Shown one piece after another: positions 1-64,000 of a stretch of 64,000 nucleotides of DNA; positions within the stretch are counted from its first letter, which is position 1; the number at the start of each line of letters is the position of its first letter. The stretch covers positions 1,213 through 65,212 of the forward strand of contig JBAZEZ010000003.1 of NCBI GenBank assembly GCA_041653615.1. Direction: 5' to 3'. This DNA comes from Candidatus Ratteibacteria bacterium (GTDB taxonomy: Bacteria > Ratteibacteria > UBA8468 > MWAK01). A program made the translations under genes and the position numbers. A model generated the notes under the pieces. It made no database searches and had not been told where the DNA came from. It worked only from the letters and a program-made list of their open reading frames with translations.

Positions 1-347
1 AGGTTAAGGTTGATATTTTTACGGTCGGCGAGAAAGTTTCCGTTTCCGGCGTTTCCATCGGAAAAGGTTTTCAGGGAGTTGTTAAACGCCATGGATTTGC
101 GGGCGGCCCCGCTACCCACGGTTCCATGTCGCACCGGGCGCCCGGTTCCATCGGAGGCAGTAACCCGGACCGCGTACCCAAGGGCCGGAGAATGGGCGGC
201 CGGATGGGCGGCAAAAGAATTACCGTTCATAACTTGGAAGTGGTGAGAGTTGATACGGAACGGAACCTGCTTCTGCTTAAGGGGGCAGTTCCCGGCGCGG
301 AAGAAGGGCTTTTAGAAATAAAGAAAAGACGAATCGCGAAATCTTAA
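1..347 (+). CDS. rplC: 50S ribosomal protein L3, C-terminal part (5' end outside window)
   Basis: ORF ending at 347; tail ...[11 protein letters not shown]...[10 protein letters not shown] matches L3 C-terminus; followed by L4-L23-L2 in canonical S10 operon order. Confidence 0.85.
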
Positions 348-362
348 AATGCGCGTAAATTT

Positions 363-983
363 ATGGAAATAAAAATTCTTAATCTGTCCGGAGAAATCGT
401 CGGTACGGAAAAGGTAGAAACCGAACCGTTGGGCCGGGTGAACAAGAAAATCCTTTACGACGCAGTTAACGCTTATCGGGCGAACCAGCGTCAGGGAAAT
501 GCTTCCACGAAAACAAAGAGCGAGGTTCGCGGCGGCGGCAAGAAACCCTGGCGGCAGAAGGGTACCGGTCGTGCCCGGGTCGGTTCGATTCGTTCGCCAT
601 TGTGGCGTGGCGGCGGCGTTATTTTTGGTCCCAAACCGCGGGATTACCGGGTGAATCTACCGGAAAAAGTCAGAAGGGCGGCTCTCAAGGAAGCGTTTAA
701 GGATAAAATTCTTTCGGAAAAAATTTATTTGCTGTCGGAGTTTCAAATGCCCGAAGCAAAAACGAAAACGGTCAGCCAATTTTTGCAAAAATCTTTTTTA
801 TCTGGTAAAATACTTATTTCTCTTCCTAAGGAAGCGGAACTTTTTCGCCGGGCCGGAAGAAATATTCCCGGCGTAATGTTTTCCGACTGGAAATCGTTGA
901 ATTTTTACAATATTTTAAATTCCGATTGCCTCTTAATTTCCCGGGACATTTGGAATGAGGTTAAAGAAAGAGCGCAGATATAA
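363..983 (+). CDS. rplD: 50S ribosomal protein L4
   Basis: 206 aa; [13 protein letters not shown] motif typical of uL4; position after L3. Confidence 0.93.
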
Positions 984-1004
984 TTACTGTACCCGATATT
1001 ACTT

Positions 1005-1283
1005 ATGAATACGGCCGACATCATAAGATTTCCGTTAGTCACCGAAAAGGGCAGTTCTTTTTTGCAGCCGCAGAACAAGTACCTGTTTTCGGTTCTGCCT
1101 TCGGCCAATAAGCCGGAAATCAAAAAAGCGGTGGAAAAAATTTACAAGGTGAAGGTCATCGCGGTGCACATTTCTAATTTTACGGGTAAAAAACGACGGC
1201 ATGGCAGGCAGGAAGGGAAAAAGCCCGATTGGAAAAAAGCTATTATTACTTTGAAGAAAGGGGAACGCATTGAGTTTGTCTAA
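1005..1283 (+). CDS. rplW: 50S ribosomal protein L23
   Basis: 92 aa; IIRFPLVTEK N-terminus typical of uL23; operon position. Confidence 0.9.
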   Translation: MNTADIIRFPLVTEKGSSFLQPQNKYLFSVLPSANKPEIKKAVEKIYKVKVIAVHISNFTGKKRRHGRQEGKKPDWKKAIITLKKGERIEFV

Positions 1284-2088
1284 AAGAAGGCCGGTAACAC
1301 CGACCATGCGGCACGCTGTTTTGCCGGATTTTGCGGAAATAACCAAAACGGAGCCGGAAAAAAAGCTTCTGGTTTGCCGTCGTAGTAAAGGCGGACGGAA
1401 TAATCAGGGTCGTTTGACATTGCGTCACCGGGGAGGCGGGCACCGCCACCATTACCGTATTATCGATTTTCGTGAGGATAAGTTGTTGGCGGGTAAGGTT
1501 ATCGCTATCGAATATGATCCCAACCGGAGCGCGCGCTTGGCGCTGGTTCAGTATCCGGACGGTGAACGTCGTTATGTGCTGGCTACAGCCGGAATGAGCG
1601 TTTCCGGCCGGGTTGCGTCTACCCCCGAAGCTCCGGCCGCGGAAGGAAACCGGATTCCGTTAAGAACCATTCCCGAAGGAAGTAACGTCTGTTGTCTTGA
1701 TTTGAATCCGGGCAGAGGCGCTCAGATTGTCCGGTCGGCGGGAGCTACTGCCGTTTTGATGTCCAAGACCGATAAATACGCCCAGGTAAAACTTCCTTCC
1801 GGTGAAATAAGATTTTTCCTGCTGGATTGCCGTGCTAAATTAGGAACAATCAGCAATGCGGAACATCGTTATGAATCGCTGGGCAAAGCCGGTCGTAACC
1901 GATGGCGCGGCCGTCGGCCGAAAGTACGCGGAGTGGTGATGAATCCGATTGACCATCCGTTGGGTGGCGGTGAAGGAAAGAGTTCCGGAGGCAGACCGCC
2001 GGTAAGCCCTCAGGGAAAGCCGGAAGGCGTAAAAACCCGGAATCGGAAAAGGTTTTCTCAGAAGTTAATCGTCAAACGCCGTAAATAA
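1270..2088 (+). CDS. rplB: 50S ribosomal protein L2
   Basis: 272 aa; PTMRH..DFAEIT N-terminus, GGGHRHHYRIIDF and MNPIDHPLGGGEG motifs of uL2. Confidence 0.95.
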   Translation: MSLSKRRPVTPTMRHAVLPDFAEITKTEPEKKLLVCRRSKGGRNNQGRLTLRHRGGGHRHHYRIIDFREDKLLAGKVIAIEYDPNRSARLALVQYPDGERRYVLATAGMSVSGRVASTPEAPAAEGNRIPLRTIPEGSNVCCLDLNPGRGAQIVRSAGATAVLMSKTDKYAQVKLPSGEIRFFLLDCRAKLGTISNAEHRYESLGKAGRNRWRGRRPKVRGVVMNPIDHPLGGGEGKSSGGRPPVSPQGKPEGVKTRNRKRFSQKLIVKRRK

Positions 2089-2133
2089 CCATAACCATTT
2101 ACGATTTGCTGTTCACTATTTACCGAGGTTAGA

Positions 2134-2418
2134 ATGAGCCGTTCGTTAAAAAAAGGACCACTGATTGACCCGAAACTTCTAAAGAAGATTGAGAAAGTGA
2201 GGAAGAGCGGACGTAAGGAAGCGATTAAAACCTGGAGGCGTTCCAGCCAGATCAGCCCGGAATTCGTGGGGATGACTATCGCTATTCACAACGGCAAGGT
2301 TTTTATTCCGGTTTACATTACGGAAAACATGGTTGGGCATCGGCTGGGCGAATTTTCGCCCACGCGTACTTTCCGTCACCACGGGATGCATACCGAACGC
2401 TCAATTACTAAAAAATAA
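2134..2418 (+). CDS. rpsS: 30S ribosomal protein S19
   Basis: 94 aa; MSRSLKKGP...TWRRSS...GHRLGEF uS19 signature. Confidence 0.95.
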
Positions 2419-2441
2419 TTATTTATCCGTAATTTAACAAT

Positions 2442-2786
2442 ATGGCTACGGTAACAGCGAAAACAAAGTACGTGAGAATCAGCCCTCAGAAAACGCGGGA
2501 AGTGCTTTATTTGGTTGAAGGCAAATCGTCGTTGGAGGCGATCGGAATTTTAAAAAATTTGCCGCAGAGACCGGCCGCGTATATTGCCAAGACTATCGTT
2601 TCCGCGTTGGCTAATGTTCGCAGCCGGAAACTTCCCGAAGAGAATTTTCGCTTGAAAAGTTTAGTCGTGGAACAGGGTCCGCGTCTTAAGCGTTTTCGAC
2701 CGGCTTCCATGGGGAAGGCTGTTTCGGTAGTGCACCGCACCTCACACCTAAAAGTGGTTTTATCGGACGAATGGGACAAAAAGTAA
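2442..2786 (+). CDS. rplV: 50S ribosomal protein L22
   Basis: 114 aa; RISPQKTREV... uL22-like; operon position. Confidence 0.9.
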   Translation: MATVTAKTKYVRISPQKTREVLYLVEGKSSLEAIGILKNLPQRPAAYIAKTIVSALANVRSRKLPEENFRLKSLVVEQGPRLKRFRPASMGKAVSVVHRTSHLKVVLSDEWDKK

Positions 2787-3406
2787 ATCCAATTTCATTT
2801 CGCTTAGGTTTTATTGAGAACTGGCGGTCCAACTGGTTTCAACATCGGAGACTCGGACCTTCCATTCTGGAAGATTATAAGATCCGGAAGTATCTGGCTA
2901 AACGTTTTCCGGATAGCGGGGTAACCCGGGTGGATATTGATCGTTTGGTCGATATTGTCCGCGTTAAAATTAAGGCAAATCGGCCCGGATTAATTATTGG
3001 ACGTAAAGGAGCCGAAATCAACACCGTGAGCGCTGAATTGCGTAAGATTTGCGCAAAAGAGGTGACGATTGACGTTACGGAGACACAAAATTCGGCGACC
3101 GACGCCGCGTTTGTGAGCGGCAGTATCGCCACGCAATTAAGCCAAAAGGGTCGTTCTTTCCGGTATGTTTGTAAGCGGACAATTGAAACGGCTATGCAGC
3201 AGGGAGCCGGTGGGATTAAGATTAAGATATCCGGTCGGTTGGGGGGCGCGGAAATAAGCCGCTGTGAAACCTACAAACAAGGAAAGATACCGCTGCATAC
3301 TCTTGTTGCCATAATTGATTATGCCAGCGCAACTGCTTTCACCACCTACGGAACCATCGGGGTGAAGGTGTGGGTTTATAAAGGGAACGCTAAGGAAAAA
3401 GTTTAA
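2771..3406 (+). CDS. rpsC: 30S ribosomal protein S3
   Basis: 211 aa; MGQKVNPISFRLG start and KH domain typical of uS3. Confidence 0.95.
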   Translation: MGQKVNPISFRLGFIENWRSNWFQHRRLGPSILEDYKIRKYLAKRFPDSGVTRVDIDRLVDIVRVKIKANRPGLIIGRKGAEINTVSAELRKICAKEVTIDVTETQNSATDAAFVSGSIATQLSQKGRSFRYVCKRTIETAMQQGAGGIKIKISGRLGGAEISRCETYKQGKIPLHTLVAIIDYASATAFTTYGTIGVKVWVYKGNAKEKV

Positions 3407-3429
3407 CTGAATAATTTTAAAATATAACA

Positions 3430-3837
3430 ATGGCTCTAATACCGAAGCGCGTTAAATTCAGGAATATGCACGGTGGTCGGACTACCGGGAAAGCCACTTC
3501 CGGGAATGAGCTTTCTTTCGGTGAGTGCGGTTTATTGGCGTTGAAACCCGGTTATTTTACCGAACGTCAGATTGAAGCGGCTCGAGTAGCCGCAACACAC
3601 CACCTTAAGGGAAAAGGTAAGTTATGGATTCGCGTTTTTCCGGACCGGCCAACCACCAAGAAACCGGCGGAAGTTAGGATGGGCAAAGGGAAAGGCGATT
3701 TATTTCAGTGGACAGCACGCATTCTGCCGGGCCGGGTGATTATGGAATTGACCGGGGCCGGATTGGAAGACATGAAAGAAGCGCTGCGTCTGGCTTCCGG
3801 TAAATTTCCGTTGTCGACTCGTGTCATAACCCGATGA
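3430..3837 (+). CDS. rplP: 50S ribosomal protein L16
   Basis: 135 aa; [11 protein letters not shown]...MGKGKG uL16 signature. Confidence 0.95.
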
Positions 3838-4028
3838 ATAAAAAAGATTTTGACGGTTTAAAAAAATTGGGCGAACTCGAATTACGGGAAAAGCTCAGTG
3901 AATTAAAAAATAATCTTTATCGTCTGCGCATGCAGTTGCGTTTGGGTCAGACAAAGGATAACGCGGCTGTCAGCCGGACCAGGAAAGATGTTGCCCGCGT
4001 ACTCACGCTTTTGAAACAGAAACCATAG
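3834..4028 (+). CDS. rpmC: 50S ribosomal protein L29
   Basis: 64 aa; coiled-coil uL29 pattern; overlaps L16 stop (ATGA). Confidence 0.85.
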   Translation: MNKKDFDGLKKLGELELREKLSELKNNLYRLRMQLRLGQTKDNAAVSRTRKDVARVLTLLKQKP

Positions 4029-4047
4029 AGTTTTTAAATAATCCAAG

Positions 4048-4293
4048 ATGAAAAAGAAATTAGAAGGAATCGTAGTCGGCGACCAGATGGAGAAAACACG
4101 GGTTGCGGTGGTGGAGCGGTTTAGACGACACCATTTATACCATAAAGAGATACGAGTCCGGACCCGGTATAAGTTTCATGACCCTAAAAATGAAAGTCAC
4201 ACCGGTGACCGGGTTATAATTGAGGAATGCCGGCCTTTAAGCAAAGATAAAAGATGGCGTTTGATATCGATAATTAAACTGGCGGCCGGGTAG
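4048..4293 (+). CDS. rpsQ: 30S ribosomal protein S17
   Basis: 81 aa; GIVVGDQMEKTRVAVVER...RYKFHDPKNESHTGDRV uS17 signature. Confidence 0.93.
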   Translation: MKKKLEGIVVGDQMEKTRVAVVERFRRHHLYHKEIRVRTRYKFHDPKNESHTGDRVIIEECRPLSKDKRWRLISIIKLAAG

Positions 4294-4345
4294 TTGCCGG
4301 CACTTAAAAGTGTGGCGTGATTGGTTACGAGTGTAAGGATAAAAT

Positions 4346-4714
4346 ATGGTTCAATTAAGAACGATTTTGGAGGTGGCCGACAATACCGGAGCGAAAAAGA
4401 TTATGTGCTTCGGTATTCCGGGCGGCACCCGTAAGCGCACGGCCGGTATTGGGGATGTAATTGTGGCTACGGTTAAGGATGCTCTTCCCGTTGGCGCCGT
4501 AAAAAAGAAAGAAGTAGTCCGGGCGGTAGTGGTGCGTACCCGGAATCGTATTGCCCGGTCGGACGGTTCGTACCTTTCCTTTGACCATAACAGCGCGGTT
4601 ATCGTTGACGCGGACAATAATCCCCGGGGTACCAGAGTTTTTGGGCCGGTTGCCCGGGAATTGCGGGACAAGAATTTCGCAAAAATCATTTCTTTGGCTC
4701 CGGAAGTGTTATAG
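4346..4714 (+). CDS. rplN: 50S ribosomal protein L14
   Basis: 122 aa; [17 protein letters not shown] uL14 N-terminus. Confidence 0.95.
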
Positions 4715-4736
4715 GGGTTATGACAATAATAATATT

Positions 4737-5063
4737 ATGAAATTACGCAAGGGCGATTTTGTGCAGGTGATGAAGGGTAAGGATTCCGGCAAAAAAGGTC
4801 GGATATTGAGAGTCTATCCCCAGAAAGATAAAGCTTTGGTGGAAGGCGTCAATTTTGTTAAACGGCACACTAAACCGGGTCGGGTTGACCGTCAGGGCGG
4901 TATAATTCAGAAAGAGGCGCCGGTTGCCTTGCCCGCGTTGAGTTATTTTTGTTTGAAATGCAATCATAACGCGCGGGTTGGATTTAAGTTTATCAGCGAG
5001 AATAAAATCAGATACTGCAAGAAGTGCGGTGAACTGATTGAAAATAGTCAGGGGAAACAATGA
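4737..5063 (+). CDS. rplX: 50S ribosomal protein L24 (KOW domain) with C-terminal CxxC...CxxC zinc-ribbon tail
   Basis: ATG at 4737 within the long 4551-5063 ORF; MKLRKGDFVQVMKGKDSGKKGRIL KOW motif; C-terminal CLKC...CKKC. Confidence 0.88.
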   Translation: MKLRKGDFVQVMKGKDSGKKGRILRVYPQKDKALVEGVNFVKRHTKPGRVDRQGGIIQKEAPVALPALSYFCLKCNHNARVGFKFISENKIRYCKKCGELIENSQGKQ

Positions 5064-5602
5064 CACGACTTTTTGAAAAATACAAGGCTGAAATTGTTCC
5101 GAAATTGCAGACTGAGTTTAAGCATAAGAACCGAATGGCGGTCGGCAAGTTGGTGAAGGTGGTTGTTAGCGTCGGTCTCGGAAAGATCAATAAAGAAGAA
5201 AAGGCGGTCGAGGAGATTTTGGTTACGCTTGGGGCGATTACCGGGCAGAAACCGGTTACCCGGCGTGCCCGAAAATCAATCGCTAATTTTAATTTGCGAG
5301 AAAACGATTTGGTCGGTGCTTTTGTAACCTTACGCGGGAAAAGAATGTATGAATTCTTTGACCGCCTGGTGACTTTTGCTCTGCCGCGGGTGAGAGATTT
5401 TCGGGGTTTGCCTATCTCCGGTTTCGATCGGGGCGGGAACTATAATTTCGGTATGGCCGAACAGACTGTTTTTCCGGAAGTGGATTACAATAAGGTAGAG
5501 AAGGTTTTTGGAATGAATGTAAATCTGGTTTGCAACGCTAAAAACAAGGAAGAGGCGAAAGCGTTGTTGATAGCCTTGGGTTTGCCCTTGGAGAAAGGAT
5601 AA
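5060..5602 (+). CDS. rplE: 50S ribosomal protein L5
   Basis: 180 aa; uL5 N-terminus; ATGA overlap with L24. Confidence 0.95.
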   Translation: MTRLFEKYKAEIVPKLQTEFKHKNRMAVGKLVKVVVSVGLGKINKEEKAVEEILVTLGAITGQKPVTRRARKSIANFNLRENDLVGAFVTLRGKRMYEFFDRLVTFALPRVRDFRGLPISGFDRGGNYNFGMAEQTVFPEVDYNKVEKVFGMNVNLVCNAKNKEEAKALLIALGLPLEKG

Positions 5603-5785
5603 ATGGCGAGAAAAGCGTTGTTGCAGAAAAATTTACACCCTAAATACCCGGTACGGCATCGAAACCGGTGTTTGATTTGCGGAAGGCCGCGCGGTTATCT
5701 GCGCCGGTTCGGTTTGTGTCGAATCTGTTTTCGCGAACTTGCCAGCCGGGGTGAGATTCCCGGTGTGGTGAAGTCCAGCTGGTAA
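5603..5785 (+). CDS. rpsZ: 30S ribosomal protein S14 type Z (zinc-binding, 60 aa)
   Basis: CLICGRPRG...CRICFRE four-Cys short uS14. Confidence 0.92.
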
Positions 5786-5829
5786 TAGGGTCGCTTTCGG
5801 AACAAGAGTCACTATAAAGAGAGGGGATA

Positions 5830-6228
5830 ATGGTTAATGACCCAATTGGAGATTTATTGGTGCGCATCAAGAACGGGGGAAGCGTAAAGAAGGCGGAGAT
5901 AAGTGTGCCTTGCTCCCGGATGAAAGAGGCGATTCTTAAGATTCTTTCCGGAGCAGGATATGTGGCCGGTTATGAATCCCGGGAAAAATCAGGCCGAAAA
6001 GAATTGGTGGTAAAATTGAAATACGATTCCCGTTCTGTTCATGCGATTAAAGGTGTCAAACGAATGAGCACGCCGGGCTGCCATATTTATCTTTCCAGTT
6101 CCGAAATCAATCAGCGGATTAGAGGGCGGGATAAGTTGGGAATTATTTCCACTTCCCGGGGTGTAGTTTCGCATTACGAAGCTAAAAAACAAGGACTGGG
6201 CGGCAAATTTCTAGCAATAATCTGGTAG
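5830..6228 (+). CDS. rpsH: 30S ribosomal protein S8
   Basis: 132 aa; MVNDPIGDLLVRIKNG uS8 N-terminus. Confidence 0.95.
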   Translation: MVNDPIGDLLVRIKNGGSVKKAEISVPCSRMKEAILKILSGAGYVAGYESREKSGRKELVVKLKYDSRSVHAIKGVKRMSTPGCHIYLSSSEINQRIRGRDKLGIISTSRGVVSHYEAKKQGLGGKFLAIIW

Positions 6229-6254
6229 TTGTCTGTGTCTTTCACGAAAACGAG

Positions 6255-6410
6255 GATTGTCTTTTTTGCACATTTCTCGGAGTGACAGTGACAAAACAAG
6301 CATTGCGAAGGAATGAGTAGCCGAGACTCGCTTTGATGTATAAGCGAGAACACGGCGAGGCTCGTTCCGGAGTTCTGTCACGCAGAGTATGAGCAAAAAA
6401 GACATCCGAG
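6255..6410. repeat. about 150-bp palindromic, MITE-like insert in the rpsH-rplF spacer
   Basis: imperfect terminal inverted repeats GTCTTTTTTGC.CAT...TGACAG at 6258-6290 versus CTGTCA...GCAAAAAAGAC at 6375-6405; internal hairpins (CTCGCTT...AAGCGAG); the rpsH-rplF spacer is normally under 30 bp. Confidence 0.5.
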
Positions 6411-6417
6411 AGCCCTT

Positions 6418-7005
6418 ATGGCTAAATTAGGCAAGAGACTGATTAAGGTTCCCGAAGGTGTAAAAATTTCCCTGGAGTCAGGCAGCCTGAATCTGGTGGG
6501 ACCGGCGGGAAAACTGAGTGTAATTATTCCACCGACTCTTTCGGTGGTGGTGGATAAAGAGCAGATTAAGGTTAATTGTGCTGTTATGGGTCAGGGTCTG
6601 GCCAAGAAATCGGCGCGGAAACTGGAGGGAGTTCGGGGGCTTATCCGGTCTTTAATCAACAGCCGGTTGAATGCGGTTAAAAACGGCTGCCTCAAAAAGC
6701 TTGAGGTGATCGGGGTGGGCTATCAGGCCGAAGTGAAAGGAAAGGAATTGGTTCTCAAGGTTGGTTTTTCTCATCCGGTTCCGCTTCTTATTCCCGAAGG
6801 TGTAAAAGTAAAGGTTGAAAAGATTTTGGTTACCGTTTCCGGCTTTAACCCGGAAACGGTGGGTGATTTTGCCGCCAGGATAAGAGCGGTAAAGCCACCG
6901 GAACCTTACGGCGGTAAAGGTATTCGTTATCAGGGTGAGTATGTTCGGCATAAGGTCGGGAAGACCGCTGGAGCGGCCGGAGCCACGGGTGGCGGAGCCA
7001 AATAA
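6418..7005 (+). CDS. rplF: 50S ribosomal protein L6 (Gly/Ala-rich C-terminal tail)
   Basis: 195 aa; two uL6 repeats; position after S8. Confidence 0.93.
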   Translation: MAKLGKRLIKVPEGVKISLESGSLNLVGPAGKLSVIIPPTLSVVVDKEQIKVNCAVMGQGLAKKSARKLEGVRGLIRSLINSRLNAVKNGCLKKLEVIGVGYQAEVKGKELVLKVGFSHPVPLLIPEGVKVKVEKILVTVSGFNPETVGDFAARIRAVKPPEPYGGKGIRYQGEYVRHKVGKTAGAAGATGGGAK

Positions 7006-7088
7006 CGATAAACGCGTATGGGTTTTGACGTACCGAACCCGCGGGCGCCGAAAAATGGCACCCATAAATATTAAGGTAAAATAGAAAA

Positions 7089-7457
7089 ATGATTAAGGAT
7101 AAAAAAGAACGGCGTCACATGCGGCATCTACGGTTTATTAAACGGCTTGTACCCGGAAGCGGAAAGCCGCGGCTTCTAGTACGGAAAAGCTTAAAATATA
7201 TCTACGCTCTTTTAATCGATGACGCAAAAGGAAAGGTGATATTAACTATTTCCAGTACGCCTAAGGCGTTGGCCGGAGATTTGAAAAAAAACAGCCGGAA
7301 GAATGTGGCGGCCGCGGAATTGGTAGGCAAAATGATGGCCGAGGCAGCTTTAAAAGCTGGTTACAAGGAAGTTGTTTTTGACCGCGGCGGATATCTTTAC
7401 CACGGAAAAGTAAAGGCGCTTGCGGAAGCAGCCCGGGCAGCCGGACTTAAGTTCTGA
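7089..7457 (+). CDS. rplR: 50S ribosomal protein L18
   Basis: 122 aa; basic N-terminus and FDRGGYLYHGKV C-terminus of uL18. Confidence 0.93.
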   Translation: MIKDKKERRHMRHLRFIKRLVPGSGKPRLLVRKSLKYIYALLIDDAKGKVILTISSTPKALAGDLKKNSRKNVAAAELVGKMMAEAALKAGYKEVVFDRGGYLYHGKVKALAEAARAAGLKF

Positions 7458-7491
7458 TACGAAGAACATAATCAATTGAATTGTCCAAAAA

Positions 7492-7974
7492 ATGGTAGAA
7501 AAAAAACGGAAAAGAGGCGGAAATTTTAAGCGGAAAAAATTCGGAGACGACGGTTCTTATGAAAAGGTTGTGCGTATTAACCGAATCAGCAAGACGGTTG
7601 CCGGCGGACGCCGCATGCGTTTTAATGCCCTGGTAATCGTGGGAGATAAAAAGGGTAAAGTCGGCGTTGGGTTAGCCAAGGCGAAGGAAGTTTCTCTGGC
7701 GATTGATAAAGCCAGACGGTTAGCTTTGCGGCACATGGCTGTTGTTGTCATGGATGGGAACACCATACCTCATGAAATGCTGGTAAAATTTAAAGCGGTA
7801 AGAATTCTCTTGAAACCGGCCAGACGCGGTCGGGGGATTGTGGCGGGCCAGACTTTGCGTGCCGTTGCCGAAGCGGCCGGAATCAAGGACTTGGTAACAA
7901 AAATTATCGGAAGTACCAATCCGGTTAATGTGGCTAAAGCAGCCATGAAAGGGTTGACTGGTTATCTACCATGA
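7492..7974 (+). CDS. rpsE: 30S ribosomal protein S5
   Basis: 160 aa; RINRISKTVAGGRRMRFNALVIVGD uS5 motif. Confidence 0.95.
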   Translation: MVEKKRKRGGNFKRKKFGDDGSYEKVVRINRISKTVAGGRRMRFNALVIVGDKKGKVGVGLAKAKEVSLAIDKARRLALRHMAVVVMDGNTIPHEMLVKFKAVRILLKPARRGRGIVAGQTLRAVAEAAGIKDLVTKIIGSTNPVNVAKAAMKGLTGYLP

Positions 7975-8510
7975 AATTAAACGAAATCGGAAGACCGAAG
8001 GGAAGCAATCGTCCGGTAAAAAGACGGGGTCGGGGCGGTGCCAGCGGACACGGCGGTACGTCGACCCGCGGGCATAAAGGACAGAAATCGCGCACCGGTG
8101 GAGGCGTAAGGCCGGGTTTTGAAGGCGGGCAGATGCCCTTAATCCGCCGGATTCCCAAGCTTGGTTTCACTTCGCGGCGAAAAGACCGGTACCAAATTAT
8201 AAACGTAAAAGACCTTTCCCGGTTTCCGGAAAACACTTTAGTGGACTACAAAGTCCTTTTTTCAGCCGGCCTGGTTAAGAAAAAGTTGCCGGTTAAAATT
8301 CTGGGCTCTGGCGATTTAAAAGTTTCCCTGAAGGTGGAGGCCGGATTTTTCAGCAAACAGGCTGAAAAAAAGATAACGGCAGCCAAGGGACAGGCAATCG
8401 TTATTACCATACCGGCGCTAAAGACGAAACCCGAAACCAAGAATTCGAAAGTAAAATCTGCAACTCCTGGCGTCCAAAAGCCGGCAGCGAAACCGAAAAC
8501 GAAAGTATAA
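7971..8510 (+). CDS. rplO: 50S ribosomal protein L15 (Lys/Pro-rich C-terminal extension); no L30 gene lies between S5 and L15
   Basis: 179 aa; KRRGRGGASGHGGTSTRGHKGQKSR uL15 motif; overlaps S5 stop, which leaves no room for rpmD. Confidence 0.93.
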   Translation: MKLNEIGRPKGSNRPVKRRGRGGASGHGGTSTRGHKGQKSRTGGGVRPGFEGGQMPLIRRIPKLGFTSRRKDRYQIINVKDLSRFPENTLVDYKVLFSAGLVKKKLPVKILGSGDLKVSLKVEAGFFSKQAEKKITAAKGQAIVITIPALKTKPETKNSKVKSATPGVQKPAAKPKTKV

Positions 8511-9827
8511 ATGGCAAATTTATCCCCGTTCCGTGACAGCCTGAAGATTCCAGATCTCCGGAAGAAAATCCTGATTGCGCTGGGTTTGCTGTCTGTTTAC
8601 CGATTCGGTTGTTATATACCGGTTCCCGGTATTGACGGCCAGGCGCTTTCTCAATTTTTTAGCCAGGCACAGGGTACTCTTTTCGGTGTGGCTGACCTTT
8701 TTTCCGGTGGCGCGCTTTCCCAGGCGACCATATTTGCGTTGGGCATTATGCCCTACATTTCCGTTTCCATTGTTCTGGAACTTTTGACTACGATGGTACC
8801 GGCTCTGGAGCAAATGGTCAAGAGCGGCGCGGACGGACGGCGACGACTCACTCAGCTGACCCGTCAGTTAACGGTGGTTTTATGTCTTTTCCAGGGTATG
8901 ATGGTCAGTCTCTGGTTGGAAAACCCGGCCAGTTTTGGCGGGGTTAAAATGGTGGCTGACCCTGGATGGTCGTTCCGTATTATTTCCACTCTCACCCTGA
9001 CCGCCGGTACAATATTTTTAATGTGGCTGGGGGAGCAGATTACGGAGAAGGGCATCGGTAACGGAATTTCTTTGATTATCAGTCTCGGTATTATTTCCCG
9101 TTATCCGACCGCGGTTAAACAGGTGATCGAGTTAACGCAACAAGGAACTCTTACCGGTTTAAGTATCATCTTGATGCTTATTTTGATTGTCGCGGTAGTT
9201 GGTGCCACTATTCTTTTGCTGGAGGGAGAACGCCGTGTTCCGGTTCAGTATGCCCGCAGGGTTGTAGGCCGGAAGCAGTACGGCGGACAAAATACTTATC
9301 TTCCGGTCAAGATTAACCAGGGTGGCGTTATCCCGCTTATTTTCGCGGTTTCCATCCTGATGTTTCCGGCCACCATTTTAAAATTTTATAAAGGCGCTTT
9401 TGCCGTTAAACTTTCCAGTATGCTGGACCGGGGTGGATTGTTGTATATTGTTCTTTACGCGGCCCTGACGATTTTTTTCTGTTATTTTTACGCCGCGGTA
9501 AGTTTTAAACCGGAAAAAGTTTCCGACGACCTTCGTAAATACGGCGGTTTTGTCGCCGGTATCAGGCCCGGTCGTGCCACCACGGAACATCTGGAAAAGA
9601 TTTTGCTTTTTGTTACCTTGCCCGGCGCGCTTTTTCTGACTATAATCGCCCTTTTTCCCCAACTGATTGTAGGCGTTTTTAAGGTTCCGTATCTGGTCAG
9701 CAGTCTTTTTGGCGGAATCGGCCTGCTGATTGTGGTGGCGGTGCTGATTGAGACGATGCGTCAGATTGAGGCGCATCTTTTAATGCGTCACTACGAGGGA
9801 TTTTTGAAGAAGGCCCGTATCCGATAA
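8511..9827 (+). CDS. secY: preprotein translocase subunit SecY
   Basis: 438 aa, 10 TM; SecY motifs (GIMPYISVSIV, plug and TM organisation); canonical position after L15. Confidence 0.95.
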   Translation: MANLSPFRDSLKIPDLRKKILIALGLLSVYRFGCYIPVPGIDGQALSQFFSQAQGTLFGVADLFSGGALSQATIFALGIMPYISVSIVLELLTTMVPALEQMVKSGADGRRRLTQLTRQLTVVLCLFQGMMVSLWLENPASFGGVKMVADPGWSFRIISTLTLTAGTIFLMWLGEQITEKGIGNGISLIISLGIISRYPTAVKQVIELTQQGTLTGLSIILMLILIVAVVGATILLLEGERRVPVQYARRVVGRKQYGGQNTYLPVKINQGGVIPLIFAVSILMFPATILKFYKGAFAVKLSSMLDRGGLLYIVLYAALTIFFCYFYAAVSFKPEKVSDDLRKYGGFVAGIRPGRATTEHLEKILLFVTLPGALFLTIIALFPQLIVGVFKVPYLVSSLFGGIGLLIVVAVLIETMRQIEAHLLMRHYEGFLKKARIR

Positions 9828-9828
9828 G

Positions 9829-10509
9829 GTGTTGATGAATTCAAACAAAGAACGCGTTTTAAAAAATAGAGTCGTCGTTTTTTTTGGTCCGCCCGGCGTA
9901 GGTAAAGGAACCATTACGACCCGATTGGCAAAAGAGTTCGGTTGCCGGACCATTTCTTCCGGAGACCTCCTGAGGGAGAACGTGAAGGGTGGAACGGACC
10001 TGGGCAACCAGGCAAAAAAGTTTATGGATTCGGGCGGCCTGGTTCCCGACCAGCTGGTTACCCGGATGGTAATGGCTGGCTTGGAGAAGACTGAAGGCTG
10101 CGTTTTTCTGGACGGTTTTCCGCGGACCATTGTTCAGGCTAAAGAACTGGCCGCTTATCTGGAAGAAAGAAATTGGAAACTCCTGGTAATTGACTTGGAA
10201 GCGGATGACGAGTTTCTGATGGCGCGTCTTACCGGTCGGCTTGTTTGCGGGAACTGCGGAGCTATCTATCATCAGGTTAATTTGCTCCCGAAAAAAGAAG
10301 GCGTTTGCGATGTTTGCGGCGGAGGTCTTTACCGGAGAGCGGATGACCATCCGGATGTTGTTGCTACGAGACTTTCGGTTTATCACCAGCAGTCGGCGCC
10401 GTTACGGGATTATTATCAAGAATTAGGTTTGATGGTAACGCTGCGCGGAGATAATTTTTTAGATAAAACGCTTGCCGCCGTGCGCGATGTTTTGGTAAAT
10501 ATTTCGTAA
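9829..10509 (+). CDS. adk: adenylate kinase (zinc-binding LID: CGNCG...CDVCGG)
   Basis: P-loop GPPGVGKGT; four-Cys LID; canonical position after secY. Confidence 0.93.
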   Translation: MLMNSNKERVLKNRVVVFFGPPGVGKGTITTRLAKEFGCRTISSGDLLRENVKGGTDLGNQAKKFMDSGGLVPDQLVTRMVMAGLEKTEGCVFLDGFPRTIVQAKELAAYLEERNWKLLVIDLEADDEFLMARLTGRLVCGNCGAIYHQVNLLPKKEGVCDVCGGGLYRRADDHPDVVATRLSVYHQQSAPLRDYYQELGLMVTLRGDNFLDKTLAAVRDVLVNIS

Positions 10510-10523
10510 GCGCGGAGAGATAG

Positions 10524-11258
10524 ATGCGGCATCAGGCGAAACTGATAAGGATGAAGGAAGCCGGCCGTATCGTCGGCTTAACCCGTCAGTATCTTGCGGG
10601 ATTAATTGTACCGGGCATTACTACCGGCGAGTTGGATAAACGAGCCGGGGAGTTTATCGAGAAAGAAGGCGGGCGGGCCGCGTTTAAAGGATACTGTGGT
10701 TTTCCCGCGTCAATTTGTGTTTCACCCAACGAAGTTGTAATTCACGGGATTCCCGGGGAAAGACGGCTTCTAGAGGGAGATATCGTCGGCATTGATTTGG
10801 GCGTGGAGAAGGATGGTTTTTTTGCCGACGCCGCCGCGACTTTTCCAGTCGGGACGATTTCCGCGGAGAACGAAAGGTTGATTTCGGTGACCCGAGCATC
10901 TCTCTTGACGGCGCTTGGTCGGTTAAAATCCGGGTTGTTCGTAGACGATATCAGTTCCGTAATTGAAAAGTCGGTTAATAAAGCCGGATTTTCGGTAGTT
11001 AAATCTTTTTGTGGGCACGGCATCGGCCGTCGGTTACATCAGAGTCCGGAAGTGCCGAATTTTGTAAGCGGGAATACTTTTCGTTTATACCCCGGACTTG
11101 GCTTGGCGATCGAACCTATGGTAAACTATAGGGGAGGAGAAGTAAAAATTCTCCCTGACGGCTGGACGGTGGTAACTGTAGACGGAAGTCCATCCGCTCA
11201 TTTTGAGGAAACAGTTGTCGTGCTGGAAAATGGTTGTGAGATCGTAACTCAAGCATGA
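10524..11258 (+). CDS. map: type I methionine aminopeptidase
   Basis: 244 aa pita-bread fold motifs ([22 protein letters not shown]). Confidence 0.92.
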
Positions 11259-11470
11259 AAAAGGAGAATAAATTAAAAGTTGAAGGCGTTGTTTTGATGG
11301 CGCTGCCTAATGCCAACTTTAAGGTAAAATTAAAGAACGGGCACGAAATTTTAGCTCACGTCAGCGGTAAGATGCGAATGCATTATATCAAAATTTTACC
11401 GAGCGATAAAGTGATTATGGAAATCAGCCCTTACGATTTAACGAAAGGCAGAATCATTCAACGGCAATAA
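11255..11470 (+). CDS. infA: translation initiation factor IF-1
   Basis: 71 aa S1-like; [25 protein letters not shown]. Confidence 0.93.
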
Positions 11471-11478
11471 CGATAATT

Positions 11479-11604
11479 ATGAAAGTACGAGCTTCGGTGA
11501 AAAAAATTTGTCCCCAGTGTCAGATTATTCGGCGGGGCGGTAAGGTCCGGGTTATCTGTAAAAATCCCCGGAAGGGACCAAAACACAAACAGGTTCAGGG
11601 ATAG
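11479..11604 (+). CDS. rpmJ: 50S ribosomal protein L36 (41 aa, not in the ORF track)
   Basis: translation [41 protein letters not shown], a CxxC...C...H zinc ribbon; between infA and rpsM. Confidence 0.9.
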
Positions 11605-11615
11605 TTTAAAAGACT

Positions 11616-12035
11616 ATGGCTAGAATAATCGGTGTGGAGATTCCAAACGCCAAGCGGGTAGAAACAGGACTTACTTATATTTACGGTATCGGCGTGAATT
11701 TAGCTCGGCGTTTATTGAAAGAGACCAAGATTGATGCGGATATCAGGGTAAAAGACCTTACGGAAGACCATATTAACCGTTTAACGATGGCGATTCAGCG
11801 CAGTTACCGGGTTGAAGGCGACTTGCGCCGGGAAGAAACGGCAAACACGAAGCGCTTGATAGAAATCGGTTGTTACCGAGGTGTTCGGCACAAGCGAGGT
11901 TTACCGGTTCGGGGACAAAGGACGCATACCAACGCCCGGACCCGCAAGGGTCCCCGGAAGACGGTTTCAACCATCCGCAGCAAGGATAAGCGGAGCGAAA
12001 TAAAGTCCAAGGGACCGGAAACCAAAAAGAAATAG
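11616..12035 (+). CDS. rpsM: 30S ribosomal protein S13
   Basis: 139 aa; [11 protein letters not shown]...YIYGIG uS13. Confidence 0.95.
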
Positions 12036-12050
12036 AGAGGGCAAAAGCGA

Positions 12051-12437
12051 ATGGGTAAAAAGTACGAAAAGAAGAAAAAAAAGAGCACTGCTCCTTCCGG
12101 AGGCATCGCCCACGTGAAGGCGACATTCAACAATACTTTTGTCACGATAACTGATGACAAAGGCAATGTTTTGGTCCAGGCAAGCAGCGGCCAGGTTGGT
12201 TTCAAGGGGACCCGTAAGGGGACGCCGTACGCTGCCGGTTTGGTTGCCCGGGAGGTGGCTCGTCGCGCCCAGGATCTCGGGGTGAGAGAAGTGGAAGTTC
12301 GGGTAAAGGGACCGGGTCCGGGTCGGGAGACGGCTATTCGTTCTCTTCAGTCAGCCGGGCTGATGGTAACCCAGATTCACGATATGTCTCCGATTCCTCA
12401 TAACGGTTGTCGGCCGCCCAAGGAGCGCCGAGTTTAA
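12051..12437 (+). CDS. rpsK: 30S ribosomal protein S11
   Basis: 128 aa; uS11 C-terminus [18 protein letters not shown]. Confidence 0.95.
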
Positions 12438-12439
12438 AA

Positions 12440-12500
12440 ACAGCCGTAGCAGTGCGATTCATCGCACGTATTGCCGTAGAACAGGCGGAAGGCCTGTGAA
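12440..12500. repeat. two short hairpins in the rpsK-rpsD spacer (GTGCGATTCATCGCAC; CAGGCGGAAGGCCTG)
   Basis: the GCGATTCATCGC core palindrome recurs at 52915-52935 inside another intergenic repeat. Confidence 0.4.
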
Positions 12501-12506
12501 AACACT

Positions 12507-13133
12507 ATGAAAACAAGAGCGCCAGTTTGTAAAATCTGTCGTCGCGAAGACACGAAATTATTTCTAAAAGGCCAGCGGTGCTTAACGGCGAAATGCGCCA
12601 TAGACAAAGGACGACCGACGCCTTCCGGAAACAGCCGGTATTCCAGCCCGAATTCCACCTATCGTCTCCAGCTGCGGGAAAAGGAGAAAGTCCGTTCTTT
12701 TTACGGCGTTTTGGAAAGACAGTTTCGACGTTATTTTGCCATGGCTCAGAAGAGCGGTCAGGCTCCCGGCGAAAAACTGCTTATTTTCTTGGAACGGCGG
12801 TTGGATAACGCTTTAGTTGTTGTCGGTTTGCTGCCTTCCAGGCGTTCTGCCCGTCAGTTAATCGGCAGCGGTCATATTCGGGTAAACGGTCGTCGCATGA
12901 GCATCCCTTCTTATTTGGTTGCTAACGGTGACGAAGTGGAATTCCGGTCCGGTTCCCGGGTTTTACCAAAGCTGAAGGAAATGATTCTGGCCGGCGGTGT
13001 GACAAAACAGTGTCCGACTTGGCTGAATCTGGATAAGGAAGCGGTCAAGATTAAAGTTCTGCGGGAACCTTCCCGGAGTGAAATTTCCGTCCCGGTGGAG
13101 GAGGGTCACATCGTTAACCTTTACTCACGGTAA
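12507..13133 (+). CDS. rpsD: 30S ribosomal protein S4 (zinc-binding N-terminus)
   Basis: 208 aa; CKICRREDTKLFLKGQRC plus S4 domain. Confidence 0.95.
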   Translation: MKTRAPVCKICRREDTKLFLKGQRCLTAKCAIDKGRPTPSGNSRYSSPNSTYRLQLREKEKVRSFYGVLERQFRRYFAMAQKSGQAPGEKLLIFLERRLDNALVVVGLLPSRRSARQLIGSGHIRVNGRRMSIPSYLVANGDEVEFRSGSRVLPKLKEMILAGGVTKQCPTWLNLDKEAVKIKVLREPSRSEISVPVEEGHIVNLYSR

Positions 13134-13151
13134 TTTACAGAAGGAAAAAAT

Positions 13152-13946
13152 ATGGAGCAATTTAAATACCCGACAAAGATTGAGTGGGAGAAGGATACAT
13201 ATCGTGAGACTTACGGCAAGGCTGTTGTAGAGCCGCTGGAACGCGGTTTTGCCATTACGGTTGGAAATTGTCTCCGCCGTGTCCTGCTTTCGGCGATTCC
13301 CGGCGTAGCGATTACCAGTGTCAAGATTGACGGTATCGCCCATGAATTTTCGGCGATTCCCGGCGTAAAAGAGGATGTTACTGATGTTGTTCTGAACCTT
13401 AAGCAGATAAACCTTAAGGCCAACATCACCGGACTTCCTAAAAAATTTTCCGTGACGATTGAAAAAAAGACAGAACTTTTAGCCGGCGATTTGTTTGCCG
13501 ACGCGGAAATTAGCGTTGAGAATCCAAAATTGCATATTGCCACTCTTTCCAAAGGAGCTACGCTGAAGTTAGAGTTAACGGTCAGCCAGGGGTTTGGTTA
13601 CGTGCCGGTCGGACGGATAGTCGAGGAAGGAGTACCTATCACTACTATTCCTTTGGCGGCTTCGTTCAGTCCGATTACCCGGGTTTCTTACCGTATCGAA
13701 AATACGCGGGTAGGACAACGGGTTGATTACGAAAGGCTGTTGTTGGAAATCTGGACAACCGGTTCTATTACACCTAAGGATGCGGTAAAGCACGCTACCG
13801 AGATTTTGAACAAGCATTTTAACCTGATTGCCGGAAACGGTGAGGCGGACGGAATAAAAACACCGAAAGAACCTTTAGTGAAAGCCAGTCTTTCGGAAAA
13901 ACCTTCAGTCAAGAAGGCTGCTCCGAAAAAAACAAAAAAAAGTTGA
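13152..13946 (+). CDS. rpoA: DNA-directed RNA polymerase subunit alpha, N-terminal domain only (264 aa, Lys-rich tail, no recognisable alpha-CTD)
   Basis: alpha-NTD dimerisation/assembly motifs (AITVGNCLRRVLLSAIPG, two Rpb11-like segments); ends in KKAAPKKTKKS roughly 65-80 aa short of typical RpoA. Confidence 0.85.
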   Translation: MEQFKYPTKIEWEKDTYRETYGKAVVEPLERGFAITVGNCLRRVLLSAIPGVAITSVKIDGIAHEFSAIPGVKEDVTDVVLNLKQINLKANITGLPKKFSVTIEKKTELLAGDLFADAEISVENPKLHIATLSKGATLKLELTVSQGFGYVPVGRIVEEGVPITTIPLAASFSPITRVSYRIENTRVGQRVDYERLLLEIWTTGSITPKDAVKHATEILNKHFNLIAGNGEADGIKTPKEPLVKASLSEKPSVKKAAPKKTKKS

Positions 13947-13952
13947 GGGTAG

Positions 13953-14303
13953 ATGCGACACCAACGAAGAAAAAGGGTTAATTTAAACCGAGGTCGCCGG
14001 GCCGGAGTTTTCAATTCTTTGCTTAAGGGGTTGATTATCCACGGAAAGGTTAAGGCTTCTACGGCCCGCGTCAAACAGATACAGGTTTTGGCGGAAAAGA
14101 TAATTACCATGGCTAAAGAAGATTCGGTGGCCAGTCGGCGCCGGATATTTTCCTACCTGCAGGATGAAACCATGGTGAAGAAGTTGATGTCTGAAATCGC
14201 CCCGCGTTATCAGGGTCGCAACGGTGGCTATACTCAGTTATTTAAGCTTGGTCCCCGCCAGGGCGACGGATGCGAACTTTCCCAGCTAACCTTCCTGCCG
14301 TAA
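13953..14303 (+). CDS. rplQ: 50S ribosomal protein L17
   Basis: 116 aa; MRHQRRKRVNLNRGRRAGVF... bL17. Confidence 0.93.
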   Translation: MRHQRRKRVNLNRGRRAGVFNSLLKGLIIHGKVKASTARVKQIQVLAEKIITMAKEDSVASRRRIFSYLQDETMVKKLMSEIAPRYQGRNGGYTQLFKLGPRQGDGCELSQLTFLP

Positions 14304-14359
14304 AGAAGATAAGTGGTGAATGGTAGGAATCGACCATTGCCGCACTGCTACCTGAATGC

Positions 14360-15742
14360 ATGCCTAAAGCAGAAAACATTGATTTCCTGAGAGAGCATAA
14401 TCAACACCATATTCTTCAACATTACCAACGCCTTAGTCCGGATAAACAGAACCGTTTCCGGAAAAACTTGGATGGGCTGGACCTTCCGCTGGTTTTTAAA
14501 CTTCACCAGGAATTTTCCGTTAGAAATATCGTCGCGCATGTTTCTGGCGATATTCAACCGGCCCCGATTATTACCCTACCTAAAACACCCTCCGAGGCGG
14601 TTTTCCGGGAAAAGGCGTGCGCTGAAGGGGAGGCGCTTCTTCGCGAAAACAGGATTGCTGTTCTTGTTGTAGCCGGTGGCCAGGGTTCTCGTTTCGGGTT
14701 TGAAGGCCCCAAGGGTATTTTCCCTGTTTCCCCGGTCAAAAATAAATCTCTGTTTCAATTGTTTTCCGAAACGATTCTGGCTCTAAACCGCCGTTACCGG
14801 TCCGCTATTCCCCTGTTGGTTATGACCAGCACGGAAAACGACGGTTCAGTTAAAGATTTTTTTCGGGCGCATTCCTTTTTCGGATTGGATTCCGGCGCGG
14901 TCTTCTTTTTTAAGCAAGAGATGCTGCCTACGATTACTGCGGCCGGTAGTCTGATTTTGAAGGACGAGACGCATCTATTTACCAATCCCTCCGGACACGG
15001 CGGTTCTCTCAAGGCGCTTTACAAATCCGGACTTCTTTCCGGGCTTACGCAAAAGGGTTTCTCCGACCTTTTTTATTGTCAAATTGACAACCCGTTAGTG
15101 AAGATAGCCGAACCGGCTTTTCTGGGATATCACCGCCTGGCGGAATCAGAATTTTCTCTCAAGGTTTTGCGGCGGCGAAACGCGGCGGAAAAAATAGGCG
15201 TTTACGCGCTCGTAGACGGAAAGCCGGGTGTAATTGAATATAGCAACCTGGTGCCGGGGAGTGAGTGTCTGACCGAAGGGGAAGACATGCGTTTTTGGGC
15301 CGGGAGCATAGCTATTCATATTCTTTCCCTGCCTTTTGTGGAACGTTTGAATCGTCAGGGATTCAGTTTGCCTTATCATCGGGCGGTTAAGATTACCGAA
15401 GCGCCGGGTTTTGGCGGAAAATTGGAAAAGATGACTGTCTGGAAATTCGAAACATTTGTATTCGACGGTTTGCCGCTGGCCGCCAGGACTTGCTGCGTGG
15501 AAACGCTCCGGGAGGAAGAGTTTGCTCCGGTCAAGAATCGGCAGGGAGAAGATTCGGCCGATTCTGCCGCAAAGGCAATTTCTGTTCGCACCCGGCAATG
15601 GTTGGTTGAAACCGGCAGCGCGGCTGTGGCGCCGGGGGTGCGGGTTGAAATAAGCCCGGGTTATGCCTTGGATAAAGAAGAACTCGCCGAAAAACGGAAA
15701 GGAAATCCCCTGGTAATCAAAAAAGACACCTACCTGGAATAA
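14360..15742 (+). CDS. UDP-sugar / UDP-N-acetylhexosamine pyrophosphorylase (UDPGP, eukaryotic-type UAP family)
   Basis: 460 aa; LVVAGGQGSRFGFEGPKGIFPV nucleotide-binding loop and DNPL motif of the UDPGP family. Confidence 0.75.
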   Translation: MPKAENIDFLREHNQHHILQHYQRLSPDKQNRFRKNLDGLDLPLVFKLHQEFSVRNIVAHVSGDIQPAPIITLPKTPSEAVFREKACAEGEALLRENRIAVLVVAGGQGSRFGFEGPKGIFPVSPVKNKSLFQLFSETILALNRRYRSAIPLLVMTSTENDGSVKDFFRAHSFFGLDSGAVFFFKQEMLPTITAAGSLILKDETHLFTNPSGHGGSLKALYKSGLLSGLTQKGFSDLFYCQIDNPLVKIAEPAFLGYHRLAESEFSLKVLRRRNAAEKIGVYALVDGKPGVIEYSNLVPGSECLTEGEDMRFWAGSIAIHILSLPFVERLNRQGFSLPYHRAVKITEAPGFGGKLEKMTVWKFETFVFDGLPLAARTCCVETLREEEFAPVKNRQGEDSADSAAKAISVRTRQWLVETGSAAVAPGVRVEISPGYALDKEELAEKRKGNPLVIKKDTYLE

Positions 15743-15841
15743 GCATTTTGTACTGATGCCGTTTTGACTTAAACCCTGTATTTTTAGTAAAATAACAATT
15801 TAACGAAAAGATTTTGTACTTAACCCGGGGGAAATAAAAAA

Positions 15842-16450
15842 ATGGATATCAGGTGGCTTTTATCATTTAAGATGACCGGCTGGTTTTGCGGCGGCGTGAT
15901 CGTCGTTTTGGCCGTTCTTTCTATCGTTTCCTGGTCACTCATTTTTCAGAAAATGGCTGCTTTTCGCCGGGCGCGTCGCGCCAATTCCTTTTTCCGTTCA
16001 ATGTCTGGTACGGAAATATCGGAGAAGTACACTGCTTTTTTTGCTTATTCCTGCCTATATCTGATTTCTTGGAAGGTAAATCAATTTCCGTTATTGGATG
16101 AAAAGAACCTTTTAAAATTAGAAGAGGAACTCAAAATTGAATTGAATGAGTATTTTGAGAATCTGAGCAGCGGACTTCCCATTCTCGGCAGTATTACCAG
16201 CGTGGCTCCTTTTGTGGGCCTGTTGGGCACGGTTTGGGGCATTATGGTTATTTTTGGAAGGATGCACGGTCAGGTGGCCGGTGTTTCGGAGATGGTGGCT
16301 CCGGGTGTGGCTCAGGCGCTTATCGCCACCGTAGCCGGTTTGATAACAGCCATACCGGCGCTCTTTTTCTATAACTATTTTACGATGATTTTGCGGAGTC
16401 TTTCCAGCGAAGCGGACACTTACGCGAGCCGGCTTATTTCTAAGAAATGA
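15842..16450 (+). CDS. exbB: MotA/TolQ/ExbB proton-channel family protein
   Basis: 202 aa, 3 TM; PILGSITSVAPFVGLLGTVWGIMVIF signature. Confidence 0.85.
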   Translation: MDIRWLLSFKMTGWFCGGVIVVLAVLSIVSWSLIFQKMAAFRRARRANSFFRSMSGTEISEKYTAFFAYSCLYLISWKVNQFPLLDEKNLLKLEEELKIELNEYFENLSSGLPILGSITSVAPFVGLLGTVWGIMVIFGRMHGQVAGVSEMVAPGVAQALIATVAGLITAIPALFFYNYFTMILRSLSSEADTYASRLISKK

Positions 16451-16866
16451 ATAAAAGGATAAAATTCACACCGTCATTGCTGGACCAGATTAATATTACT
16501 CCGATGCTGGATACCATTTTGGTTCTGCTCGCCGTTTTTGTTATTATTTCCCCGTTGGTCGGGCCCGGCATTCCGGTCAAGCTTCCGACTGCCACCGGAG
16601 AAAAACTTTCGGTTAGCGCAACCATTCTCCTGACATTGAATAAGCAGGGTGAAGTATTTTTGAGCGGTAGGCAGGCAAATCCAATCTTTCTTTCGGTTGA
16701 CCTCCAGAACTTAAAAAAGGCAGACCCGGGTTTGAAGGTTATTATCCAGGCGGACAAAGAAGTCTCTTATGAAGCTGTGGTTTCCCTGCTGGATATTGTG
16801 CGTCAGGCCGGAATTTCTTCGGTGGGTCTGGCCACCACCTCGAAGACCGTAAACGGTAAATGGTAA
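16447..16866 (+). CDS. exbD: ExbD/TolR biopolymer transport protein
   Basis: 139 aa; INITPMLDTILVLLAVFVII N-terminal TM; ATGA overlap with exbB. Confidence 0.85.
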   Translation: MNKRIKFTPSLLDQINITPMLDTILVLLAVFVIISPLVGPGIPVKLPTATGEKLSVSATILLTLNKQGEVFLSGRQANPIFLSVDLQNLKKADPGLKVIIQADKEVSYEAVVSLLDIVRQAGISSVGLATTSKTVNGKW

Positions 16867-16931
16867 TAACAGAATAAATAAAATATTTCACCGTTTAATG
16901 TTTTCACTATTCATAATTTAAAGCACTACGA

Positions 16932-17699
16932 ATGAAAGCCTATCTTCTTTCTGTATTCTTCCACCTACTTTTCGCCGGCCTCCTTTTTTTTCTGGCGGTT
17001 TCACCCGGGAAAGCCCTGCCTTCGGGGAGGGTTGACCAGGTTTTTTTGGTAACTTCAATACCGGTGGCTCCGATATCTTCCGTGTCGGCGGATGCGCTCC
17101 CCGCGACGCCCTCGGGCTCGATGAGTCGAGTTCCTGCAATTAAGCCGGAGAATACGATTGAGCCGGTACCGGTAAAGCCGGAAAAAAGCCTGGCGGAAAA
17201 ATTAGCAATGCGTTTGAACGGCGCAACGTCCGAAGTTTGGAATCACACGACGGCAAACCGGAGCGGAGAGCCCCGGGAACAATCCGGAACCGCAGCCGAG
17301 ACAGGGACGGGAGTTCCCGTAAAAGAAGGATTATCACCCGGTCAGACGCAAAGTTTGCCGAGCCAGGCTTCGGTATCAACCGGTGAAGGCGCAACCCGGG
17401 TGAAACCGGAGGAGGGTTTTTCAGACGAATGGTATCTTACCCTGCTTTCCCGGCGGCTCACCGAAAGATGGAATCCGGTGCGCGAAGGGATTGCGGTGGT
17501 AGCGAGGGAGGTTACCGTATCCTTCACGATAACCCGGGATGGTCGGATAAAAGACGTGGGTCTTACCCGCGCCTCCGGTAACCAAAGATTTGACCGTTCC
17601 GGCGTTACTGCGGTGGTTGAAAGCGATTTTTTGCCGCCTCTGCCGACAAGTTGGGGGAAAAAAGAATTGCAAATTTCCGTTCGTTTCCGGGAAAAGTAG
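16932..17699 (+). CDS. TonB-family energy transducer (N-terminal TM, Pro/Ser-rich spacer, TonB_C domain)
   Basis: 255 aa; C-terminal ...VSFTITRDGRIKDVGLTRASGNQRFDRSGVTAV... TonB_C-like. Confidence 0.7.
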   Translation: MKAYLLSVFFHLLFAGLLFFLAVSPGKALPSGRVDQVFLVTSIPVAPISSVSADALPATPSGSMSRVPAIKPENTIEPVPVKPEKSLAEKLAMRLNGATSEVWNHTTANRSGEPREQSGTAAETGTGVPVKEGLSPGQTQSLPSQASVSTGEGATRVKPEEGFSDEWYLTLLSRRLTERWNPVREGIAVVAREVTVSFTITRDGRIKDVGLTRASGNQRFDRSGVTAVVESDFLPPLPTSWGKKELQISVRFREK

Positions 17700-17710
17700 G
17701 AAAGTTTATT

Positions 17711-17974
17711 TGGACGTAGATTTACGCAGATAATCGCAGATACAGATTAAAGATTACTTTAATGTGGATATTTTCACGATATCACCAAGAAATAATTAGG
17801 AAGATAAAAGGCACGATACAGGCAAGGGCAATAAAGGTAAAACACGTCACACATAATTTTGAACCCCTACCATCCCAAAAGATATAATTTTTCATAATAG
17901 AATTACTTAAAAAAATACTCTTAAAAAATTATAGTTTAAGCTTTATCCCGTTGTTTCTGCGTACATCTGCGTCC
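17711..17974. mobile_element. MITE-like element bounded by inverted repeats GGACGTAGAT / ATCTGCGTCC (copy 1 of 3)
   Basis: AT-rich 264-bp segment between convergent gene ends; TIR and internal block GATAATCGCAGATACAGATTAAA shared with copy 3 at 30779-30894. Confidence 0.6.
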
Positions 17975-17984
17975 CAATAGTAAT

Positions 17985-18968
17985 TTATCTTGCGTCTTTA
18001 ACACACCTGAATCCCAGATTTGGTTCCGGCATTGTTCCCTTGAATTGCGCGTAGGAGGAAAGCTCGTTGGCTCCGTCTTCAAAAGATCCGCCCTTTACTA
18101 TTTTCCATCGTTTACTGTCGGAGGTGTAAGGAGTGGTTGTCCATTCCCGTACGTTTCCTACCATGTCAAATATGCCAAAAGGGCTGCGGTCATATGGAAA
18201 ACTTCCTACCGGCGTCGTGGTTCCCTTCCCCTGTCGGTTACCGTTGGCGTAAGTCTGAATATAATTGTTTCCCCAGGGGTAGATGAAGCCTTCGTTACCT
18301 CGGCTGGCTCGTTCCCATTCTTCTTTAGTCGGCAGTCTTTTTCCTACCCATTCAGCAAATTCTTTTGCATCCTGGTAAGAAACATTAACGACCGGATGGT
18401 TGGCTAATTCATTCGGGTAGATTCCGTTTTTCCAAATATTATACTTCGGGCCTCTGGGGTCAGCCGGTGGCTTATGTTCGGTTGCCCTGACAAAATCGGC
18501 ATACTGCCGATTGCTAATTTCGTATTTATCCATGAAAAAAGCCGGAACGTTGAGTTTAACCGACGTCCCATTTTCGTTCCAGCCCGCGATGTAATCTCCG
18601 GCCGGCACCAAGACCATACCTTCCGGAGAAGGCGCTTGTTCCGGATTTTTGGGCGCGTTACTCGAGGACGCGGAACCGCCTCCGCTGATACCGGGTAGCG
18701 CTAATCCCGGAGTCGGTTGCGGGACGGAAAGACCGTTTTCCGCGAGTTCGTTGGAACGGACGGAATTATGACCTAACCTCATTGTTTTTTTAGCTATGTT
18801 TTTGGCAATAATTATGATACCTAAAATAAGGCTCAAGGCAAGAATGATTAGAAGAAAAGAAGATATGATTGCGCGGAGCGGCGTTTTTTGTTTTTCGGAA
18901 GATTGGTTTGTTTTTGCGACCTTGGTTCCGTCTTCTTCGGAAATCAGGATTTTGGACATATACTTCAC
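17985..18968 (-). CDS. formylglycine-generating-enzyme (FGE-sulfatase / SUMF1) domain protein, membrane anchored
   Basis: 327 aa; N-terminal TM; MVLVPAGDY...YPWGN...GNVREWT...GFRCV motifs of the FGE-sulfatase fold. Confidence 0.75.
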   Translation of the reverse strand: MKYMSKILISEEDGTKVAKTNQSSEKQKTPLRAIISSFLLIILALSLILGIIIIAKNIAKKTMRLGHNSVRSNELAENGLSVPQPTPGLALPGISGGGSASSSNAPKNPEQAPSPEGMVLVPAGDYIAGWNENGTSVKLNVPAFFMDKYEISNRQYADFVRATEHKPPADPRGPKYNIWKNGIYPNELANHPVVNVSYQDAKEFAEWVGKRLPTKEEWERASRGNEGFIYPWGNNYIQTYANGNRQGKGTTTPVGSFPYDRSPFGIFDMVGNVREWTTTPYTSDSKRWKIVKGGSFEDGANELSSYAQFKGTMPEPNLGFRCVKDAR

Positions 18969-19130
18969 CTCCCTTTCTTTAGAGTGACCCGTGACAAAAT
19001 TTATTTAATATTATATCATTAAAGCGGGGGAAAAAGTCAAGAGAGATTTGCTTTTTGATGTCGGCACGGTATAAAATTTAAAGAACGGCGGTGTTTTAAA
19101 AATACGTTTATTTAATTTACCGTTTTTAAA

Positions 19131-20585
19131 ATGGCGGAAAAAGAACTGCTTCAAGAGCGGGAACGAAAACTGGGCGCGATTATTCAGCGCGGTACCTATC
19201 CTTACGGCGGTCGTTTTGTCCGAAGCGTCCCGGCTCGGGAAGTAACGGATGGTTCAGGCGATGTCCGGCTCGCCGGTAGAATTGTTACCATGCGTAATCA
19301 CGGAAAGGCCGCTTTCGCGGACTTGGAGGACCTTTCCGGTCGTATTCAGGTCTATTTTCAGCAAGATATTCTCGGTGTTGCTTTTGACCTCTATCAGTTA
19401 TTGGATATCGGAGATATCGTCGGTGTGTCCGGAGAGCCTTTTCGCACTAGAACCGGCCAATTAACCGTTAAGGCTAAGGAGTTAACGCTTCTTTCCAAAT
19501 CAAACCGGCCCCTTCCGGAAAAATGGCATGGGCTGAAGGATGTCGAAACCAGATTTCGTCAACGATATCTTGATTTGATTGCCAACCCGGAAGTGCGGGA
19601 AGTTTTTATCGCCCGCAGTCTTATCGTCAGTCGCATACGGCAACGCCTGAATGAGAGATGTTTTTTGGAGGTGGAAACGCCGATGATGCATCCGATCGCG
19701 GGTGGAGCAGAGGCCCGACCATTTGTCACCCATCATAACACTTTGGGTACGGATCTTTATTTGCGCATCGCTCCGGAATTATACCTGAAGCGGCTTTTGG
19801 TCGGCGGTCTGGAAAAAGTTTACGAAATAAACCGCTCTTTTCGTAACGAAGGAATTTCACCGCTCCATAATCCTGAGTTTACGATGCTGGAACTTTACGC
19901 GGCCTATACTGATTACAAAGGGATGGCCGAAATTGCCGAAGGGCTGATTTTGTCTTTACTGGAGGCCAATATTCCGGGTGTGAACGGTTCCGGAAATAAG
20001 TTAAATTATCAGGGGGTGGAAATTGACCTGTCTCCTCCCTGGTGTCAGGCGACTTTATTCGATTTGATGAGAGAGCATGCCGGTATCAACGATTTGCGTA
20101 ACCGGGGAGAATTGCTTGCCTGCCTTCAGAAAGAGAGGACCCCGCTCACCGGAACCGAAACAGCCTTTGACCTATTGGACACTCTTTTTAAAATAAGGGT
20201 TCAGCCGAAATTGGTATCGCCAGTTTTCGTGATGGATTACCCCCGGGAGATTTCACCTTTGGCCAAGAGTAAACCGGGGGAGGCGGAGACGGTTGAACGA
20301 TTCGAACTTTTTATCGCTGGGATGGAGGTTGGTAATGCCTACTCGGAATTGAACGATCCGGAAGAGCAGCGCCGTCGTTTTTTGGAAGAGGTTAAGAATA
20401 ATCGTCCGGACCGGCCCAAGGTGGTGGATGAGGATTATATTCTCGCTCTATCCTACGGAATGCCGCCGGCCGGTGGTCTGGGCATAGGTATCGACCGTCT
20501 GGTGATGCTGTTGACGAACCAGCCTTCCATCCGCGAAGTAATCCTTTTCCCGCTTCTGCGTTCCCAGGCGGTAATTTCTAAGTGA
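19131..20585 (+). CDS. lysS: lysine--tRNA ligase (class II)
   Basis: 484 aa; OB anticodon-binding domain plus class II motifs (FRNEGIS..HNPEFTMLELY; GGLGIGIDRLVM). Confidence 0.93.
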   Translation: MAEKELLQERERKLGAIIQRGTYPYGGRFVRSVPAREVTDGSGDVRLAGRIVTMRNHGKAAFADLEDLSGRIQVYFQQDILGVAFDLYQLLDIGDIVGVSGEPFRTRTGQLTVKAKELTLLSKSNRPLPEKWHGLKDVETRFRQRYLDLIANPEVREVFIARSLIVSRIRQRLNERCFLEVETPMMHPIAGGAEARPFVTHHNTLGTDLYLRIAPELYLKRLLVGGLEKVYEINRSFRNEGISPLHNPEFTMLELYAAYTDYKGMAEIAEGLILSLLEANIPGVNGSGNKLNYQGVEIDLSPPWCQATLFDLMREHAGINDLRNRGELLACLQKERTPLTGTETAFDLLDTLFKIRVQPKLVSPVFVMDYPREISPLAKSKPGEAETVERFELFIAGMEVGNAYSELNDPEEQRRRFLEEVKNNRPDRPKVVDEDYILALSYGMPPAGGLGIGIDRLVMLLTNQPSIREVILFPLLRSQAVISK

Positions 20586-20815
20586 TGGAAAAAAAACGAA
20601 GGGTACTTTGGCTGGAAAACGCTCTGATTATTATGGCGATTGCCGCTTTGTGGCCGGGTATTTTGCATTGGCCCGACCGGATAACCAGGCCGTTTCTTTA
20701 CCTGGCGTTGGTTACGATGGTGGTGATTGCCCGACGCCGGTGGCGTCGGCTGATGAACCTGAAAACGGCCGAAAGAGACGAAGTTAGGCACAAAGGCACA
20801 AAGGTAGAAAGTTGA
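20582..20815 (+). CDS. small two-TM membrane protein, hypothetical
   Basis: 77 aa; overlaps lysS stop (translational coupling); hydrophobic helices. Confidence 0.4.
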   Translation: MMEKKRRVLWLENALIIMAIAALWPGILHWPDRITRPFLYLALVTMVVIARRRWRRLMNLKTAERDEVRHKGTKVES

Positions 20816-21361
20816 ATGAGGCGGAAGATTGGTTCTTGGGCGAGAATCGTTTTTGTCTGCGGTTTTTTGATTTGGGTTGGTCTTTTTACCAATTTAATTC
20901 TTCGGCCGGGCGAGAATCGTCAGGCCAAAGAACAGGAAAAAAAAGGAGACGTTTTTTTCAATAACGGCAAACCAGAAACAGCTCTTGTTTATTGGCGCCG
21001 CGCCATAGCGTTGGCTCCAAAACAGCGGTCTCCTTACGAAAAGATTTCGGCTTATTATCTGTTGCAAGGTCAATGGTTAGAGGCGAGAAAAATTTTGGAA
21101 AGTGGTTTGACACAATTGCCTTCGTGTGCTAATCTTTACTTTAATTTAGGTTTGAGTTATTATTTTAGCGAAGATTATATTCGCGCAAGGGATAATTTTG
21201 GGCGCGTGACACAGCTTGATTTTTATTATCCCGACGCCCATTATTTTTTAGGGTTAATCTACCAAAAGGAAGGCAAGCCGGTAGAAGCGAATAAAGAATT
21301 TGTTCGAGAAGTGAACTTGGATCCGACCAGTCGTCGAGCTTGGAGTGAAATCCGAAAATAA
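20816..21361 (+). CDS. membrane-anchored TPR-repeat protein
   Basis: 181 aa; N-terminal TM then TPR-like helices (ALVYWRRAIALAP..., YFNLGLSYY, YFLGLIYQKEGK). Confidence 0.55.
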   Translation: MRRKIGSWARIVFVCGFLIWVGLFTNLILRPGENRQAKEQEKKGDVFFNNGKPETALVYWRRAIALAPKQRSPYEKISAYYLLQGQWLEARKILESGLTQLPSCANLYFNLGLSYYFSEDYIRARDNFGRVTQLDFYYPDAHYFLGLIYQKEGKPVEANKEFVREVNLDPTSRRAWSEIRK

Positions 21362-21374
21362 AATAAATTTAATC

Positions 21375-21485
21375 GGACGCAGATAAATACAGAAACTATC
21401 TGATAATACTTATAAAATAATCTTTAAAGTATTTGTAATTTTCTAAAAATTAATCTTTTAATCTATATCCGCGGTAATCTGCGTC
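21375..21485. mobile_element. MITE-like element with GGACGCAGAT / ATCTGCGTCC inverted termini (copy 2)
   Basis: 111-bp AT-rich unit immediately upstream of the 21500 CDS; same TIRs as 17711 and 30779. Confidence 0.55.
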
Positions 21486-21499
21486 CGTAATAATCTTTT

Positions 21500-24400
21500 A
21501 TGAATATTTTCAAAAAAGTCCGAACCATTTTTATTCTTTTCAGTTTTCTGTTTTTTTTCTCGGTTACCGCGCAATCCACGGTTACGGAAGACGTCGCCTA
21601 TTTTTCTTCCCTGACGTCCCGGGTGCCCGGTTATCCGGGCAATAAAGCGGCGGCCGATTATATTTCGGCTCGGTTCCGGTCGCTTGGTCTTCAGGAAATA
21701 AAAAGGGAGGCCTATTCCGTAACTGTTCCGGTGGAAGAGTTTTCCACCCTGGAGTATCAGGGGAGGAAGATAAAAATTTCGGCTCTCTGGCCTAATCATG
21801 TGCGTACTTCCACTCTGCCGCCGGATGGAATTACCGGAAACCTGGTTTACGGCGGGGATGGTTCCCTGGTCAATTATTCGGGGAATGATCTGAAAGGCGC
21901 GGTTGTCCTGTTGGATTTTAACTGTGGATTTCGTTGGATGGACGCCGGTTTGCTGGGTGCCCAGGCGGTTATTTTTATTGCGCCGGAGGACACGACTTTT
22001 TTTGAAGCCCGTCGGAAATTTTTGAGTATACCGTTGGATTTACCCCGCTTTTATGTTACGCGCGAAGATGCGGATTTTTTGCTTTCCAAATTGAGGCGGG
22101 CTCAAAATACCAAGGCCGTTAACTCAGTACCGGTGAAACTTTCATGCCGGCAGAGCTGGCAGAAGGCGCCGACGGAAAATATTCTGGGTTATATAACCGG
22201 CACCGACCCTAAATTACGAAATGATATTATCTGCCTTTCAGCCTATTACGATTCGAATTCAGTAGTTCCTTCCCTGGCGCCCGGTGCGGATCAGGCCAGC
22301 AGCATCGCCGGACTACTTGATCTTGCCGCTTACTTCAGCCAGAATCCTCCCCGGCGGACCATTCTTTTTCTGGCTAACGGCAGTCATTTTCAGACCCTGC
22401 GGGGTATGGGTGATTTTGTTAAGCGGCACTACCGCAAAGAAAAAACTTTTTTAACCAAAGAGATGGAACCGATTAATCTGAAGCTATTAATCGGGCTTGA
22501 ACTTTCCAGTCATTCCGACCTTTTGGCGACCTACCATAACAGCAGTGAATTATATGCCCAGCGATATTTTGCTCCGTTCGCCAAAAAATTCCTGGAATAT
22601 GTCCCGGCTGCTTTTTCGGGCAAACTGCTTAACGGCGTCAGTCCGGAAAGAGGAGTGGCTTTTTCCGCTTTTCTTCCGGAAGGTATTAGCACCGACGGTT
22701 CCCTTTCTATCCGTTTCGGGTTGCCTTCCCTTTCTTTTGTAACCGTTTATGACAACCGGCGATATTTTGACACTCCGGTGGATATTGCTGCCCGCGTTGA
22801 CATCGGAAAATTAACAACCCAGGTTGAACTATTGCGCCAGATGCTGTACCGGGCATTTAATGATTCGGAATTTTTTCCGGAGGCGGAGCTTGCGTTCAAT
22901 GATTCCGTGCGCACCTTAAGGGGCCGCATCGTTTCTTTTGACCCGAAGACCAGTTTTGTTCCCAATCAGCCGGTGGCGAACGCGATTGTTTGCCCCAGAT
23001 ATCTTTATGTTTCTTATCAAAACCGTAAGAGTGCCTACGGAGTCCGGGGTGAATATTTGGAGTTGACTGATGCAAAGGGACGTTTTACCATTAACCAGAT
23101 TTTTGCCAATTGGGGTATTCTTGAGGCTTTTTATCTAGACCCGGAAAACGGTCGGATTACGATGGCTCCGGACCGGGGCGTTAACGGCGCGGAAAATTAT
23201 CCGATGAATTTTACTTTTGACGCGCCGGTCAAGGACTGGTCGATTGTCCTTTTTAACTGCGTCAGTACCAATCTCTACGATTTTATCGACCCCAGATATT
23301 TAATCGGATTGGATAAGATGGATGTTTTTAATTCCGCCAATTCTATTCCGTCCGCTTACGGTTTTTCATATCTGGAACTCCGTTCTTGGGAGTGGTCTTC
23401 CGAGGTGGAGCCGGCGGCGGTTATTTATTCCGAGCCGGGCATGGAGATTAAAGTTGCCGGAGAAACCGGTCCCCTGGGGAAAAGGATACTGCTCTTGAAT
23501 TCTCCCGACAGCAAGACCAAGGCTGATTCGGAAGGCTTGGGTTATCCGTTGACTGACGATTCGTCTCTGCTTACGCTTACTCCCTACCGGGCCTGCCGGG
23601 ATATGATTAACCTCAACGATTACCGGATCAATAATTTCAAGCAGTTCGGTATTTCCAACGAAAGGCTGCTCACCCTTCACGAAGAGGCAAAAAAATGGTT
23701 TTCCGTCGCATCCGAAAACCTGGCTCAGTTTAACTGGTATTCTTTTTTGACCAACAGCCGGCGAGCGGTTGGTCTGGAATCACGGGCTTATCCGGACGTG
23801 CAGGCTACAACCAATGATGTAATTAAAGGTCTTATTTTCTATTTTATTATTCTCCTGCCCTTCGCTTTTTTCAGCGAGAGGCTCTTTTTTGGTTTTACCG
23901 ATATCCGGAAACAAATTGCCGGAATTTTTACCATATTTTTAGCCGTTTATTTAGCTTTGCGCTTTGTTCACCCCGGTTTTCGTTTGAGCAACAGTCCGGA
24001 GGTTATTTTACTGGCTTTTATCATTCTCGTTCTTTCCGTTTTGGTCATTTTTTTAATTGCCGGTAAGTTTGAAGAACAGATGCAGCGTCTGAAACGAGAG
24101 CGGGCCAAGGTTTACGAAACCGACGTGGGACGCATTGCCGCCACCGGAGTTGCTTTTAACCTTGGAATTGCCAATATGAAACGGCGGAAACTCCGTACCA
24201 CGCTTACGGCGATTACCCTGATACTGTTAACTTTTACGGTCATCTCTTTTACTTCCATCAAGAGTTACCTTAGTTTTAATCAGGTGGCCAGAGGGTATTC
24301 GCCCGCCTATGAAGGGTTGATGATCCGGGACCGTGCTTGGTCTCCTTTGGAAGAACTCGGCTATGAGTATGTCAAAAATGAGTTTTCCGAAAAGGCGGTT

Positions 24401-25891
24401 GTGGCTTCCCGTTCCTGGTTGTTGAATCCGACTATTGAAGATAAGACTTTTACTCGCGTGGCCTACGGAAAACAGGAGACTTTTGTTTCAGGGTTGTTGG
24501 GTTTGACAGTCCAGGAACCGTTGGTTACCGGTTTCGACCGGTTACTAGTGGCCGGAAAATGGTTTGGAACTGATACGGAAAAATCGGTTATTATTTCGGA
24601 AAATATGGCCAAGAACCTTAACTTCCCTGTTTCGGAACTTGGTCAAGGCCAGGTAAATATTTTCGGAGAGGACCTGAAGGTCGTGGGGATTGTTTCGGAT
24701 GCGAAACTTAACGATTACAGTGATTTGGACGGTGAGCGGTTGACGCCGGTTGATTTTGCGATGATGCCTAGCCAGGAGATGAGCAAATTCAAGATGGAAC
24801 ACGCCGCCAACGTGATGTCCGGAGGCGGAAACACCAAAACCTTTACTCATCAGGAAGCGGCCAACGTGGTCATCGTGCCGTTCCAGTTCCTGCGCCAGCG
24901 CGGAGGTACCGTCCAGTCAATGGCGGTTAAATTCAATCCCGGTTATGAAACTCGGAAAGAGATTGAGGATTTCGTTTCCCGGCTGGCAGTGACGATTTTT
25001 GCCGGGATTAACGGTAAGACTTCGGTTTATTCGTCTCTTGGATTAACTTCTTTTTCCGGAATAGGGAATCTCTTTATTCCCATCCTGATTGCCAGCTTGA
25101 TTGTTCTCAATACCATGATGGGCGCGGTTTATGAACGTATCCGGGAAATCGGTATTTACAGCAGTGTCGGTTTGGCGCCCAGTCACATCGCCGCTCTTTT
25201 CTTCGCGGAAGCCTGCGTCTATTCGGTTCTGGGCGCGGTGGCCGGTTACCTGTTAGGCCAGGTGGTTTCCAAGGCCCTCCTGACGGCTGGTCTGCTGAAA
25301 GGTCTGACGCTGAACTATTCCTCTCTTTCCGCGGTTAGTTCTACCATCATTGTTATGGCCGTGGTTTTTATTTCCACTATTTTCCCGGCCCGTAAGGCTT
25401 CGCAGATGTCTGTTCCGGATGTTACGCGGCGGTGGGTTTTGCCTAAGCCGGACGGAGACGCCTGGGTTTTTGGTTTTCCATTTACGGTCGGAGAAGGCGA
25501 AGTCCTGGGTTTAATGACTTTTTTGCGTGATTATTTTTCTTCCTATTCGATTGAGGCGGTTGGTTATTTTTATACCGCTGATAACAAATTATTTGAAGAG
25601 ACCGGTCCAAAGGGTAAGTCCTATGTGACTTCTTGCCGGGTGTATTTGGCGCCGTTCGATTTGGGCGTGAGCCAGCAGTTTAAACTTTCCGCGTTTCCGG
25701 CCGGGGAGTTTGGATTTTACGGAATAGAAGTCCGAATGGAACGGGAAAGCGGGGAGGGAAGTGACTGGCAACGGTTGAATCGGAGATTCCTCGACAGCAT
25801 CAGGAAGCAATTTTTAGTCTGGCGGACGATAAGTAAGGAGATTAAAGAAGATTACCGGCAAGAAGGTGAAAAGGAATTGAAGAATGGATAA
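21500..25891 (+). CDS. large fusion protein: secreted M28-peptidase-like/PA domain (catalytic residues apparently substituted), then a MacB/FtsX-type permease module and a C-terminal cytoplasmic domain
   Basis: 1463 aa; signal/TM; M28-like block with GADQASS in place of GADDNASG and YYDS in place of AHLDS; FtsX signature (MKRRKLRTTLTAITLILL plus three C-terminal TM helices IYSSVGLAPSHIAALFFAEA...). Confidence 0.65.
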   Translation: MNIFKKVRTIFILFSFLFFFSVTAQSTVTEDVAYFSSLTSRVPGYPGNKAAADYISARFRSLGLQEIKREAYSVTVPVEEFSTLEYQGRKIKISALWPNHVRTSTLPPDGITGNLVYGGDGSLVNYSGNDLKGAVVLLDFNCGFRWMDAGLLGAQAVIFIAPEDTTFFEARRKFLSIPLDLPRFYVTREDADFLLSKLRRAQNTKAVNSVPVKLSCRQSWQKAPTENILGYITGTDPKLRNDIICLSAYYDSNSVVPSLAPGADQASSIAGLLDLAAYFSQNPPRRTILFLANGSHFQTLRGMGDFVKRHYRKEKTFLTKEMEPINLKLLIGLELSSHSDLLATYHNSSELYAQRYFAPFAKKFLEYVPAAFSGKLLNGVSPERGVAFSAFLPEGISTDGSLSIRFGLPSLSFVTVYDNRRYFDTPVDIAARVDIGKLTTQVELLRQMLYRAFNDSEFFPEAELAFNDSVRTLRGRIVSFDPKTSFVPNQPVANAIVCPRYLYVSYQNRKSAYGVRGEYLELTDAKGRFTINQIFANWGILEAFYLDPENGRITMAPDRGVNGAENYPMNFTFDAPVKDWSIVLFNCVSTNLYDFIDPRYLIGLDKMDVFNSANSIPSAYGFSYLELRSWEWSSEVEPAAVIYSEPGMEIKVAGETGPLGKRILLLNSPDSKTKADSEGLGYPLTDDSSLLTLTPYRACRDMINLNDYRINNFKQFGISNERLLTLHEEAKKWFSVASENLAQFNWYSFLTNSRRAVGLESRAYPDVQATTNDVIKGLIFYFIILLPFAFFSERLFFGFTDIRKQIAGIFTIFLAVYLALRFVHPGFRLSNSPEVILLAFIILVLSVLVIFLIAGKFEEQMQRLKRERAKVYETDVGRIAATGVAFNLGIANMKRRKLRTTLTAITLILLTFTVISFTSIKSYLSFNQVARGYSPAYEGLMIRDRAWSPLEELGYEYVKNEFSEKAVVASRSWLLNPTIEDKTFTRVAYGKQETFVSGLLGLTVQEPLVTGFDRLLVAGKWFGTDTEKSVIISENMAKNLNFPVSELGQGQVNIFGEDLKVVGIVSDAKLNDYSDLDGERLTPVDFAMMPSQEMSKFKMEHAANVMSGGGNTKTFTHQEAANVVIVPFQFLRQRGGTVQSMAVKFNPGYETRKEIEDFVSRLAVTIFAGINGKTSVYSSLGLTSFSGIGNLFIPILIASLIVLNTMMGAVYERIREIGIYSSVGLAPSHIAALFFAEACVYSVLGAVAGYLLGQVVSKALLTAGLLKGLTLNYSSLSAVSSTIIVMAVVFISTIFPARKASQMSVPDVTRRWVLPKPDGDAWVFGFPFTVGEGEVLGLMTFLRDYFSSYSIEAVGYFYTADNKLFEETGPKGKSYVTSCRVYLAPFDLGVSQQFKLSAFPAGEFGFYGIEVRMERESGEGSDWQRLNRRFLDSIRKQFLVWRTISKEIKEDYRQEGEKELKNG

Positions 25892-27842
25892 AAAAGAAAA
25901 CATATTCCCGCAGCCGGATGGTTTCGAAAGCGGTTTTAATATCAAAACTTTGTTCGCGGCTCTTTTTGTCGGTTTTATTATGCTGCCGGCCGGTATTTAT
26001 ATGGGTTTGATTGCCGGAACCAGCTTGGGTGCCGCCGCCCAGTGGGTAACGCTCATCCTTTTTGTCGAAATAGCCAAAAGGTCTTTTGTTCAGTTGCGGC
26101 GTCAGGAGATTTACCTCATTTTTATCGTGGCAAATTCCCTGATGATGGTGGGCGCGGCCGGTATTACGAACGGCGGCGCGTTCAGTTCGTTAATCTGGGA
26201 ACAGTATTTTGTTCAGTCGCCTTACGCTAAAGCTTTCGGACTTTCCAGTCAGATTCCGCTCTGGGCTGTTCCGCCGGCCGGCAGCGCCGCGCTCATCCAG
26301 CGCACCTTTTTGAGTAAAGTCTGGCTTGTTCCGATACTCATCCTTTTAGCAACCCAGATATTGAGCCGGGTCAATGCTTTTACGCTCGGATATTATTTTT
26401 TCCGGGTTACCAGTGATTTTGAGCGGCTGGAATTTCCGATGGCTCCGGTGGCGGCGGAAGGGGTTTGGGCGCTGACCGATCTTTCCGCTAAAAAAGATAC
26501 CAATCGCTGGCGCACCTTTGTTACCGGAGGCATGATCGGCATTATTTACGGTGTTTTTTATGTTTTCATTCCCACTTTTACCGGGTTGGTAATGGCTAAG
26601 CCGTTTACGCTTATCCCGATTCCTTTTGTCGATTTCACCAGCCAGGTAAGCTCCATTTTTCCGGCTTCGGTTCTGGGTTTTATGACCGACCTGGGCAACG
26701 TTTTTGCCGGTTTTGTCCTGCCTTTCTGGGTAGTGCTGGGTACCTTTGTCGGTTCCGTCGGGGCGCAGACTATTGCCAACCCGATTTTGTACAAGCATAC
26801 GGATTTTTTGAAAACCTGGCAGCCGGGAATGGGCGCTATCCCGGCCTATACGTCCACTACGATTGATTTTTGGATAAGCGTCGGAATCGGTCTGGGTATT
26901 ACGGTTTTAATTTTGAGTATCATCTCGGTTATTTCCAAAATTAGACAGAGAGAAAAGAAAACTCAAGCCGCAACTAAAATACCGGCGAACCGGGGTGATT
27001 CTCCCCTGGTGGTTATGCTGGGAATTTGGGCTCTTTCCACCCTCGTCTACGTGGTTCTTTGCCACGTGCTGGTACCTAAGTTTCCGTTACCTTTGATATT
27101 GTTTTTCGGTTTTATCCTAACCCCGGTGCTCACGTATATTTCCGCCCGGATGTTCGGCATAACCGGGGTTGCCAGCGGAATTTCTTTCCCCTACCTGACG
27201 GAAGGAACCTATATCCTTTCCGGCTACAAAGGCGCGGATATCTGGTATATGCCCTTGCCTTATTTCAATCACGGAGGAATGGCTCAAGGTTTCAAGCAGA
27301 TGGAGTTGCTTAAGGTGCGTTTTACGGATTGGTATAAGACCGAATTTATGGCTTTAGGGATAATGCTTTTTTGTAGTTTTCTTTTCTGGTCGGTCATCTG
27401 GAAGATGGGGCCGATTCCTTCGTCAACCTATCCTTTCGTTCAGCGGATGTGGCCGATGATGGCTATTCCGCGGGCGCTCTGGGTTTCCTCTACCGTTCAT
27501 GGGGGCGCCACCTGGCTGCTGGATTCGATTAAGGGTTCAATAATCGGCTGGAGCGCGGTCGGAGGTTTGGCTACGGCGGGAATCTTAGCCCTCTGTAAAG
27601 TACCAATTTCATTTTTTTACGGGATAGTAGGCGGAATTCCAATGTTACCGCATTACACTATTCCGATGTTTTTCGGAGCTCTATTAGGCAAATTTTTCTT
27701 TGCCCGGCGCATCGGTGTTAAAGAATGGCAGAAGATGACGCCGCTGCTTCTGGCCGGTTACGGTTGCGGTATGGGATTGGCCGGGGCGGCTTCAGTTGCC
27801 GTTGCCCTGATCGCCAAAACGGTGTTTCAATTGGTTTATTAA
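25884..27842 (+). CDS. polytopic integral membrane protein (about 14-16 TM), hypothetical; translationally coupled to the upstream fusion protein
   Basis: 652 aa, overlaps upstream stop by 8 nt; Gly/Trp/Pro-rich TM helices; family not recognised. Confidence 0.55.
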   Translation: MDKKENIFPQPDGFESGFNIKTLFAALFVGFIMLPAGIYMGLIAGTSLGAAAQWVTLILFVEIAKRSFVQLRRQEIYLIFIVANSLMMVGAAGITNGGAFSSLIWEQYFVQSPYAKAFGLSSQIPLWAVPPAGSAALIQRTFLSKVWLVPILILLATQILSRVNAFTLGYYFFRVTSDFERLEFPMAPVAAEGVWALTDLSAKKDTNRWRTFVTGGMIGIIYGVFYVFIPTFTGLVMAKPFTLIPIPFVDFTSQVSSIFPASVLGFMTDLGNVFAGFVLPFWVVLGTFVGSVGAQTIANPILYKHTDFLKTWQPGMGAIPAYTSTTIDFWISVGIGLGITVLILSIISVISKIRQREKKTQAATKIPANRGDSPLVVMLGIWALSTLVYVVLCHVLVPKFPLPLILFFGFILTPVLTYISARMFGITGVASGISFPYLTEGTYILSGYKGADIWYMPLPYFNHGGMAQGFKQMELLKVRFTDWYKTEFMALGIMLFCSFLFWSVIWKMGPIPSSTYPFVQRMWPMMAIPRALWVSSTVHGGATWLLDSIKGSIIGWSAVGGLATAGILALCKVPISFFYGIVGGIPMLPHYTIPMFFGALLGKFFFARRIGVKEWQKMTPLLLAGYGCGMGLAGAASVAVALIAKTVFQLVY

Positions 27843-27879
27843 CATAACGGCATTAACATCATTATGTTATCCCGCGTCA

Positions 27880-27960
27880 CAATGCTGTCATTCCCGCATG
27901 TATTAGGCGGGAATCCACACCCCTGAAGACTGGATTCCCACTTACTATCCGTGGGAATGA
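27880..27960. repeat. paired palindromes ATTCCCGCATGTATTAGGCGGGAAT and GGATTCCCAC...GTGGGAATG upstream of birA
   Basis: 28-bp core ATTCCCGCATGT..TA.GCGGGAATCCA also present at 63045-63072. Confidence 0.5.
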
Positions 27961-28523
27961 CACCGAATATAGTGCGGTTTAAAAAAAGAGGAAACATCTA
28001 CGTCTTTTCCGAACTTTCATCCACGCAGGATAAGGCCTGGGAACTTGTTTCCGATGGCGTTTCTTCCGGTTCCCTGATTATTGCCGGCGTTCAGACTGCC
28101 GGTAGAGGACGGCAAGGCAAAATTTGGTATTCCCCCAGGGGTAGTTTGTGTTTTTCCCTCGTTTTATTCCCGGTTTCCTCCGGGCAGTCCGGCGGGATTA
28201 CGATTTCTGCCGCAAGGGCGCTTCAACTTGCTTTAAAATCCGCGCTGAATTTAGAAACCCGGCTTAAACTTCCCAACGACCTCTATTTTCAAGAAAAAAA
28301 ATTGGCCGGAATTATTTTGGAGGTGAAACAGAAAAAAGCGGTTTTAGGCGTCGGACTTAATGTTAATTGTCCGGCCAATTCCTGGCCCGTCGGAGTTCAG
28401 GCAGTTAGTTTAAAAGAGATTCTAAACAGGCGGGTCAGTCGTTGCGCCATTCTCTTCGCTTTTCTGAACAATTTTCAAAAAGAAACTTTGACATTTACTC
28501 TCTTTGAAGATAAAATATTGTAG
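27951..28523 (+). CDS. birA: biotin--[acetyl-CoA-carboxylase] ligase catalytic domain (BirA-like, no N-terminal HTH evident)
   Basis: 190 aa; GRGRQGKIW and KLPNDLY...KKLAGIILE BPL motifs. Confidence 0.8.
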   Translation: MGMTPNIVRFKKRGNIYVFSELSSTQDKAWELVSDGVSSGSLIIAGVQTAGRGRQGKIWYSPRGSLCFSLVLFPVSSGQSGGITISAARALQLALKSALNLETRLKLPNDLYFQEKKLAGIILEVKQKKAVLGVGLNVNCPANSWPVGVQAVSLKEILNRRVSRCAILFAFLNNFQKETLTFTLFEDKIL

Positions 28524-28573
28524 TGGTGTGATTTGTCGTACAAATCGTCAATACCAAAAGGGGGTGAAATAGC

Positions 28574-29176
28574 ATGAGAAAAAATGGATTTACCCCGTTT
28601 AGAGGTTTATCGCTAATGGGGTTTACGCTGATTGAACTTTTAGTTGTTATTGCCATCATTGCCATTTTGGCGGCTATGATTTTACCGGCGCTCTCGCGAA
28701 CGCGGGAAAGCGCCCGGCGCACCACCTGTCTCAATAATTTAAAACAGTTAGGATTGGCTGTAAATATGTATATTCAGGACAACAGCGAATGTTTACCGGG
28801 TATGCAAGAATGGGTTACTACGCTTGGCTCTTATGTTTCGGATAATGACCAGGTTTTTTCTTGCCCCAGCGATCCGGATAAAACCAGTTCCACCTCTTAC
28901 GCCATAAACAGTTATGCGTCCGGTGAGAAGATTTCCGCGATTAGCCATTCCTCAACTTTTCCGGTCTTTTTTGACCGCAACACAACCGGCGCAAGTTCAT
29001 CCTATTTTACCGGATGTCCGCCAACCGCGCCGAGTGGCCCCAGCGATCCATTTTATTATGTTTTTTGTTCCAACCGGCATACCAATGGCGCGAATTTTTT
29101 GTTTCTGGACAGTCACGCAACCTGGCTTTCGAATCCGGAAAGCGTAAGTTCCGATATTCTAAAGTTTGAGCCTTAA
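28574..29176 (+). CDS. prepilin-type N-terminal cleavage/methylation domain protein of the DUF1559 (H-X9-DG-like) family
   Basis: 200 aa; [25 protein letters not shown] leader; C-terminal [13 protein letters not shown]; family abundant in Planctomycetota, Verrucomicrobiota, Lentisphaerota and Omnitrophota. Confidence 0.8.
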
Positions 29177-29177
29177 A

Positions 29178-30761
29178 ATGGTCCTGCCCCGTCTGGTCGA
29201 TTTTGATTCGCAGACTGTTCCGGAGGAGGACACGGAAGTATTGGTCATCGGCAGCGGCGCGGCCGGTCTTTCCGCCAGCCTGAGCGCGGCCGGAGCCGGC
29301 CGGCGTGTTATGCTGGCGGCAAAAAGCGGTTTTCTGGATACGGCCTCTGACCTGGCCCAGGGCGGAATCGCGGTTGCCCTTTCCAAGGACGATTCTCCGG
29401 AAAAACATTTTCAGGATACGCTTAACTCCGGTTCGGGATTGGCTGACCCTGAATCCGTTAAAGTGCTGGTCCGGGAAGGTCCGGAAATAATCAGGGCGTT
29501 GCTTGCCTCCGGAGCAATTTTCACCCGGGATGGTTCCGGACTTGTTTTTACCCGGGAAGGCGGTCACTCGTTACCGCGCATTATCTATGCTTCCGGAGAC
29601 CGCAGCGGCGCGGAAGTAATTCGTACCCTCTCACCTCTTGTCCTCCAAAACCGTCGGATTGAAATCAGGGAAAAATATTTTTTGATAGACCTTATTACTT
29701 CGGGAAATTCAGTTATCGGCGGGCTTTTTTTTGAAGGGGAAAAAAAGATTCCTTTTTTTGTCCGGGCCGCCAGCGTGGTTTTGGCAACCGGCGGTCTCGG
29801 CCGGTTGTTTCAGGAGACGACCAATCCCACCATTTCTACCGGAGATGGTATGGCGGCGGCTTATCGCAGCGGGGCAACTCTGCGGGATTTGGAATTTGTT
29901 CAATTTCATCCAACTGTTTTTTACGTGGCCGGCGCCCCGCGTTTTTTGATTTCCGAAGCGGTTAGAGGCGAAGGCGCGGTCTTGGTCAACGACCGGCAGG
30001 AACATTTTATGCGTTCCTACCATCCGGACGCGGAGCTTGCTTCCCGCGATGTGGTTTCCCGGGCTATTCTGGACCAGATGAAACGCCAGGCCGCCCGGAA
30101 CGTTTATCTGGATTGTCGTTCTATCGGCGCCAATTTCAAGAAGCGGTTTCCCTCCATTTACGCTATGGTCCAGCGTTTTCGGATAGACCCGGCACATGAC
30201 CTTATTCCGGTTCGTCCGGCAGCCCATTACATGATGGGTGGAGTTAAGACTAATTCTAGCGGGGCGGTGGAGGATTTGGAAAATCTTTTTGCCTGCGGAG
30301 AGGTTGCCTGCACCGGTGTTCATGGCGCCAACCGGTTGGGCAGTAATTCGCTTCTGGAGTGCCTGGTTTTTGGAAACAGGGCCGGGTCTGCGGCTGCCGC
30401 CGGGAAGCATATTTTCCGGGGCCGTGTTCAGTTCACCCGGCGCTGGAAAGATTTCCATTTGGATGTGACCGATATCAAGAGGTCACTTAACGCGTTGGTC
30501 TGGCGTCATTGCGGCATAGAGCGGGAAGGTAACGACCTGAAGTTTGCTCTGGAGAAACTAAAAGAATGGCAAAGTTATGCTCTTTCCGCTCGTTTTTTTG
30601 ATTCTTCCGGTTGGGAAACGCAAAATATGCTTTTGCTTGCCGGTTTGATTGCGCAAAGCGCTTTGGAAAGGACTGAAAGTCGGGGTGCGCATTTCCGTAC
30701 CGATTTCCCGGAAAGAGATGATAAGGAATGGCTCAGGCATATCGACCGAAAGATTAACTAA
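29178..30761 (+). CDS. nadB: L-aspartate oxidase
   Basis: FAD-binding VLVIGSGAAGLSASL, RSGATLRDLEFVQFHPT; ATG immediately after upstream TAA (the track's 29166 start is a TTG). Confidence 0.85.
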   Translation: MVLPRLVDFDSQTVPEEDTEVLVIGSGAAGLSASLSAAGAGRRVMLAAKSGFLDTASDLAQGGIAVALSKDDSPEKHFQDTLNSGSGLADPESVKVLVREGPEIIRALLASGAIFTRDGSGLVFTREGGHSLPRIIYASGDRSGAEVIRTLSPLVLQNRRIEIREKYFLIDLITSGNSVIGGLFFEGEKKIPFFVRAASVVLATGGLGRLFQETTNPTISTGDGMAAAYRSGATLRDLEFVQFHPTVFYVAGAPRFLISEAVRGEGAVLVNDRQEHFMRSYHPDAELASRDVVSRAILDQMKRQAARNVYLDCRSIGANFKKRFPSIYAMVQRFRIDPAHDLIPVRPAAHYMMGGVKTNSSGAVEDLENLFACGEVACTGVHGANRLGSNSLLECLVFGNRAGSAAAAGKHIFRGRVQFTRRWKDFHLDVTDIKRSLNALVWRHCGIEREGNDLKFALEKLKEWQSYALSARFFDSSGWETQNMLLLAGLIAQSALERTESRGAHFRTDFPERDDKEWLRHIDRKIN

Positions 30762-30778
30762 AGAGAAGCAAATTAATT

Positions 30779-30894
30779 GGACGCAGATTACCGCTGATAA
30801 TCGCAGATACAGATTAAACATTGCTCGAAAAGTACCTTAAAATTATCTTTCATCCTTGATCTTTATCCGGCTGTTTCCGCGTATATCTGCGTCC
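30779..30894. mobile_element. MITE-like element with GGACGCAGAT / ATCTGCGTCC inverted termini (copy 3)
   Basis: 116 bp between nadB and trpE; internal GATAATCGCAGATACAGATTAAA shared with copy 1. Confidence 0.6.
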
Positions 30895-30904
30895 TATTTG
30901 TTTT

Positions 30905-32419
30905 ATGGAAATCTATCCCTCTTTTAAGGAGTTTGAGCGCTTGGCGAAAGAAGCCAATTTTATCCCGGTTTCCTGCGAGATTTTAGCTGATTTGGAAACG
31001 CCGGTTTCCGCCTATTTTAAGGTGGTGGGCGTTCAGCCCGGTTTTCTGCTGGAAAGCGCTGAAGGCGGTGAGCGCTTTGGCCGTTATTCATTTCTGGGGA
31101 CCGATCCGAGCGCGATTATTCGCACCAAAGGGAATCGGATTGAAATTGAAACGGGAACCGCAAAAGAAGTAAAGGAAGAAAACCCATTTCCGTTTTTGCG
31201 TAAGTACCTTGCCGGGTTTAAGGTGGCTGTTGACCCGACGCTTCCCCGTTTTTCCGGCGGATTGGTCGGCTATTTTTCCTACGACGTTGTTCGATTTTTC
31301 GAGAACCTGCCGGACATTAAAGAAGATGACCAAAAATTGCCGGATATGCAGTTATTTCTGGCCGATACTATCCTTGCTTTTGATCATTTCCGGCACCGGC
31401 TTAAAATTATAACGCACGCTCGTCCCGAAAATGGTTCCGAGAAAGCTTATGAGGGCGCGAAAAGAAGGATAAAGGAAATAATCAGTCGTCTGCGCAGTAA
31501 TGTATCGGTTGGACAGGCGTCCGCCCGCGCTAAAGACGCGGTGGACGAACTTTCAGGTTCGCCAACGGGAAAATTTCAGTTTCAGAGTAATTTTAGCCGT
31601 CCGGAATTTGAAAACGCGGTTCTTAAAGCAAAAGAATATATTCAGAAAGGTGACGCGATTCAAATTGTTCTTTCCCAGCGGCTCCGCGTTGATTATCCGA
31701 AACCCGGGCCTGACCCTTTCGACCTCTATCGTGCTATTCGCGCCATAAATCCTTCCCCGTATCTTTATTATTTCAATTTCAGTGAAACCATTTTAGTCGG
31801 TTCGTCTCCGGAAGTGATGGTACGCCTGGAAGAAGGTAAGGCTACTTTGAGGCCGATTGCCGGGACCAGGCCGCGGGGCCAAAATGAGCCGGAAGACCGG
31901 GAATTAGGAGAGGATTTAAAAAAAGACGAAAAAGAGAGGGCGGAGCACATTATGTTGGTTGATTTGGGCCGTAATGATTTAGGCCGGGTCTGCCAGCCCG
32001 GAACGGTTAAGGTAACCGAACTGATGGCGGTGGAAAAGTATTCACACGTAATGCACCTGGTGAGCAATATTACCGGTGACCTGCGGTCGGATAAGGATGC
32101 TTTTGATCTTTTCTCCGCCGTATTTCCGGCCGGCACTGTTTCCGGCGCGCCTAAAATTCGGGCGATGGAAATAATCGAAGAATTGGAACCGGTTAAACGC
32201 GGTCTTTACGCCGGAGCGGTCGGTTATTTTGATTTTTCCGGAAACCTTGATACTTGTATTACCATCCGGACAGTCTGGATTGAAGACGGCAAGGCCTATC
32301 TTCAGGTGGGCGCCGGTATCGTGGCCGATTCGGTTCCGTCCAGGGAATATGAAGAAACGTTGAATAAAGGCCGGGCGTTTTTGGAGGCGCTCCGTCTGGC
32401 ATCGTCGGGACTTTTATGA
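30905..32419 (+). CDS. trpE: anthranilate synthase component I
   Basis: 504 aa chorismate-binding enzyme (LVDLGRNDLGRV, GAPK.RAMEII); followed by its amidotransferase partner. Confidence 0.85.
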   Translation: MEIYPSFKEFERLAKEANFIPVSCEILADLETPVSAYFKVVGVQPGFLLESAEGGERFGRYSFLGTDPSAIIRTKGNRIEIETGTAKEVKEENPFPFLRKYLAGFKVAVDPTLPRFSGGLVGYFSYDVVRFFENLPDIKEDDQKLPDMQLFLADTILAFDHFRHRLKIITHARPENGSEKAYEGAKRRIKEIISRLRSNVSVGQASARAKDAVDELSGSPTGKFQFQSNFSRPEFENAVLKAKEYIQKGDAIQIVLSQRLRVDYPKPGPDPFDLYRAIRAINPSPYLYYFNFSETILVGSSPEVMVRLEEGKATLRPIAGTRPRGQNEPEDRELGEDLKKDEKERAEHIMLVDLGRNDLGRVCQPGTVKVTELMAVEKYSHVMHLVSNITGDLRSDKDAFDLFSAVFPAGTVSGAPKIRAMEIIEELEPVKRGLYAGAVGYFDFSGNLDTCITIRTVWIEDGKAYLQVGAGIVADSVPSREYEETLNKGRAFLEALRLASSGLL

Positions 32420-32473
32420 TCGTGAATCGTGAACGGTGAACGGGAACAGACTAAAAATAATCTTGACAAAACT

Positions 32474-33043
32474 ATGGTTTTACTAATTGATAACTACGAT
32501 TCTTTTACCTACAATATTTTTCAGGAGATTTCGGAATTGGGCGCCGAGGTTCGGGTTATCCGTAATGACCGGATTACGATTGACGGTGTTTTGCAGATGG
32601 CGCCGGAGAGGGTGGTGGTTTCACCGGGTCCGGGTCGACCGGAAAATGCCGGTATCTCGGTTTCTCTGATTAAGAAACTGGCGGGAAAGATTCCGGTTTT
32701 GGGGGTTTGTCTTGGTCACCAGGCGCTTGGATATGCGTATGGCGGCAAGATTATCGGAGCGAAGCGGTTGATGCACGGCAAGACTTCGCTGATTTTTCAC
32801 GACGGTTCCGGAATTTTTACCGGAATTCCGAATCCTTTTGAAGCGACCCGCTACCATTCCTTGTTGGTTGAAAAGGCGACCCTTCCGGATTCTTTTAAGA
32901 TTATTGCCTGGACCGAAGATGGTGAGATTATGGGTTTGCAGGTGAAGGGTTTACCGCTTTTCGGTGTTCAGTTCCATCCGGAGTCAATTCTGACCAAAGA
33001 GGGCATTAACATTCTGCGGAACTTCCTGAACTACGGTGAGTAG
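32474..33043 (+). CDS. trpG: anthranilate synthase component II / class I glutamine amidotransferase (TrpG or PabA)
   Basis: MVLLIDNYDSFTYN start; GVCLGHQ catalytic Cys; HPES. Confidence 0.85.
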   Translation: MVLLIDNYDSFTYNIFQEISELGAEVRVIRNDRITIDGVLQMAPERVVVSPGPGRPENAGISVSLIKKLAGKIPVLGVCLGHQALGYAYGGKIIGAKRLMHGKTSLIFHDGSGIFTGIPNPFEATRYHSLLVEKATLPDSFKIIAWTEDGEIMGLQVKGLPLFGVQFHPESILTKEGINILRNFLNYGE

Positions 33044-33102
33044 TGAATTGTGAACGGTGAATGGCAACTGATTTAATGCTTGAATCTTTTACGATTCACT
33101 AT

Positions 33103-34215
33103 TTACAGTTTTTTACTTTTCGGATAGGTACGCCGGGTAGTGCGTTTTTCAAAATCTTCCAACAGTCGGCGTTCTTCGGTGGTTAGGTTTATCGGTGTTT
33201 CAATCGTTATCCGCACTAACTGGTCTCCCCGTCCGTAACCGGAAATATTCGGCATACCTCTTCCGCGCAGGCGCAAAACGGTACCGGTTTGCGTTCCAAC
33301 CGGTATTTTCATCCGGACATCTCCCTTGAGAGTCGGTACTTCTTTTTCTGTTCCGAGCGCTGCTTCGGTAAAGGTAATAAACTGTTCGTAAAGAAGGTTG
33401 TTTCCCTCCCGTCGGAACAAAGGGTCTTCTTCCACAAAAACGTTGAGGTAAAGGTTGCCGGCCGGACCCTTTTGAATCCCGACGTTACCTTTGCCGTGGA
33501 TACGCAGTTTTGACCCGTTTTCAATACCGGCCGGAATTGTTACCTGGAGACGTTCTTTTTCTCTCACCCTGCCTTTTCCGTTGCAGTCGCGGCAGGGTTT
33601 TTCAATAACTTCTCCGCCGCCGCCGCATCTCGGACAGGTTTGGCTGACAGAAAAGAAACCTTGATTGTGCCTGATCTGTCCGTCCCCGTCGCACTGGGGG
33701 CAGGGCCGCTTGCCGGTGCCGGCTGACGCACCGGTGCCCTTACAGGATTGGCAGGTGGTCAGCCGCGTCAGCGATACTTCTTTCTTAACACCTTCCGCGG
33801 CTTCTTTTAGCGGGATGCTGACTGAAGCTTCTATGTCTTCCCCGCGAAAAACCTGTTCCCGCTGTCTGGAACCGGTTCCGGACGCCCCGCGAAAAAAACT
33901 GAAGAGGTCGTCAATGGAACCGCCGCCAAAAATATCTCCAAAGTCTTGTTGGACCCGGCCCCAATCATCGGTTGGGTTGAAGCCGCTGTTTTCAATTCCC
34001 GGAAAACCGAATTGGTCGTAAGTGGCGCGTTTCTGGGAATCGCTCAAGACTTCGTAAGATTCGGTTGCTTCCCGGAATTTTCCCTCCGCTTCTTTGTTGC
34101 CGGGATTCCGGTCGGGGTGAAACTGGAGCGCCAGTTTTCGGTAGGCTTCCTTGATATCGTCGTTGCTGGCGTCTTTCTTGACGCCTAAAACTTCATAGTA
34201 ATCTCTCTTGGCCAT
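33103..34215 (-). CDS. dnaJ: molecular chaperone DnaJ
   Basis: 370 aa; J domain with HPDRN; four CxxCxGxG zinc-finger repeats; C-terminal domains. Confidence 0.93.
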
Positions 34216-34471
34216 CGTGTTATACCATGAAAAACGTAGCGCGATCCTTTTCGGGTCGCTAATGTACAGGAGGGGTTTGTTATTCTTATTATAGTATTTT
34301 ACCCTATTCGCGTATTTTTTTCAATTTCACAACAAGGTTTAAGGAGTTTCCATGTTTTACGATTTTTGCCGCAGATTGAGAGGGTGGTTTCCCGGATTTG
34401 CGAGCGCATTTGACCTTAATGTATTTTTGATTTAAAATATAGCCAGATAACAATATGGTTATATTAATGCT

Positions 34472-35440
34472 ATGAATATCTTTCTCCCCCTAAAAATTCT
34501 GGCTGATTGGTTTACCTTTCAAGTTTTTCGGGTTCCCCGTGAAACCCTGGCCGCGGAAGCCGTGAATTTTTTCATCTTTGATACGGTCAAAATCTTTATA
34601 CTTCTCCTGGTAATCATTTTCACGGTGTCAATTATCCGTTCATTTTTGCCGCCGGAAAGAGTACGGGCAATTCTACTGCGTAAGAATAAATATGCCGGTA
34701 ACGTCCTGGCCTCTCTGTTAGGTATTATCACCCCGTTTTGCACCTGCAGCGCCATTCCGCTCTTCCTGGGGTTCGTGGAAGCCGGCGTGCCGCTTGGAGT
34801 TACCTTTTCCTTCTTGGTTTCTTCCCCGATGATTAACGAGGTGGCTTTAATTATGCTGGCGGGAATGTTCGGTTGGAAAATCGCCCTGGTCTATATTGTG
34901 AGCGGTTTGATAATCGCTATTGTTTCCGGGATTATTATCGGTTCCCTGAGAGTTGAAAATTTGTTGGAGGATTTTGTTTTACAAAATAAGATAGACGCTT
35001 CTTATTTCGGCACAAAATTATCGTGGCCGGAAAGAATGGCATACGCTAAAAGCTATACCGGTGATATTCTAAAAAAAGTTTGGCCTTACGTGTTGGTTGG
35101 AATCGGGGTAGGCGCCTGGATACACGGTTACGTGCCGGCCAATTTTTTGGCAAAGTTTGCCGGGGCCGGGAAATGGTACGCGGTGCCGCTGGCAACGCTT
35201 ATCGGAATTCCGCTTTACTCCAACGCGGCCGGCATAATTCCGCTGGTCAGCGCTTTGACGGAAAAAGGGGTTAGCCTGGGAACCGTTCTCGCTTTCATGA
35301 TGGCGGTCACTGGGTTGTCCCTGCCTGAATTTTTGATTCTGCGGCGGGTAATGAAAGCGAAACTCGTTTTTATCTTTGCCGGCATTGTGGGTGTCGGAAT
35401 TATTTTTACCGGTTATTTGTTTAACCTGATATTAAAATGA
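34472..35440 (+). CDS. DUF318/ArsP-type permease
   Basis: 322 aa; TPFCTCSAIPLF motif of this permease family; co-located with arsR and redox-active disulfide protein. Confidence 0.75.
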   Translation: MNIFLPLKILADWFTFQVFRVPRETLAAEAVNFFIFDTVKIFILLLVIIFTVSIIRSFLPPERVRAILLRKNKYAGNVLASLLGIITPFCTCSAIPLFLGFVEAGVPLGVTFSFLVSSPMINEVALIMLAGMFGWKIALVYIVSGLIIAIVSGIIIGSLRVENLLEDFVLQNKIDASYFGTKLSWPERMAYAKSYTGDILKKVWPYVLVGIGVGAWIHGYVPANFLAKFAGAGKWYAVPLATLIGIPLYSNAAGIIPLVSALTEKGVSLGTVLAFMMAVTGLSLPEFLILRRVMKAKLVFIFAGIVGVGIIFTGYLFNLILK

Positions 35441-35832
35441 ATAATTCCCTGAAAGAATTAACCGGTATTTTTAAAGCCCTGGGTGACCGGAACCGGTTTC
35501 GAATTGTCAAAATGCTGCAGAAGAGACCGCTTTGCGTCTGCGAAATCAGGGAAATTTTGGGTATCTCTCAGCCGGCTGTTTCCCGTCATGTAAATATCCT
35601 GAAGAACGCCGGACTGATAGAGGATGAAAAGAACGGAGTCTGGAATAATTGTCGGCTTCCCGAAATCATTCAAAATGAATCGGTTGCCGCAATCCTAAAA
35701 TACCTTGAATATCGCGGCAACAAAGACGGCCGAATAATTAGTGATTGCCGGAAAGCGTCTGGCGTTAATCGTAAAGATATTTGCGCCCGAAAGAAGAAAA
35801 GAGTTCCTTCTCCCCTGCGGGGAGAAGGTTAG
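35437..35832 (+). CDS. ArsR/SmtB-family transcriptional regulator
   Basis: 131 aa; wHTH LCVCEIREILGISQPAVSRHVNILKNAGLI. Confidence 0.85.
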   Translation: MNNSLKELTGIFKALGDRNRFRIVKMLQKRPLCVCEIREILGISQPAVSRHVNILKNAGLIEDEKNGVWNNCRLPEIIQNESVAAILKYLEYRGNKDGRIISDCRKASGVNRKDICARKKKRVPSPLRGEG

Positions 35833-35860
35833 GGTGAGAGAGAAGGGGGGGGGAAGATGA
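35810..35860. repeat. palindrome CCTTCTCCCCTGCGGGGAGAAGG followed by a G-run; related to the CTCCCC/GGGGAG element inserted in rimO
   Basis: perfect 9-bp stem hairpin overlapping the arsR stop; same CTCCCC-N4-GGGGAG architecture as 54870-55020. Confidence 0.5.
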
Positions 35861-36087
35861 AGATTGAAATTCTCGGTTCTGGTTGCGCTAAATGCAAACA
35901 ACTCAACGCTAGCGTAAAAACAGCCGTAAAAGAATTAGGATTGTCGGTTGAGGTTGTTAAGGTTACCGAGATTGCCAAAATCGTTGCTTACGGCGTGATG
36001 CTGACACCGGCCCTGGTAATTGACGGTAAAGTCAAATCAAGCGGCCGGAACCTGTCTGTTGCCGAAATCAAGAAAATTATTTCCTAA
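35857..36087 (+). CDS. small thioredoxin-fold redox-active disulfide protein
   Basis: 76 aa; GCAKCK motif; VIDGKV; classic partner of the DUF318 permease and ArsR. Confidence 0.8.
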   Translation: MKIEILGSGCAKCKQLNASVKTAVKELGLSVEVVKVTEIAKIVAYGVMLTPALVIDGKVKSSGRNLSVAEIKKIIS

Positions 36088-36096
36088 GCAAGGGAG

Positions 36097-36681
36097 ATGA
36101 TAATGTCGAAAAAAACTATCAGCAAAACAGTTTTTCTGGTTATTTTAGTTGTTATGTTTGCTTTGTTTATGTTACAGCAAAAAGGCAAGCAATCTGTTCC
36201 TGCGCCAAATGTTCCGGTGGTGGAAAAAACAGAGGCGGCCATATCCGGGTTTCGCCGAGGCGAGCTTCGTCCAGACGAGCCGAACTTGCTTTCTTCGGCT
36301 CAAGATATAAGCAAGAGCGAAAAGAAATTACCTGCCCAAAGCAGCACCGTTAAGGTAAAAGAAAAGCAGGTAGGTCCTGCGCCGAATCAAAAATTACCCC
36401 GCCTGGTTGACTTGGGTGCCAAAACGTGCGTTCCCTGTAAGATGATGGCGCCTATCCTGGAAGAATTGCGGAACGAATACAAAGGGAAACTACAGGTTGA
36501 ATTTATTGACGTGTGGGAAAATCAATCAGCCGGAGACCATTATAAAATACGGTTTATTCCCACCCAGATTTTCTTTGACCCGTCCGGAAAGGAGTTATTT
36601 CGCCATGTAGGTTTTATGAGCAAAGAAGACATTTTGTTTAAATGGTGGGAACGGGGTCTTAATCTAATTGCCGAACATTGA
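36097..36681 (+). CDS. membrane-anchored thioredoxin-like protein (CxxC)
   Basis: 194 aa; N-terminal TM; CVPCKMMAPILEEL thioredoxin active-site context. Confidence 0.7.
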   Translation: MIMSKKTISKTVFLVILVVMFALFMLQQKGKQSVPAPNVPVVEKTEAAISGFRRGELRPDEPNLLSSAQDISKSEKKLPAQSSTVKVKEKQVGPAPNQKLPRLVDLGAKTCVPCKMMAPILEELRNEYKGKLQVEFIDVWENQSAGDHYKIRFIPTQIFFDPSGKELFRHVGFMSKEDILFKWWERGLNLIAEH

Positions 36682-37387
36682 TACAATGTACGCGCTTTTT
36701 AATTATCTGGCGCACGCAATTGAAGGGACTCCTTTAATTGCTGTTTCTGCCTCTATCGCGTGGGGTATCTTAAGCATTCTTCTTAGTCCCTGCCATCTGG
36801 CAAGTATTCCACTTATCGTAGGATTTATTAATGGGCAGGGAAAGATATCTACCAGAAGGGCGTTTTCCGTATCCGTTATTTTTGCTTCCGGAATCCTTCT
36901 GTCGATAGCGCTTGTCGGGGTAATTACGGCCGCAGCGGGAAGAATGTTGGGCGATGTCGGCAGGTTTGGAAATTACTTCGTCGCAGTTATCTTTTTCATC
37001 TTCGGTTTGCATCTGATCGGCGTCATCCCGCTGTCATTTTCCGGCCCGGGGCAAATTGCCATGAAGCGAAAGGGGACGGCGGCGGCGTTTATCCTGGGGC
37101 TTGTTTTCGGAATTGCGTTGGGTCCGTGCACTTTTGCCTATATGGCTCCCATGCTTACGGTTGCCTTCAAGCTGTCGGCAACCAACCTGGTTTACGGTTT
37201 GTTATTGTTTCTTTCGTACGGGGTAGGACATTGTTCGGTAATTATTTTTGCCGGAACTTTTACGGAGGTTGTCCAATATTACCTCAATTGGAGTGAGAAG
37301 TCAAAAGGAGCAATAATTTTGAAAAAAATCTGCGGCTTACTGGTTGTTCTGGGTGGTGTATATATGCTTTATACTATACGGAGATAA
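36668..37387 (+). CDS. ccdA: cytochrome c biogenesis / disulfide-reductant transporter CcdA (DsbD transmembrane domain)
   Basis: 239 aa; two conserved Cys in TM segments (SPCHLASIPL ; GPCTFAYMAP). Confidence 0.8.
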   Translation: MPNIDTMYALFNYLAHAIEGTPLIAVSASIAWGILSILLSPCHLASIPLIVGFINGQGKISTRRAFSVSVIFASGILLSIALVGVITAAAGRMLGDVGRFGNYFVAVIFFIFGLHLIGVIPLSFSGPGQIAMKRKGTAAAFILGLVFGIALGPCTFAYMAPMLTVAFKLSATNLVYGLLLFLSYGVGHCSVIIFAGTFTEVVQYYLNWSEKSKGAIILKKICGLLVVLGGVYMLYTIRR

Positions 37388-37390
37388 CTA

Positions 37391-38443
37391 ATGATGAAAG
37401 AATCAATTACGAAAAAGTTGTTGTTTTTGGACCGTTATTTGACGCTATGGATTTTTTCGGCCTTGATTTTCGGGGTCAGCCTGGGGTATTTCATCCCATC
37501 CATTGCTGGTTTTTGGGACCGGTTTACTTTCGGCACTACCAATGTCCCCATCGCCATCGGCCTGATTTTGATGATGTATCCTCCGCTGGCTAAAGTCAAA
37601 TACGAAGAACTCGGTGATGTTTTCAAAGACTGGAAAATATTGGGTATTTCCCTTTTGCAGAACTGGGTAATCGGTCCGATCTTGATGTTTTTTCTGGCGA
37701 TCGTTTTTCTGCGGGGATATCCGGAATATATGGTCGGGCTGATTATGATCGGGCTGGCCCGCTGTATTGCCATGGTAATTGTCTGGAACGACCTGGCGCA
37801 AGGCGACACTGAATACGCGGCCGGACTGGTGGCGTTTAACAGTATTTTTCAGGTGTTGTTCTATTCTGTCTTTGCCTGGATATTTATCACTAAATTACCG
37901 CCGTTGTTCGGCCTCAAGGGAATTGCCGTGAACATTACCATCGGGCAAATCGCCAAGAGTGTTTTTATCTATCTCGGCATTCCTTTCCTGGCGGGACTTG
38001 TTACGCGTTTTGGGTTGCTTAAGTTTAAGAGTAAAGAATGGTATCATACCAAATTTATCCCCAGGATAAGCCCGCTTACTCTGATTGCGCTTCTTTTTAC
38101 CATTGTGGTTATGTTCAGTCTGAAAGGCGGGTATATCGTAAAAATTCCGCTGGATGTTGTCCGGATTGCCATTCCGTTGTTGATTTACTTTGTGGTAATG
38201 TTCCTGGTGAGTTTTTACCTGGGCAGGCGATTTAAAGCCGGTTACGCTAAAACCACTACGCTGGCTTTTACCGCCGCGAGTAATAATTTTGAATTGGCGA
38301 TAGCGATGGCGGTGGCCGTTTTCGGAATTAATTCAGGCGCTGCTTTCGCGGCGGTAATCGGTCCGCTGGTGGAAGTGCCGGTGATGGTCGGGTTGGTCGG
38401 TGTTGCTTTACGCCTTAAAAACATGCGTCAGGCCCCGGCCTGA
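37391..38443 (+). CDS. acr3: arsenite efflux transporter, ACR3 family
   Basis: 350 aa; [11 protein letters not shown]...[21 protein letters not shown]3 signature. Confidence 0.85.
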
Positions 38444-39211
38444 TTTGGGATGAAGCAGGACAATCATTAATCCGCCTACAATGTTGCCGATGGTTACCGG
38501 GATGAGGTTTCTGAATATTTCCCAAAAACGCGAAAAGAATTGTCCGCTGGCCATAAGTCCGGCCGGGATGAAGTACATGTTGGCAATGGAGTGTTCGTAT
38601 CCTGAGGCGACAAACACCATAATGGGAAAATAGATTCCGAATATTTTACCGGCTATGGTCTTTGAAGATAAACACATAATTACTGCCAGGCAGACCAGCA
38701 TATTACAGAGTATTCCCCGGTAGAAACCCTGGAAGAAGGTCAGGGAAATTTTACTCTCGGCAATTCTTGCCGCGATGTTGCCGGCGGTGCTGGTTAAAGC
38801 GTTGGTTTGTAATAATCCGGAACTGAATACCAGGTAGGCCAGAAGCAATCCGCCGATAAAGTTGCCCAGGTAAACCACCAACCAGTTTCTCAACATTTTT
38901 GAAACGCCGTATTTTTTGCCGAGCAAACCGATTACCATCAGGATGTTACCGGTGAAAAGTTCTGCGCCGGGAATGAGAACCAGCATTAAACCCACGCTAA
39001 AGACGGTACCCGCCAGAAATTTTCCGAATCCCGGGTCAAGCGTTCCGCCGCTCAGGACGGCGGTAGCCGCCGCCGCTCCGAATCCGATGTAAATACCGGC
39101 CAGAATTCCGTAAACAAAGAGGTCAAAAAGGGAAGAAGTCGCTTTTACTTCCCCGATTGCAATCAACGACCGGGATACTTCCTTCGGTTGCAAAAACAGG
39201 TTTTCACTCAT
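38408..39211 (-). CDS. formate/nitrite transporter (FNT) family channel
   Basis: 267 aa; FocA/NirC-like helices ([18 protein letters not shown]). Confidence 0.8.
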
Positions 39212-39329
39212 AATTCATACCTACGTGTCATTTCGGAGAACGTTTTTTGCGCGGGTTCCTTATCTGATGTTCCGGATAGGGCGCGGTAATCTCACGTTTT
39301 CATAATTATAACTCGTGCCCGGAAAAAAA

Positions 39330-40277
39330 TCAAAATCGCCGCACGAGGTTTTGTTTGTAAAACCGGGCGACTTCCAGACTGTCTATCACCGAAATAATTT
39401 CCTGGTTCCGGCCGGCCGCTCCGCTGGGATTATAAGAGCCGGTGATGACTTTCTTGTTATCAATCAGGAATAGTTTGTAGTGGTTTAAATAATAATTTTT
39501 GTCCCAGACCATGTTCGCACCGGAATCTTTTAGTTCGTGGAAAGCCGTATTATTTCCGGTCCAGCCCTGTTCCAGGGTGCCTGATACCTTAATGCCCCGT
39601 CTGGTTTGTTCTTTTAAAACTTGAATTATTTTGTTATCGGTGAAGACGTAATGAGAGAAAAATATTTCTTTTTGCGCCGATTTTAGTTCTCGTAAAATAG
39701 CGGGACGGCATTCGGGGTTCAAGTAAATTTGAATGGGAATCAACGGGTTGCCTTGAAAGGACGAAGGCGGTTTTTTGTCTGCGATCAGAGAGTTAAAGAC
39801 CTGCCGTAAGTAACCGGCAATTTCCGGCGAGTGAAAAAAGATTAAATCGTTGTCGCTTTGATAGGCAGAATTAAAGGTCAGGTTGAGGGAACCCAGCCAG
39901 GCAATATTTTCATCTATGACGCCAAATTTAACGTGCATCAGTGAAGACGGTTTGGAGTCGGTATAAATAAAATCAAAGGGGAGGGCAGGGGCGCTTTTTG
40001 CCGCTTCATCATCTATCAATAGCCGGATTTTCACGCCCCGGTTTTGAGCCGCCTTCAAGGCGGCGAATATACAGGGTAGGTTGGCTTCAAAGGAAGTTAT
40101 CAGCACTTCCTTTGAAGCCCGATTGATCAGGCCGGTTATTTTAAGAGGTATATCGTTTTTGCGGGAAAGGTAGACTTCGAAATCTTTGGTTACCAGCGGC
40201 TGCGGTTTACCGCACCCGGTTAAAAGAATTAAAGGTATCAGCCAAAGCACAGTGAAAAGCATGTGTCTGAATCGCAT
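39330..40277 (-). CDS. phospholipase D-family lipoprotein (two HKD motifs; cardiolipin synthase or nuclease-like)
   Basis: 315 aa; lipobox LLTGC; HVKFGVID...GSLN and HYKLFLID...GSYN. Confidence 0.75.
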   Translation of the reverse strand: MRFRHMLFTVLWLIPLILLTGCGKPQPLVTKDFEVYLSRKNDIPLKITGLINRASKEVLITSFEANLPCIFAALKAAQNRGVKIRLLIDDEAAKSAPALPFDFIYTDSKPSSLMHVKFGVIDENIAWLGSLNLTFNSAYQSDNDLIFFHSPEIAGYLRQVFNSLIADKKPPSSFQGNPLIPIQIYLNPECRPAILRELKSAQKEIFFSHYVFTDNKIIQVLKEQTRRGIKVSGTLEQGWTGNNTAFHELKDSGANMVWDKNYYLNHYKLFLIDNKKVITGSYNPSGAAGRNQEIISVIDSLEVARFYKQNLVRRF

Positions 40278-40516
40278 TATTTTATTATACCACCGTTGTC
40301 ACTGCGCCGTCCCTGCAAAAACGGCAGGTTGTCAAACGGCAGACTCCCTGTCATCCGCTGAAGAATAGAAGTGGGTTAATTGCTGGCAGGGTTGAGAACT
40401 ACACTCGTCCCTGCCATTCACCGAAGAAACGAAGAGGGTACAACATCTGGCAGGGTTCTTATGCTATAATAATATTGTTAATTGTCATCTGGAATTCTTA
40501 ATGCAGGGGAGGAACA

Positions 40517-41089
40517 ATGGAAACCAAAATTTTACCTTTTAAAAGATTAATGCTGGAAAAAGAGAATCTGCTGGCGCGTAAGATTCTGCTGTCGGTAGCG
40601 ATGGCCGCGGTAACCGGACTGCTGGCCGGTATCCGCATCCCGCTTCCATTTACGCCGATTCCGCTTACCGGCCAGGTTTTAGGAGTACTTCTCGCCGGAC
40701 TTTTCTTGGAGGGTTCTTTTGCCGGCCTAAGCCAGGCCCTTTACCTTTTTATCGGCTTAAGCGGTATTCCCTGGTTTTCCGGCTGGAGCAGTCTTTCCTT
40801 TGCAACTTTTGCGGCCAATCCTACTTCCGGGTATCTTGTCGGGTTTATTCCGGCGGCTTTCCTGATCGGCAAATTGGAGCACGGCGGGTCCGGGATGAAC
40901 ATTTTCCGGCACGCGGCCGCATTCTTTTCCGGTATTTTAGTCCTCTATTTTTTTGGCGCGATTCATTTGTCGTCAATACTGCACATTGGTTTTCAGAAAA
41001 CATTGGTTTTGGCTGTTTACCCCTTCATTTTTTTTGATTTTTTGAAAGCACTTCTGGCCGCTTCATTTATCAGCGTTTTTCGCAGGTAA
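40517..41089 (+). CDS. bioY: biotin transporter BioY
   Basis: 190 aa; BioY TM core with PFTPIPLTGQVLGVLLAG. Confidence 0.85.
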   Translation: METKILPFKRLMLEKENLLARKILLSVAMAAVTGLLAGIRIPLPFTPIPLTGQVLGVLLAGLFLEGSFAGLSQALYLFIGLSGIPWFSGWSSLSFATFAANPTSGYLVGFIPAAFLIGKLEHGGSGMNIFRHAAAFFSGILVLYFFGAIHLSSILHIGFQKTLVLAVYPFIFFDFLKALLAASFISVFRR

Positions 41090-41130
41090 AAGGGAAGACA
41101 GTGTCAGTGCGAGCTTTTTGTGCAGTTACT

Positions 41131-41217
41131 GGAGAGGTGCCTGAGTGGTTGAAGGGGCACGATTGGAAATCGTGTAGCCTGCAAGGGCTCGTGGGTTCGA
41201 ATCCCACCCTCTCCGCC
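41131..41217 (+). tRNA. tRNA-Ser (anticodon GGA), type II with long variable arm
   Basis: GGAGAGG acceptor 5' arm pairing with CCTCTCC; D-arm TGCCTGAGTGGTTGAAGGGGCA; anticodon loop TTGGAAA; long extra arm; GTGGGTTCGAATCCCAC T-arm; discriminator G plus encoded CC. Confidence 0.85.
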
Positions 41218-41254
41218 TTCGTCCGCTGAAGCGGACTTCGGCGGACGCAGTCCG
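41199..41254. repeat. direct repeat copy A (tRNA-Ser 3' half plus 39 nt downstream)
   Basis: 56-bp string GAATCCCACCCTCTCCGCCTTCGTCCGCTGAAGCGGACTTCGGCGGACGCAGTCCG, repeated at 41417. Confidence 0.8.
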
Positions 41255-41416
41255 CCAAGAGGTTTAGAAGCTGTTTTTGCGAAGGTGAGTAAGCTTTCTT
41301 GAAGGTGAGATTCGAGGGGAGCGAAGTCAGGCGACGCGACAAGAAGGAGCGTTGCCAGCGGGTGGCCTAGTCGAGACGTAGTGAAGTCGAGACAGCCGAA
41401 TCCCACCCTCTCCGCC

Positions 41417-41472
41417 TTCGTCCGCTGAAGCAGACTTCGGCGGACGCAGTCCGATCAGAAATTTGCGAAATC
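41417..41472. repeat. direct repeat copy B of the tRNA-Ser 3' end (att-like remnant), 1 mismatch
   Basis: 55 of 56 identical to 41199-41254, 218 bp downstream. Confidence 0.8.
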
Positions 41473-41544
41473 CGCTGTTTGCTGGACAAAGAGAGGAGAA
41501 AGAGGGTATAATACAATTTTTAGTTAACAACCGGGAGGTTTAGG

Positions 41545-41751
41545 ATGCATACGGGAAAAATAAAGAAATTGGTACGGGATAGGGGATTTGGATTTATTGC
41601 TGACACAGACGGCAAAGAGGTGTTTTTTCATCAAACAAGTCTGGTTGAAACAACCTTTGACGCGTTAAACGAAGAACAGTCGGTGGAGTTTGAGGTTGAG
41701 AAGTCGGATAAAGGACCGCGTGCCGTTAACGTACGCGTTGTTCAGCAATAA
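41545..41751 (+). CDS. cold-shock protein (CspA family)
   Basis: 68 aa; RGFGFI and VFFHQT RNP motifs. Confidence 0.9.
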   Translation: MHTGKIKKLVRDRGFGFIADTDGKEVFFHQTSLVETTFDALNEEQSVEFEVEKSDKGPRAVNVRVVQQ

Positions 41752-41949
41752 CCGCGTTTTCTTCGTGTCGAAAAAGATAAAGTTCAACAAGGAGCGCCGG
41801 GTCTGTAAGGTTTCAGGATGCGGGCATGTTTTAAGTATATACAATCCTGAGGGGTATTGCTATGCCCATCAACCTCAGTTCGTTACGGTAACACAACCGC
41901 CGGTTACGCCGCTTGCCAGGCAGGATATTCTTCTACCTAAAATTTAATA

Positions 41950-43227
41950 ATGACACCAGCCCAACAGCAGCCAAATGCTTCTTTCTACGGTTTAGGTATT
42001 GCGCCGAAAATTCTGGAATTCCTGGACCGGATGAAATTTACGGTCCCGACGCCGATTCAACGTAAAGCGATACCGGTCGCGATTGAAGGCAAGGATGTTA
42101 TCGGGGTCGCGCAAACCGGTACTGGAAAGACGCTGGCGTTCGCCGTGCCCATTATTCAAGGTCTTGCCCAGAAAAAGGGGCGCTGTCTGATTCTTGTTCC
42201 TACCCGAGAACTCGCTTTACAAATCGACGAAACATTCCGGAACCTCGCTTTTCTATTTAGTATGCATACAGCTGTTATTATCGGCGGAGTTTCTATGTAT
42301 AAGCAACTGCAGTCGTTACGGAAAACTCCCCGTATTCTTATAGCGACGCCAGGCCGTCTCGTTGACCACTTGAAAAAGCGCACGGTTTTTTTGAACGATG
42401 TGTCGGTACTGGTTCTCGATGAAGCCGACCGCATGCTTGACCTGGGGTTTTTGCCGGACATTGAACGTATTCTGAAAATTGTTCCGAAAGAAAGGCAGAC
42501 GATGCTTTTTTCGGCAACCATACCGAAAGAGGCTATTGCCATAGCGGCCGCGCACATGAAACTGCCGGTCCATATTGAGGTTGCTCCGTCCGGTACGGCG
42601 GCCGAACGCATCACCCAGGAACTGTTTATTGTTAAAAAAGGCTCCAAGAATGAACTTCTCCGTAAACTACTGAATCAGTACCGCGGGTCGGTTTTGCTTT
42701 TTTCCCGCACAAAGAGCGGCGCCTCAAAAATTGTGCGTTTTCTCCGAGAGGCGAAGTATAGTGCCGCCGAAATACATGCCAACCGCTCCCTGTCTCAGCG
42801 CATTGAAGCGCTTGAGGGTTTTAAATCCGGCAAATACCGGGTGCTTGTCGCGACCGATATCGCGGCCCGGGGTATTGATGTCGTTGACATAGAAATCGTT
42901 ATCAATTACGACCTTCCGGAATACGTCGAAAATTACGTACACCGCATCGGCCGCACGGGACGCGCCGGACACGAAGGACACGCCATATCTTTCGCGACGC
43001 CCGAGCAGTGCTCTAATGTCCGCAATATTGAAAGGTTCATTAAAACCGCGCTGCCCATTTCGGAACATCCGGAACTTCCCCGGGAAACATTCACCGCAAA
43101 ATCAATCCGGCCCGAAAATACACAGCGCAAACGTCGTTTTGGCGGTTCTGTTCAACGTCGCAGGACACAAAAACAGGTTGGCAACAGCGGCGTTCAACAA
43201 CAAAGGTCACGTTATTCAGCCCGATAA
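41950..43227 (+). CDS. DEAD-box ATP-dependent RNA helicase
   Basis: 425 aa; Q motif, AQTGTGKT, PTRELA, DEAD, SAT, HRIGRTGRAG; basic C-terminal tail. Confidence 0.9.
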   Translation: MTPAQQQPNASFYGLGIAPKILEFLDRMKFTVPTPIQRKAIPVAIEGKDVIGVAQTGTGKTLAFAVPIIQGLAQKKGRCLILVPTRELALQIDETFRNLAFLFSMHTAVIIGGVSMYKQLQSLRKTPRILIATPGRLVDHLKKRTVFLNDVSVLVLDEADRMLDLGFLPDIERILKIVPKERQTMLFSATIPKEAIAIAAAHMKLPVHIEVAPSGTAAERITQELFIVKKGSKNELLRKLLNQYRGSVLLFSRTKSGASKIVRFLREAKYSAAEIHANRSLSQRIEALEGFKSGKYRVLVATDIAARGIDVVDIEIVINYDLPEYVENYVHRIGRTGRAGHEGHAISFATPEQCSNVRNIERFIKTALPISEHPELPRETFTAKSIRPENTQRKRRFGGSVQRRRTQKQVGNSGVQQQRSRYSAR

Positions 43228-43451
43228 AAAATAAGAGCCGGGTCGCCTTACGCCGGTTTTATATTCGGCGTTTTTTCCTTCCTCTGCATCTTTCCGTTGA
43301 CGCAAAGCGCTCTCGAAAATATTTAAAAATTGACCTCGGAACGCAGGAAGTAATACAATTTAAATATTTGAAACGCATTTCGGAAGAGCCGGATGTGGGA
43401 AAGCCATAAGTTTTGCAAGTTATATAGAAATCGCTTATGGAGGATTAAATA

Positions 43452-46400
43452 ATGGTTACCCAAAAAAGAATAATGTCGGCATTAGCGGCACTTATGCTTA
43501 TTTTTGGCATAGGCGCATCTATCTATGCGCAAGGAAACAAGTGGGAGAATCTTAACGACCAGGTTATGTCATTGTACAGTCAAGGTCAATACGAGCGTGC
43601 TGTAGTGGTTGCAAAAGAGGCGTTGCAGGTTTCCGAACAATCTTTTGGACCTAACCACTCTTCTACGGCTACAAGCCGGAACATCCTTGCGTTGTTGTAT
43701 AAAACCCAGGGCCAGTACGGACAGGCCGAGCCGCTTTACAGGCGTTCGCTGGCGATTGACGAAAAAGCTTTCGGTCCGGACCATCTTAATGTGGCCACAG
43801 ACTTGGATAACATCGCGGGGTTGTGTTATGCTCAGAAGCAGTATGCTCAAGCAGAGCCGTTCTACAAACGTTCGTTGGCAATCAGGGAGAAATCTTTCGG
43901 TTTGGATAATCTTGGAGTGATTTCAAGCCTGAACAATCTCGCGGGGTTGTACTATACCCAAGGTCGTTACGCTCAGGCCGAACCGCTTTTCAAACGTTCT
44001 TTGGCAATCCGGGAAAAAGTTCTCGGTCCGAATAACCTTGAGGTGGCAGCGAGTTTGAATAACCTCGCGGAAATGTATTATGCCCAGGGCCGTTACGTGC
44101 AGGCCGAACCGCTTTACAGGCGCTCGCTGGCGATACGGGAAAAAGCTCTTGGTCCGGATTATCCGGATGTGGCGACAGACCTGAATAATCTTGCGGGACT
44201 GTACTATGCCCAAGGACGTTACGCTCAGGCTGAGCCGCTCCTCAGACGTTCGCTGGCAATCCGGGAGAGGACTTTGGGCAAGAATCATCCTGATGTGGCC
44301 GCGAATTTGAACAACCTCGCTGAAGTGTATGATGCCCAGGGACAGCATGACCAGGCCGAACCGCTTTACGAGCGTTCGCTGGTAATCCGGGAGAAGGTTT
44401 TTGGCAAGAATAATCTTGATGTAGCCGTAAGCCTGAACAACCTTGCGGGGTTGTATTCTGCCCAAGGCAAATATGCCCAAGCCGAGCCGTTCTATAAGCG
44501 CGCTCTGGCAATTAGGGAAAAAGCGCTTGGTCCAAACAACCTTATGGTGGCCGCGAGTCTGAATAACCTCGCGGACCTATACTATGTTCATGGCCAATAT
44601 GCTCAGGCCGAGCCGCTTTACAAACGTTCGCTGGCGATCCGGGAAAAGGCTCTTGGTAAGAACCACCCTGATGTTGCCTCCAATTTGAGCAACCTCGCGG
44701 GTTTGTATTATGCCCAGGGCCAGTACGTAAAGGCTGAACCTCTTTACAAGCGCTCTTTGGCAATCAGGGAGAAAGCTTTCGGTTCTGATAACTTTGCTGT
44801 AGCCGTGAGCCTGAACGACCTCGCAGGTTTGTATTATGCCCAAGGTCAATATACGCAGGCCGAACCGCTCTATGCGCGCTCGTTGGCGATCCGGGAAAAA
44901 GCTTTCGGCTCGGATAATCTGGCGGTGGACACAGACCTGAATAACCTCGCAGAATTGTATTATGCCCAGGGCCAATACACTAAGGCCGAACCGCTCTACA
45001 AACGCTCGTTGGCAATTAGGGAAAAAGCTTTTAGTCCGGATAGCCTTGAGGTAGCTGCGGGTTTGAATAATCTTGCGGACCTGTATTATGCTCAGGTCCG
45101 GTACGCTCAGGCTGAGTCGTTGTACAAGCGGGCATTAGCGATCGACGAGAAAGCTTTCGGTCCAGATAACCTTGCGGTAGATACAGACCTGAATAATCTT
45201 GCGGAACTGTTTTATGCCCAAGGCCAGTATGTTCAAGCCGAGCCGTTTTTCAAGCACTCTTTGGCGATACGAGAGAAAGCTCTCGGTCCAGAAAATCTTT
45301 TAGTAGCCGCGAGCCTGAACAGTATAGCAGACCTGTATTATGCCCAGGGCAAGTACGCGCAATCTGAGCCGTTCTATACGCGTTCTTTGACAATCAGGGA
45401 GAAAGTTTTCGGCTTGGACAATCTAGCGTTGGATACAGATCTTACCAATCTCGCGAATCTATATTATACCCAAAGTCATTATGCCCAGGCCGAGCCGCTC
45501 CTCAGGCGTTCGCTGGCAATAAGAGAGAAGGCTTTTGGTCCGGATAACCTTGCGGTAGCAACCAGCCTGAACAGCATAGCAGACCTGTATTATGCCCAGG
45601 GTCAGTATGCTCAATCTGAGCCATTCTATAATCGCTCGCTGGCAATCAGGGAGAAATTTTTCGGCGCCGATGACCTTGCGATGGACACAAACTTAAATAG
45701 TCTTGCGAACATGTATTATGCTCAAGGGCAATATGGCCAGGCCGAACCGCTTTACAAACGCTCGCTGGCGATACGGGAGAAAGCTCTCGGTCCGGATTAT
45801 CCCGACGAAGCCACAGATTTGAGCAACCTCGCGGGTTTGTATTATGCCCAGGGCCAGTACGTAAAGGCTGAACCGTTCTATACGCGCTCGCTGGCGATTA
45901 GGGAGAAAGCTTTCGGATCTGATAATCTTACGGTGGATACGGATTTGAATAACCTCGCGGAGCTTTATTATGTTCAGGGCCAGTACGCTAAGGCTGAACC
46001 TCTTTACAAGCGCTCTTTGGCAATCAGGGAGAAAGCTTTCGGTTCTGATAACTTTGCTGTAGCCGTGAGCCTGAACGACCTCGCAGGTTTGTATTATGCC
46101 CAAGGTCAATATACGCAGGCCGAACCGCTCTATGCGCGCTCGTTGGCGATCCGGGAAAAAGCTTTCGGCTCGGATAATCTGGCGGTGGACACAGACCTGA
46201 ATAACCTCGCAGAATTGTATTATGCCCAGGGCCAATACACTAAGGCCGAACCGCTCTACAAACGCTCGTTGGCAATTAGGGAAAAAGCTTTTAGTCCGGA
46301 TAGCCTTGAGGTAGCTGCGGGTTTGAATAATCTTGCGGACCTGTATTATGCTCAGGTCCGGTACGCTCAGGCTGAGTCGTTGTACAAGCGGGCATTAGCG

Positions 46401-46925
46401 ATCGACGAGAAAGCTTTCGGTCCAGATAACCTTGCGGTAGATACAGACCTGAATAATCTTGCGGAAATTTATTATATTCAGGATCATTACGCTCAGGCCG
46501 AGCCGCTCCTCAGGCGTTCGCTGGCAATAAGAGAAAAGACTTTTGGCCCCAACCACCCTGGTGTGTCCACAAGTCTGAACAACCTTGCGGATTTGTACTA
46601 TTCCCAAGGCAATTATGGCCAAGCCGAACCGCTTTACAAACGTTCGCTGGCAATTGACGAAAAAACTCTCGGTTCGGATCATCCCGAAGTGGCAATAGAT
46701 TTGAACAATCTCGCGGGTTTGTATTATGCCCAAGGCCATTACGCTCAGGCCGAGCCGCTTTACAAGCGTTCTTTGGCAATTTGGGAAAAAGCTCTCGGTC
46801 CAAATCACCCCAATGTGGCTACGAGCCTTGATAATATGGCGGTGCTCTGTCGAAAAAGCGGTAGAGAAAAAGAAGCAAAGGCGCTGGAGACGCGAGCTGC
46901 AGCCATCAGGGCAATTAAGCGTTAA
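43452..46925 (+). CDS. secreted or lipid-anchored protein built from about 26 tandem 42-aa TPR units (kinesin-light-chain-like)
   Basis: 1157 aa; signal peptide; unit consensus [42 protein letters not shown] repeated throughout. Confidence 0.8.
   Translation: [1157 protein letters not shown]
44728..45206. repeat. 479-bp perfect internal direct repeat, copy 1, within the TPR gene
   Basis: identical to 45988-46466 (offset 1260 bp = 10 TPR units). Confidence 0.85.
45988..46466. repeat. 479-bp perfect internal direct repeat, copy 2
   Basis: identical to 44728-45206. Confidence 0.85.
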
Positions 46926-47034
46926 ATCTTTATTATGAAATTACGTTTGACCCTGGAAGAAGTAAGTGGTACAATCTTGACGGCAAAAACTTAACGAATA
47001 GCTTTAATCGAAATCAAACCACAATTTTAAATTC

Positions 47035-47838
47035 ATGGTTAAAGAAGACAGAAGCGGCAACGATGAGAAAGGGCTGATTTTTTACCATCGGGCCTACCGG
47101 ATATTTCCCTCCGGAGGTGTTCGCCGCCATACTATTGAAATTCTGCTCCTTTTCCTTCTTTTCGGCCTGATAGTATACCTCCTGTTTCCCTTGGCAACCA
47201 GGTTAACAAGTTATTTTTCCAAACAGGTTCTTTCCTACGTTATGCCTCCCAATACGCTTCAAATAATACAAAAGCCGTTTTTGTTCCGGCATGTTTACAT
47301 GATTGACCGCATCGGTAAATTTCCCGGAGCATTTTTTCTGTTAATTACCCTTATTATAACCCTGCTGATCATGATTGTCGTCCCGCGCCTGAAAAATATT
47401 CCTAAATCTTTTGGGACATGGATATCTTTAGCCGCCGCGATAAACATGATATCCTGTCTCTTTTTCCTCTTTTTTTCAAACCGGTTTCCTTACGATATCA
47501 GGATTTTTTCCGAACTTTACGTGGAAACGCAGGTTATTATCTGGTTTTTGATTGCTTTTATTGTGCCCATGGCCCTGGCGCCGTTTCCCGTAAATATTTT
47601 TTTGAAAATAGGCGTTACCGGTTTCATCCTGGCTTATTCTGTAATCTTTGGTTGCGCGCGCTATATTATTTTTCTCTACATACTGACCAAACACAGTTAT
47701 TTGTTTATGGCCCCGCTCTTTTTTATTTTCGGCCCGCTGGTGGATTCCGTTTACATTATAGGCATCTATTCTCTTTTCATAAGCCTCGTTGCCACTAAAA
47801 TGAAGGGAGTTATGACAAAATGGCGCTGGTCATATTGA
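47035..47838 (+). CDS. polytopic membrane protein, hypothetical; first gene of the exopolysaccharide-like operon
   Basis: 267 aa; 6-8 hydrophobic helices; overlaps the start of the downstream GT2 gene. Confidence 0.5.
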   Translation: MVKEDRSGNDEKGLIFYHRAYRIFPSGGVRRHTIEILLLFLLFGLIVYLLFPLATRLTSYFSKQVLSYVMPPNTLQIIQKPFLFRHVYMIDRIGKFPGAFFLLITLIITLLIMIVVPRLKNIPKSFGTWISLAAAINMISCLFFLFFSNRFPYDIRIFSELYVETQVIIWFLIAFIVPMALAPFPVNIFLKIGVTGFILAYSVIFGCARYIIFLYILTKHSYLFMAPLFFIFGPLVDSVYIIGIYSLFISLVATKMKGVMTKWRWSY

Positions 47839-49151
47839 TTCTTAAAATCTACGTCTGTTTTTCCGCGCTCATAATGATTGTTTATACAATCAGGCATTTT
47901 ATCTTTACCTTGAACAGGGTCGCCGGCGAACAGAGAATATACTATCAGGATATAATGGACAGTGAACTTCCGACGGTTTCCGTGCTGGTTCCCATGCATA
48001 ATGAAGAAAAAGTGGCCCGGGATATTTTGAACTCTTTGCTCGGTACCTCCTATCCCGGCGCGAAACTGGAGATATTGCCGATTATGCTGGCGGACAATCC
48101 GAACGAGACGCTGGAAACACTGGAAAATGTAGAAATCATACCGATTGACGACCATTCCACTGACGGAACAAAGAAGATATTGGCCGAGTATGCCGCCAAG
48201 TACCCGCAGGTAATGCCCGTATACCGGCAAGACCAGAAACGGGGCAAAGCTCGTGGATTAAACGATGCCATTGATATGGCCCGGGGCGATATTATCGTGG
48301 TTTTTGACGCCGACTACATCCCTGGAAAAGGCATCATCAAAGACCTCGCGGTTTGTTTTAAGGACCCGGAGGTGGGGGCGGTTATGGGCCGGGTTATTCC
48401 TTTGAATACCAAACATTCCCTGCTGACGCGGCTGCTTGACCTGGAAAGGTCCGGCGGCTACCAGGTTGACCAGCAGGCCAGGCATAACCTGAAACTTATG
48501 CCGCAGTATGGCGGAACGGTCGGTGCCTTCCGGCGCGATATCGTTATCGATATCGGCGGGTTCAACCCGAACAGTCTTACCGAAGACACGGAACTTACTT
48601 TCCGGCTTTTTACCCTGGGGTGGAAGGTCCTTTACGCCAACCGGGCCGAATGCTATGAAGAAGTTCCGGAAGACTGGAACGTGAGGGCGCGTCAGATAAA
48701 GAGATGGTCTCGCGGCCATAACCGGGTAATGTTCGGACAGATGTGGCCGTTGCTTAAATCAAAATATCTGACCGGCCGGGAAAAAATAGACGGAGCCTTG
48801 CTGCTGGGCGTGTACGCAACTTCTTTTATATTTGTCCTGGCCGCGTTTTGTTCCCTGGCGTTATTTTTTCTTGGAGAAATGGAGATATTCCCGGGTATTC
48901 TATTTTTAATTATGGTCATAACTTATAATGCCTTCGGTAACTTCGCTCCATTTTACCAGATTGCCACCGCCTCTTTTCTGGACGGAGGCGCTTACCGGAT
49001 ACGCTTGCTGCCGTTGTTTATATTTACCTTTTTCTTTAATTTATGGTATGTGTTTCTCGGATTCCTGTACGCGGTAGTCGACGTGGTAACCAGAAGAAAG
49101 ACCCGGTGGGATAAAACCAGTCGGTACCGAAAAACGGAGGTTACATCATGA
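47820..49151 (+). CDS. family-2 glycosyltransferase, processive synthase type (PgaC/IcaA/NodC/cellulose-synthase-like)
   Basis: 443 aa; N-terminal TM, DxD-type (VVFDADY), TEDTELTFR, Q(I)KRW processivity motif, C-terminal TM helices. Confidence 0.85.
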   Translation: MALVILILKIYVCFSALIMIVYTIRHFIFTLNRVAGEQRIYYQDIMDSELPTVSVLVPMHNEEKVARDILNSLLGTSYPGAKLEILPIMLADNPNETLETLENVEIIPIDDHSTDGTKKILAEYAAKYPQVMPVYRQDQKRGKARGLNDAIDMARGDIIVVFDADYIPGKGIIKDLAVCFKDPEVGAVMGRVIPLNTKHSLLTRLLDLERSGGYQVDQQARHNLKLMPQYGGTVGAFRRDIVIDIGGFNPNSLTEDTELTFRLFTLGWKVLYANRAECYEEVPEDWNVRARQIKRWSRGHNRVMFGQMWPLLKSKYLTGREKIDGALLLGVYATSFIFVLAAFCSLALFFLGEMEIFPGILFLIMVITYNAFGNFAPFYQIATASFLDGGAYRIRLLPLFIFTFFFNLWYVFLGFLYAVVDVVTRRKTRWDKTSRYRKTEVTS

Positions 49152-50200
49152 CACCGTTATTTATCTTTTTTAATTCAATTCCATACCCGATTTTGCTGGC
49201 TTTTCTGATTTTCCTGCTCTTGATATTGCTTCCTTTTGTCCCGGCTATCCGGGAACTTGTCAGGCCGAAGGATTCTCTCGCTTTGTTCATCAAGATGGAT
49301 TACACGAAAAACCCGAGGTATTTTGACCGGGCATTCAAGGATATCCTGGAAAAATCCCTGGAAAAAGTCGGATACGAACCCGGGCTGAAGAAGGTGCAGC
49401 TTTCCAAGAACGAACTGGTTGATATTTCGGATTCCAAGGTGGTCCCGGATAACGAAATCGTCGGTAACATTCTGTACGTCCGGAAAAAATTCACTTCCGG
49501 CAAAAGAGTATATCTGAATAAAGAAATTTTCGCCGGGGAATCGGCCATAATCGGAGAAAAAAATGTGCTGCGTGCTGTTGCCAGCGACGGAAACATAACC
49601 ATTTCCGCGGGAACAAGGGTTATCCGGTGGGTCGGGACCGAAGGGAGCGTGTTTGTCGGGTCGGATTGCGTCTTGGGAAAGCTCTGCTCCTGTAGCGGTT
49701 TGTTGGAGATAGGCAAGGCCTGCGTGTTTAACGCCTTGTACGGTAAACCTATTAATACCTATAAAATGCCGGACAAAGAGGTGGTTTCGGTTGCGCCGAA
49801 AATGAAAAATGTCGATGACGCGGCGTGGTACGTATCCGAAAATCATTTTTCGATACCTCCCGGCGCCGTGATTAATAACGATATTATCTCCAAGAGAAAC
49901 CTGACTTTAAAAAAGGACTGCACCGTTGCGGGCAGTTTGAAGTCCTACGGAAATATCGTGCTGGATGAAGGCGTAACCGTAAAAGGCAACCTGTTTGCGG
50001 AAGGAGATATTATCATCGGCGGGAAGAGTACCGTTACCGGAAATATATTTTCACAGAGCTATATCCGGATCGGCGGAAACGTGGGGGTCGGGGAAACGGG
50101 AACTATTAAGTCGGTCATCGGCAAAAAGGGGATTGAACTGACCGGCAATACGGTTATCTTCGGTTATGTTCTTACCGAAGGAACCGGTCGGGTGCTATGA
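49148..50200 (+). CDS. membrane-anchored bactofilin-like (CcmA/DUF583 beta-helix) protein
   Basis: 350 aa; N-terminal TM; repeated G(N/D)I..G...V.G motifs in the C-terminal half; ATGA overlap with GT2. Confidence 0.6.
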   Translation: MTPLFIFFNSIPYPILLAFLIFLLLILLPFVPAIRELVRPKDSLALFIKMDYTKNPRYFDRAFKDILEKSLEKVGYEPGLKKVQLSKNELVDISDSKVVPDNEIVGNILYVRKKFTSGKRVYLNKEIFAGESAIIGEKNVLRAVASDGNITISAGTRVIRWVGTEGSVFVGSDCVLGKLCSCSGLLEIGKACVFNALYGKPINTYKMPDKEVVSVAPKMKNVDDAAWYVSENHFSIPPGAVINNDIISKRNLTLKKDCTVAGSLKSYGNIVLDEGVTVKGNLFAEGDIIIGGKSTVTGNIFSQSYIRIGGNVGVGETGTIKSVIGKKGIELTGNTVIFGYVLTEGTGRVL

Positions 50201-52860
50201 TGAAAAAAAGGTTGTTGTCTATTATTTTAACGGGCACCATCGTTTTTGTGGTCGCGTTTGTCATCACGCAAAGATTTCTTACGCTTAATCGCGATATCTT
50301 GCCCAAAAACCAGGTTAACGCGTTACTCGTTTGCAACCCGGTTCTTTACGGGAACCAGCCGGGTATCACCGAAGCATACGACAAGGTGCTTGAAGAAGAA
50401 GGCGTGCCGCATAAAGTGGTAACACCCCACGCGCTTCTTAGCCTGGATTCCGCTCAAATTCTGGAAGCAAACCCGGTGATTATTATCCCGGACGGCGTAG
50501 CGCAGTCTTTGCCTTCGGACTTTGTCCAGTGGTGCAAAAACTACCTGGCCAGCGGCGGAAGCATGATGGTCGTTTATGATGGCGGAACCAGAAACAAAAA
50601 GGGAGCTTTCCTTAAGGAAGCGCTTTTTGCCGATTTTCTGGGAGTTAATTATCTGCCTTACGAACGTTTGCGGGGGCAGACCTATACGCGCGGCTATATT
50701 CAGTTTAAGAATTCGGCGAGCGCTGATTTTTTCCAGATGCCGACCGGCGTGCTTGACGCGGATAATTTTCTGCTCGGATATCAATACGGAAAACTGGAAT
50801 ATCCGATAGTCCGGGCGGAACCGCTCGGAGATGTCCCGGCCGAAGATATTTATGCTTACGCTCTCACGAAAGAACAAGAGAGATATCCGGCGCTGGTTTT
50901 AAAAAAGAAAGCTGCCGGAAGCGGCAGCCTGCTTTACGTTAACTTTCCCCTGGGTTATCTGAAAGCATACACGAACAACGACCTGTTGCTGAGAACCATC
51001 TTGAGAACATTTCTTTTTAAAGTGGTAAAAATCCCCCACTTGCTTAATACTCCTTCTGGAAAGGGCGGCCTGGTCATAAATTGGCACATTGATTCAAACA
51101 ATGAATGGCTTGGTATCCCTTTCATGGAGAAACATCGGTTTTTACGAAAAGATCTTGAGTATTCAATTCACGTAACCGCCGGAGATTTTTGTGACGAACC
51201 CGGAGACGGCAGGGGGTTTGACGCGTCCGGCCGGGGTCGGCCGTACCTTGAGACCCTGGCAAAATACGGGACAATCGGTTCCCACGGCGGATGGGCTCAT
51301 AACTGGTTTGCCAAAAACCTGCAGGAAAGGAAAATCAGTCCGGAGGGACAGGAGGAATATATCAGGCGGAATGACGAATCTCTCCAGAACGTCATCGGGT
51401 ATAAAATCATCGAATATTCCGCGCCGGTGGGAGTCCATCTCCAGCCCATAACTACCAACATCCTGGAAAAACTCGGATTTGTGGCGTATTACTACACCGG
51501 TGATTTGGGTTCCGCTCCCAACCGCACGTTCGTAAACGGGAAGATGGTTTCCGACAAAGTAATCGCTTTTCCGGTTATGCCTTACCGAAAGTTTGCTTCA
51601 ATTGACGAGATGGAAAGGGCGGGTATTACTCCGGAAGAAGTAAAGAAATGGTGGTGTGACACCCTGGATTATACGGTTAGGAACAGGACGGTCCGACTTA
51701 TCTATTCCCATCCGTACGATTTATATAATATACCGAAATATTCCCCTGCGCTTGATGCGTTTTTAAATTACGCGGAAAAGGAACAAAACAACGGAAAGGT
51801 GCGCGTTAAGCCGATGAGTTATTTTGCCAAGTTTATGCTGAAATTCCTGAAGACGCGATATGTTTTCAACCTGCAGGAAAGCGGACTGGCGGTAAACATT
51901 CAAAACAGTGACGGACTCAATGAAATTACCCTGGCTATCCCTAAAGACCGGTATCAAAAACCCGAAGGGTCGGAATTTATTCTGGATCAGGACAACGATT
52001 ATTACTACCTGACCTGTGCCGGAAACCTTCGGAAAAAAAATTTCCAAGTCAGCCAATTGCATCCGGTGCTCAGGATATGGCAGGAGTTTCAGAAGGTTGA
52101 AGAAAATAATTATATTATCCCGTATTTCGTTACTTTAAAAGCGATCGCTGACTTAAATGATGGCAAAATAGATATTGTCAAAAATTATATCATTTGGCAC
52201 TTAAACCACCTGAACTACCCGGACAAGAACGGTCTCAACGGAACCATCTATGATTATCGTATATCTCAGGACGGCAGGGAAGTGTCCACGAAGGACTATG
52301 ATTCGGTTGACTCATATGCCGGCATGTTTCTTTACCTGGTTAACCGGTATTATCAAAAGACGAACGACAAGCAGTTTATCGAGAAAAACCGGGCAAAACT
52401 TGAAGATATCGCTCGTGTGATTGTCTGGATGCAGGATGTTGACGGGTTAATCATGGTGATGCCCGGAAATAATACAAAATACCTGATGGATAACTGTGAG
52501 TCCTACGGAGGAATAAAGGCCTTCATGTCGTTATCGCGTGCGATGAATTGGGAAACAAAAGATTTTGAAAAAACGGAGAGCGCGCTCCGCAACGGCATCC
52601 GGAAATTTTTTGACAGCGGAAAGAATAATTTTTACTGGGCCATTCAGGAAGAAAAAAAACACGCGTCAACCTGGGATAATTATTATCCCGACGCTTACGC
52701 CCAACTTTTTCCCGTTCTTTTCGGACTCCTGGAAGAAGATACGGTATTAAGAACCTCGCTGTGGAAAAATTTCAATCAATTCCAGGCAAGTAAAATTGAT
52801 AAGATGGCCCCGGAGCAAAAGATAATCTTTGAATTTACAAAAGAAGTGATGAGTAAGTAG
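50197..52860 (+). CDS. large membrane-anchored periplasmic protein with a putative polysaccharide deacetylase/hydrolase-like central domain (PgaB/PelA analogue candidate)
   Basis: 887 aa; N-terminal TM; region INWHIDSNNE...GSHGGWAHNW reminiscent of NodB-type metal-binding motifs; ATGA overlap with the upstream gene; domain call is tentative. Confidence 0.45.
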   Translation: MMKKRLLSIILTGTIVFVVAFVITQRFLTLNRDILPKNQVNALLVCNPVLYGNQPGITEAYDKVLEEEGVPHKVVTPHALLSLDSAQILEANPVIIIPDGVAQSLPSDFVQWCKNYLASGGSMMVVYDGGTRNKKGAFLKEALFADFLGVNYLPYERLRGQTYTRGYIQFKNSASADFFQMPTGVLDADNFLLGYQYGKLEYPIVRAEPLGDVPAEDIYAYALTKEQERYPALVLKKKAAGSGSLLYVNFPLGYLKAYTNNDLLLRTILRTFLFKVVKIPHLLNTPSGKGGLVINWHIDSNNEWLGIPFMEKHRFLRKDLEYSIHVTAGDFCDEPGDGRGFDASGRGRPYLETLAKYGTIGSHGGWAHNWFAKNLQERKISPEGQEEYIRRNDESLQNVIGYKIIEYSAPVGVHLQPITTNILEKLGFVAYYYTGDLGSAPNRTFVNGKMVSDKVIAFPVMPYRKFASIDEMERAGITPEEVKKWWCDTLDYTVRNRTVRLIYSHPYDLYNIPKYSPALDAFLNYAEKEQNNGKVRVKPMSYFAKFMLKFLKTRYVFNLQESGLAVNIQNSDGLNEITLAIPKDRYQKPEGSEFILDQDNDYYYLTCAGNLRKKNFQVSQLHPVLRIWQEFQKVEENNYIIPYFVTLKAIADLNDGKIDIVKNYIIWHLNHLNYPDKNGLNGTIYDYRISQDGREVSTKDYDSVDSYAGMFLYLVNRYYQKTNDKQFIEKNRAKLEDIARVIVWMQDVDGLIMVMPGNNTKYLMDNCESYGGIKAFMSLSRAMNWETKDFEKTESALRNGIRKFFDSGKNNFYWAIQEEKKHASTWDNYYPDAYAQLFPVLFGLLEEDTVLRTSLWKNFNQFQASKIDKMAPEQKIIFEFTKEVMSK

Positions 52861-52861
52861 G

Positions 52862-52995
52862 GGTCCCGTAATTGTTGTGTAGTTGCCGAGCTTGCTCGGC
52901 GCAGTTAATGTAGGGGCGCGATTCATCGCGCCCGTGGGTCGGATGAATCCGACCCCTACGTTTAAAGAGCCAACCAAGGTTGGCCCCTACAATTT
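52862..52995. repeat. multi-hairpin intergenic repeat, copy A (GTTGCCGAGCTTGCTCGGCGC module plus GTAGGGG...CCCCTAC nested palindromes)
   Basis: shares a 23-bp module with 55633-55655 and the TGTAGGGG/CCCCTACA architecture with 55668-55725 and 60198-60290. Confidence 0.7.
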
Positions 52996-53012
52996 AAGGA
53001 CGAAAGGAATCT

Positions 53013-54170
53013 ATGCGCGCTATCAGAAGACTGAAAATCGGTGTGGTAACTGTTTTTTTTCTGTTCGTGGCGACTTTTCTTTTTGCCGAAGCGCCGTCCC
53101 AGGATTTCCATTTTCAAAACGGTGTAAAATTGTACTTGGAAGGGGATAGTGAAGCGGCCCTGGTTGCGCTGCGAAAATCGCTGGAAATAAATCCGGACAG
53201 CCGGGAAACCCGGGAACTAATCAATCTAATTTCCGGAAAGAAAAAGGCCGAACCGATTATAGTTGCGGAGCAAAACCCCGCGTCTCCGATACAGTTTTTA
53301 GAGCCTGAAGAGGCGGTGCAACAGGCAGTCCTGGATACAAAAGAACCCATAGAACCCGTGCTTACCAACAGGTCTTCAGAACCCGCGGTGCTTCCCGGCG
53401 GGTTTTTAGATTACGTGTCTTCCAAAAAAATAACGAAAATCAACATGGTACCATACCGGAATAGTCTTGAAGCAGATTTTTTAGTGGAATATCTTGACCC
53501 GAACGACATTTATGGTTCCTGGGAAAGTTTCGAACTCACCTTTTACCGGAATCAGTCTGACTCTTTAACGTATTTTCTGCAGGGCGGGGTATTCTGGCGG
53601 GATGAGGGAGACGGAATGAGTTTCGGCGCCGGGATTTCTAAAACCTGGAACAAGTATCTGTATACTTCTTCGTCCGTACATGCCGGAACCAACGTTGATT
53701 ACCTTCCCGAAATAAATCTTTCCCACGGTTTTTATTTTAAATTGGGGCAAAACAGAAACAACGTCGTCCCAATAGGTTTTACCTACATTGGTTTCCGCAA
53801 CGGTCACGAAGTGTATGTCGTTTCTTCCGGAATAACCGTTTACCGAACCGGATGGATTTTCGAGTACTTGTTATCCCGAAACCAGAATGAACCCGGCAGC
53901 GTCATTTCTTATTCCCACCTTGCCTCTGTTGCTCACGGACAGGATGGTTTGCAATGGTTGACCCTCACCCTCTCCGCCGGCCAGGATGCCTATCTGGCGA
54001 CGGATTTAACAACACCGGAGGAAGTGAATCAGGATTCTTACGGCGCCGCAATCCGTTTAAAACGGTGGTTGGGAAAGAGTTACGGAGTTATCGGAGAAAT
54101 CAGTTACTTTACTTTGGGTGATTCATACGATAAGTACGGTCTTACCGTCGGCATTTTTACTGAATTTTAA
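53013..54170 (+). CDS. putative outer-membrane beta-barrel protein with an N-terminal TPR-like module (PgaA-like export porin candidate)
   Basis: 385 aa; signal peptide; alternating amphipathic beta-strand pattern; C-terminal ...GIFTEF aromatic terminus; N-terminal HFQNGVKLYLEGD...INP...LISGKK module shared with the PilQ N-terminus. Confidence 0.5.
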   Translation: MRAIRRLKIGVVTVFFLFVATFLFAEAPSQDFHFQNGVKLYLEGDSEAALVALRKSLEINPDSRETRELINLISGKKKAEPIIVAEQNPASPIQFLEPEEAVQQAVLDTKEPIEPVLTNRSSEPAVLPGGFLDYVSSKKITKINMVPYRNSLEADFLVEYLDPNDIYGSWESFELTFYRNQSDSLTYFLQGGVFWRDEGDGMSFGAGISKTWNKYLYTSSSVHAGTNVDYLPEINLSHGFYFKLGQNRNNVVPIGFTYIGFRNGHEVYVVSSGITVYRTGWIFEYLLSRNQNEPGSVISYSHLASVAHGQDGLQWLTLTLSAGQDAYLATDLTTPEEVNQDSYGAAIRLKRWLGKSYGVIGEISYFTLGDSYDKYGLTVGIFTEF

Positions 54171-54183
54171 AGGGCTGGAATTT

Positions 54184-55632
54184 TTGAAAGTTTACGCGCT
54201 GAGCCTGGGATGCCCGAAGAATCTGGTTGACACGGAAAGGTTTCTGGCCGACCTGGTCGGTAAAAGATGGGAAGTGGTCGCGGAGCCGGATGAAGCGGAC
54301 GTTCTTTTCCTGAATACCTGCGCGTTTCTCTCCGAGGCGGTAGTTGAGTCAAAGAAGTTTTTGCGGGATTTGATTTTCGTCAAGAAACGTTTTCCGGAAA
54401 AAAAGATTTATCTGGCCGGCTGTATGGTCAGTCGCATTGGCAAATCGCTGCTATCTGAATTTCCGGAAATTGACCGGTTGATTACCCCTCAGGAGATCGT
54501 TCTTCTTCCTAACCGCTTTCTCTGCACCCCAAGTCACTATGCCTACCTTAAGATTTCCGATGGCTGCGACAATCATTGCCGCTATTGCCTGATTCCCGGA
54601 TTGCGCGGCCCCTTGAAGAGTTACCCGATGGAGCGGTTGATTGCCGAAGCGCGCACGCTGATAGCCGGAGGCGTGCGGGAAATAAATATTTGCGCCCAGG
54701 ATACCACCAGCTATGGGATTGACCTTTACGGAAAACCGGTCTTGGATAAATTGCTGCGGGAAGTTTGCAAAATTGAGGATTTGCGCTGGGTTCGGCTTTT
54801 GTATACCTATCCTACCGGTTATAACGAAGAACTAATAGAAACGCTCGCGGAACTTGCTTCCCCCTCACCCCGCCCTCTCCCCCGTGGGGAGAGGGGGAAT
54901 TCCTCTTTATTATTTCCTCTCCCCGAAAGGAAGAAGATGAATTCTCTTTCGTCCTTTCCTCTCTCCCCGGAGGAGAGGGGGAATACCCTTTTATTATCTC
55001 CTCTCCCCACGGGGGAGAGGATGAAGGTGAGGGGGAGTTTGCCGGGAGGGGTGAGGGGGAAATTGTGTCCCTACCTTGACATCCCGTTGCAGCACGCTTC
55101 CGACCAAATACTTTCGGCGATGAATCGCCACGGCAGCCAAAAAGAATACCGTAAATTAATTGCCAAATTGCGCCGTGCCATTCCGGATTTGATCCTGCGC
55201 ACAACTTTTATGGTCGGCTATCCGGGTGAAACGGAAAATGATTTTCAAATACTGCTGGATTTTGTTGAGGAGATGGAGTTTGAAAAATTAGGTCTTTTTG
55301 CCTATTCGGCGGAAACCGGTACGCCGGCGGCTGATTTACCGCAGGTTCCCCAGCCGCTGAAGGAAGAACGACTGGAAAGGTTAGGAAAAGTCCAGGCGAA
55401 GATTTCGCGGCGTAAATTGAAGAATTTTATTGGATGCGAGGTTGAAGCGGTGGTTGAGGACGTTAATCCGGATGATAAGAAAAAATCAATCGGCCGGACC
55501 CAGTTTGACGCGCCGGAAGTGGACGGTTCAATTATTCTGGACCGCCTGTTCCCGGTCGGGACCTTTGTTCGGGTAAAGGTTATTGGTGTGGATTCGTATG
55601 ACTTGCACGGAGAGGTAATACAAGAATTGTAG
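54184..55632 (+). CDS. rimO: ribosomal protein S12 methylthiotransferase RimO (MiaB-family radical SAM plus TRAM), carrying an in-frame 67-aa insertion
   Basis: MTTase N-domain (SLGCPKN), CDNHCRYC radical-SAM cluster, YLDIPLQHAS, C-terminal TRAM; probable TTG start at 54184 (the track ORF begins at 54118 and overlaps the upstream gene). Confidence 0.85.
   Translation: MKVYALSLGCPKNLVDTERFLADLVGKRWEVVAEPDEADVLFLNTCAFLSEAVVESKKFLRDLIFVKKRFPEKKIYLAGCMVSRIGKSLLSEFPEIDRLITPQEIVLLPNRFLCTPSHYAYLKISDGCDNHCRYCLIPGLRGPLKSYPMERLIAEARTLIAGGVREINICAQDTTSYGIDLYGKPVLDKLLREVCKIEDLRWVRLLYTYPTGYNEELIETLAELASPSPRPLPRGERGNSSLLFPLPERKKMNSLSSFPLSPEERGNTLLLSPLPTGERMKVRGSLPGGVRGKLCPYLDIPLQHASDQILSAMNRHGSQKEYRKLIAKLRRAIPDLILRTTFMVGYPGETENDFQILLDFVEEMEFEKLGLFAYSAETGTPAADLPQVPQPLKEERLERLGKVQAKISRRKLKNFIGCEVEAVVEDVNPDDKKKSIGRTQFDAPEVDGSIILDRLFPVGTFVRVKVIGVDSYDLHGEVIQEL
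54860..55060. mobile_element. 201-bp palindromic MITE-like element (TIRs CCCCCTCACCCC / GGGGTGAGGGGG; three internal CTCTCCCC-N4-GGGGAGAG hairpins) inserted in frame within rimO
   Basis: TIRs at 54860-54872 and 55048-55060; length 201 = 3 x 67 keeps the frame; encoded peptide is low-complexity PLPRGERG...PLPTGER. Confidence 0.7.
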
Positions 55633-55735
55633 TTGCCGAGCTTGCTCGGCGCGGTTGTTTTGTTGTAGGGGAGGGGCTCTGTCCCCTCCCGTGGTGGGCG
55701 GGGATGTAACCCCGCCCCTACATTAACACTTTCCT
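55633..55735. repeat. multi-hairpin intergenic repeat, copy B
   Basis: GTTGCCGAGCTTGCTCGGCGC + TGTAGGGGAGGGGCTCTGTCCCCTCCCG + GGCGGGGATGTAACCCCGCCCCTACATTAA between convergent rimO and pilQ; likely also a bidirectional terminator. Confidence 0.7.
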
Positions 55736-57351
55736 TACTTAACCTGCGCGGTCTTTTCGCGAAGTAAAGCCGCGGCGTCCGCGGATTCGTTAACAACGTG
55801 CGGCGTAATAAAAATTAAGAGTTCCGTTTTCTTGGGTTCTTTAACCGTTCGTTTGAAAAGATAGCCGAAAATCGGAATATCTCCGAAAAAGGGAACCTTG
55901 TAAGCAGTGTCCTTCGTTTGGTTGGTTAGCAGCCCTCCGATTACTACCGTCTGCCCTGATCTAACCGTAACGTTGGTATCGGATTCCCGGTTGTTGATTC
56001 TGGGAAGAACCAGGGTTCCGTCCCCGGTACCGGAAGCCACAGAATCGCCCAGGGATGTTACTTCCGGGTGGAGAATCATTTCCACCGCGCCTGCCTGGTT
56101 AACGTGAGGTATAACCCGAAGACTGATTCCGATGGGTTCGTAATGGTCGAGTGAACCGGTGATCAAGGTTTTTCCCGTGGTATCGGTAGTCGTGGTAGTG
56201 GTCATGATGGGGTATCTTTCGCCGACCATAATTGCGGCCGGATAGTTGTCCAGGGCCATGATTCGCGGGTTGGAAAGGATGTTGGCTTTTCCGGATTTTT
56301 CCAGGGCTTGGATCGTTACGTTTAAAGGGATGTGATTGTTATCGTAAGTAAGAGAAAGTCCGCCCCCGGCGGACATTGCCGGGACAGGAAAAGCCGGGCT
56401 GGTCAGGGTTGTGAGGCCGGAGGTAAGGCCGTTGGTTGTGGTGGGACCCCAGTTAATCCCGATGTCCCTTATATAGTCCGAGCTGATTTCTACAATCATG
56501 GCTTCGATCAGAATTTGGGATGGTTTTACGTCCAATTGGTTGATGAGAGTTTCAATTTTGGCTAAAACCTTCGGGGAATCGACAACTACCAGTACTTTAG
56601 GTTTTTCTTCGTTAGCGGTCGCTTCGCGCGTTTTTTTCCCGATGGTGGTTCCGGTGGTGGAAACACCGCTCATTGACCAGCCGCCGACCGATAAGTCGGT
56701 CATTACGTCAACCGTTCCGCCGGGTGAAAGTTGTTTTTGGATAATCTCCTTAATTTTTTCCGCGCTTACGTAATTAAGGGTAAACACCCTCGTAATCAGC
56801 GTGTCGGTGGTTAAGGGATTGTTCCGCGAGGAAAGGTTGGTTAAGGTGGAAACCAGCATCAGGCTGCCGGATTTTTCGTAGCCGAATCCGTTTACCGCCA
56901 GGATTGCGCGGAGGGCTTCTTCCACCGGTATGTTGGAAAAGGAAATAGTTACGGTTCCGGCCACTTCCTTGCCCGCGACAATATTAAATCCGTATTCTTG
57001 GGCAAAGAGCCGTAGGACATCGTTAAGGTCGGCGTTTTTTAACTCCAGGCTCAGTAATTTTGCCCCTTCCGTTTTTATTGCCGGAGCCATGACTTCCGTT
57101 GGCGCCTGGCTGATTTCCTGTTTTCCGGAAATCAGGGCAAGCAATGCCTGTGCCTGTTCGTGGCTGGGGTTAATTTGGAGCGATTGGTTCAATTCCGATA
57201 CGGCCGCTTTGTTTTCCCCATTCAAATAATACTTTAAACCTTTCTGGAAGTGTTGTTCTGCCGGAGGCGCTCCTTCACCCAGGAGCAATACCGGAACAAA
57301 TAAGAGTAAGACCAGCAGAATCCAAAATCTTTTGGTTATCGCGGGACACAT
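55735..57351 (-). CDS. pilQ: type IV pilus secretin PilQ (secretin family outer-membrane channel)
   Basis: 538 aa; signal peptide; N0/N1-like repeats; C-terminal secretin domain (VVIGGLLTNQTKDTAYKVPFFGDIPIFGYLFKRT...LLIFITPHVV); last gene of the pilMNOP cluster. Confidence 0.8.
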   Translation of the reverse strand: MCPAITKRFWILLVLLLFVPVLLLGEGAPPAEQHFQKGLKYYLNGENKAAVSELNQSLQINPSHEQAQALLALISGKQEISQAPTEVMAPAIKTEGAKLLSLELKNADLNDVLRLFAQEYGFNIVAGKEVAGTVTISFSNIPVEEALRAILAVNGFGYEKSGSLMLVSTLTNLSSRNNPLTTDTLITRVFTLNYVSAEKIKEIIQKQLSPGGTVDVMTDLSVGGWSMSGVSTTGTTIGKKTREATANEEKPKVLVVVDSPKVLAKIETLINQLDVKPSQILIEAMIVEISSDYIRDIGINWGPTTTNGLTSGLTTLTSPAFPVPAMSAGGGLSLTYDNNHIPLNVTIQALEKSGKANILSNPRIMALDNYPAAIMVGERYPIMTTTTTTDTTGKTLITGSLDHYEPIGISLRVIPHVNQAGAVEMILHPEVTSLGDSVASGTGDGTLVLPRINNRESDTNVTVRSGQTVVIGGLLTNQTKDTAYKVPFFGDIPIFGYLFKRTVKEPKKTELLIFITPHVVNESADAAALLREKTAQVK

Positions 57352-57364
57352 ATTTTCCCCTCCT

Positions 57365-58618
57365 TTATTGTAATATTCTGATTACCTGTTCCAACCGTTC
57401 TTTTAAGCGAACGGCATCTTTATCGGTCGGATCCAGTTTCAGGATTCCATCAGTTGTTTCCATTGCTTTTTCGTACTGGCCGGCGTTAATGTAGGCGCTT
57501 GCCTGATTTTTGAGTTCACTGATTCGTTTTTCTTGGTCAAAGACTGGTTTAGGCGCGGGTGGCGGAATCACCACTTTCGGTTTCGGAGTTTTCACCGCTG
57601 CCGGTTCTTCCGAAACTTCTTTGGCTTTTATTTTTACCTCAGAATTTTCCTGCGCGGCAATGGTAATCGGTTCGGCTTTGGTGTAGATAAAGTTAATGGT
57701 GGCGGCGCCATTTTGAAAACTGAAGGCCGGAATAAATTCCGGCTTAATCAATCCGGTTCCGGATGTTTTTATGAATACCCCTTTTCCTTCTTTATCGTAA
57801 TAAACACAGACATTATCATAGGCGTCTTTAGCCGTAATTTCCGTCTGGAAAGCCCGCCCGGCAGTAATTTCGGAAGGATAGGCGATGCTAAAATGATGAA
57901 TAAATCCGGGTTTTATTCCCATGGTTCCCGTTCCGGAGATTTTACCTGCCTCATTTTTGAAAACAAGGGTTGCTTTGCCGGTTTTGGTGCATGTCAATTT
58001 GATTGCCGCTATTCCCTCGGTAAAATTAGTCTGGTTAAGATAATTCGGGCTGACCGTACTTTCTCCGTTGTTTGTAATTCTGATGCTGCCCTGTTCGGTA
58101 CCAAACGAGGTTACGCAATTTCCGTTGGCGTCCCTGGCGATTATTTCCCCGGTAAAAGGTTCGCCGGCTCTTGACTGGGCCGGAAGCATGATTTCAAAAT
58201 AAGCGGCTTTGCCGGGAAACGCCTGAAGAATTGCCGATCCAAGGGCCGCGGAGCCTTTTTCCTTTACGATAATTTTAAAGATTTCAGCCCGGGAGTAGGA
58301 GCAGGTAACGACCGTTTTTCCTTCTTTAAAATCATCCGATTTAATAATTCCCGGTTTGAATTCTCCGGTGCCGATAGCCTTGATTTCAATTTCTTTTTCC
58401 TTTTGGTCATATCCGGCTATCATGTTGTCGTAGAAATCTCTGACCTCCAGTTCAATGGTAAAAGGTTCGCCGGCTTTGATTCCGGAGGGCGCGTTAATGA
58501 TAAAATGGTCGGTTTCGCCCGGTGATACTGTAATGGCAGCCGAAACCCGGTCGGCGGTTCCCGTAAAGATAAATAACGACAGAATTATTAGGAATGATTT
58601 TTTCATTATTTTTTTCAT
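57365..58618 (-). CDS. secreted protein with three about-110-aa Ig-like repeats, a Pro-rich linker and a short TPR-like tail; embedded between pilP and pilQ
   Basis: 417 aa; signal peptide; repeated ...AGEPFT...DAYDN... blocks; PKPKVVIPPPAPKP linker. Confidence 0.5.
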   Translation of the reverse strand: MKKIMKKSFLIILSLFIFTGTADRVSAAITVSPGETDHFIINAPSGIKAGEPFTIELEVRDFYDNMIAGYDQKEKEIEIKAIGTGEFKPGIIKSDDFKEGKTVVTCSYSRAEIFKIIVKEKGSAALGSAILQAFPGKAAYFEIMLPAQSRAGEPFTGEIIARDANGNCVTSFGTEQGSIRITNNGESTVSPNYLNQTNFTEGIAAIKLTCTKTGKATLVFKNEAGKISGTGTMGIKPGFIHHFSIAYPSEITAGRAFQTEITAKDAYDNVCVYYDKEGKGVFIKTSGTGLIKPEFIPAFSFQNGAATINFIYTKAEPITIAAQENSEVKIKAKEVSEEPAAVKTPKPKVVIPPPAPKPVFDQEKRISELKNQASAYINAGQYEKAMETTDGILKLDPTDKDAVRLKERLEQVIRILQ

Positions 58619-58643
58619 TTTAAGTCTCCCTTGTCTGTCTTAA

Positions 58644-59102
58644 TTAGTTTCCAAACCGAAGAATTTCTTCATCCGTTCCTCTTTTCAGTATGACCCGATT
58701 TTTTTCAATAGCCACAATTTTTTTGTCGTTCACGATATCTCCGACCCGAAGGATTTTTTCATTGATAATCGCTGTTGCTTTTCCGCCGTTCCCCAAAAGT
58801 ATGCCGGTAAGGGAGGAGGGCGCTAATTCACCTTTAAGTATTAATTGAAATGGGCCTGTTCCGGCAGAAGTGAATGCCGGACGCATCGGGTCTTTTTGGG
58901 TTGTGTGGTAATATATCGGCATCCCCGCCTGTTTGGATTTTTCCAGCAGGTCTGCTGTTTCTTTCCAAAAGTTTTCTTCGCCAATTACTTCGGTTTCATT
59001 CTTTACCGGGTTTGGTTTTTTCCCGGTCAGATGGAGGCTGAAGAATAGGAATCCCAGGGAAAAGAGCATTAGAACCGCGAGAACTATCGGTTTTTTATTC
59101 AT
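58644..59102 (-). CDS. pilP: type IV pilus assembly protein PilP-like
   Basis: 152 aa; signal/lipoprotein-like N-terminus; C-terminal beta domain ...AIINEKILRVGDIVNDKKIVAIEKNRVIL typical of PilP. Confidence 0.6.
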   Translation of the reverse strand: MNKKPIVLAVLMLFSLGFLFFSLHLTGKKPNPVKNETEVIGEENFWKETADLLEKSKQAGMPIYYHTTQKDPMRPAFTSAGTGPFQLILKGELAPSSLTGILLGNGGKATAIINEKILRVGDIVNDKKIVAIEKNRVILKRGTDEEILRFGN

Positions 59103-59605
59103 TTGGTATAGGTGACGACTTCAATTTCTCCCCGGTGCAGGTTTTCCGTATTCTCCAGGGTTAACCGGTCTATTCGGAAAAGGGCCTGGTCTGATTCCAG
59201 GAGATGGATAAAATTTACAATCTGCCGGTAATTTCCCGTGAAAACAATTTTAAAGGAGATTTCGCCGGTCGTTTTGGCGATATCGGTTCGAGGGGTAGGG
59301 GCAACCGATGAAACCCGGACGCTTGCTTTTTTAGCCAAACCCAACAGGCGGGTTAGAATGGATTTTTCCGGGATAAACAGCCGGTTTTTAAGAATAGCCC
59401 CGGTCTCTTTTAGGCTATTTCGGGAAGCGGCAATTTCTTCTTCCTGCTGCGTCACAGATGATTTTAAGGTGTCGGAATTTAATTTTACTTTAAGTTCTTT
59501 TATCTTGCGGTTCTGGGGAAAAATAAGAACCATAAAAAGAGAAACCATTAATGCCAGATAAGTTACGCCGGCTATCAGAAACCACCTTAAAGGAATTCTC
59601 TTCAT
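59099..59605 (-). CDS. pilO: type IV pilus assembly protein PilO-like
   Basis: 168 aa; single N-terminal TM, coiled coil, ferredoxin-like C-terminus; position between pilN and pilP. Confidence 0.6.
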   Translation of the reverse strand: MKRIPLRWFLIAGVTYLALMVSLFMVLIFPQNRKIKELKVKLNSDTLKSSVTQQEEEIAASRNSLKETGAILKNRLFIPEKSILTRLLGLAKKASVRVSSVAPTPRTDIAKTTGEISFKIVFTGNYRQIVNFIHLLESDQALFRIDRLTLENTENLHRGEIEVVTYTK

Positions 59606-60150
59606 TTTTTTGTTCCAACGATTCTGAAATTAAAGGTTCCCGCTTCTTCTCCTATCTGCTCGAATTTCAGGTCATTCAATCCCCGGGTAAAATTTTCATT
59701 TCCGTTTAACTTTTCCAAAAAGACCGACAGAGAAGTCATCGTTTGGTTTCCAGACAGTTCCTGCCCCTCCAGGGAGACAATGTCCCCTTCGAAATTTATC
59801 TTGTTAAAATAAAAATGGTTTGGTGTGGCGTCAGAGAGTACGACCAATTTTGGCGTCAGGAGCAGGCGTTGTTCTTGGAATAGCACGATTTTTTTCAATT
59901 CTTCCTGCCGGGATTTTTCCTCATCGGTGGGGGAGAATGTCTCGCGTTGTTCTTTGGTCAGGGTCAACCCCTGTTTTTCTACTCGCGCGGTATAATCGGT
60001 AATAATGGTCTTATTGGTTGCGCGAATGATACTTAAAATTGCCAAGGAAAAGAACAGTATGGGCAGAAAAATGCCGATAAAGAAAAAAAGACGTTCTTTT
60101 CTTTCAATCGGTTCGGTGTATCTTTCTTTGATTAAATTAATTTCAACCAT
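59602..60150 (-). CDS. pilN: type IV pilus assembly protein PilN
   Basis: 182 aa; MVEINLIKER start (PilN INLLP-type), single TM. Confidence 0.65.
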   Translation of the reverse strand: MVEINLIKERYTEPIERKERLFFFIGIFLPILFFSLAILSIIRATNKTIITDYTARVEKQGLTLTKEQRETFSPTDEEKSRQEELKKIVLFQEQRLLLTPKLVVLSDATPNHFYFNKINFEGDIVSLEGQELSGNQTMTSLSVFLEKLNGNENFTRGLNDLKFEQIGEEAGTFNFRIVGTKK

Positions 60151-60164
60151 AATTTCTTTTAATT

Positions 60165-60295
60165 GTAGTCGCCCGGCTTGCCGGGCTCCGTTTTTTTCTT
60201 GTAGGGGAGGGGCTTTGTCCCCTCCCGCAGTAGGACAGGCGTCCCGCCTGTCAAATCGCGGGCGGGGATGTAACCCCGCCCCTACATTAAAATTT
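60165..60295. repeat. multi-hairpin intergenic repeat, copy C, in the pilM-pilN spacer
   Basis: GCCCGGCTTGCCGGGC + TGTAGGGGAGGGGCTTTGTCCCCTCCCG + GGCGGGGATGTAACCCCGCCCCTACATTAA; about 90% identical to copy B over the latter modules. Confidence 0.7.
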
Positions 60296-61824
60296 TAAGA
60301 ATTTACACCGTTCCTCGGAGAAAGTCCGGCCAGAATGGCAAGGAAAGGAGCCAGGTTTTTTCCCCGTTCCGTTTGCAGTCCGTCGTCTTTTAAAACTGGA
60401 TATGGTTCCAGTTCCAGTAGTATTCTTTCGCCGATAAATTTCGGCAAGGAAGGAATCTGTCCGCCGCCGCCGGTTACCACCAATTTTTTAACCTTTATTT
60501 CCAAAACCTGCTGGCAATAGCTGATTGTTTTTTCCAATTCATCCAACAGGGTTTTTGTGGTTTTGTCAATGGCGTCCGGGAAGGCAATCAGGGAATGTTT
60601 TTTTTCTTCCAACATCTCCAGGACGGTTGGGGCGTCGAAGTTGTTGGCAGACACTATTTCCGCGATTATCCTTTCGTTGCCCCAGAGTATATCCCGGACA
60701 AAAAGAAGTTTGTTTTTTTCAACTACGGCCAGGTTGCTTCTCCGGTGTCCGATGTTAAGAAGCAGCGTTGCTTCGGAACCGTTTCCGGTGTTGGCCAGGT
60801 ATCCGTTTGCCAGCGCAATGCTGTCAATGGTTAATCCGGTCGGATTGAGCCCTGTTGATTTAAGTAAAGAAATTCTTTCGTCGCTTAAAATTTGCGGGGC
60901 GGCGACAAAAAGAATTCCCCTCTTTTCATTTTTTTGGTCGATAAGAGAGAAATCGGAATCCATCAGGGAAAGGTCTTCTCCGAGAATCTGCGATGCTTCA
61001 ATCTTAATCGCCCCGGTCAATTCTTTGCCGGTCAGGGCAGGGAGGGAGAGGTATTGCACGTTTATTTCCGAGTTGGAAATAGAAGAGAAAACCGGTTTTC
61101 TCTCCAGGTGGTGCTTGGATACCCAACCGGAAAGCAGGGTGGCTGTTTCGTTGTTTTCAACCGGCCGCCGGGCAAATTCAATCGCTTTCAGTTTTCCATC
61201 GCCATTGATAACCGCGAGTTTTACGTATCGGCTGCCGATATCTACGGCTACCGTAGTCTGTCCGCCGAATTTTTTCTGGGACGGGGTGGTCATTTTCAAG
61301 GATTTATTTTGCTTTATCTCCTCTTTTTTTACTATTGCCTGCTGCCGCAGTTCTTCCCGTTCCCGAAGCAGGGTTTCTTTTTTAGCCAGGGCTGCCTGAC
61401 GCGCCGCCTCTTTCTGTTTTTGTAATTCTTCTTTTGTTTTGATTGCAGCTGCTTTGCGTTCTTCGGTTTCTTTTAACCTGCCCGCCGCAATTTCTTCCTT
61501 GTTCCGCCTTTCTTCGGTGGATTGTTTTTGCTTAAATTCCAGTTCCCGCTGTTTTGCCGCTTCTTTTTCCCGGAATTGCGCTTCGGTTTTTACTATTGCC
61601 TGCTGCCGCAGTTCTTCCCGTTCTCGAAGCAGGGTTTCTTTTTTAGCCAGGGCTGCCTGACGCGCCGCCTCTTTCTGTTTCCGCAGTTCTTCCTTTGCTC
61701 TAACTCTAACATCCATTGCTTCCGCCGCGGCTTTATTTTTTTTGAGCCGGAGTATCTCCAGAAATTTTATTTTGTTTTCTTTTTGGTCAGAGTTCATCAT
61801 CTTTTCCAGCTCGGTTTGGTCCAA
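60295..61824 (-). CDS. pilM: type IV pilus assembly ATPase-fold protein PilM with an about-200-aa Lys/Glu-rich coiled-coil N-terminal extension
   Basis: 509 aa; C-terminal actin/FtsA-like fold (VAVDIGSRYVKLAVI...); N-terminus contains two copies of KEELRKQKEAARQAALAKKETLLREREELRQQAIVK, encoded by an about-100-bp DNA tandem repeat at 61324-61425 and 61587-61688. Confidence 0.7.
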   Translation of the reverse strand: MDQTELEKMMNSDQKENKIKFLEILRLKKNKAAAEAMDVRVRAKEELRKQKEAARQAALAKKETLLREREELRQQAIVKTEAQFREKEAAKQRELEFKQKQSTEERRNKEEIAAGRLKETEERKAAAIKTKEELQKQKEAARQAALAKKETLLREREELRQQAIVKKEEIKQNKSLKMTTPSQKKFGGQTTVAVDIGSRYVKLAVINGDGKLKAIEFARRPVENNETATLLSGWVSKHHLERKPVFSSISNSEINVQYLSLPALTGKELTGAIKIEASQILGEDLSLMDSDFSLIDQKNEKRGILFVAAPQILSDERISLLKSTGLNPTGLTIDSIALANGYLANTGNGSEATLLLNIGHRRSNLAVVEKNKLLFVRDILWGNERIIAEIVSANNFDAPTVLEMLEEKKHSLIAFPDAIDKTTKTLLDELEKTISYCQQVLEIKVKKLVVTGGGGQIPSLPKFIGERILLELEPYPVLKDDGLQTERGKNLAPFLAILAGLSPRNGVNS

Positions 61825-63005
61825 CTGAAAAAAGTAATTCCACCACCACCGCCCGAATCACCGGGAGGCGGTACTTCCCCCAAGGAAACGTCATCGTATA
61901 ACCTTACGTTTCCCGTGAGGTTCACCTGGTTGGCGATGACTCCGCCCCGCAATTCCGAACTGCCGCTAATGGTAACTGTGGAACCGGGCGCGTAAATGGC
62001 GGCGTTAATTCGGCAGTTGCCGGTTAGGCTCACCGCCGGGCTGCCGGTAACGTATATCGCGATGTTGGCCGGACTGTCGTTATAATTCAACTGGGCACTG
62101 TTGGAAAAGGTAACCGCTCCGCCGCCGCCCATATATATCGCAAGGTTTGCTCCCGAACCCAAAATAATGCCGTTGCTGTTGTTTGTTATGGATAACGCGT
62201 TCTCTATGTATAAACGGACGGTCCCGGATATGGTGAGTTCGGCGTCCGAAGCGATTGAAAGGGATTTGAGGTGATAATCACCCGCCGTTATGCCGGCGTC
62301 CCTGGGCCAGGAACTCATCGTGTAGTTACCGCCGCTTACCTTAAAGTTTCCGGTCAGTCCCGGGGTGGTTTGGGTAATACGGGGTAAGCTGGTCAGGCTG
62401 GTGGGGATGGTTACCGGGTCGGGTGTGCGCAGGGCTGCGTTTGTATCCTGGTCCCCGGTTATGGCGTTTGGACTCCACGAAGGGTAAGTTATGCTGCCGG
62501 TGGACGGAACGGCCGCGTCGCCGTGTATTATGCCGGTTGAGTTTATGTAAATACTTGAATTGCTGCCGGTGGAAGCATCGGCGGCAGCTCCGGTTCGGGA
62601 ATCATATCCGTAAATCTGGGAACTTCCGTAAATGGAAATCTGTGAGGCGCCGAACAGGCCCTGGCTGAAATAACCTCCACCGCTGCCTTTGGTAAGGTTC
62701 ACAACAATGGTTTCATCCTTAACTCCGTTTACCTTACCGGTTGAAGTATTCGTAATCGTATTTCCGTTTATTGTTTGAGTTAGTTCGAAAGAACCCGCTC
62801 CCAGGTTTACGGTCATGGGGTTGGGGTTAGGCATCCAGGAACTGCTTTGTTTTAATTGGTAACGCGCATAGTCAATACCGGCTTCCGCCAGGTAGAATGC
62901 CTGTTCCCGGTGTAACCGTTTGTTGGCCTCAATCCGGTCCATGGAACCGATTACCATAATTCCGGCTCCGACAATCATCGCGATAATCATATAAATAATG
63001 ACCAT
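61797..63005 (-). CDS. PilX-like pilus-associated protein with N-terminal TM and Thr/Ser/Gly/Asn-rich beta-helix-like body
   Basis: probable start at Met ...MVIIYMIIAMIVGAGIMVIGS (the track ORF extends to 63140 through the intergenic palindromic repeat); PilX_N-like hydrophobic segment then repetitive beta-rich region. Confidence 0.5.
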   Translation of the reverse strand: MVIIYMIIAMIVGAGIMVIGSMDRIEANKRLHREQAFYLAEAGIDYARYQLKQSSSWMPNPNPMTVNLGAGSFELTQTINGNTITNTSTGKVNGVKDETIVVNLTKGSGGGYFSQGLFGASQISIYGSSQIYGYDSRTGAAADASTGSNSSIYINSTGIIHGDAAVPSTGSITYPSWSPNAITGDQDTNAALRTPDPVTIPTSLTSLPRITQTTPGLTGNFKVSGGNYTMSSWPRDAGITAGDYHLKSLSIASDAELTISGTVRLYIENALSITNNSNGIILGSGANLAIYMGGGGAVTFSNSAQLNYNDSPANIAIYVTGSPAVSLTGNCRINAAIYAPGSTVTISGSSELRGGVIANQVNLTGNVRLYDDVSLGEVPPPGDSGGGGGITFFSWTKPSWKR

Positions 63006-63039
63006 CGGCAGCAGGTAACCGTTCTTACTCCTGATTTTT

Positions 63040-63130
63040 GTTATTCCCGCATGTGGTAAGCGGGAATCCAAATGCATTAGGTGTAAATTCCCGTCTAAAA
63101 TATAAGGGAGTGACGGAATTTTATTATTCG
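63040..63130. repeat. paired palindromes ATTCCCGCATGTGGTAAGCGGGAAT and AAATTCCCGTC...GACGGAATTT
   Basis: core shared with 27880-27960. Confidence 0.5.
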
Positions 63131-63136
63131 TATTCA

Positions 63137-63655
63137 TCACGGTTTATTTCTCAGGTAAACCAGGAAATTATTAGACAATCTTCTTTCAGTCGGTGTTCCT
63201 TCACTTTTTACGACGGTCAGGTCAACCCGGACGCTGCGTTTGTCAGGAAGACTGTTTTTGAAAGTAATGGATTGCAAGGTGTTTATAATCGGTGCCGGGT
63301 CCGGGGATTCGCCGAAGTTTTTGTAAATCAACCCATTGCCCGAAGCCTGCCGGTAGAATTCTTTAGACCAGTCATTTTTATAACCGGTCCGAATCCGATT
63401 TCCGCTGTTAGGACCGGGATAGGAAATGGTATCGTAGTCTGCTTCATCCAGTACCCCTTTTATCTGGTAACTTGCCGTATCAAGGTCTCTTTGTAAATCC
63501 GCTATCTCCTTGCCGGTTTTAAAATCTTTAAATGAGGCAACAATCAGGGTTTCGATGCCGAAGAGCGCTATCGCACTTAGGCTAATGGCGATGATTACTT
63601 CAACCAGCGTAAATCCGCCTGCGCTAAAGCTTCGGCGGATGAATCCCTTTTTCAT
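63137..63655 (-). CDS. type IV pilus minor pilin (PilW-like) with prepilin N-terminal methylation motif
   Basis: 172 aa; GFTLVEVIIAISL leader/hydrophobic helix. Confidence 0.65.
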   Translation of the reverse strand: MKKGFIRRSFSAGGFTLVEVIIAISLSAIALFGIETLIVASFKDFKTGKEIADLQRDLDTASYQIKGVLDEADYDTISYPGPNSGNRIRTGYKNDWSKEFYRQASGNGLIYKNFGESPDPAPIINTLQSITFKNSLPDKRSVRVDLTVVKSEGTPTERRLSNNFLVYLRNKP

Positions 63656-64000
63656 AATTTTTCCGAGATGTACGTTGTTAGGGAAACGGGTGGAGTTGCT
63701 TCACCCCAGTTCACGGAAACCGTATATGCTCGTATAAAATTTCCGGTCGGATCTTCGGTAATGGTGTTCGAGGTTGTTGTTCGCGTAAAAGTTTTTCCTT
63801 TATATTGCCAAGTAGGGTCGAATGTGATGGTGGGGGGGTAATCCATGCTCTTTAACTGCTCTATTTTATAAATGGCGGTCCAGTTCGCCAGACGCTGGCA
63901 GTCGGCATAAGAAAGATTATTGCGATTGAGGGAAAAAAAGGCTACTCCGCCAAGCAGGGATATGACCAGTATGATTGTGGCGATAATTACTTCAACTATC
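63652..64000 (-). CDS. minor pilin (PilV-like), 3' portion; N-terminus beyond window end
   Basis: reverse strand reads ...EVIIATIILVISLLGG... pilin-type hydrophobic helix at the window edge, continuing into the 63652-63846 ORF. Confidence 0.5.
   Translation of the reverse strand, partial: IVEVIIATIILVISLLGGVAFFSLNRNNLSYADCQRLANWTAIYKIEQLKSMDYPPTITFDPTWQYKGKTFTRTTTSNTITEDPTGNFIRAYTVSVNWGEATPPVSLTTYISEKL

Follow-up and report, generated by a model that had tools for sequence, protein, structure and literature searches.

The window, by which we mean the whole 64,000-nucleotide stretch of DNA that was analysed, carries rpoA in the canonical alpha operon position, rpsM-rpsK-rpsD-rpoA-rplQ, a gene order common to its relatives (Table 1). 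A 264-residue rpoA between rpsD and rplQ, with rplQ beginning directly 3' of its stop codon, had been described in an earlier, sequence-only reading of this DNA, and both statements were confirmed by the coordinates of the ORFs and by the Pfam matches of the neighbouring genes. The start codon of rplQ follows 6-7 nt past the rpoA stop, and the basic tail of the protein is encoded at the usual place of the linker and the alpha-CTD. In the sequence scan no terminator-like site was seen between rpoA and rplQ, and neither promoter nor terminator signals around rpoA rose above chance; rplQ is apparently co-transcribed with rpoA. The gene content of the genome includes TonB/ExbBD, type IV pilus/secretin components, anthranilate synthase and an ars-type operon. 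The window is without an rRNA operon.

Table 1. Features of the rpoA locus, with coordinates in the window
Feature	Position	Strand	Basis
rpsD (ribosomal protein S4), upstream neighbour	12507..13133	+	PF00163 E=1.4e-22, PF01479 E=6.1e-15
Candidate Shine-Dalgarno-like GAAGGA, 6 nt 5' of the rpoA ATG	13140..13145	+	putative, read from the sequence
rpoA ORF, ATG start, 264 aa, C-terminal ...KPSVKKAAPKKTKKS	13152..13946	+	
rpoA part for the alpha-NTD (dimerisation/assembly), residues 1-227	13152..13832	+	Pfam, NCBIfam, AlphaFold2, dN/dS
rpoA part for the 37-residue disordered basic tail GNGEADGIKTPKEPLVKASLSEKPSVKKAAPKKTKKS	13833..13943	+	no family match, low pLDDT
A8 run, 1 nt shorter than in related rpoA genes (ACAAAGAAAAAA there)	13934..13941	+	DNA alignments
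-1 frame continuation KLRVDATPTKKKG and stop, ancestral rpoA C-terminus, open	13940..13981	+	translation, match to the ends of P0001-P0010
Stop codon (TGA) that ends the 264-aa rpoA allele	13944..13946	+	read from the sequence
rplQ (ribosomal protein L17), downstream neighbour	13953..14303	+	PF01196 E=1.5e-27

The alpha-CTD (PF03118) is a helix-hairpin-helix domain with the 265 determinant, flexibly linked to the NTD. In the window RpoA both families of the NTD were detected by Pfam (PF01193, the Rpb3/Rpb11-type dimerisation domain, E=1.6e-24, residues 27-223; PF01000, the RpoA insert domain, E=1.3e-25, residues 57-173), and PF03118 gave no match even at E<=1. In the NCBIfam rpoA equivalogs residues 1-230 aligned to model positions 1-230 of about 320. 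The protein passed NF003519 (285.7 bits, cut-off 277) and TIGR02027 (257.9 bits, cut-off 227.8), and with six other NCBIfam rpoA sub-models it stayed under the cut-off, as it lacks the C-terminal third. For NF001988, the model of the archaeal RNA polymerase subunit D, the score was no more than 29.8 bits, the cut-off being 153. Alpha subunits of the PDB could be aligned to the window RpoA over residues about 10-241 only. In the AlphaFold2 model, which was built with a 53-sequence alignment, residues 1-230 had block-mean pLDDT values mostly about 90 (range 75-95), the last helix being at 208-226, and residues 233-260 had pLDDT below 50 and no secondary structure. Since both confidence and secondary structure are missing here, the tail is predicted to be without a fold and to hide no cryptic CTD. 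The proposal that the ORF encodes an alpha-NTD followed by a Lys-rich tail thus stands, and so does its counterpart that no alpha-CTD is encoded in the rpoA ORF: Pfam, NCBIfam, AlphaFold2 and the custom CTD HMM described below were all negative for this domain, and neither HMM nor fold evidence was obtained for a Lys-rich region that folds as a CTD.

The closest homologues of the window protein (P0001-P0010) come from Omnitrophota MAGs deposited at NCBI, JGI, ENA and Logan. They are 78-92% identical to it, are mostly 271-291 aa long and contain PF01000 and PF01193 only; the length of P0006 (326 aa) is due to 46 extra N-terminal residues. Together with the window sequence they make up a clade of 11 sequences from independent sources, with complete ORFs inside long contigs, and its members include GCA_018829455.1, GCA_043826355.1, GCA_026387085.1 and CAZBFL01. 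When genome contigs were scanned with full-length RpoA, no more than three species representatives from this clade came up, and the window's own genome was not among them. The next group (P0011-P0014, 304-315 aa) shares 70-71% identity with the window protein over the aligned NTD and 62-64% over the full length, and these proteins, as well as all more distant homologues in the same search, carry PF03118. Alignment with the RpoA of relatives therefore agrees with the absence of the domain from the window protein, the whole clade being likewise CTD-less and the outgroup P0011-P0014 keeping the CTD. The CTD-less relatives are syntenic (rpsM-rpsK-rpsD-rpoA-rplQ-UDPGP-exbB-exbD-tonB). The gene of the CTD-bearing P0014 (locus L007) occupies this ribosomal operon in another genome, thus it is the orthologue of a sister lineage and not a paralogue. 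An assembly of that sister lineage is GCA_043797665.1.

For the NTD, dN/dS was 0.04-0.13 at dS 0.46-0.60 (window against two relatives), which indicates that the gene is functional and has been under strong purifying selection since the loss of the CTD. The GNxLRRxLLS motif was invariant in the NTD alignment. Judged from these comparisons, the gene is an intact NTD-only rpoA kept across one shallow clade, and neither a fragment nor a pseudogene. We think it likely that this is a true, functional rpoA, belonging to an uncultivated member of the Omnitrophota in whose lineage the alpha-CTD was lost.

The function of the CTD might still be provided from elsewhere, by a stand-alone alpha-CTD gene, by a second full-length rpoA or by a helix-hairpin-helix domain fused to an RNA polymerase subunit or factor. 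A custom CTD HMM was therefore derived from 108 homologue CTDs and searched on six-frame translations. It was positive in every control locus (L007 and L012-L020, including one of Nomurabacteria; E 1e-17 to 1e-33, the value for L007 being 1.7e-17). In the 64-kb window no separate CTD was found by this HMM, and no CTD was found in the largely syntenic loci L001, L003, L008, L011 and L022 (about 70 kb). A marginal match at 35833-36084 (E=0.07) turned out to be a thioredoxin (PF13192). An untethered CTD is not known to have any way to act, since the domain needs the linker to the NTD for its function. The window copy stands in the canonical operon position under strong purifying selection, and the CTD-bearing P0011-P0014 are orthologues of other genomes with the same synteny, not paralogues. 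What favours a CTD elsewhere is the limited extent of the inspection, which covers about 64 kb here and, for four related genomes, some 10-20 kb in the surroundings of rpoA, the contigs ending just upstream of rpsJ. A precedent also exists in Francisella, in which two rpoA genes are reported to coexist (PMC3294249). However, no match was obtained in any inspected sequence while every control CTD was found, and we regard a CTD encoded elsewhere as improbable.

The borders of the genes indicate how the domain disappeared. In the relatives, rpoA overlaps rplQ by 29 nt (L004: 2819-3646 and 3618-3968), and in the CTD-bearing sister L007 the overlap is 28 nt and the protein ends with ...TEGGKG. According to the DNA alignment, the 3' ends of the CTD-less and the CTD-bearing rpoA genes are homologous, and the CTD-coding stretch of the sister is replaced in the CTD-less genes by a shorter, unalignable A-rich segment. 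Since the homologous 3' overlap occurs in both groups, the loss came about by internal deletion and divergence and not by 3' truncation. Similarity to the sister CTDs was not detected in any frame of the tail DNA (best E at least 0.13 in a five-sequence database, as compared with 4e-46 to 6e-12 for the control).

The window gene differs from its relatives at the very end. In the DNA alignments the relatives read ACAAAGAAAAAA where the window reads ACAAAAAAAAG, one base fewer, and this deletion in the A-run ends the window ORF 12 codons early and abolishes the usual 29-nt overlap with rplQ. The relatives P0001-P0010 end with ...K(L/P)xxNATxxKKKG, and the continuation of the window gene in the -1 frame matches this end; that frame is open to the ancestral stop at 13979-13981 and overlaps the rplQ start by 29 nt. 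The same A8 allele with a 264-aa rpoA was seen in L022 and L023, both of them independent Logan assemblies (SRR18595300, SRR6484325), and the exact 264-aa protein (P0269) is on record at NCBI (MFA5393137.1, MFA7328543.1), JGI, ENA and Logan. In 29 neighbouring genes no frame break was found relative to a relative. Because the short allele recurs unchanged in independent assemblies and in several databases and the 29 neighbours are intact, it is not the error of one assembly, and a sequencing error could be ruled out on the same evidence. These comparisons show that the lineage of the window later lost one A in the homopolymer, which trimmed a further 12 residues from the protein.

The sequence-only reading had pointed to a possible frameshift near 13900-13950. 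The discrepancy of one nucleotide is real, and it lies in the A-run; the CTD that might have stood behind it does not exist, for the restored frame adds only KLRVDATPTKKKG before the stop (12-13 codons, giving a 276-aa product). That a frameshift or mis-assembly in this region hides a frame leading into a normal CTD thus has in its favour a true difference in homopolymer length (A8 instead of ACAAAGAAAAAA) exactly at the ORF end, but frame restoration gives 12 residues and then runs into rplQ, and with rplQ starting so soon past the stop there is no room for a CTD. Moreover, the allele is identical across independent assemblies and databases, the relatives without the frameshift are also CTD-less, the neighbouring genes are free of frameshifts and CTD similarity is seen in no frame. 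The short continuation and the lack of CTD likeness in every frame rule out a hidden CTD, and we attach practically no weight to an artefact of this kind.

A different explanation of the A-run would be that both ends of the protein are made, -1 ribosomal frameshifting or transcriptional slippage restoring the 276-aa C-terminus in some of the molecules. Such an isoform would carry a ...KKTKKKLRVDATPTKKKG C-terminus in place of the ...KKTKKS of the 264-aa allele. The A AAA AAA AG run resembles the dnaX-type slippery heptamer A AAA AAG, and the -1 frame is open as far as the ancestral stop. The openness of this frame is forced by L17 coding, however, the extension is short and lies over the rplQ start, and an SD-like stimulator upstream of the A-run is not evident in the sequence. 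Eight A residues are also at the low end for efficient slippage. We therefore think it very unlikely that two isoforms are produced or that the longer C-terminus is formed in this way.

CTD-less alpha subunits were also found outside the Omnitrophota. When 1.84 billion cluster representatives were searched and the results were passed through the CTD HMM, P0163, P0191 and P0219 emerged as other complete NTD-only RpoA proteins with Lys-rich ends. Many short, seemingly CTD-less cluster representatives were frameshifted or chimeric gene calls or fragments and were not counted. The gene of P0163 is part of an S13-S11-S4-rpoA-L17-L13-S9 operon. Among the matches listed, 120 of 120 homologues of P0163 carry only PF01000 and PF01193; nearly all are 252-292 aa long, and two (201 and 216 aa) look partial. 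Their records carry the labels Berkelbacteria, Saccharimonadales or Patescibacteria group, and they are on contigs of up to 0.8 Mb. Since all of these 120 listed homologues are CTD-less, the alpha-CTD appears to have been lost widely in part of the CPR; the Nomurabacteria locus L019 has a CTD by the CTD HMM. The window RpoA is closer to the CTD-bearing Omnitrophota proteins over the full length (62-64%) than to those of the CPR (about 45% identity), and the loss is therefore taken to be independent in the two groups.

The 37-residue tail of the window RpoA has a pI of 10.0 and a net charge of +6 and ends with KKAAPKKTKKS. In the clade the tails are 37-64 residues long, with pI values of 9.1-10.3 and net charges of +2 to +12, as compared with 0 to +2 for the linker and CTD region of P0011-P0014. 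The charge is concentrated at the end: the last 15 residues of the window protein carry +7, and of the 64 non-overlapping ORFs compared in the window only the one for ribosomal protein L2 has a more basic C-terminus, so that RpoA ranks second. Over the same 15 positions, the median net charge was +7 in the 11 Omnitrophota clade proteins (at least +4 in 100%), +5 in 118 CTD-less CPR RpoAs (at least +4 in 88%) and -1 in 108 CTD-bearing RpoAs (at least +4 in 5%). The mean pairwise identity in the clade was 42% for the tail and 89% for the NTD, and the tail DNA contains 43% A as compared with 25% in the window.

A tail of this kind could simply be what was left over when the CTD was gone, a functionless piece of the old linker and read-through sequence whose Lys-richness comes from A-rich DNA serving the translation initiation of rplQ and the overlapping N-terminus of L17. 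In the clade the last nine codons of rpoA overlap rplQ, and the block just upstream of them lies in the rplQ ribosome-binding region. The MRHQRRKR start of rplQ (MRHxRRKR in the clade) forces ...TPTKKKG (...TKKKG) in the overlapping rpoA frame, thus the demands of L17 expression could account for some of the Lys-richness. The high A content of the tail DNA is in line with this explanation, and so is the fast, indel-rich evolution of the tail. In the lineage of the window the last 12 residues have gone with no harm apparent, and this tolerance argues for a weak constraint on the tail. However, the polybasic block reaches 5' of the overlap (KKxxPKKTKKK), its composition is kept in 11 of 11 clade members, and the truncated allele still has +7 over its last 15 residues. 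Furthermore, the CTD-less rpoA genes of Patescibacteria have no overlap with rplQ (in L025 rpoA ends at 5831 and rplQ starts at 5842), yet 88% of their products end at +4 or above, as compared with 5% of the CTD-bearing ones. Since the CPR genes do not overlap rplQ, the Lys-rich end cannot be a by-product of overlap there. Indirectly, and with the non-overlap in the CPR as the main argument, this points to selection on the polybasic terminus.

The other explanation is that the linker and the polybasic peptide form a convergent minimal substitute of the alpha-CTD, by which sequence-independent contact with upstream DNA, an aid to the association of RNA polymerase with promoters, would be kept in the Omnitrophota clade as well as in a large part of the Patescibacteria, whereas the folded domain that reads sequence and docks activators would be gone. 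We put this forward tentatively, as a possibility that we would sooner doubt than accept; the convergent polybasic C-termini lend modest support to the speculative notion that the tail makes sequence-independent DNA contacts. Its main rival is the neutral remnant described above, which is favoured by the fast divergence and the further truncation, and which we take as a serious possibility without calling it probable.

The alpha-CTD reads UP elements at strong promoters and docks CRP-type and many other activators. E. coli alpha(1-235) supports core assembly and basal transcription, and it does not support UP-element or class I activation. By analogy with this construct and with the CTD-less alpha of B. 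subtilis (RpoA-del), an NTD-only alpha would be expected to dimerise and to nucleate alpha2-beta-beta' assembly, and for the window protein we infer dimerisation and core assembly also from the conserved NTD, the GNxLRRxLLS motif and the dN/dS values. Basal sigma-directed initiation would work with such a subunit. On the same analogy, UP elements would not be read by the CTD-less RNA polymerase, and class I activators as well as other factors docking on the alpha-CTD could not recruit it. Since both inputs would be missing, promoter strength should rest on sigma/-35/-10 contacts and on activators touching sigma or beta/beta'. The change in promoter architecture that had been proposed from the sequence, with no UP elements and another kind of activator coupling, is thus an expectation drawn from these analogues. 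More speculatively, the flexible Lys-rich tail may give weak, sequence-independent electrostatic contacts with upstream DNA, and these contacts may partly stand in for the non-specific tethering to DNA that the alpha-CTD provides.

In bacterial transcription the alpha-CTD is taken to be near-universal, and a lineage without it amounts to an in vivo experiment on how much of the regulation runs through sigma and beta/beta' alone. The present case deserves attention because of the non-eroded genome, the normal-looking gene repertoire, the close CTD-bearing sister and the tail design, which is convergent with that of the CPR. The CTD-less clade and its sister, which are about 70% identical in RpoA and agree in synteny, make a clean comparative pair, on which promoter features (UP-like A-tracts), regulators (class I activators) and partners lost together with the CTD can be addressed. 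If the tail does act as a minimal CTD, a simplified promoter and activator logic, without UP elements and class I activation, would span two unrelated groups of small-celled uncultivated bacteria. The polybasic tails in Omnitrophota and Patescibacteria make the minimal substitute a concrete and biochemically testable hypothesis. If the tail is inert, the case is one more domain loss in small-genome bacteria.

Among known systems, the alpha subunits of the endosymbionts Hodgkinia and Tremblaya have kept the NTD and lost the CTD, and the loss of UP-element recognition was predicted for them (PMC8321222). Like the window protein, these are natural NTD-only alphas. However, they belong to the eroding genomes of obligate intracellular symbionts, while the genome behind the window has an ordinary set of genes, and strong purifying selection acts on its rpoA.

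Neither assembly nor basal transcription requires the alpha-CTD (PMC8321222). B. subtilis with RpoA-del is viable, with a doubling time of 1.9 h in place of 1.0 h, and its genes for secondary carbon sources, transition state and ribosome synthesis are expressed less (PMC4495994). In domain content RpoA-del and E. coli alpha(1-235) are the same as the window RpoA, but they were made in the laboratory, entail a growth cost and lack the polybasic tail, whereas in the Omnitrophota clade the CTD-less state has been fixed in nature over a dS of about 0.5. Alpha-NTD homologues that serve as assembly platforms without an alpha-CTD-like domain are known as Rpo3 (subunit D) in archaea and as Rpb3/AC40 in eukaryotes, a kinship that shows in the Pfam family names (Rpb3/RpoA). 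Compared with Rpo3, the window RpoA is clearly bacterial, as the NF001988 score indicates. Mycobacterial HupB/Hlp, Chlamydia Hc1 and histone H1-like proteins have disordered, polybasic C-terminal tails rich in Lys, Ala and Pro, which bind DNA irrespective of its sequence. In composition they are like the ends ...PKAKKSTKKAAK of the CPR and ...KKAAPKKTKKS of the window; they share no sequence homology with the RpoA tail, which lacks their repeat structure, and DNA binding by the RpoA tail is hypothetical.

CTD loss in Parcubacteria and in microalgal plastids has been mentioned in passing (PMC8321222); in the work that this paper gives as its reference on Parcubacteria, RNA polymerase does not figure. 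No other mention of a CPR case was found in the literature searched. A CTD-less RpoA in Omnitrophota was not found in the literature searched. The Patescibacteria/CPR proteins are like the window RpoA in their NTD-only alpha, in the S13-S11-S4-rpoA-L17 operon and in a low-complexity tail with a polybasic end. They differ in that their tails (29-65 aa) open with a clearly acidic segment (median net charge -5), while those of the Omnitrophota are only mildly acidic at the start, and in that their rpoA and rplQ genes do not overlap. The loss is broad in the CPR and confined to one shallow clade in the Omnitrophota. As far as sequence comparison can tell, the Omnitrophota case is thus an additional, independent natural lineage with a CTD-less alpha subunit.

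The A8 run near the 3' end of the window rpoA (13934-13941) forms the motif A AAA AAA AG, which resembles slippery motifs of the dnaX type. Judging from the reading frames, a -1 shift at this run would bring back the ancestral C-terminus of the protein, KLRVDATPTKKKG (up to window position 13981). In locus L024 (1-140), the L17 is identical to that of the window, but the 3' end of rpoA differs: the frameshift is absent and the 29-nt overlap with rplQ is present.

Two RpoA records of the clade lacking the alpha-CTD show further peculiarities. P0006 (326 aa) carries an N-terminal extension of 46 residues, MKSPFWWRRVISLTFTHG..., which matches an out-of-frame window ORF spanning the end of rpsD (13078-13230, + strand), MKFPSRWRRVTSLTFTHG... 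Rather than being a genuine part of the protein, this extension most likely stems from a wrongly called start or from a frame error of the record. P0007, encoded at locus L008, is without the four NTD residues PKLH, which every other member of the clade has (columns ~175-178 of the protein alignment A1). This gap could be a small genuine deletion or an assembly error.

Upstream of rpsJ, two independent Logan contigs of the window's species, L027 and L028, both break at 77 nt from the gene (position 1-77). The breaks would fit a repeated gene lying upstream, probably tuf.

Elsewhere in the window, the arsenic/redox-type cluster comprises an ArsP-like permease, an ArsR-family regulator, a small thioredoxin (35833-36084), a thioredoxin-domain protein, a DsbD-type membrane protein and an SBF/ACR3-like transporter. 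The M28/MacB/FtsX protein is also a single gene in the clade locus L001 (1467 aa), and its counterpart in L008 appears as two gene calls (537 and 922 aa). Of five sizeable ORFs that gave no Pfam match (E<=1e-3 to 1e-4), three flank a family-2 glycosyltransferase and the 417-aa one sits within a type IV pilus/secretin cluster.

Coordinates of the features discussed
Feature	Sequence	Position	Strand	Length (aa)
Arsenic/redox-type gene cluster	window	34472-38443	+	
M28 peptidase + MacB-type periplasmic + FtsX permease domains	window	21500-25891	+	1463
TPR protein, nearly all repeats (TPR_12/TPR_10, >20 units)	window	43452-46925	+	1157
ORF without Pfam match	window	25884-27842	+	652
ORF without Pfam match	window	47035-47838	+	267
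ORF without Pfam match	window	49148-50200	+	350
ORF without Pfam match	window	50197-52860	+	887
ORF without Pfam match	window	57365-58618	-	417
Secretin gene, type IV pilus/secretin cluster	window	55735-57351		
PilM-like gene, type IV pilus/secretin cluster	window	60295-61824		
P0163 rpoA, CTD-less Patescibacteria/CPR	L025	5001-5831		

The alpha-CTD is also absent from a big group of Patescibacteria/CPR RpoA proteins (P0163 and 120 listed homologues, P0281-P0399), recorded under the labels Berkelbacteria, Saccharimonadales or Patescibacteria group. With few exceptions the 120 are 252-292 aa long, the contigs carrying the genes reach 0.8 Mb, and the tails open with an acidic segment and finish in a polybasic block, e.g. 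...PKAKKSTKKAAK. Such proteins were scantly documented in the literature searched. 'Parcubacteria' have been said to be without the CTD (PMC8321222), the source cited there being silent on RNA polymerase. The alpha-CTD is, however, encoded in one Candidatus Nomurabacteria genome, a CPR genome of the Parcubacteria type (L019, MFTO01000011.1, 9866-10918; custom HMM E=1.6e-19), therefore the published remark is not valid for all Parcubacteria.

Follow-up and report, generated by a model that had tools for sequence, protein, structure and literature searches.

REP sequences and REPINs are short repeats in inverted pairs, which are dispersed as hairpins between genes, flank a small enzyme gene (RAYT) in inverted orientation, and leave no target-site duplication. 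Free-standing homing endonuclease genes have no terminal inverted arrays, are usually specific for a single target site, and give rise to no dispersed gene-less hairpins. Intervening sequences of 23S rRNA are located in rRNA helices, and their small ORF encodes a four-helix-bundle protein. Foldback transposons are eukaryotic and far larger. No PD-(D/E)XK protein of the size considered here is known to act as a transposase. Correia elements (NEMIS), which are MITEs of Neisseria, were reported to invert in place (review PMC10969869), and a survey of PD-(D/E)XK proteins lists the function of the GxxExxY/PDDEXK_3 family as unknown (PMC3424549). A literature search on the decamers described below, on GxxExxY/PF13366/TIGR04256, and on MITEs of Omnitrophota/Ratteibacteria found no published description.

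In the window (the whole stretch of DNA analyzed here, 64 kb), three segments are genuine copies of a small repeat that looks mobile and matches the gene-less end module of a GxxExxY cassette. They share many features with prokaryotic MITEs such as Correia elements: a length of ~100-260 nt, an AT-rich interior without coding function, terminal inverted repeats, hairpin formation, an intergenic location, polymorphism among strains, and changes of orientation at a fixed site. Unlike these MITEs, they show no target-site duplication, their termini are arrays of 10-bp sub-repeats and not a single inverted repeat, their sequence is unrelated, and their gene-bearing relative encodes a PD-(D/E)XK nuclease instead of a DDE or other known transposase. 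REP/REPIN-RAYT systems resemble them in having inverted-pair hairpins between genes, repeats that flank a small enzyme gene, and no target-site duplication. However, the enzyme here has a PD-(D/E)XK fold whereas RAYT is an HUH/Y1 transposase, the repeat unit is a 7-nt core with a 10-bp period, and the cassette has apparently spread horizontally across phyla and into archaea. Like a free-standing homing endonuclease gene, the cassette is a small, sense-oriented nuclease gene wedged between conserved co-directional genes without target-site duplication, but it also has terminal inverted arrays and dispersed gene-less hairpins; the likeness is one of gene context only. Intervening sequences of 23S rRNA also have a small ORF between stem-forming inverted repeats and a patchy distribution suggesting horizontal transfer, but the elements here are flanked by protein-coding genes, and their product is a nuclease. 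Foldback-type transposons have terminal inverted repeats made of tandem short sub-repeats, as here, although size, sequence and associated proteins are all different. The features of the three copies and their neighboring genes are as follows.

17712..17974, L-to-R orientation on the + strand: copy 1, 263 nt
17712..17752, +: L-type end of copy 1, GGACGTAGAT TTACGCAGAT AATCGCAGAT ACAGATTAAAG, three decamers and a relic of the cassette 5' coding start
17764..17896, no strand: extra AT-rich cargo (~133 nt) that splits copy 1
17943..17974, +: R-type end of copy 1, TTATCCCGTTGTTTCTGCGTACATCTGCGTCC
16932-17699, + and 17985-18968, -: convergent neighbors of copy 1, TonB-like gene and FGE-sulfatase gene, respectively
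21375..21486, L-to-R orientation on the minus strand: copy 2, 112 nt
21375..21409, +: R-type end of copy 2 (degenerate), GGACGCAGATAAATACAGAAACTATCTGATAATAC
21458..21486, +: L-type end of copy 2, reverse complement reads GGACGCAGATTACCGCGGATATAGATTAA, one decamer deleted
21361 and 21500: neighbors of copy 2, stop of a TPR gene and start of the M28 peptidase-FtsX gene, respectively
30779..30894, L-to-R orientation on the + strand: copy 3, 116 nt
30779..30819, +: L-type end of copy 3, GGACGCAGAT TACCGCTGAT AATCGCAGAT ACAGATTAAAC
30863..30894, +: R-type end of copy 3, TTATCCGGCTGTTTCCGCGTATATCTGCGTCC
30761 and 30905: neighbors of copy 3, stop of a NadB-like flavoprotein gene and start of trpE, respectively

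The termini of the elements are arrays of two or three decamers, nnnCGCAGAT, with a 10-bp period and inverted between the two ends; the heptamers of the window copies fit C[AG]C[AG]GA[TG] with a 9-10-bp period and two or three units per end. These arrays lengthen the terminal inverted repeats GGACGCAGAT / ATCTGCGTCC to ~30-40 nt. The first-pass annotation had described three segments bounded by the same 10-bp inverted termini. The segments exist and their ends are indeed inverted, but the ends are decamer arrays and not single 10-bp repeats, copy 1 starts at 17712 instead of 17711, copy 2 ends at 21486 instead of 21485, and the left terminus of copy 1 is present as GGACGTAGAT with one mismatch, not as an exact match. 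The internal block GATAATCGCAGATACAGATTAAA, given there as common to copies 1 and 3, was found at 17729 and 30796, the interiors were confirmed to be AT-rich (GC 0.10-0.28 vs 0.48 for the window), and the gene context was also correct, with one copy between convergent genes and two directly upstream of peptidase-FtsX and trpE. The intergenic spacer between operon genes is almost entirely occupied by the elements.

Exact GGACGCAGAT occurs five times in the window against 0.10 expected, a number reached in none of 100 shuffles, and all five occurrences are paired termini of elements. When one mismatch was allowed, six occurrences were found against 2.8 expected, and this bare count alone is not significant. 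A profile HMM trained solely on copies from outside the window matched precisely the three segments and nothing else in it, with E-values of 1.5e-25 for copy 3, 4e-15 for copy 2, and 3e-13 and 8e-12 for the two halves of copy 1 (model positions 1-68 at 17712-17783 and 51-123 at 17898-17974). The orientation of copy 2 is opposite to that of the other two, as its profile scores were 51-65 bits on the minus strand vs 13-17 on the plus strand. Twelve further copies without a gene, which have the same pair of end types, were found at different metagenome loci. With three copies in the 64-kb window and no fewer than 14 distinct loci in the lineage, the proposal that these are members of a dispersed family of small non-coding inverted-repeat elements was borne out.

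The decamer arrays are not restricted to this lineage. They flank GxxExxY genes (PF13366/TIGR04256, PD-(D/E)XK) in many phyla, including ANME-1 archaea. A genome scan for two decamers revealed at least 119 loci in many phyla; among those listed, the GxxExxY gene at the arrays is complete in seven, and in eight the arrays enclose internally deleted remnants of it. An ORF at L092 matches PF13366 (E 9e-33) and TIGR04256 (E 9e-36). Internally deleted intermediates occur in other lineages (L044, L063, L005, L072, L082), and the remnant at L044 keeps HMM positions 1-39 and 97-135. The association was also found when loci were chosen by the protein alone, blind to the motif: in this small sample, nine of the 12 loci had arrays of this or a related heptamer, and the other three had no clear arrays (related direct repeats at L124, none at L127 and L172). 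Inverted arrays at both ends surround the GxxExxY genes at L140, L148, L166, L168, L125, L126, L169, L170 and L171. Among the loci picked by protein alone, L140, L148, L166 (an ANME-1 archaeon) and L168 have the canonical order of array, ORF and inverted array. Distant, plasmid-borne family members have inverted arrays of the related heptamers CGCGGAT, CACGGAT, CACAGAG and CGCGAAG. The heptamer varies along with the protein subfamily, as expected of a protein and its DNA site. At cyanobacterial loci the arrays are one-sided with no GxxExxY gene within 230 nt, suggesting that the arrays may have, or have gained, other contexts. No other cargo genes were found between arrays 450-3000 nt apart, and a protein-based scan of viral contigs gave no confirmed relative. 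We are highly confident that the window segments belong to this repeat family and are related to GxxExxY cassettes.

A complete cassette is ~0.45-0.5 kb long and consists of a gene for a ~130-aa nuclease and the inverted arrays on either side of it, whose 10-bp units have the core CGCAGAT; the start codon is often inside the 5' array. The gene is sense-oriented in tiny spacers between co-directional host genes, e.g., lptF/lptG, fabD/fabG, hemB/radical-SAM and cysNC/tauE, and was co-directional with both neighbors at all 11 annotated loci. At fabD/fabG, Sphingomonas parapaucimobilis and S. paeninsulae are 72% identical, which is too divergent to fix the exact cassette junctions. In the lineage of the window, arrays are present at three places in the cassette: at the 5' side, directly downstream of the stop codon (in direct orientation), and far 3', where the 5' end recurs as an inverted copy. 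The post-stop array and the far-3' inverted array together are exactly a window-type element. At L158 the cassette is followed by a window-type module, and the protein encoded there is P0121. Its gene is on another contig of the ENA assembly that contains the window sequence, and its NCBI accessions are in the window's protein series in two MAGs (MFA5393753 beside MFA5393143 and MFA5393152 in one, MFA7328706 beside MFA7328537 in the second). Judging from MAG binning and this accession series, the window's own genome appears to carry a GxxExxY cassette with the same arrays on another contig, and its PD-(D/E)XK product is a putative partner of the window elements. The family HMM had no match in any frame of the window, which indicates that the window elements are derivatives and not cassettes. 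As for a cognate transposase gene elsewhere, a gene-bearing relative apparently exists in the same genome, but it encodes a ~130-aa GxxExxY nuclease and not a recognized transposase.

The AlphaFold model of the GxxExxY protein (pLDDT 89.8) has its best PDB structural matches in Cas4 SSO0001, lambda-exonuclease-like enzymes and Hjc resolvase; a search of the PDB by sequence gave no match. Conserved residues of the family, which comprises 12,715 clusters at 50% identity, are E39, D78, E88, K90, Q102 and Y106. PADLOC detected only marginal Cas4 similarity and PHROGs nothing, indicating that the protein is not a listed defense or phage family. In the arrays, the 7-nt cores are invariant and the 3-nt spacers are non-complementary, and a strict 10-bp period was found in 148 of the 189 spacings of ≤40 nt. 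Each copy folds into a long, imperfect hairpin (z-scores -3.6 to -8.3). The covariation test on the alignment found 0 compensatory pairs and is therefore uninformative on RNA structure. The arrays are conserved at the level of sequence rather than structure. The heptamer arrays are probably recognition sites of the GxxExxY nuclease, which would bind or cut them and thereby drive mobility. Gene-less modules would then persist and spread in trans by means of a nuclease encoded elsewhere in the same genome, possibly by break and repair or by recombination, without creating a target-site duplication.

Comparison with related Omnitrophota/Ratteibacteria genomes (L120-L123, L135, L163, L165) revealed turnover at orthologous sites. 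At site 2, L120, L122 and L123 lack the element, and L121 has it in the orientation opposite to that of the window. L121 and L122 are 99.5% identical over 20 kb, and their one large difference is at this site, 137 nt vs 2 nt. Site 3 is empty in L120, where the genes overlap, has a decayed copy in L123, and has a different repeat in L121 and L122. Site 1 is occupied in all relatives compared (L163, L165, L135), with conserved termini and unrelated interiors, and the orientation at this site differs between L163 and L135. Element-free orthologous sites have spacers of 3-16 nt or overlapping genes. Thus, empty sites and strain polymorphism, which the first-pass annotation suggested looking for, do exist, including in a nearly identical pair. 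Target-site duplications were also looked for: no consistent flanking direct repeat was found at any of the ~15 copies inspected (3 window and 12 metagenome). Between occupied and empty alleles, no clean cut-and-paste junction and no direct repeat were seen; the occupied L121 allele has 14 extra non-array bases on one side compared with the empty allele, and part of the flanking DNA seems to move together with the element. The MITE reading of these segments is therefore partly supported, as they are small, non-coding, inverted-repeat elements in dispersed copies with insertion polymorphism, and lack the duplication. As in REPINs, hairpin doublets are dispersed in intergenic DNA, but the flanked gene belongs to PF13366/TIGR04256 with a Cas4/lambda-exonuclease/Hjc-like fold, and not to the RAYT type (HUH/Y1, IS200/IS605-like).

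Could the gene-less elements be scars that mark former insertions of full cassettes? The gene would have been lost by recombination or slippage between the 5' and post-stop direct arrays, and the hairpins would never move by themselves. Deletion in the layout at L158 and L133 (array, gene, array, inverted array) would yield exactly a window-type element, and the internally deleted intermediates in other lineages are consistent with such loss. However, L121 and L122 differ by a gene-less unit only, and the gene-less copies have a common conserved interior without coding relics past the first few codons. Gene-less copies also outnumber gene-bearing ones by 14 to 1 in the subfamily sample, a ratio biased by a scan pattern that favored gene-less forms. 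We consider this origin unlikely. It is also rather improbable that the elements are host-domesticated REP-like repeats under selection for a role at the RNA or DNA level (RNase III sites, mRNA stabilizers, terminators or nucleoid-protein sites), with GxxExxY as a domesticated maintaining enzyme, as RAYTs are for REPINs. The hairpins, the nearly complete filling of spacers between operon genes, and the site-1 termini, which are kept across lineages with only 70-75% protein identity while the interior turns over, agree with it, and this terminus conservation could be due to selection on a host function instead of selfish spread. On the other hand, compensatory changes are absent, the spacers are non-complementary, no terminator-like site was called at the elements, orthologous sites work without any element, and orientation relative to flanking genes is variable. 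In addition, the decamers hardly differ between bacterial phyla and ANME-1 archaea, at ~70% protein identity, a pattern indicative of a self-contained unit that spreads horizontally.

Regulation of the neighboring genes was the other question. Arrays of a short conserved motif at one-helical-turn spacing are typical of cooperative protein binding, and two copies are directly upstream of genes, as sites of a host transcription factor (operators or iterons) regulating the peptidase-FtsX gene and trpE would be. However, the two upstream copies have opposite orientations, relatives have the same promoters without the element, and the same arrays also follow genes or surround GxxExxY ORFs in archaea and in unrelated phyla. 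Since arrays lie upstream, downstream and between convergent genes, the operator alternative that had been set against the MITE reading was not seen, and we regard it as highly improbable. The suggestion that the elements could supply promoters found no support: in the promoter and terminator scan, copies 1 and 3 contained no more than weak promoter-like matches attributable to AT content, no terminator-like site was called, copies 2 and 3 have opposite orientations, and some orthologous sites lack the element. Small RNA genes or cis-regulatory RNA leaders, such as a trp leader, are suggested by the stable predicted folds and by the position of copy 3 immediately 5' of trpE. This explanation has almost no likelihood, because no covariation was detected, trpE of L120 overlaps the upstream gene and leaves no room for a leader, the element also occurs in unrelated gene contexts, and Rfam covariance models found nothing relevant in the window (gathering and permissive thresholds) or at eight cassette loci. 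Taken as a whole, we lean modestly towards the reading that the segments are non-autonomous, gene-less, MITE/REPIN-like derivatives of the cassette on which the GxxExxY nuclease acts.

These results connect the GxxExxY/PDDEXK_3 family to a repeated DNA motif, a cassette-like habit of insertion into operons, and gene-less hairpin derivatives. They also suggest a testable function for the family, which may recognize or cut CGCAGAT-type arrays, and would account for intergenic repeats of a kind that occurs in many uncultured lineages, ANME-1 archaea among them. We tentatively propose, as a possibility that still falls short of being the probable case, that GxxExxY genes and CGCAGAT-type arrays form an unrecognized class of minimal mobile element: ~0.45 kb, with a single ~130-aa PD-(D/E)XK nuclease and tandem heptamer sites in inverted arrays as ends, inserting into operon spacers without target duplication, crossing phylum and domain boundaries, and spawning gene-less hairpins. 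Mobility driven by the nuclease, if real, would mean that MITE/REPIN-like repeats can arise by a new enzymatic route. On the practical side, such repeats break metagenome assemblies and cause strain-level structural variation beside housekeeping genes.

Three smaller observations follow. The exact sequence of TrpE as called here has no database record, since the start codon of the recorded gene is a different one. The L-type end of copy 1 can be compared with the 5' end of the cassette at L158, GGACGCAGATTACCGCAGATTTACAGGATTTTAAA. Copy 1 is a normal copy interrupted by the extra cargo, which is missing from the site-1 elements of relatives and contains the only ORF of copy 1, which is hydrophobic, 37 aa long and on the minus strand (17895..17782).

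The best-supported reading of the three AT-rich elements in the window is that they are non-autonomous derivatives of GxxExxY cassettes, in which a PD-(D/E)XK nuclease gene of ~130 aa (PF13366/TIGR04256) lies between inverted decamer arrays. The copies were placed and oriented by sequence and profile scores.

Element copies in the window
17712-17974, + strand: copy 1, between convergent TonB-like (+) and FGE-sulfatase (-) genes
21375-21486, - strand: copy 2, between a TPR gene and an M28 peptidase-FtsX gene
30779-30894, + strand: copy 3, between a NadB-like flavoprotein gene and trpE

The first-pass annotation had described three segments with common inverted termini; all are present, with a one-base correction needed at two of its end coordinates. 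Its neighbouring genes were recovered for all three copies, as were the internal block common to copies 1 and 3 (at 17729 and 30796) and the AT-rich interiors (GC 0.10-0.28 vs 0.48 for the window). The elements take up nearly all of their spacers, leaving 10-18 nt on each side. There are five exact GGACGCAGAT matches in the window where 0.10 would be expected, all of them element termini; copy 1 has GGACGTAGAT as its left terminus. It is otherwise of the usual type, except that an unrelated AT-rich stretch of ~133 nt (17764-17896) splits it. This cargo holds a 37-aa hydrophobic ORF (MKNYIFWDGRGSKLCVTCFTFIALACIVPFIFLIISW; 17782-17895, minus strand), which is a gene call in one public assembly; relatives have elements without it at this site.

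Single 10-bp terminal repeats were ruled out, since each end holds two or three decamers: the ends are arrays of nnnCGCAGAT with a 10-bp period, inverted between ends. Across all DNA gathered, same-strand CGCAGAT spacings of up to 40 nt were exactly 10 in 148 of 189 cases. There are two end types with consistent differences: L-type, GGACGCAGAT TACCGCAGAT AATCGCAGAT ACAGATTAAAG, and R-type, which reads inward as GGACGCAGAT RTACGCAGAA ACA.CCGGATAA. These end types, together with the profile scores, assign copies 1 and 3 to the + strand and copy 2 to the - strand. A detection profile made from copies outside the window only matched the three element places in 64 kb and nothing else (E-values 1.5e-25, 4e-15, and 3e-13 with 8e-12). 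All copies are predicted to form long imperfect hairpins (z -3.6 to -8.3), with 7-nt cores paired and 3-nt spacers as internal loops. In a 13-copy alignment the arms are invariant and the middle varies, with no compensatory pairs; conservation therefore lies in the sequence.

A two-decamer scan of species-representative genomes found at least 119 loci. The matches listed come from bacteria (Anaerolineae, Thermodesulfobacteriota, Latescibacterota, Omnitrophota, Planctomycetota, Verrucomicrobiota, Acidobacteriota and cyanobacteria) and archaea (ANME-1/Methanophagales), and ~35 loci among them have paired inverted termini 60-408 nt apart. The 408-nt pair, in L092, encloses an ORF of 129 aa with matches to PF13366 PDDEXK_3 (E 9e-33) and TIGR04256 GxxExxY (E 9e-36). 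With the family HMM, a full GxxExxY gene was found at the arrays of seven loci among the matches listed, and internally deleted remnants between the arrays of eight (e.g., L044, HMM 1-39 plus 97-135; L063, HMM 1-49 plus 117-135). Many loci that look solo are likewise genuine arrays, or hairpins whose arms vary. A subfamily-specific metagenome scan added 12 copies of 100-160 nt at distinct loci, all of them gene-less and none with a target-site duplication. In cyanobacteria (L041, L075, L078, L105, L107), one-sided arrays of 3-4 CGCAGAT decamers sit in a conserved ~100-nt repeat (...ATTAAACGCAGATGGACGCAGATAAACGCAGATAATTTTGTACTTTATTAGAC...), with no inverted partner or GxxExxY gene within 230 nt.

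Arrays also occur at loci picked only for protein similarity, which argues against the array-gene link being a selection artefact. Twelve such motif-blind loci comprised four close homologues and eight distant members, the latter on plasmids or chromids, and nine of the 12 had inverted heptamer arrays. In all four close homologues, GGACGCAGAT-nnnCGCAGAT precedes the ORF and ATCTGCG-nnn-ATCTGCGTCC comes after it, and the ATG is often within the array: L140 (between hemB and a radical-SAM gene), L148 (between cysNC and tauE), L166 (an ANME-1 archaeon, after ccmE) and L168 (canonical array-ORF-inverted-array layout). Inverted arrays of related heptamers flank five of the eight distant members, and the heptamer varies with protein subfamily: CGCGGAT in Gemmatirosa, CACGGAT in Treponema, CACAGAG/CGCAGAG in Bacteroides and Bernardetia (CACAGAG in the latter), and CGCGAAG in Sphingomonas. 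One distant member, on a Fusobacteria plasmid (L124), has related direct repeats, and arrays are absent at the other two. On a Prevotella nigrescens chromid (L172), a divergent GxxExxY gene without heptamer arrays is flanked on both sides by a 15-bp direct repeat, GATTTGGAAAGATTT, which covers the downstream gene start. GxxExxY genes are co-directional with both neighbours at 11 of 11 annotated loci and sit in very short spacers (e.g., lptF|lptG, fabD|fabG). This suggests read-through expression and selection for non-disruptive placement.

The protein family has 12,715 clusters at 50% identity (E <= 1e-3), and bacterial and ANME-1 members are ~70% identical. The AlphaFold model is confident (pLDDT 89.8); its nearest solved folds are Cas4 SSO0001 (E 1.6e-4, TM 0.54), lambda-exonuclease-like enzymes and the Hjc Holliday-junction resolvase. 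Conserved E39, D78, E88, K90, Q102 and Y106 fit a PD-(D/E)XK site with a QxxxY motif. A 2012 superfamily survey lists PDDEXK_3 as of unknown function, with mixed bacterial/archaeal clades (PMC3424549). We found no published description or Rfam family for the arrays or their gene link; the link seems to be new and can be tested directly.

A likely partner gene was found for the window copies. One of the 12 metagenome copies, L133 (= L158/L159), sits immediately 3' of a complete GxxExxY gene that lies between lptF and lptG. Its order is 5' array, ORF, stop codon and window-type module, with the R-type end adjoining the stop and the L-type end outermost; this outer end is an inverted copy of the cassette 5' end, first conserved codons included. 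In each of two MAGs, the NCBI accessions of the cassette protein (P0121) and of the window FGE-sulfatase and TrpE belong to a single series, and both contigs are in one ENA assembly. Therefore, judged by binning, the genome of the window very probably encodes a GxxExxY nuclease.

Homologues of TrpE and FGE-sulfatase assign the window to the Candidatus Omnitrophota/Ratteibacteria lineage. Syntenic loci of relatives (L120-L123, L161-L165) revealed three different histories at the three intergenic sites, indicating gain or loss, replacement and inversion over short evolutionary scales. A comparison with empty sites, proposed in the first-pass annotation, succeeded at site 2 (TPR | peptidase), which is empty in L120, L122 and L123 (spacers of 3-16 nt). 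L121 carries an element there, oriented opposite to copy 2. Over 20 kb, L121 and L122 share 99.5% identity, and their sole large difference is here: 137 nt vs 'CA'. This allele comparison shows no duplication, and the junction is not that of a simple insertion: on one side the element brings along 14 non-array bases. At site 3 (nadB | trpE), the genes overlap in L120, so no element is present; in L123 the copy has decayed but its R-type end can still be recognised, and L121 and L122 have a different, GC-rich repeat.

Site 1 (FGE | TonB) is occupied in L163, L165 and metagenome contig L135, with the same terminal arrays and unrelated interiors. L135 and L163 have identical flanks and opposite element orientations. 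The L135 copy (3249-3440) differs from that of L163; after it come 19 nt similar to the right flank of the L130 copy and, beyond them, an orphan TCTGCGTCC terminus. From these sequences, it looks like a replacement by recombination carrying donor flank. In L163 (~3560-3670), a CGCAGAG/CTCTGCG hairpin of 9-bp period, the heptamer type flanking the Bacteroides gene, is nested in a CGCAGAT-type element, and thus one array family was inserted into another. The L165 interior is a GTCATTCCCGC hairpin (~3560-3620). This type also forms the interior of an element in a Thermodesulfobacteriota MAG (L018, ~3120-3190), and the inverted pair GTCATTCCCGC...GCGGGAATG recurs at window 27886-27962.

The heptamer arrays are probably recognition sites of the GxxExxY nuclease. 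Both this putative role and derivation from cassettes are argued for by the strictness of the helical period, cores that are conserved while spacers are free, heptamers that co-vary with protein subfamily, and arrays travelling with the gene across phyla and domains. Break-and-repair or recombination would fit the spread to new sites better than staggered-cut transposition, because there is no target duplication, the junction is untidy, orientation flips and donor flank was apparently carried over (L135 vs L130). The MITE reading of the first-pass annotation holds in that the elements behave as MITEs or REPINs do, but target-site duplications, looked for at the junctions, are absent and a known transposase is lacking. 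Thus, we do not file them as classical MITEs.

Among the alternatives, in-place scars of GxxExxY gene loss are less likely: the deletion remnants between arrays and the L158 layout would fit them, but L121 and L122 differ by a gene-less unit only. Host-domesticated REP-like hairpins are a little less likely again, as element orientation relative to the flanking genes is not fixed and orthologous sites without an element exist. Operators are very improbable, as one copy lies between convergent genes and the two upstream of the peptidase and trpE genes have opposite orientations. RNA genes, for which the stable predicted folds would speak, are the least probable: Rfam gave no match, and in L120 trpE overlaps its upstream gene.

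Other repeats were seen in the window. A second small family, AATTGTAGTTGCCGAGCTTGCTCGGCG...GTAGGGGAGGGGCTCTGTCCCCTCCC (55625-55698 and 60161-60234), takes the nadB|trpE site in L121/L122 (~9840-9990) and is nested in a CGCAGAT element of metagenome contig L128. Three CCTCTCCCC...GGGGAGAGG units form GC-rich hairpins at 42-nt spacing (54874-55025). A 1157-aa ORF (43452-46925) contains about 26 tandem 126-bp units (43552-46875) of 60-76% identity, with two pairs at 97-100%, and therefore encodes a protein of 42-residue repeats. The 3' end of a tRNA (41131-41215) and ~50 nt downstream (41198-41265) recur at 41397-41464 (91% identity), an att-like duplication with a spacing of 199 nt that may be left over from an integration event.

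Follow-up and report, generated by a model that had tools for sequence, protein, structure and literature searches.

A TPR-like module shared by the PilQ secretin and a YaiO-family outer-membrane barrel in a Ratteibacteria genome

Genes and features of the locus

The window analyzed is a 64,000-nucleotide stretch of a Candidatus Ratteibacteria genome (GCA_041653615.1, contig JBAZEZ010000003.1). An initial annotation had described a putative exopolysaccharide (EPS) porin and a PilQ secretin that share an N-terminal segment. Both open reading frames were present as described, at 53013-54170 (plus strand, 385 aa) and 55735-57351 (minus strand, 538 aa), and the peptides quoted for the two proteins had been correctly read from the sequence. 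The features are as follows, with their basis in brackets.

47035-52860, plus strand: operon upstream of the porin gene (overlapping start and stop codons; Pfam; NCBIfam)
47035-47838, plus strand: gene for a 267-aa membrane protein, porin operon
47820-49151, plus strand: PgaC-like GT2 synthase gene, porin operon (Pfam GT2 families, TIGR03937)
49148-50200, plus strand: gene for a 350-aa beta-helix protein, porin operon
50197-52860, plus strand: gene for an 887-aa protein with a weak polysaccharide-deacetylase match, porin operon (Polysacc_deac_1)
52054-52857, plus strand: extra 268-aa C-terminal domain of the 887-aa protein (BLASTP against the orthologue)
53013-54170, plus strand: YaiO-family outer-membrane beta-barrel gene, the former EPS porin, 385 aa (ORF; Pfam; NCBIfam; AlphaFold model)
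53013-53087, plus strand: porin signal peptide, aa 1-25, with the cleavage site, inferred from sequence, between FLFA and EAP (sequence reading; helix 2-24 in the model; conserved with the closest orthologue, P0122)
53088-53246, plus strand: porin copy of the shared module, aa 26-78 (BLASTP; leave-one-out profile; modelled helices; insertion boundaries)
53097-53228, plus strand: the 44 aa absent from the closest porin orthologue, aa 29-72
53241-53447, plus strand: Pro/Glu-rich disordered linker of the porin, aa 77-145 (pLDDT about 30, no secondary structure)
53457-54167, plus strand: 14-stranded beta-barrel domain of the porin, aa 149-385 (AlphaFold model; Foldseek)
55735-57351, minus strand: pilQ, encoding a 538-aa type IV pilus secretin that has no AMIN domain (Pfam; TIGR02515)
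57115-57273, minus strand: PilQ copy of the shared module, aa 27-79 (BLASTP; conservation in orthologues; three modelled helices)
57365-58618, minus strand: gene for a secreted 417-aa protein containing Ig-like repeats, located between the pilP-like gene and pilQ (ORF; Pfam; sister-locus comparison)
57368-57532, minus strand: C-terminal TPR-like unit and helix of the 417-aa protein, about aa 363-417 (Fis1_TPR_C, TPR_19, TPR_2)
58644-61824, minus strand: pilus operon genes as a block (order and homology)
58644-59102, minus strand: pilP-like gene
59099-59605, minus strand: pilO-like gene
59602-60150, minus strand: pilN-like gene
60295-61824, minus strand: pilM gene (PilM_2 Pfam match on record)

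The porin matched the YaiO family (PF19413) with 57.9 bits (cut-off 23.9; E 1.7e-15) and NCBIfam TIGR04390 with 117.5 bits (cut-off 32). Its model has a closed antiparallel barrel of 14 strands at pLDDT >90 after the disordered residues 77-145; the protein has an aromatic end (FTEF), and it matched outer-membrane barrels with E values of 1e-7 to 1e-10. Among the Foldseek matches listed, OmpG-type 14-strand barrels had the best target coverage (TMt 0.62-0.71); the PgaA barrel (4y25) gave a TMt of 0.48 at 9% identity. The EPS porin label is putative, being taken from the operon context (the PgaC-like GT2 and the deacetylase-like protein). The GT2 protein matched Pfam GT2 families at 1e-21 to 3e-29 and scored 132 bits against TIGR03937 (PgaC_IcaA), for which the cut-off is 422, and the 887-aa protein matched Polysacc_deac_1 at E 0.0012 and 19.2 bits, below the cut-off of 23.1.

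PilQ showed matches to Secretin (PF00263, 2.7e-50), Secretin_N (PF03958, 2.3e-10), STN (PF07660, 2.3e-08), and N0 (PF21305, 3.4e-05). Its best-scoring secretin model was TIGR02515, at 258.4 bits, short of the cut-off of 284.35. The gene is the last of a pilM-N-O-P-Q-type operon; we infer the pilN-, pilO-, and pilP-type names from gene order and homology, and orthologous loci with the same order contain PilO, PilN, and CdsD_C matches. The module is thus carried, as the initial annotation had it, by two unrelated outer-membrane proteins, a bona fide secretin and a YaiO-family beta-barrel (Pfam, NCBIfam, operon, and model). The neighbourhood has other lineage-specific insertions, namely repeats in rimO and an N-terminal duplication in PilM.

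The shared segment and its fold

Comparison of the full-length porin and PilQ by BLASTP gave one significant segment, an ungapped alignment of porin residues 27-78 with PilQ residues 28-79 (24/52 identical, 46%; 37/52 positive; E 3e-12), and no second one. The PilQ module directly follows the signal peptide (aa 1-25/26). The Smith-Waterman score of the pair was 127, against a mean of 21.9 (sd 4.4, maximum 51; z = 24) in 20,000 shuffles, and the remaining TPR proteins of the window scored at most 46. A profile made from the five PilQ modules, with the porin left out, recovered the porin module over its full length with 55.6 bits; in the TPR background (2000 single TPR units taken from the 149 best multi-TPR proteins; library of 1.84 billion proteins) this profile scored no higher than 42.4 bits, with 27 bits at the 99th percentile. 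The likeness therefore stands well above the generic TPR level, as judged from shuffles, the 2000 database units, and the TPRs of the window. In a six-frame translation of the window, the module matched in these two places only (E about 1e-36), the next best match having an E of 0.05.

Two trivial sources of the likeness were rejected. The module-coding DNA of the porin gene and pilQ is roughly 55-60% identical, an estimate from an alignment with a mean column identity of 75% over 251 columns, so that recent gene conversion is not the source. An identical porin protein is recorded in several independent sources and assemblies (NCBI, JGI, ENA, Logan), so the porin is not an assembly chimera.

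In sequence, the shared segment forms a discrete family of about 45 aa, made of one canonical TPR (helices A and B) and a capping helix. AlphaFold modelled the isolated module as three helices with a pLDDT of 93, and in the full-length porin these helices span residues 31-42, 46-59, and 64-75 at a pLDDT of about 70-80. With Foldseek the module superposed on consensus TPR, Fis1, MamA, and PilF (TM 0.82-0.92, rmsd 0.5-1.4 Å); for consensus TPR, the TM was 0.85-0.9 and the rmsd about 1 Å. Its profile aligned column by column with the TPR consensus, taken as a 34-residue helix-turn-helix with small or hydrophobic residues at positions 4, 7, 8, 11, 20, 24, 27, and 32; the equivalents of G8, Y11/12, A20, L24, A/S27, and P32 were invariant. 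The TPR-like nature proposed for the segment is borne out by the predicted fold and these superpositions. The shared stretch does follow the signal peptides, and of the roughly 55 aa first assigned to the module, the structured part is about 45 aa in three helices. Pfam gathering scores were not reached (porin, TPR_1, 18.0 against 27.8 bits; PilQ, TPR_11, 15.9 against 26.8 bits); sub-threshold scores are usual for a single TPR repeat. Neither protein has a tandem array of at least three TPRs; each has one repeat with its capping helix and then a linker.

Distribution of the module on PilQ and on the porin

On PilQ the module was present in P0001-4 and P0009 and absent from P0005-8 and P0010-15; the five orthologues that bear it belong to one Ratteibacteria subclade. 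The module of our PilQ is 51-59% identical to those of P0002-4 and P0009. Core identity among the PilQ orthologues is 52-76%, so that the module changes at about the same rate, which is consistent with sequence constraint. In a neighbour-joining tree of 428 core columns, the module-less P0005-8 were placed between module-bearing lineages, which indicates an early gain and later losses. The module on PilQ is old, yet its repeated loss there, together with its absence from the porin orthologue, shows that the unit is dispensable.

Many other PilQ matches have AMIN domains at the N-terminal slot. Our PilQ gave no match to AMIN (PF11741), its TPR unit filling that position, and Ratteibacteria had no AMIN-bearing PilQ. 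In relatives the same slot holds other peptidoglycan-binding domains, namely an SH3b-like domain (below the Pfam cut-off) in the PilQ homologue P0011 and a SPOR domain in the YaiO homologue P0123. A flexible linker tethers the module to the channel and measures about 20 aa in PilQ and about 70 aa in the porin.

Six carriers scored at least 95 bits with the module profile, and all of the other secretin and YaiO homologues (129/129) scored at most 9.3 bits. These carriers, the five PilQ orthologues and this porin, are the only ones found, in keeping with the earlier description of the module as lineage-specific. The expectation that further envelope proteins would carry it has so far not been borne out: scans of the window and of databases yielded no third type of carrier.

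On a YaiO barrel, the module has so far been found only in this genome. The closest porin orthologue found, P0122, is 67% identical, has the same signal peptide, and is preceded in its locus by the same two genes; precisely the 44 aa that follow the signal peptide are missing from it. Thirteen other YaiO homologues also lack the module. The porin linker is about 36 aa longer than that of P0122. The 887-aa protein aligned with its orthologue at the P0122 locus over aa 26-619 only (68% identity, BLASTP), the 268-aa C-terminal domain being missing there; this domain had no Pfam match and no solved relative. Gain and loss of the module on the porin are distinguished by parsimony only.

The porin module is 42-48% identical to every PilQ module, less than these are to one another. 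E27 and E39, invariant in the PilQ modules, are A and R in the porin copy. This greater divergence and the two changes argue against a strictly shared partner and leave the donor uncertain.

Possible roles of the module and comparison with known systems

The homology of the two copies, their fold, position, and phylogenetic distribution, and the insertion relative to P0122 are shown here; a binding partner and a function are proposed. On balance, we lean towards the view that a TPR unit native to PilQ was shuffled onto the YaiO barrel and acts as a periplasmic protein-docking handle. The module would be native to the PilQ of one Ratteibacteria subclade, in the slot of the AMIN domains of classical PilQ, and a homologous copy would have been attached just after the signal-peptide cleavage site of the YaiO-type barrel, 4 kb away, in this genome or a near ancestor. 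After export it would be the first folded part of the mature protein in the periplasm, joined by a flexible linker to the membrane-embedded part. We infer that a lone TPR unit would serve as a protein-protein docking handle whose packing is completed in trans, hooking the channel to an adaptor in the periplasm or associated with the cell wall. The copy on the porin may reuse the partner of the PilQ side, or its exaptation may have turned it towards the enlarged polysaccharide-modifying protein encoded in the porin operon.

For PilQ, the partner would most likely be the TPR-like tail at the C-terminus of the product of the adjacent upstream gene. An extra gene lies between the pilP-like gene and pilQ in four of the five module-bearing loci and in none of the four module-less loci; phylogenetically, this association amounts to a single clade, and the P0009 locus has the module without the extra gene. 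The products end in a conserved helical TPR-like tail, and their N-terminal part consists of Ig-like repeats here and is LysM in the three others. The tail of our 417-aa protein (Fis1_TPR_C, 25.4 bits) is homologous to the C-terminal tail of LysM proteins of 154-175 aa encoded at the same position, immediately upstream of module-bearing pilQ, in the sister genomes. It is a candidate docking partner of the PilQ module. Indirect cell-wall anchoring through the LysM protein beside pilQ is at most suggested for the sister genomes, and it does not follow in this genome, where the upstream protein is Ig-like. It is also conceivable, though we consider it quite unlikely, that the units are split-TPR handles that assemble in trans: the PilQ unit would stack on the tail of the upstream protein (LysM-bearing in the sisters, for AMIN-independent secretin anchoring), and, the polysaccharide barrel of this genome having acquired the same handle, a shared adaptor would physically couple exopolysaccharide export to the type IV pilus machine.

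Shared ancestry with different functions seems to us unlikely. The porin TPR would then be a minimal scaffold of the PgaA/PelB/BcsC/AlgK type, unrelated to the pilus machine, that docks either the polymer itself or the periplasmic polysaccharide-modifying protein encoded in the porin operon. Synthase-dependent exopolysaccharide operons each encode an outer-membrane-associated TPR protein, their TPRs being scaffolds for protein and polymer; TPR domains of exopolysaccharide porins bind periplasmic partner enzymes, as in PgaA-PgaB, and the TPR region of PgaA also binds PNAG (PMC9384988). The porin operon includes a PgaC-like GT2 and the deacetylase-like 887-aa protein, whose 268-aa C-terminal domain co-occurs with the porin module (both are absent at the orthologous locus), and the surface positions E27 and E39 differ between the copies. 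However, the co-occurrence is one comparison, the 268-aa domain has no recognisable family, and one TPR is far below the three-repeat PNAG-binding groove of PgaA. We think it distinctly improbable that the porin copy is a neutral remnant, a short self-folding unit duplicated onto a neighbouring gene and tolerated at the end of a long disordered linker. Its presence on one porin sequence only, the expanded linker, the insertions in rimO and PilM, and the dispensability of the unit on PilQ agree with this; however, although its identity to any PilQ copy is only 45%, the porin module retains every TPR core position and the capping helix, and with its predicted fold this suggests long maintenance.

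The initial annotation had also proposed pilotin replacement and peptidoglycan anchoring, and neither gained specific support. As an assembly aid in cis, the unit would, like TPR1 of PilF/PilW/Tgl, hold the unfolded membrane-insertion segment of its own protein or contact the targeting machinery until outer-membrane insertion. TPR proteins serve as the pilotins of type IV pilus secretins; in models their TPR1 surface binds the hydrophobic helix of the unfolded beta-lip, and loss-of-function variants of PilF map to TPR1 (PMC10653833). The PilQ module aligned with positions 31-76 of the PilW model (E 9e-5) and with PilF residues 38-80 (E 0.0015; Foldseek rank 49, 31% identity), and no pilotin-like lipoprotein gene was visible in the pilus operon of the 64-kb window. 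These scores (about 21-22 bits; 21.4 for PilF, and 22 for TIGR02521 with its cut-off of 154) are nevertheless no better than those of PEX5, MamA, and SPINDLY, that is, the generic TPR level. A pilotin is a lipoprotein and has six TPRs; both features are missing here, no lipobox cysteine being present at the inferred cleavage site of PilQ or the porin. PilQ orthologues that have the same pilM-N-O-P-Q operon but no module lie nested between those that bear it, and the YaiO barrel has no beta-lip and has orthologues without the unit, so we rate a cis-acting role as quite unlikely. A direct peptidoglycan anchor in place of AMIN is hardly probable: the slot is that of the AMIN, SH3b-like, and SPOR domains of relatives, but the unit is a plain TPR with no likeness to any known cell-wall-binding fold, and the separate LysM protein beside pilQ in sister genomes would then be redundant. 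We know of no TPR that binds peptidoglycan directly.

What the two channels share is a common interaction motif that was shuffled on a small scale. At present it is a clean case of domain shuffling, of interest mainly to annotators of secretins and exopolysaccharide exporters. If the module is a docking handle as we favour, it would show how outer-membrane channels of a little-known uncultured phylum are tied to periplasmic or cell-wall partners, by a handle that can be moved between unrelated channels through an insertion of about 44 codons right after the signal peptide. It also offers a natural minimal TPR, one repeat and a cap, for the study of TPR packing in trans.

Like the porin, PgaA, BcsC, PelB, and AlgK/AlgE place a periplasmic TPR N-terminal to an outer-membrane barrel, in operons with a GT2 synthase and a deacetylase-like protein; for the porin, the PgaC-like type of the synthase and the deacetylase are putative. 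They differ in having a multi-repeat TPR superhelix (PgaA, BcsC, PelB, AlgK) where the porin has one TPR and a cap; PgaA, BcsC, and AlgE are 16-18-strand porins, unlike the YaiO-family barrel with its 14 predicted strands; and the closest orthologue of our porin lacks any TPR. The best structural matches of the module were CTPR and Fis1 (TM 0.82-0.91, rmsd 0.6-1.4 Å), with the same core consensus residues, but these are tandem arrays or two-repeat domains and the module is a lone repeat with a capping helix.

Other secretins are also fused to TPRs, N-terminally in P0111 and as C-terminal TPR-like units in P0049, P0036, and P0051; these are multi-repeat or C-terminal and are not specifically related to the module (at most 9.3 against at least 95 bits). 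PilF, PilW, and Tgl, and TadD for Tad secretins, likewise bring a TPR element to a PilQ-type secretin in the periplasm, and PilF matches the module in superposition and, with its first TPR, in alignment. PilF, PilW, and Tgl, however, are separate lipoproteins with a superhelix of six TPRs, and here PilQ itself carries at its N-terminus a single unit, fused in cis and without a lipobox. The AMIN domain of classical PilQ has the same position as the module, N-terminal to N0, but another fold, and the module itself would not be expected to bind peptidoglycan. PilQ is stabilised by the LysM protein TsaP (PMC10653833), and the small LysM protein encoded immediately upstream of module-bearing pilQ in sister genomes may be reminiscent of this arrangement; in our genome, Ig-like repeats replace the LysM part.

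Similarity and fold of the shared N-terminal segment

The window is part of an uncultured Candidatus Ratteibacteria genome, and its G+C is ~48% throughout, with no compositional break at the porin/pilQ locus. The porin and PilQ each have an identical database entry named as a Ratteibacteria MAG protein. The initial annotation held that two different outer-membrane components begin, after the signal peptide, with the same TPR-like segment. Both reading frames exist, and the peptides quoted for them read correctly:

53013-54170, plus strand: YaiO-family barrel, 385 aa (the porin)
55735-57351, minus strand: PilQ secretin, 538 aa

BLASTP of the full proteins returned a single significant segment, in which porin residues 27-78 aligned with PilQ residues 28-79 without gaps (24 of 52 identical, 71% positive, E 3e-12). 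The Smith-Waterman score of 127 exceeded the mean of 20,000 shuffles by 24 standard deviations (shuffle maximum 51), and the other TPR proteins of the window reached 46 at most. A profile built from the five PilQ copies only gave the porin copy 55.6 bits end to end. With the same profile, the best score among 2000 single TPR units was 42.4 bits and the 99th percentile 27 bits; the units came from 149 multi-TPR proteins, the best matches in a library of 1.84 billion proteins. Six-frame translation of the window gave module matches at two places only, the porin and PilQ. Of the 135 secretin and YaiO homologues scored with the module profile, six reached at least 95 bits and the remainder stayed at 9.3 bits or below. 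These results show the similarity to be real and specific, beyond generic TPR resemblance.

Folded alone from a six-sequence alignment, the module (53 aa) was predicted to form helices at 5-17, 21-34, and 39-50 (pLDDT 93). The model superposed on designed consensus TPRs, Fis1, MamA, and PilF with TM 0.82-0.92 and an rmsd of about 1 Å, in agreement with the description of the segment as TPR-like, and the module profile matched consensus TPR sequences column by column. Pfam TPR models gave sub-threshold matches, which is normal for a lone repeat. The residues invariant over the six copies are mainly those of the TPR core, together with three capping-helix positions. The module consists of a single canonical TPR followed by a capping helix.

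Distribution on PilQ and on the YaiO-type barrel

The pilQ gene is the last of a pilM/N/O/P-type operon. Its product contains Secretin (2.7e-50), Secretin_N, STN, and N0 domains, with no AMIN domain found in the Pfam scan; its best NCBIfam model was PilQ (258 bits, slightly below the cut-off of 284). The module always lies immediately after the signal peptide, in the PilQ of the window and in the orthologues P0002, P0003, and P0004 (71-76% identical to it) and P0009 (52%). It is not present in P0005-P0008, which are PilQ proteins of 58-69% identity, nor in P0010-P0015. A neighbour-joining tree built from 428 core columns, without bootstrap support values, placed the module-less P0005-P0008 between P0009 and the crown group that carries the module; the simplest history on PilQ is a single early gain and subsequent losses. 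The PilQ copies of the module are 51-91% identical among themselves, a level close to that of the remainder of PilQ.

In the same operon, PilM (60295-61824, minus strand) has a Lys/Glu-rich N-terminal extension of ~180 aa (about 61285-61824) with an exact internal duplication (KEELxKQKEAARQAALAKKETLLREREELRQQAIVK, twice); PilM in sister loci has only 325 aa.

The plus-strand protein belongs to the YaiO family of barrels (PF19413; TIGR04390, 117 bits vs. a cut-off of 32). Its AlphaFold model showed a signal helix, short helices at 31-42, 46-59, and 64-75, a disordered stretch of 70 residues (pLDDT about 30), and 14 strands with pLDDT >90. Among the Foldseek matches listed, the best target coverage was to 14-strand OmpG-type barrels, and the PgaA barrel was a weaker match. 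The gene ends a plus-strand operon, whose other products include a PgaC-like GT2, a beta-helix protein, and a protein of 887 aa that matches polysaccharide deacetylase below threshold; given this context, the name "EPS porin" is a reasonable reading. The only literature found on YaiO treats it as an E. coli PCR marker. The gene just upstream of the polysaccharide operon (43452-46925, plus strand) encodes a secreted 1157-aa protein composed almost entirely of ~42-aa TPR-like repeats (…LAIREKALGPDHPDVA…LNNLAGLYYAQGQYAQAEPLYKRS…).

Among the YaiO sequences compared, the module was found on the porin of the window only. The closest orthologue found, P0122, is 67% identical and has the same signal peptide; in its locus, the same two genes, for the beta-helix and deacetylase-like proteins, come before it. 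Exactly 44 residues are missing from it after "...FLFAE(T/A)P", and its linker is shorter by a further ~36 residues. The surroundings of the P0122 locus differ, and its next gene is WecB-like, instead of rimO and pilQ. The module was also absent from 13 more distant YaiO homologues. As the initial annotation proposed, the module is lineage-specific. It forms a distinct family confined to this lineage; it is native to one subclade of PilQ and, in the sequences compared, has been attached N-terminally to a single YaiO-type barrel, that of the window.

An assembly artefact was ruled out by identical protein and gene order in independent assemblies. Recent gene conversion was ruled out by the module DNA, which by our estimate from the alignment is roughly 55-60% identical between the two genes and so points to an old divergence. 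In a DNA alignment across the porin insertion point, divergence was too high for junctions or flanking repeats to be definable; at the 3' junction, a short match, TTTCCG-AAA, carries no significance by itself. The difference from P0122 may reflect loss there instead of gain on the porin; parsimony is the only argument against this. If the module was gained, its donor could have been the resident PilQ with later accelerated divergence, a more distant carrier, or a third protein not yet seen. At 42-48% identity to each PilQ copy, the porin copy has diverged further than the members of the deepest PilQ-PilQ pair have from each other.

The N-terminal slot attracts accessory domains in both channel families. 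Classical PilQ matches hold AMIN there, the Ratteibacteria PilQ P0011 (locus L021, 2896-4626) has an SH3b-like segment (24.9 bits, cut-off 27), and the YaiO homologue P0123, one of the 13 without the module, has a SPOR domain and a long coiled coil.

The rimO-like gene (54118-55632, plus strand) contains at 54874-55025 an in-frame insertion of three hairpin-forming repeats with 42-nt spacing. Their unit is CCTCTCCCC-N-GGGGAGAGG, a 21-nt perfect inverted repeat, and they encode a PSPxPLPRGERG-type peptide within the radical-SAM methylthiotransferase. The sister genome L006 has one shorter repeat unit at the same place.

Further carriers and the gene next to pilQ

An exhaustive profile search of 1.84 billion representatives gave 14,235 matches at E ≤0.001. 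The best 150 of these, ranked by summed score, were dominated by multi-repeat TPR proteins, and single-unit carriers at 45-80 bits would fall outside them; the single-stretch matches among those listed were PilQ orthologues only (P0009 and the fragment P0167). Scans of GTDB genomes and JGI metagenomes, which rest on one strict peptide pattern, returned PilQ loci only, plus one secreted coiled-coil protein. No third type of carrier was found in the window, in the best 150 of the 14,235 profile matches, or in the pattern scans, and the evidence leans against occurrence of the module on other envelope proteins.

The coiled-coil protein (~430 aa) comes from other metagenomes (L008, L009, L012, L014; e.g., L012 2285-3700). 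It starts with a signal peptide and a TPR plus cap ("HFQNGVKYY...") 36-37% identical to the module, after which come a long, charged coiled coil and another TPR-like unit. Its gene lies in an unrelated context, adjoining another TPR protein gene, with an Lnt-like gene fragment further upstream.

A gene separates the pilP-like gene from pilQ in the window and in three sister genomes with a module-bearing PilQ:

57365-58618, minus strand: 417-aa Ig-repeat protein
L006, 2399-2887: LysM protein of a sister genome
L015, 6398-6925: LysM protein of a sister genome
L016, 5345-5809: LysM protein of a sister genome

The LysM proteins have 154-175 aa. With Ig-like repeats in the window and LysM in the sister genomes, the gene at this position shows a swap of domains. 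All four proteins share a homologous helical C-terminal tail of ~55 aa, which in the 417-aa protein is a single TPR-like unit (Fis1_TPR_C, 25.4 bits). This unit was rejected as a third copy of the module; it had no score with the module profiles, and Smith-Waterman scores were 26-31. There is no intervening gene in four module-less pilQ loci, nor in the module-bearing P0009 locus. The association between this gene and the PilQ module is only suggestive, because it amounts to a single clade.

Possible role and comparison with known systems

In the published model, pilotins are six-TPR lipoproteins that bind the secretin beta-lip (PMC10653833). The PilQ module resembles TPR1 of the pilotins PilW and PilF no more than it resembles unrelated TPR proteins. 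Because this likeness is unspecific and the module was lost repeatedly on PilQ, the pilotin-replacing role put forward in the initial annotation found no specific support. Most probably, the module would act as a tethered periplasmic docking handle. One candidate partner is the helical tail of the protein encoded next to pilQ, and the two copies of the module may or may not share a partner.

Another candidate partner lies in the porin operon:

50197-52860, plus strand: 887-aa deacetylase-like protein
52054-52857, plus strand: its extra C-terminal domain, 268 aa

The 268-aa domain is absent from the 68%-identical orthologue at L003, whose porin lacks the module; this co-occurrence is a single comparison. 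The Pfam scan found no recognisable family for the domain, and the PDB sequence search no relative of the 887-aa protein. Together, the porin module and this domain echo the interaction between the TPR region of PgaA and PgaB (PMC9384988). TPR-bearing outer-membrane export components are already known, and the single-TPR element of PilQ and the YaiO-type barrel is a new variant of them.
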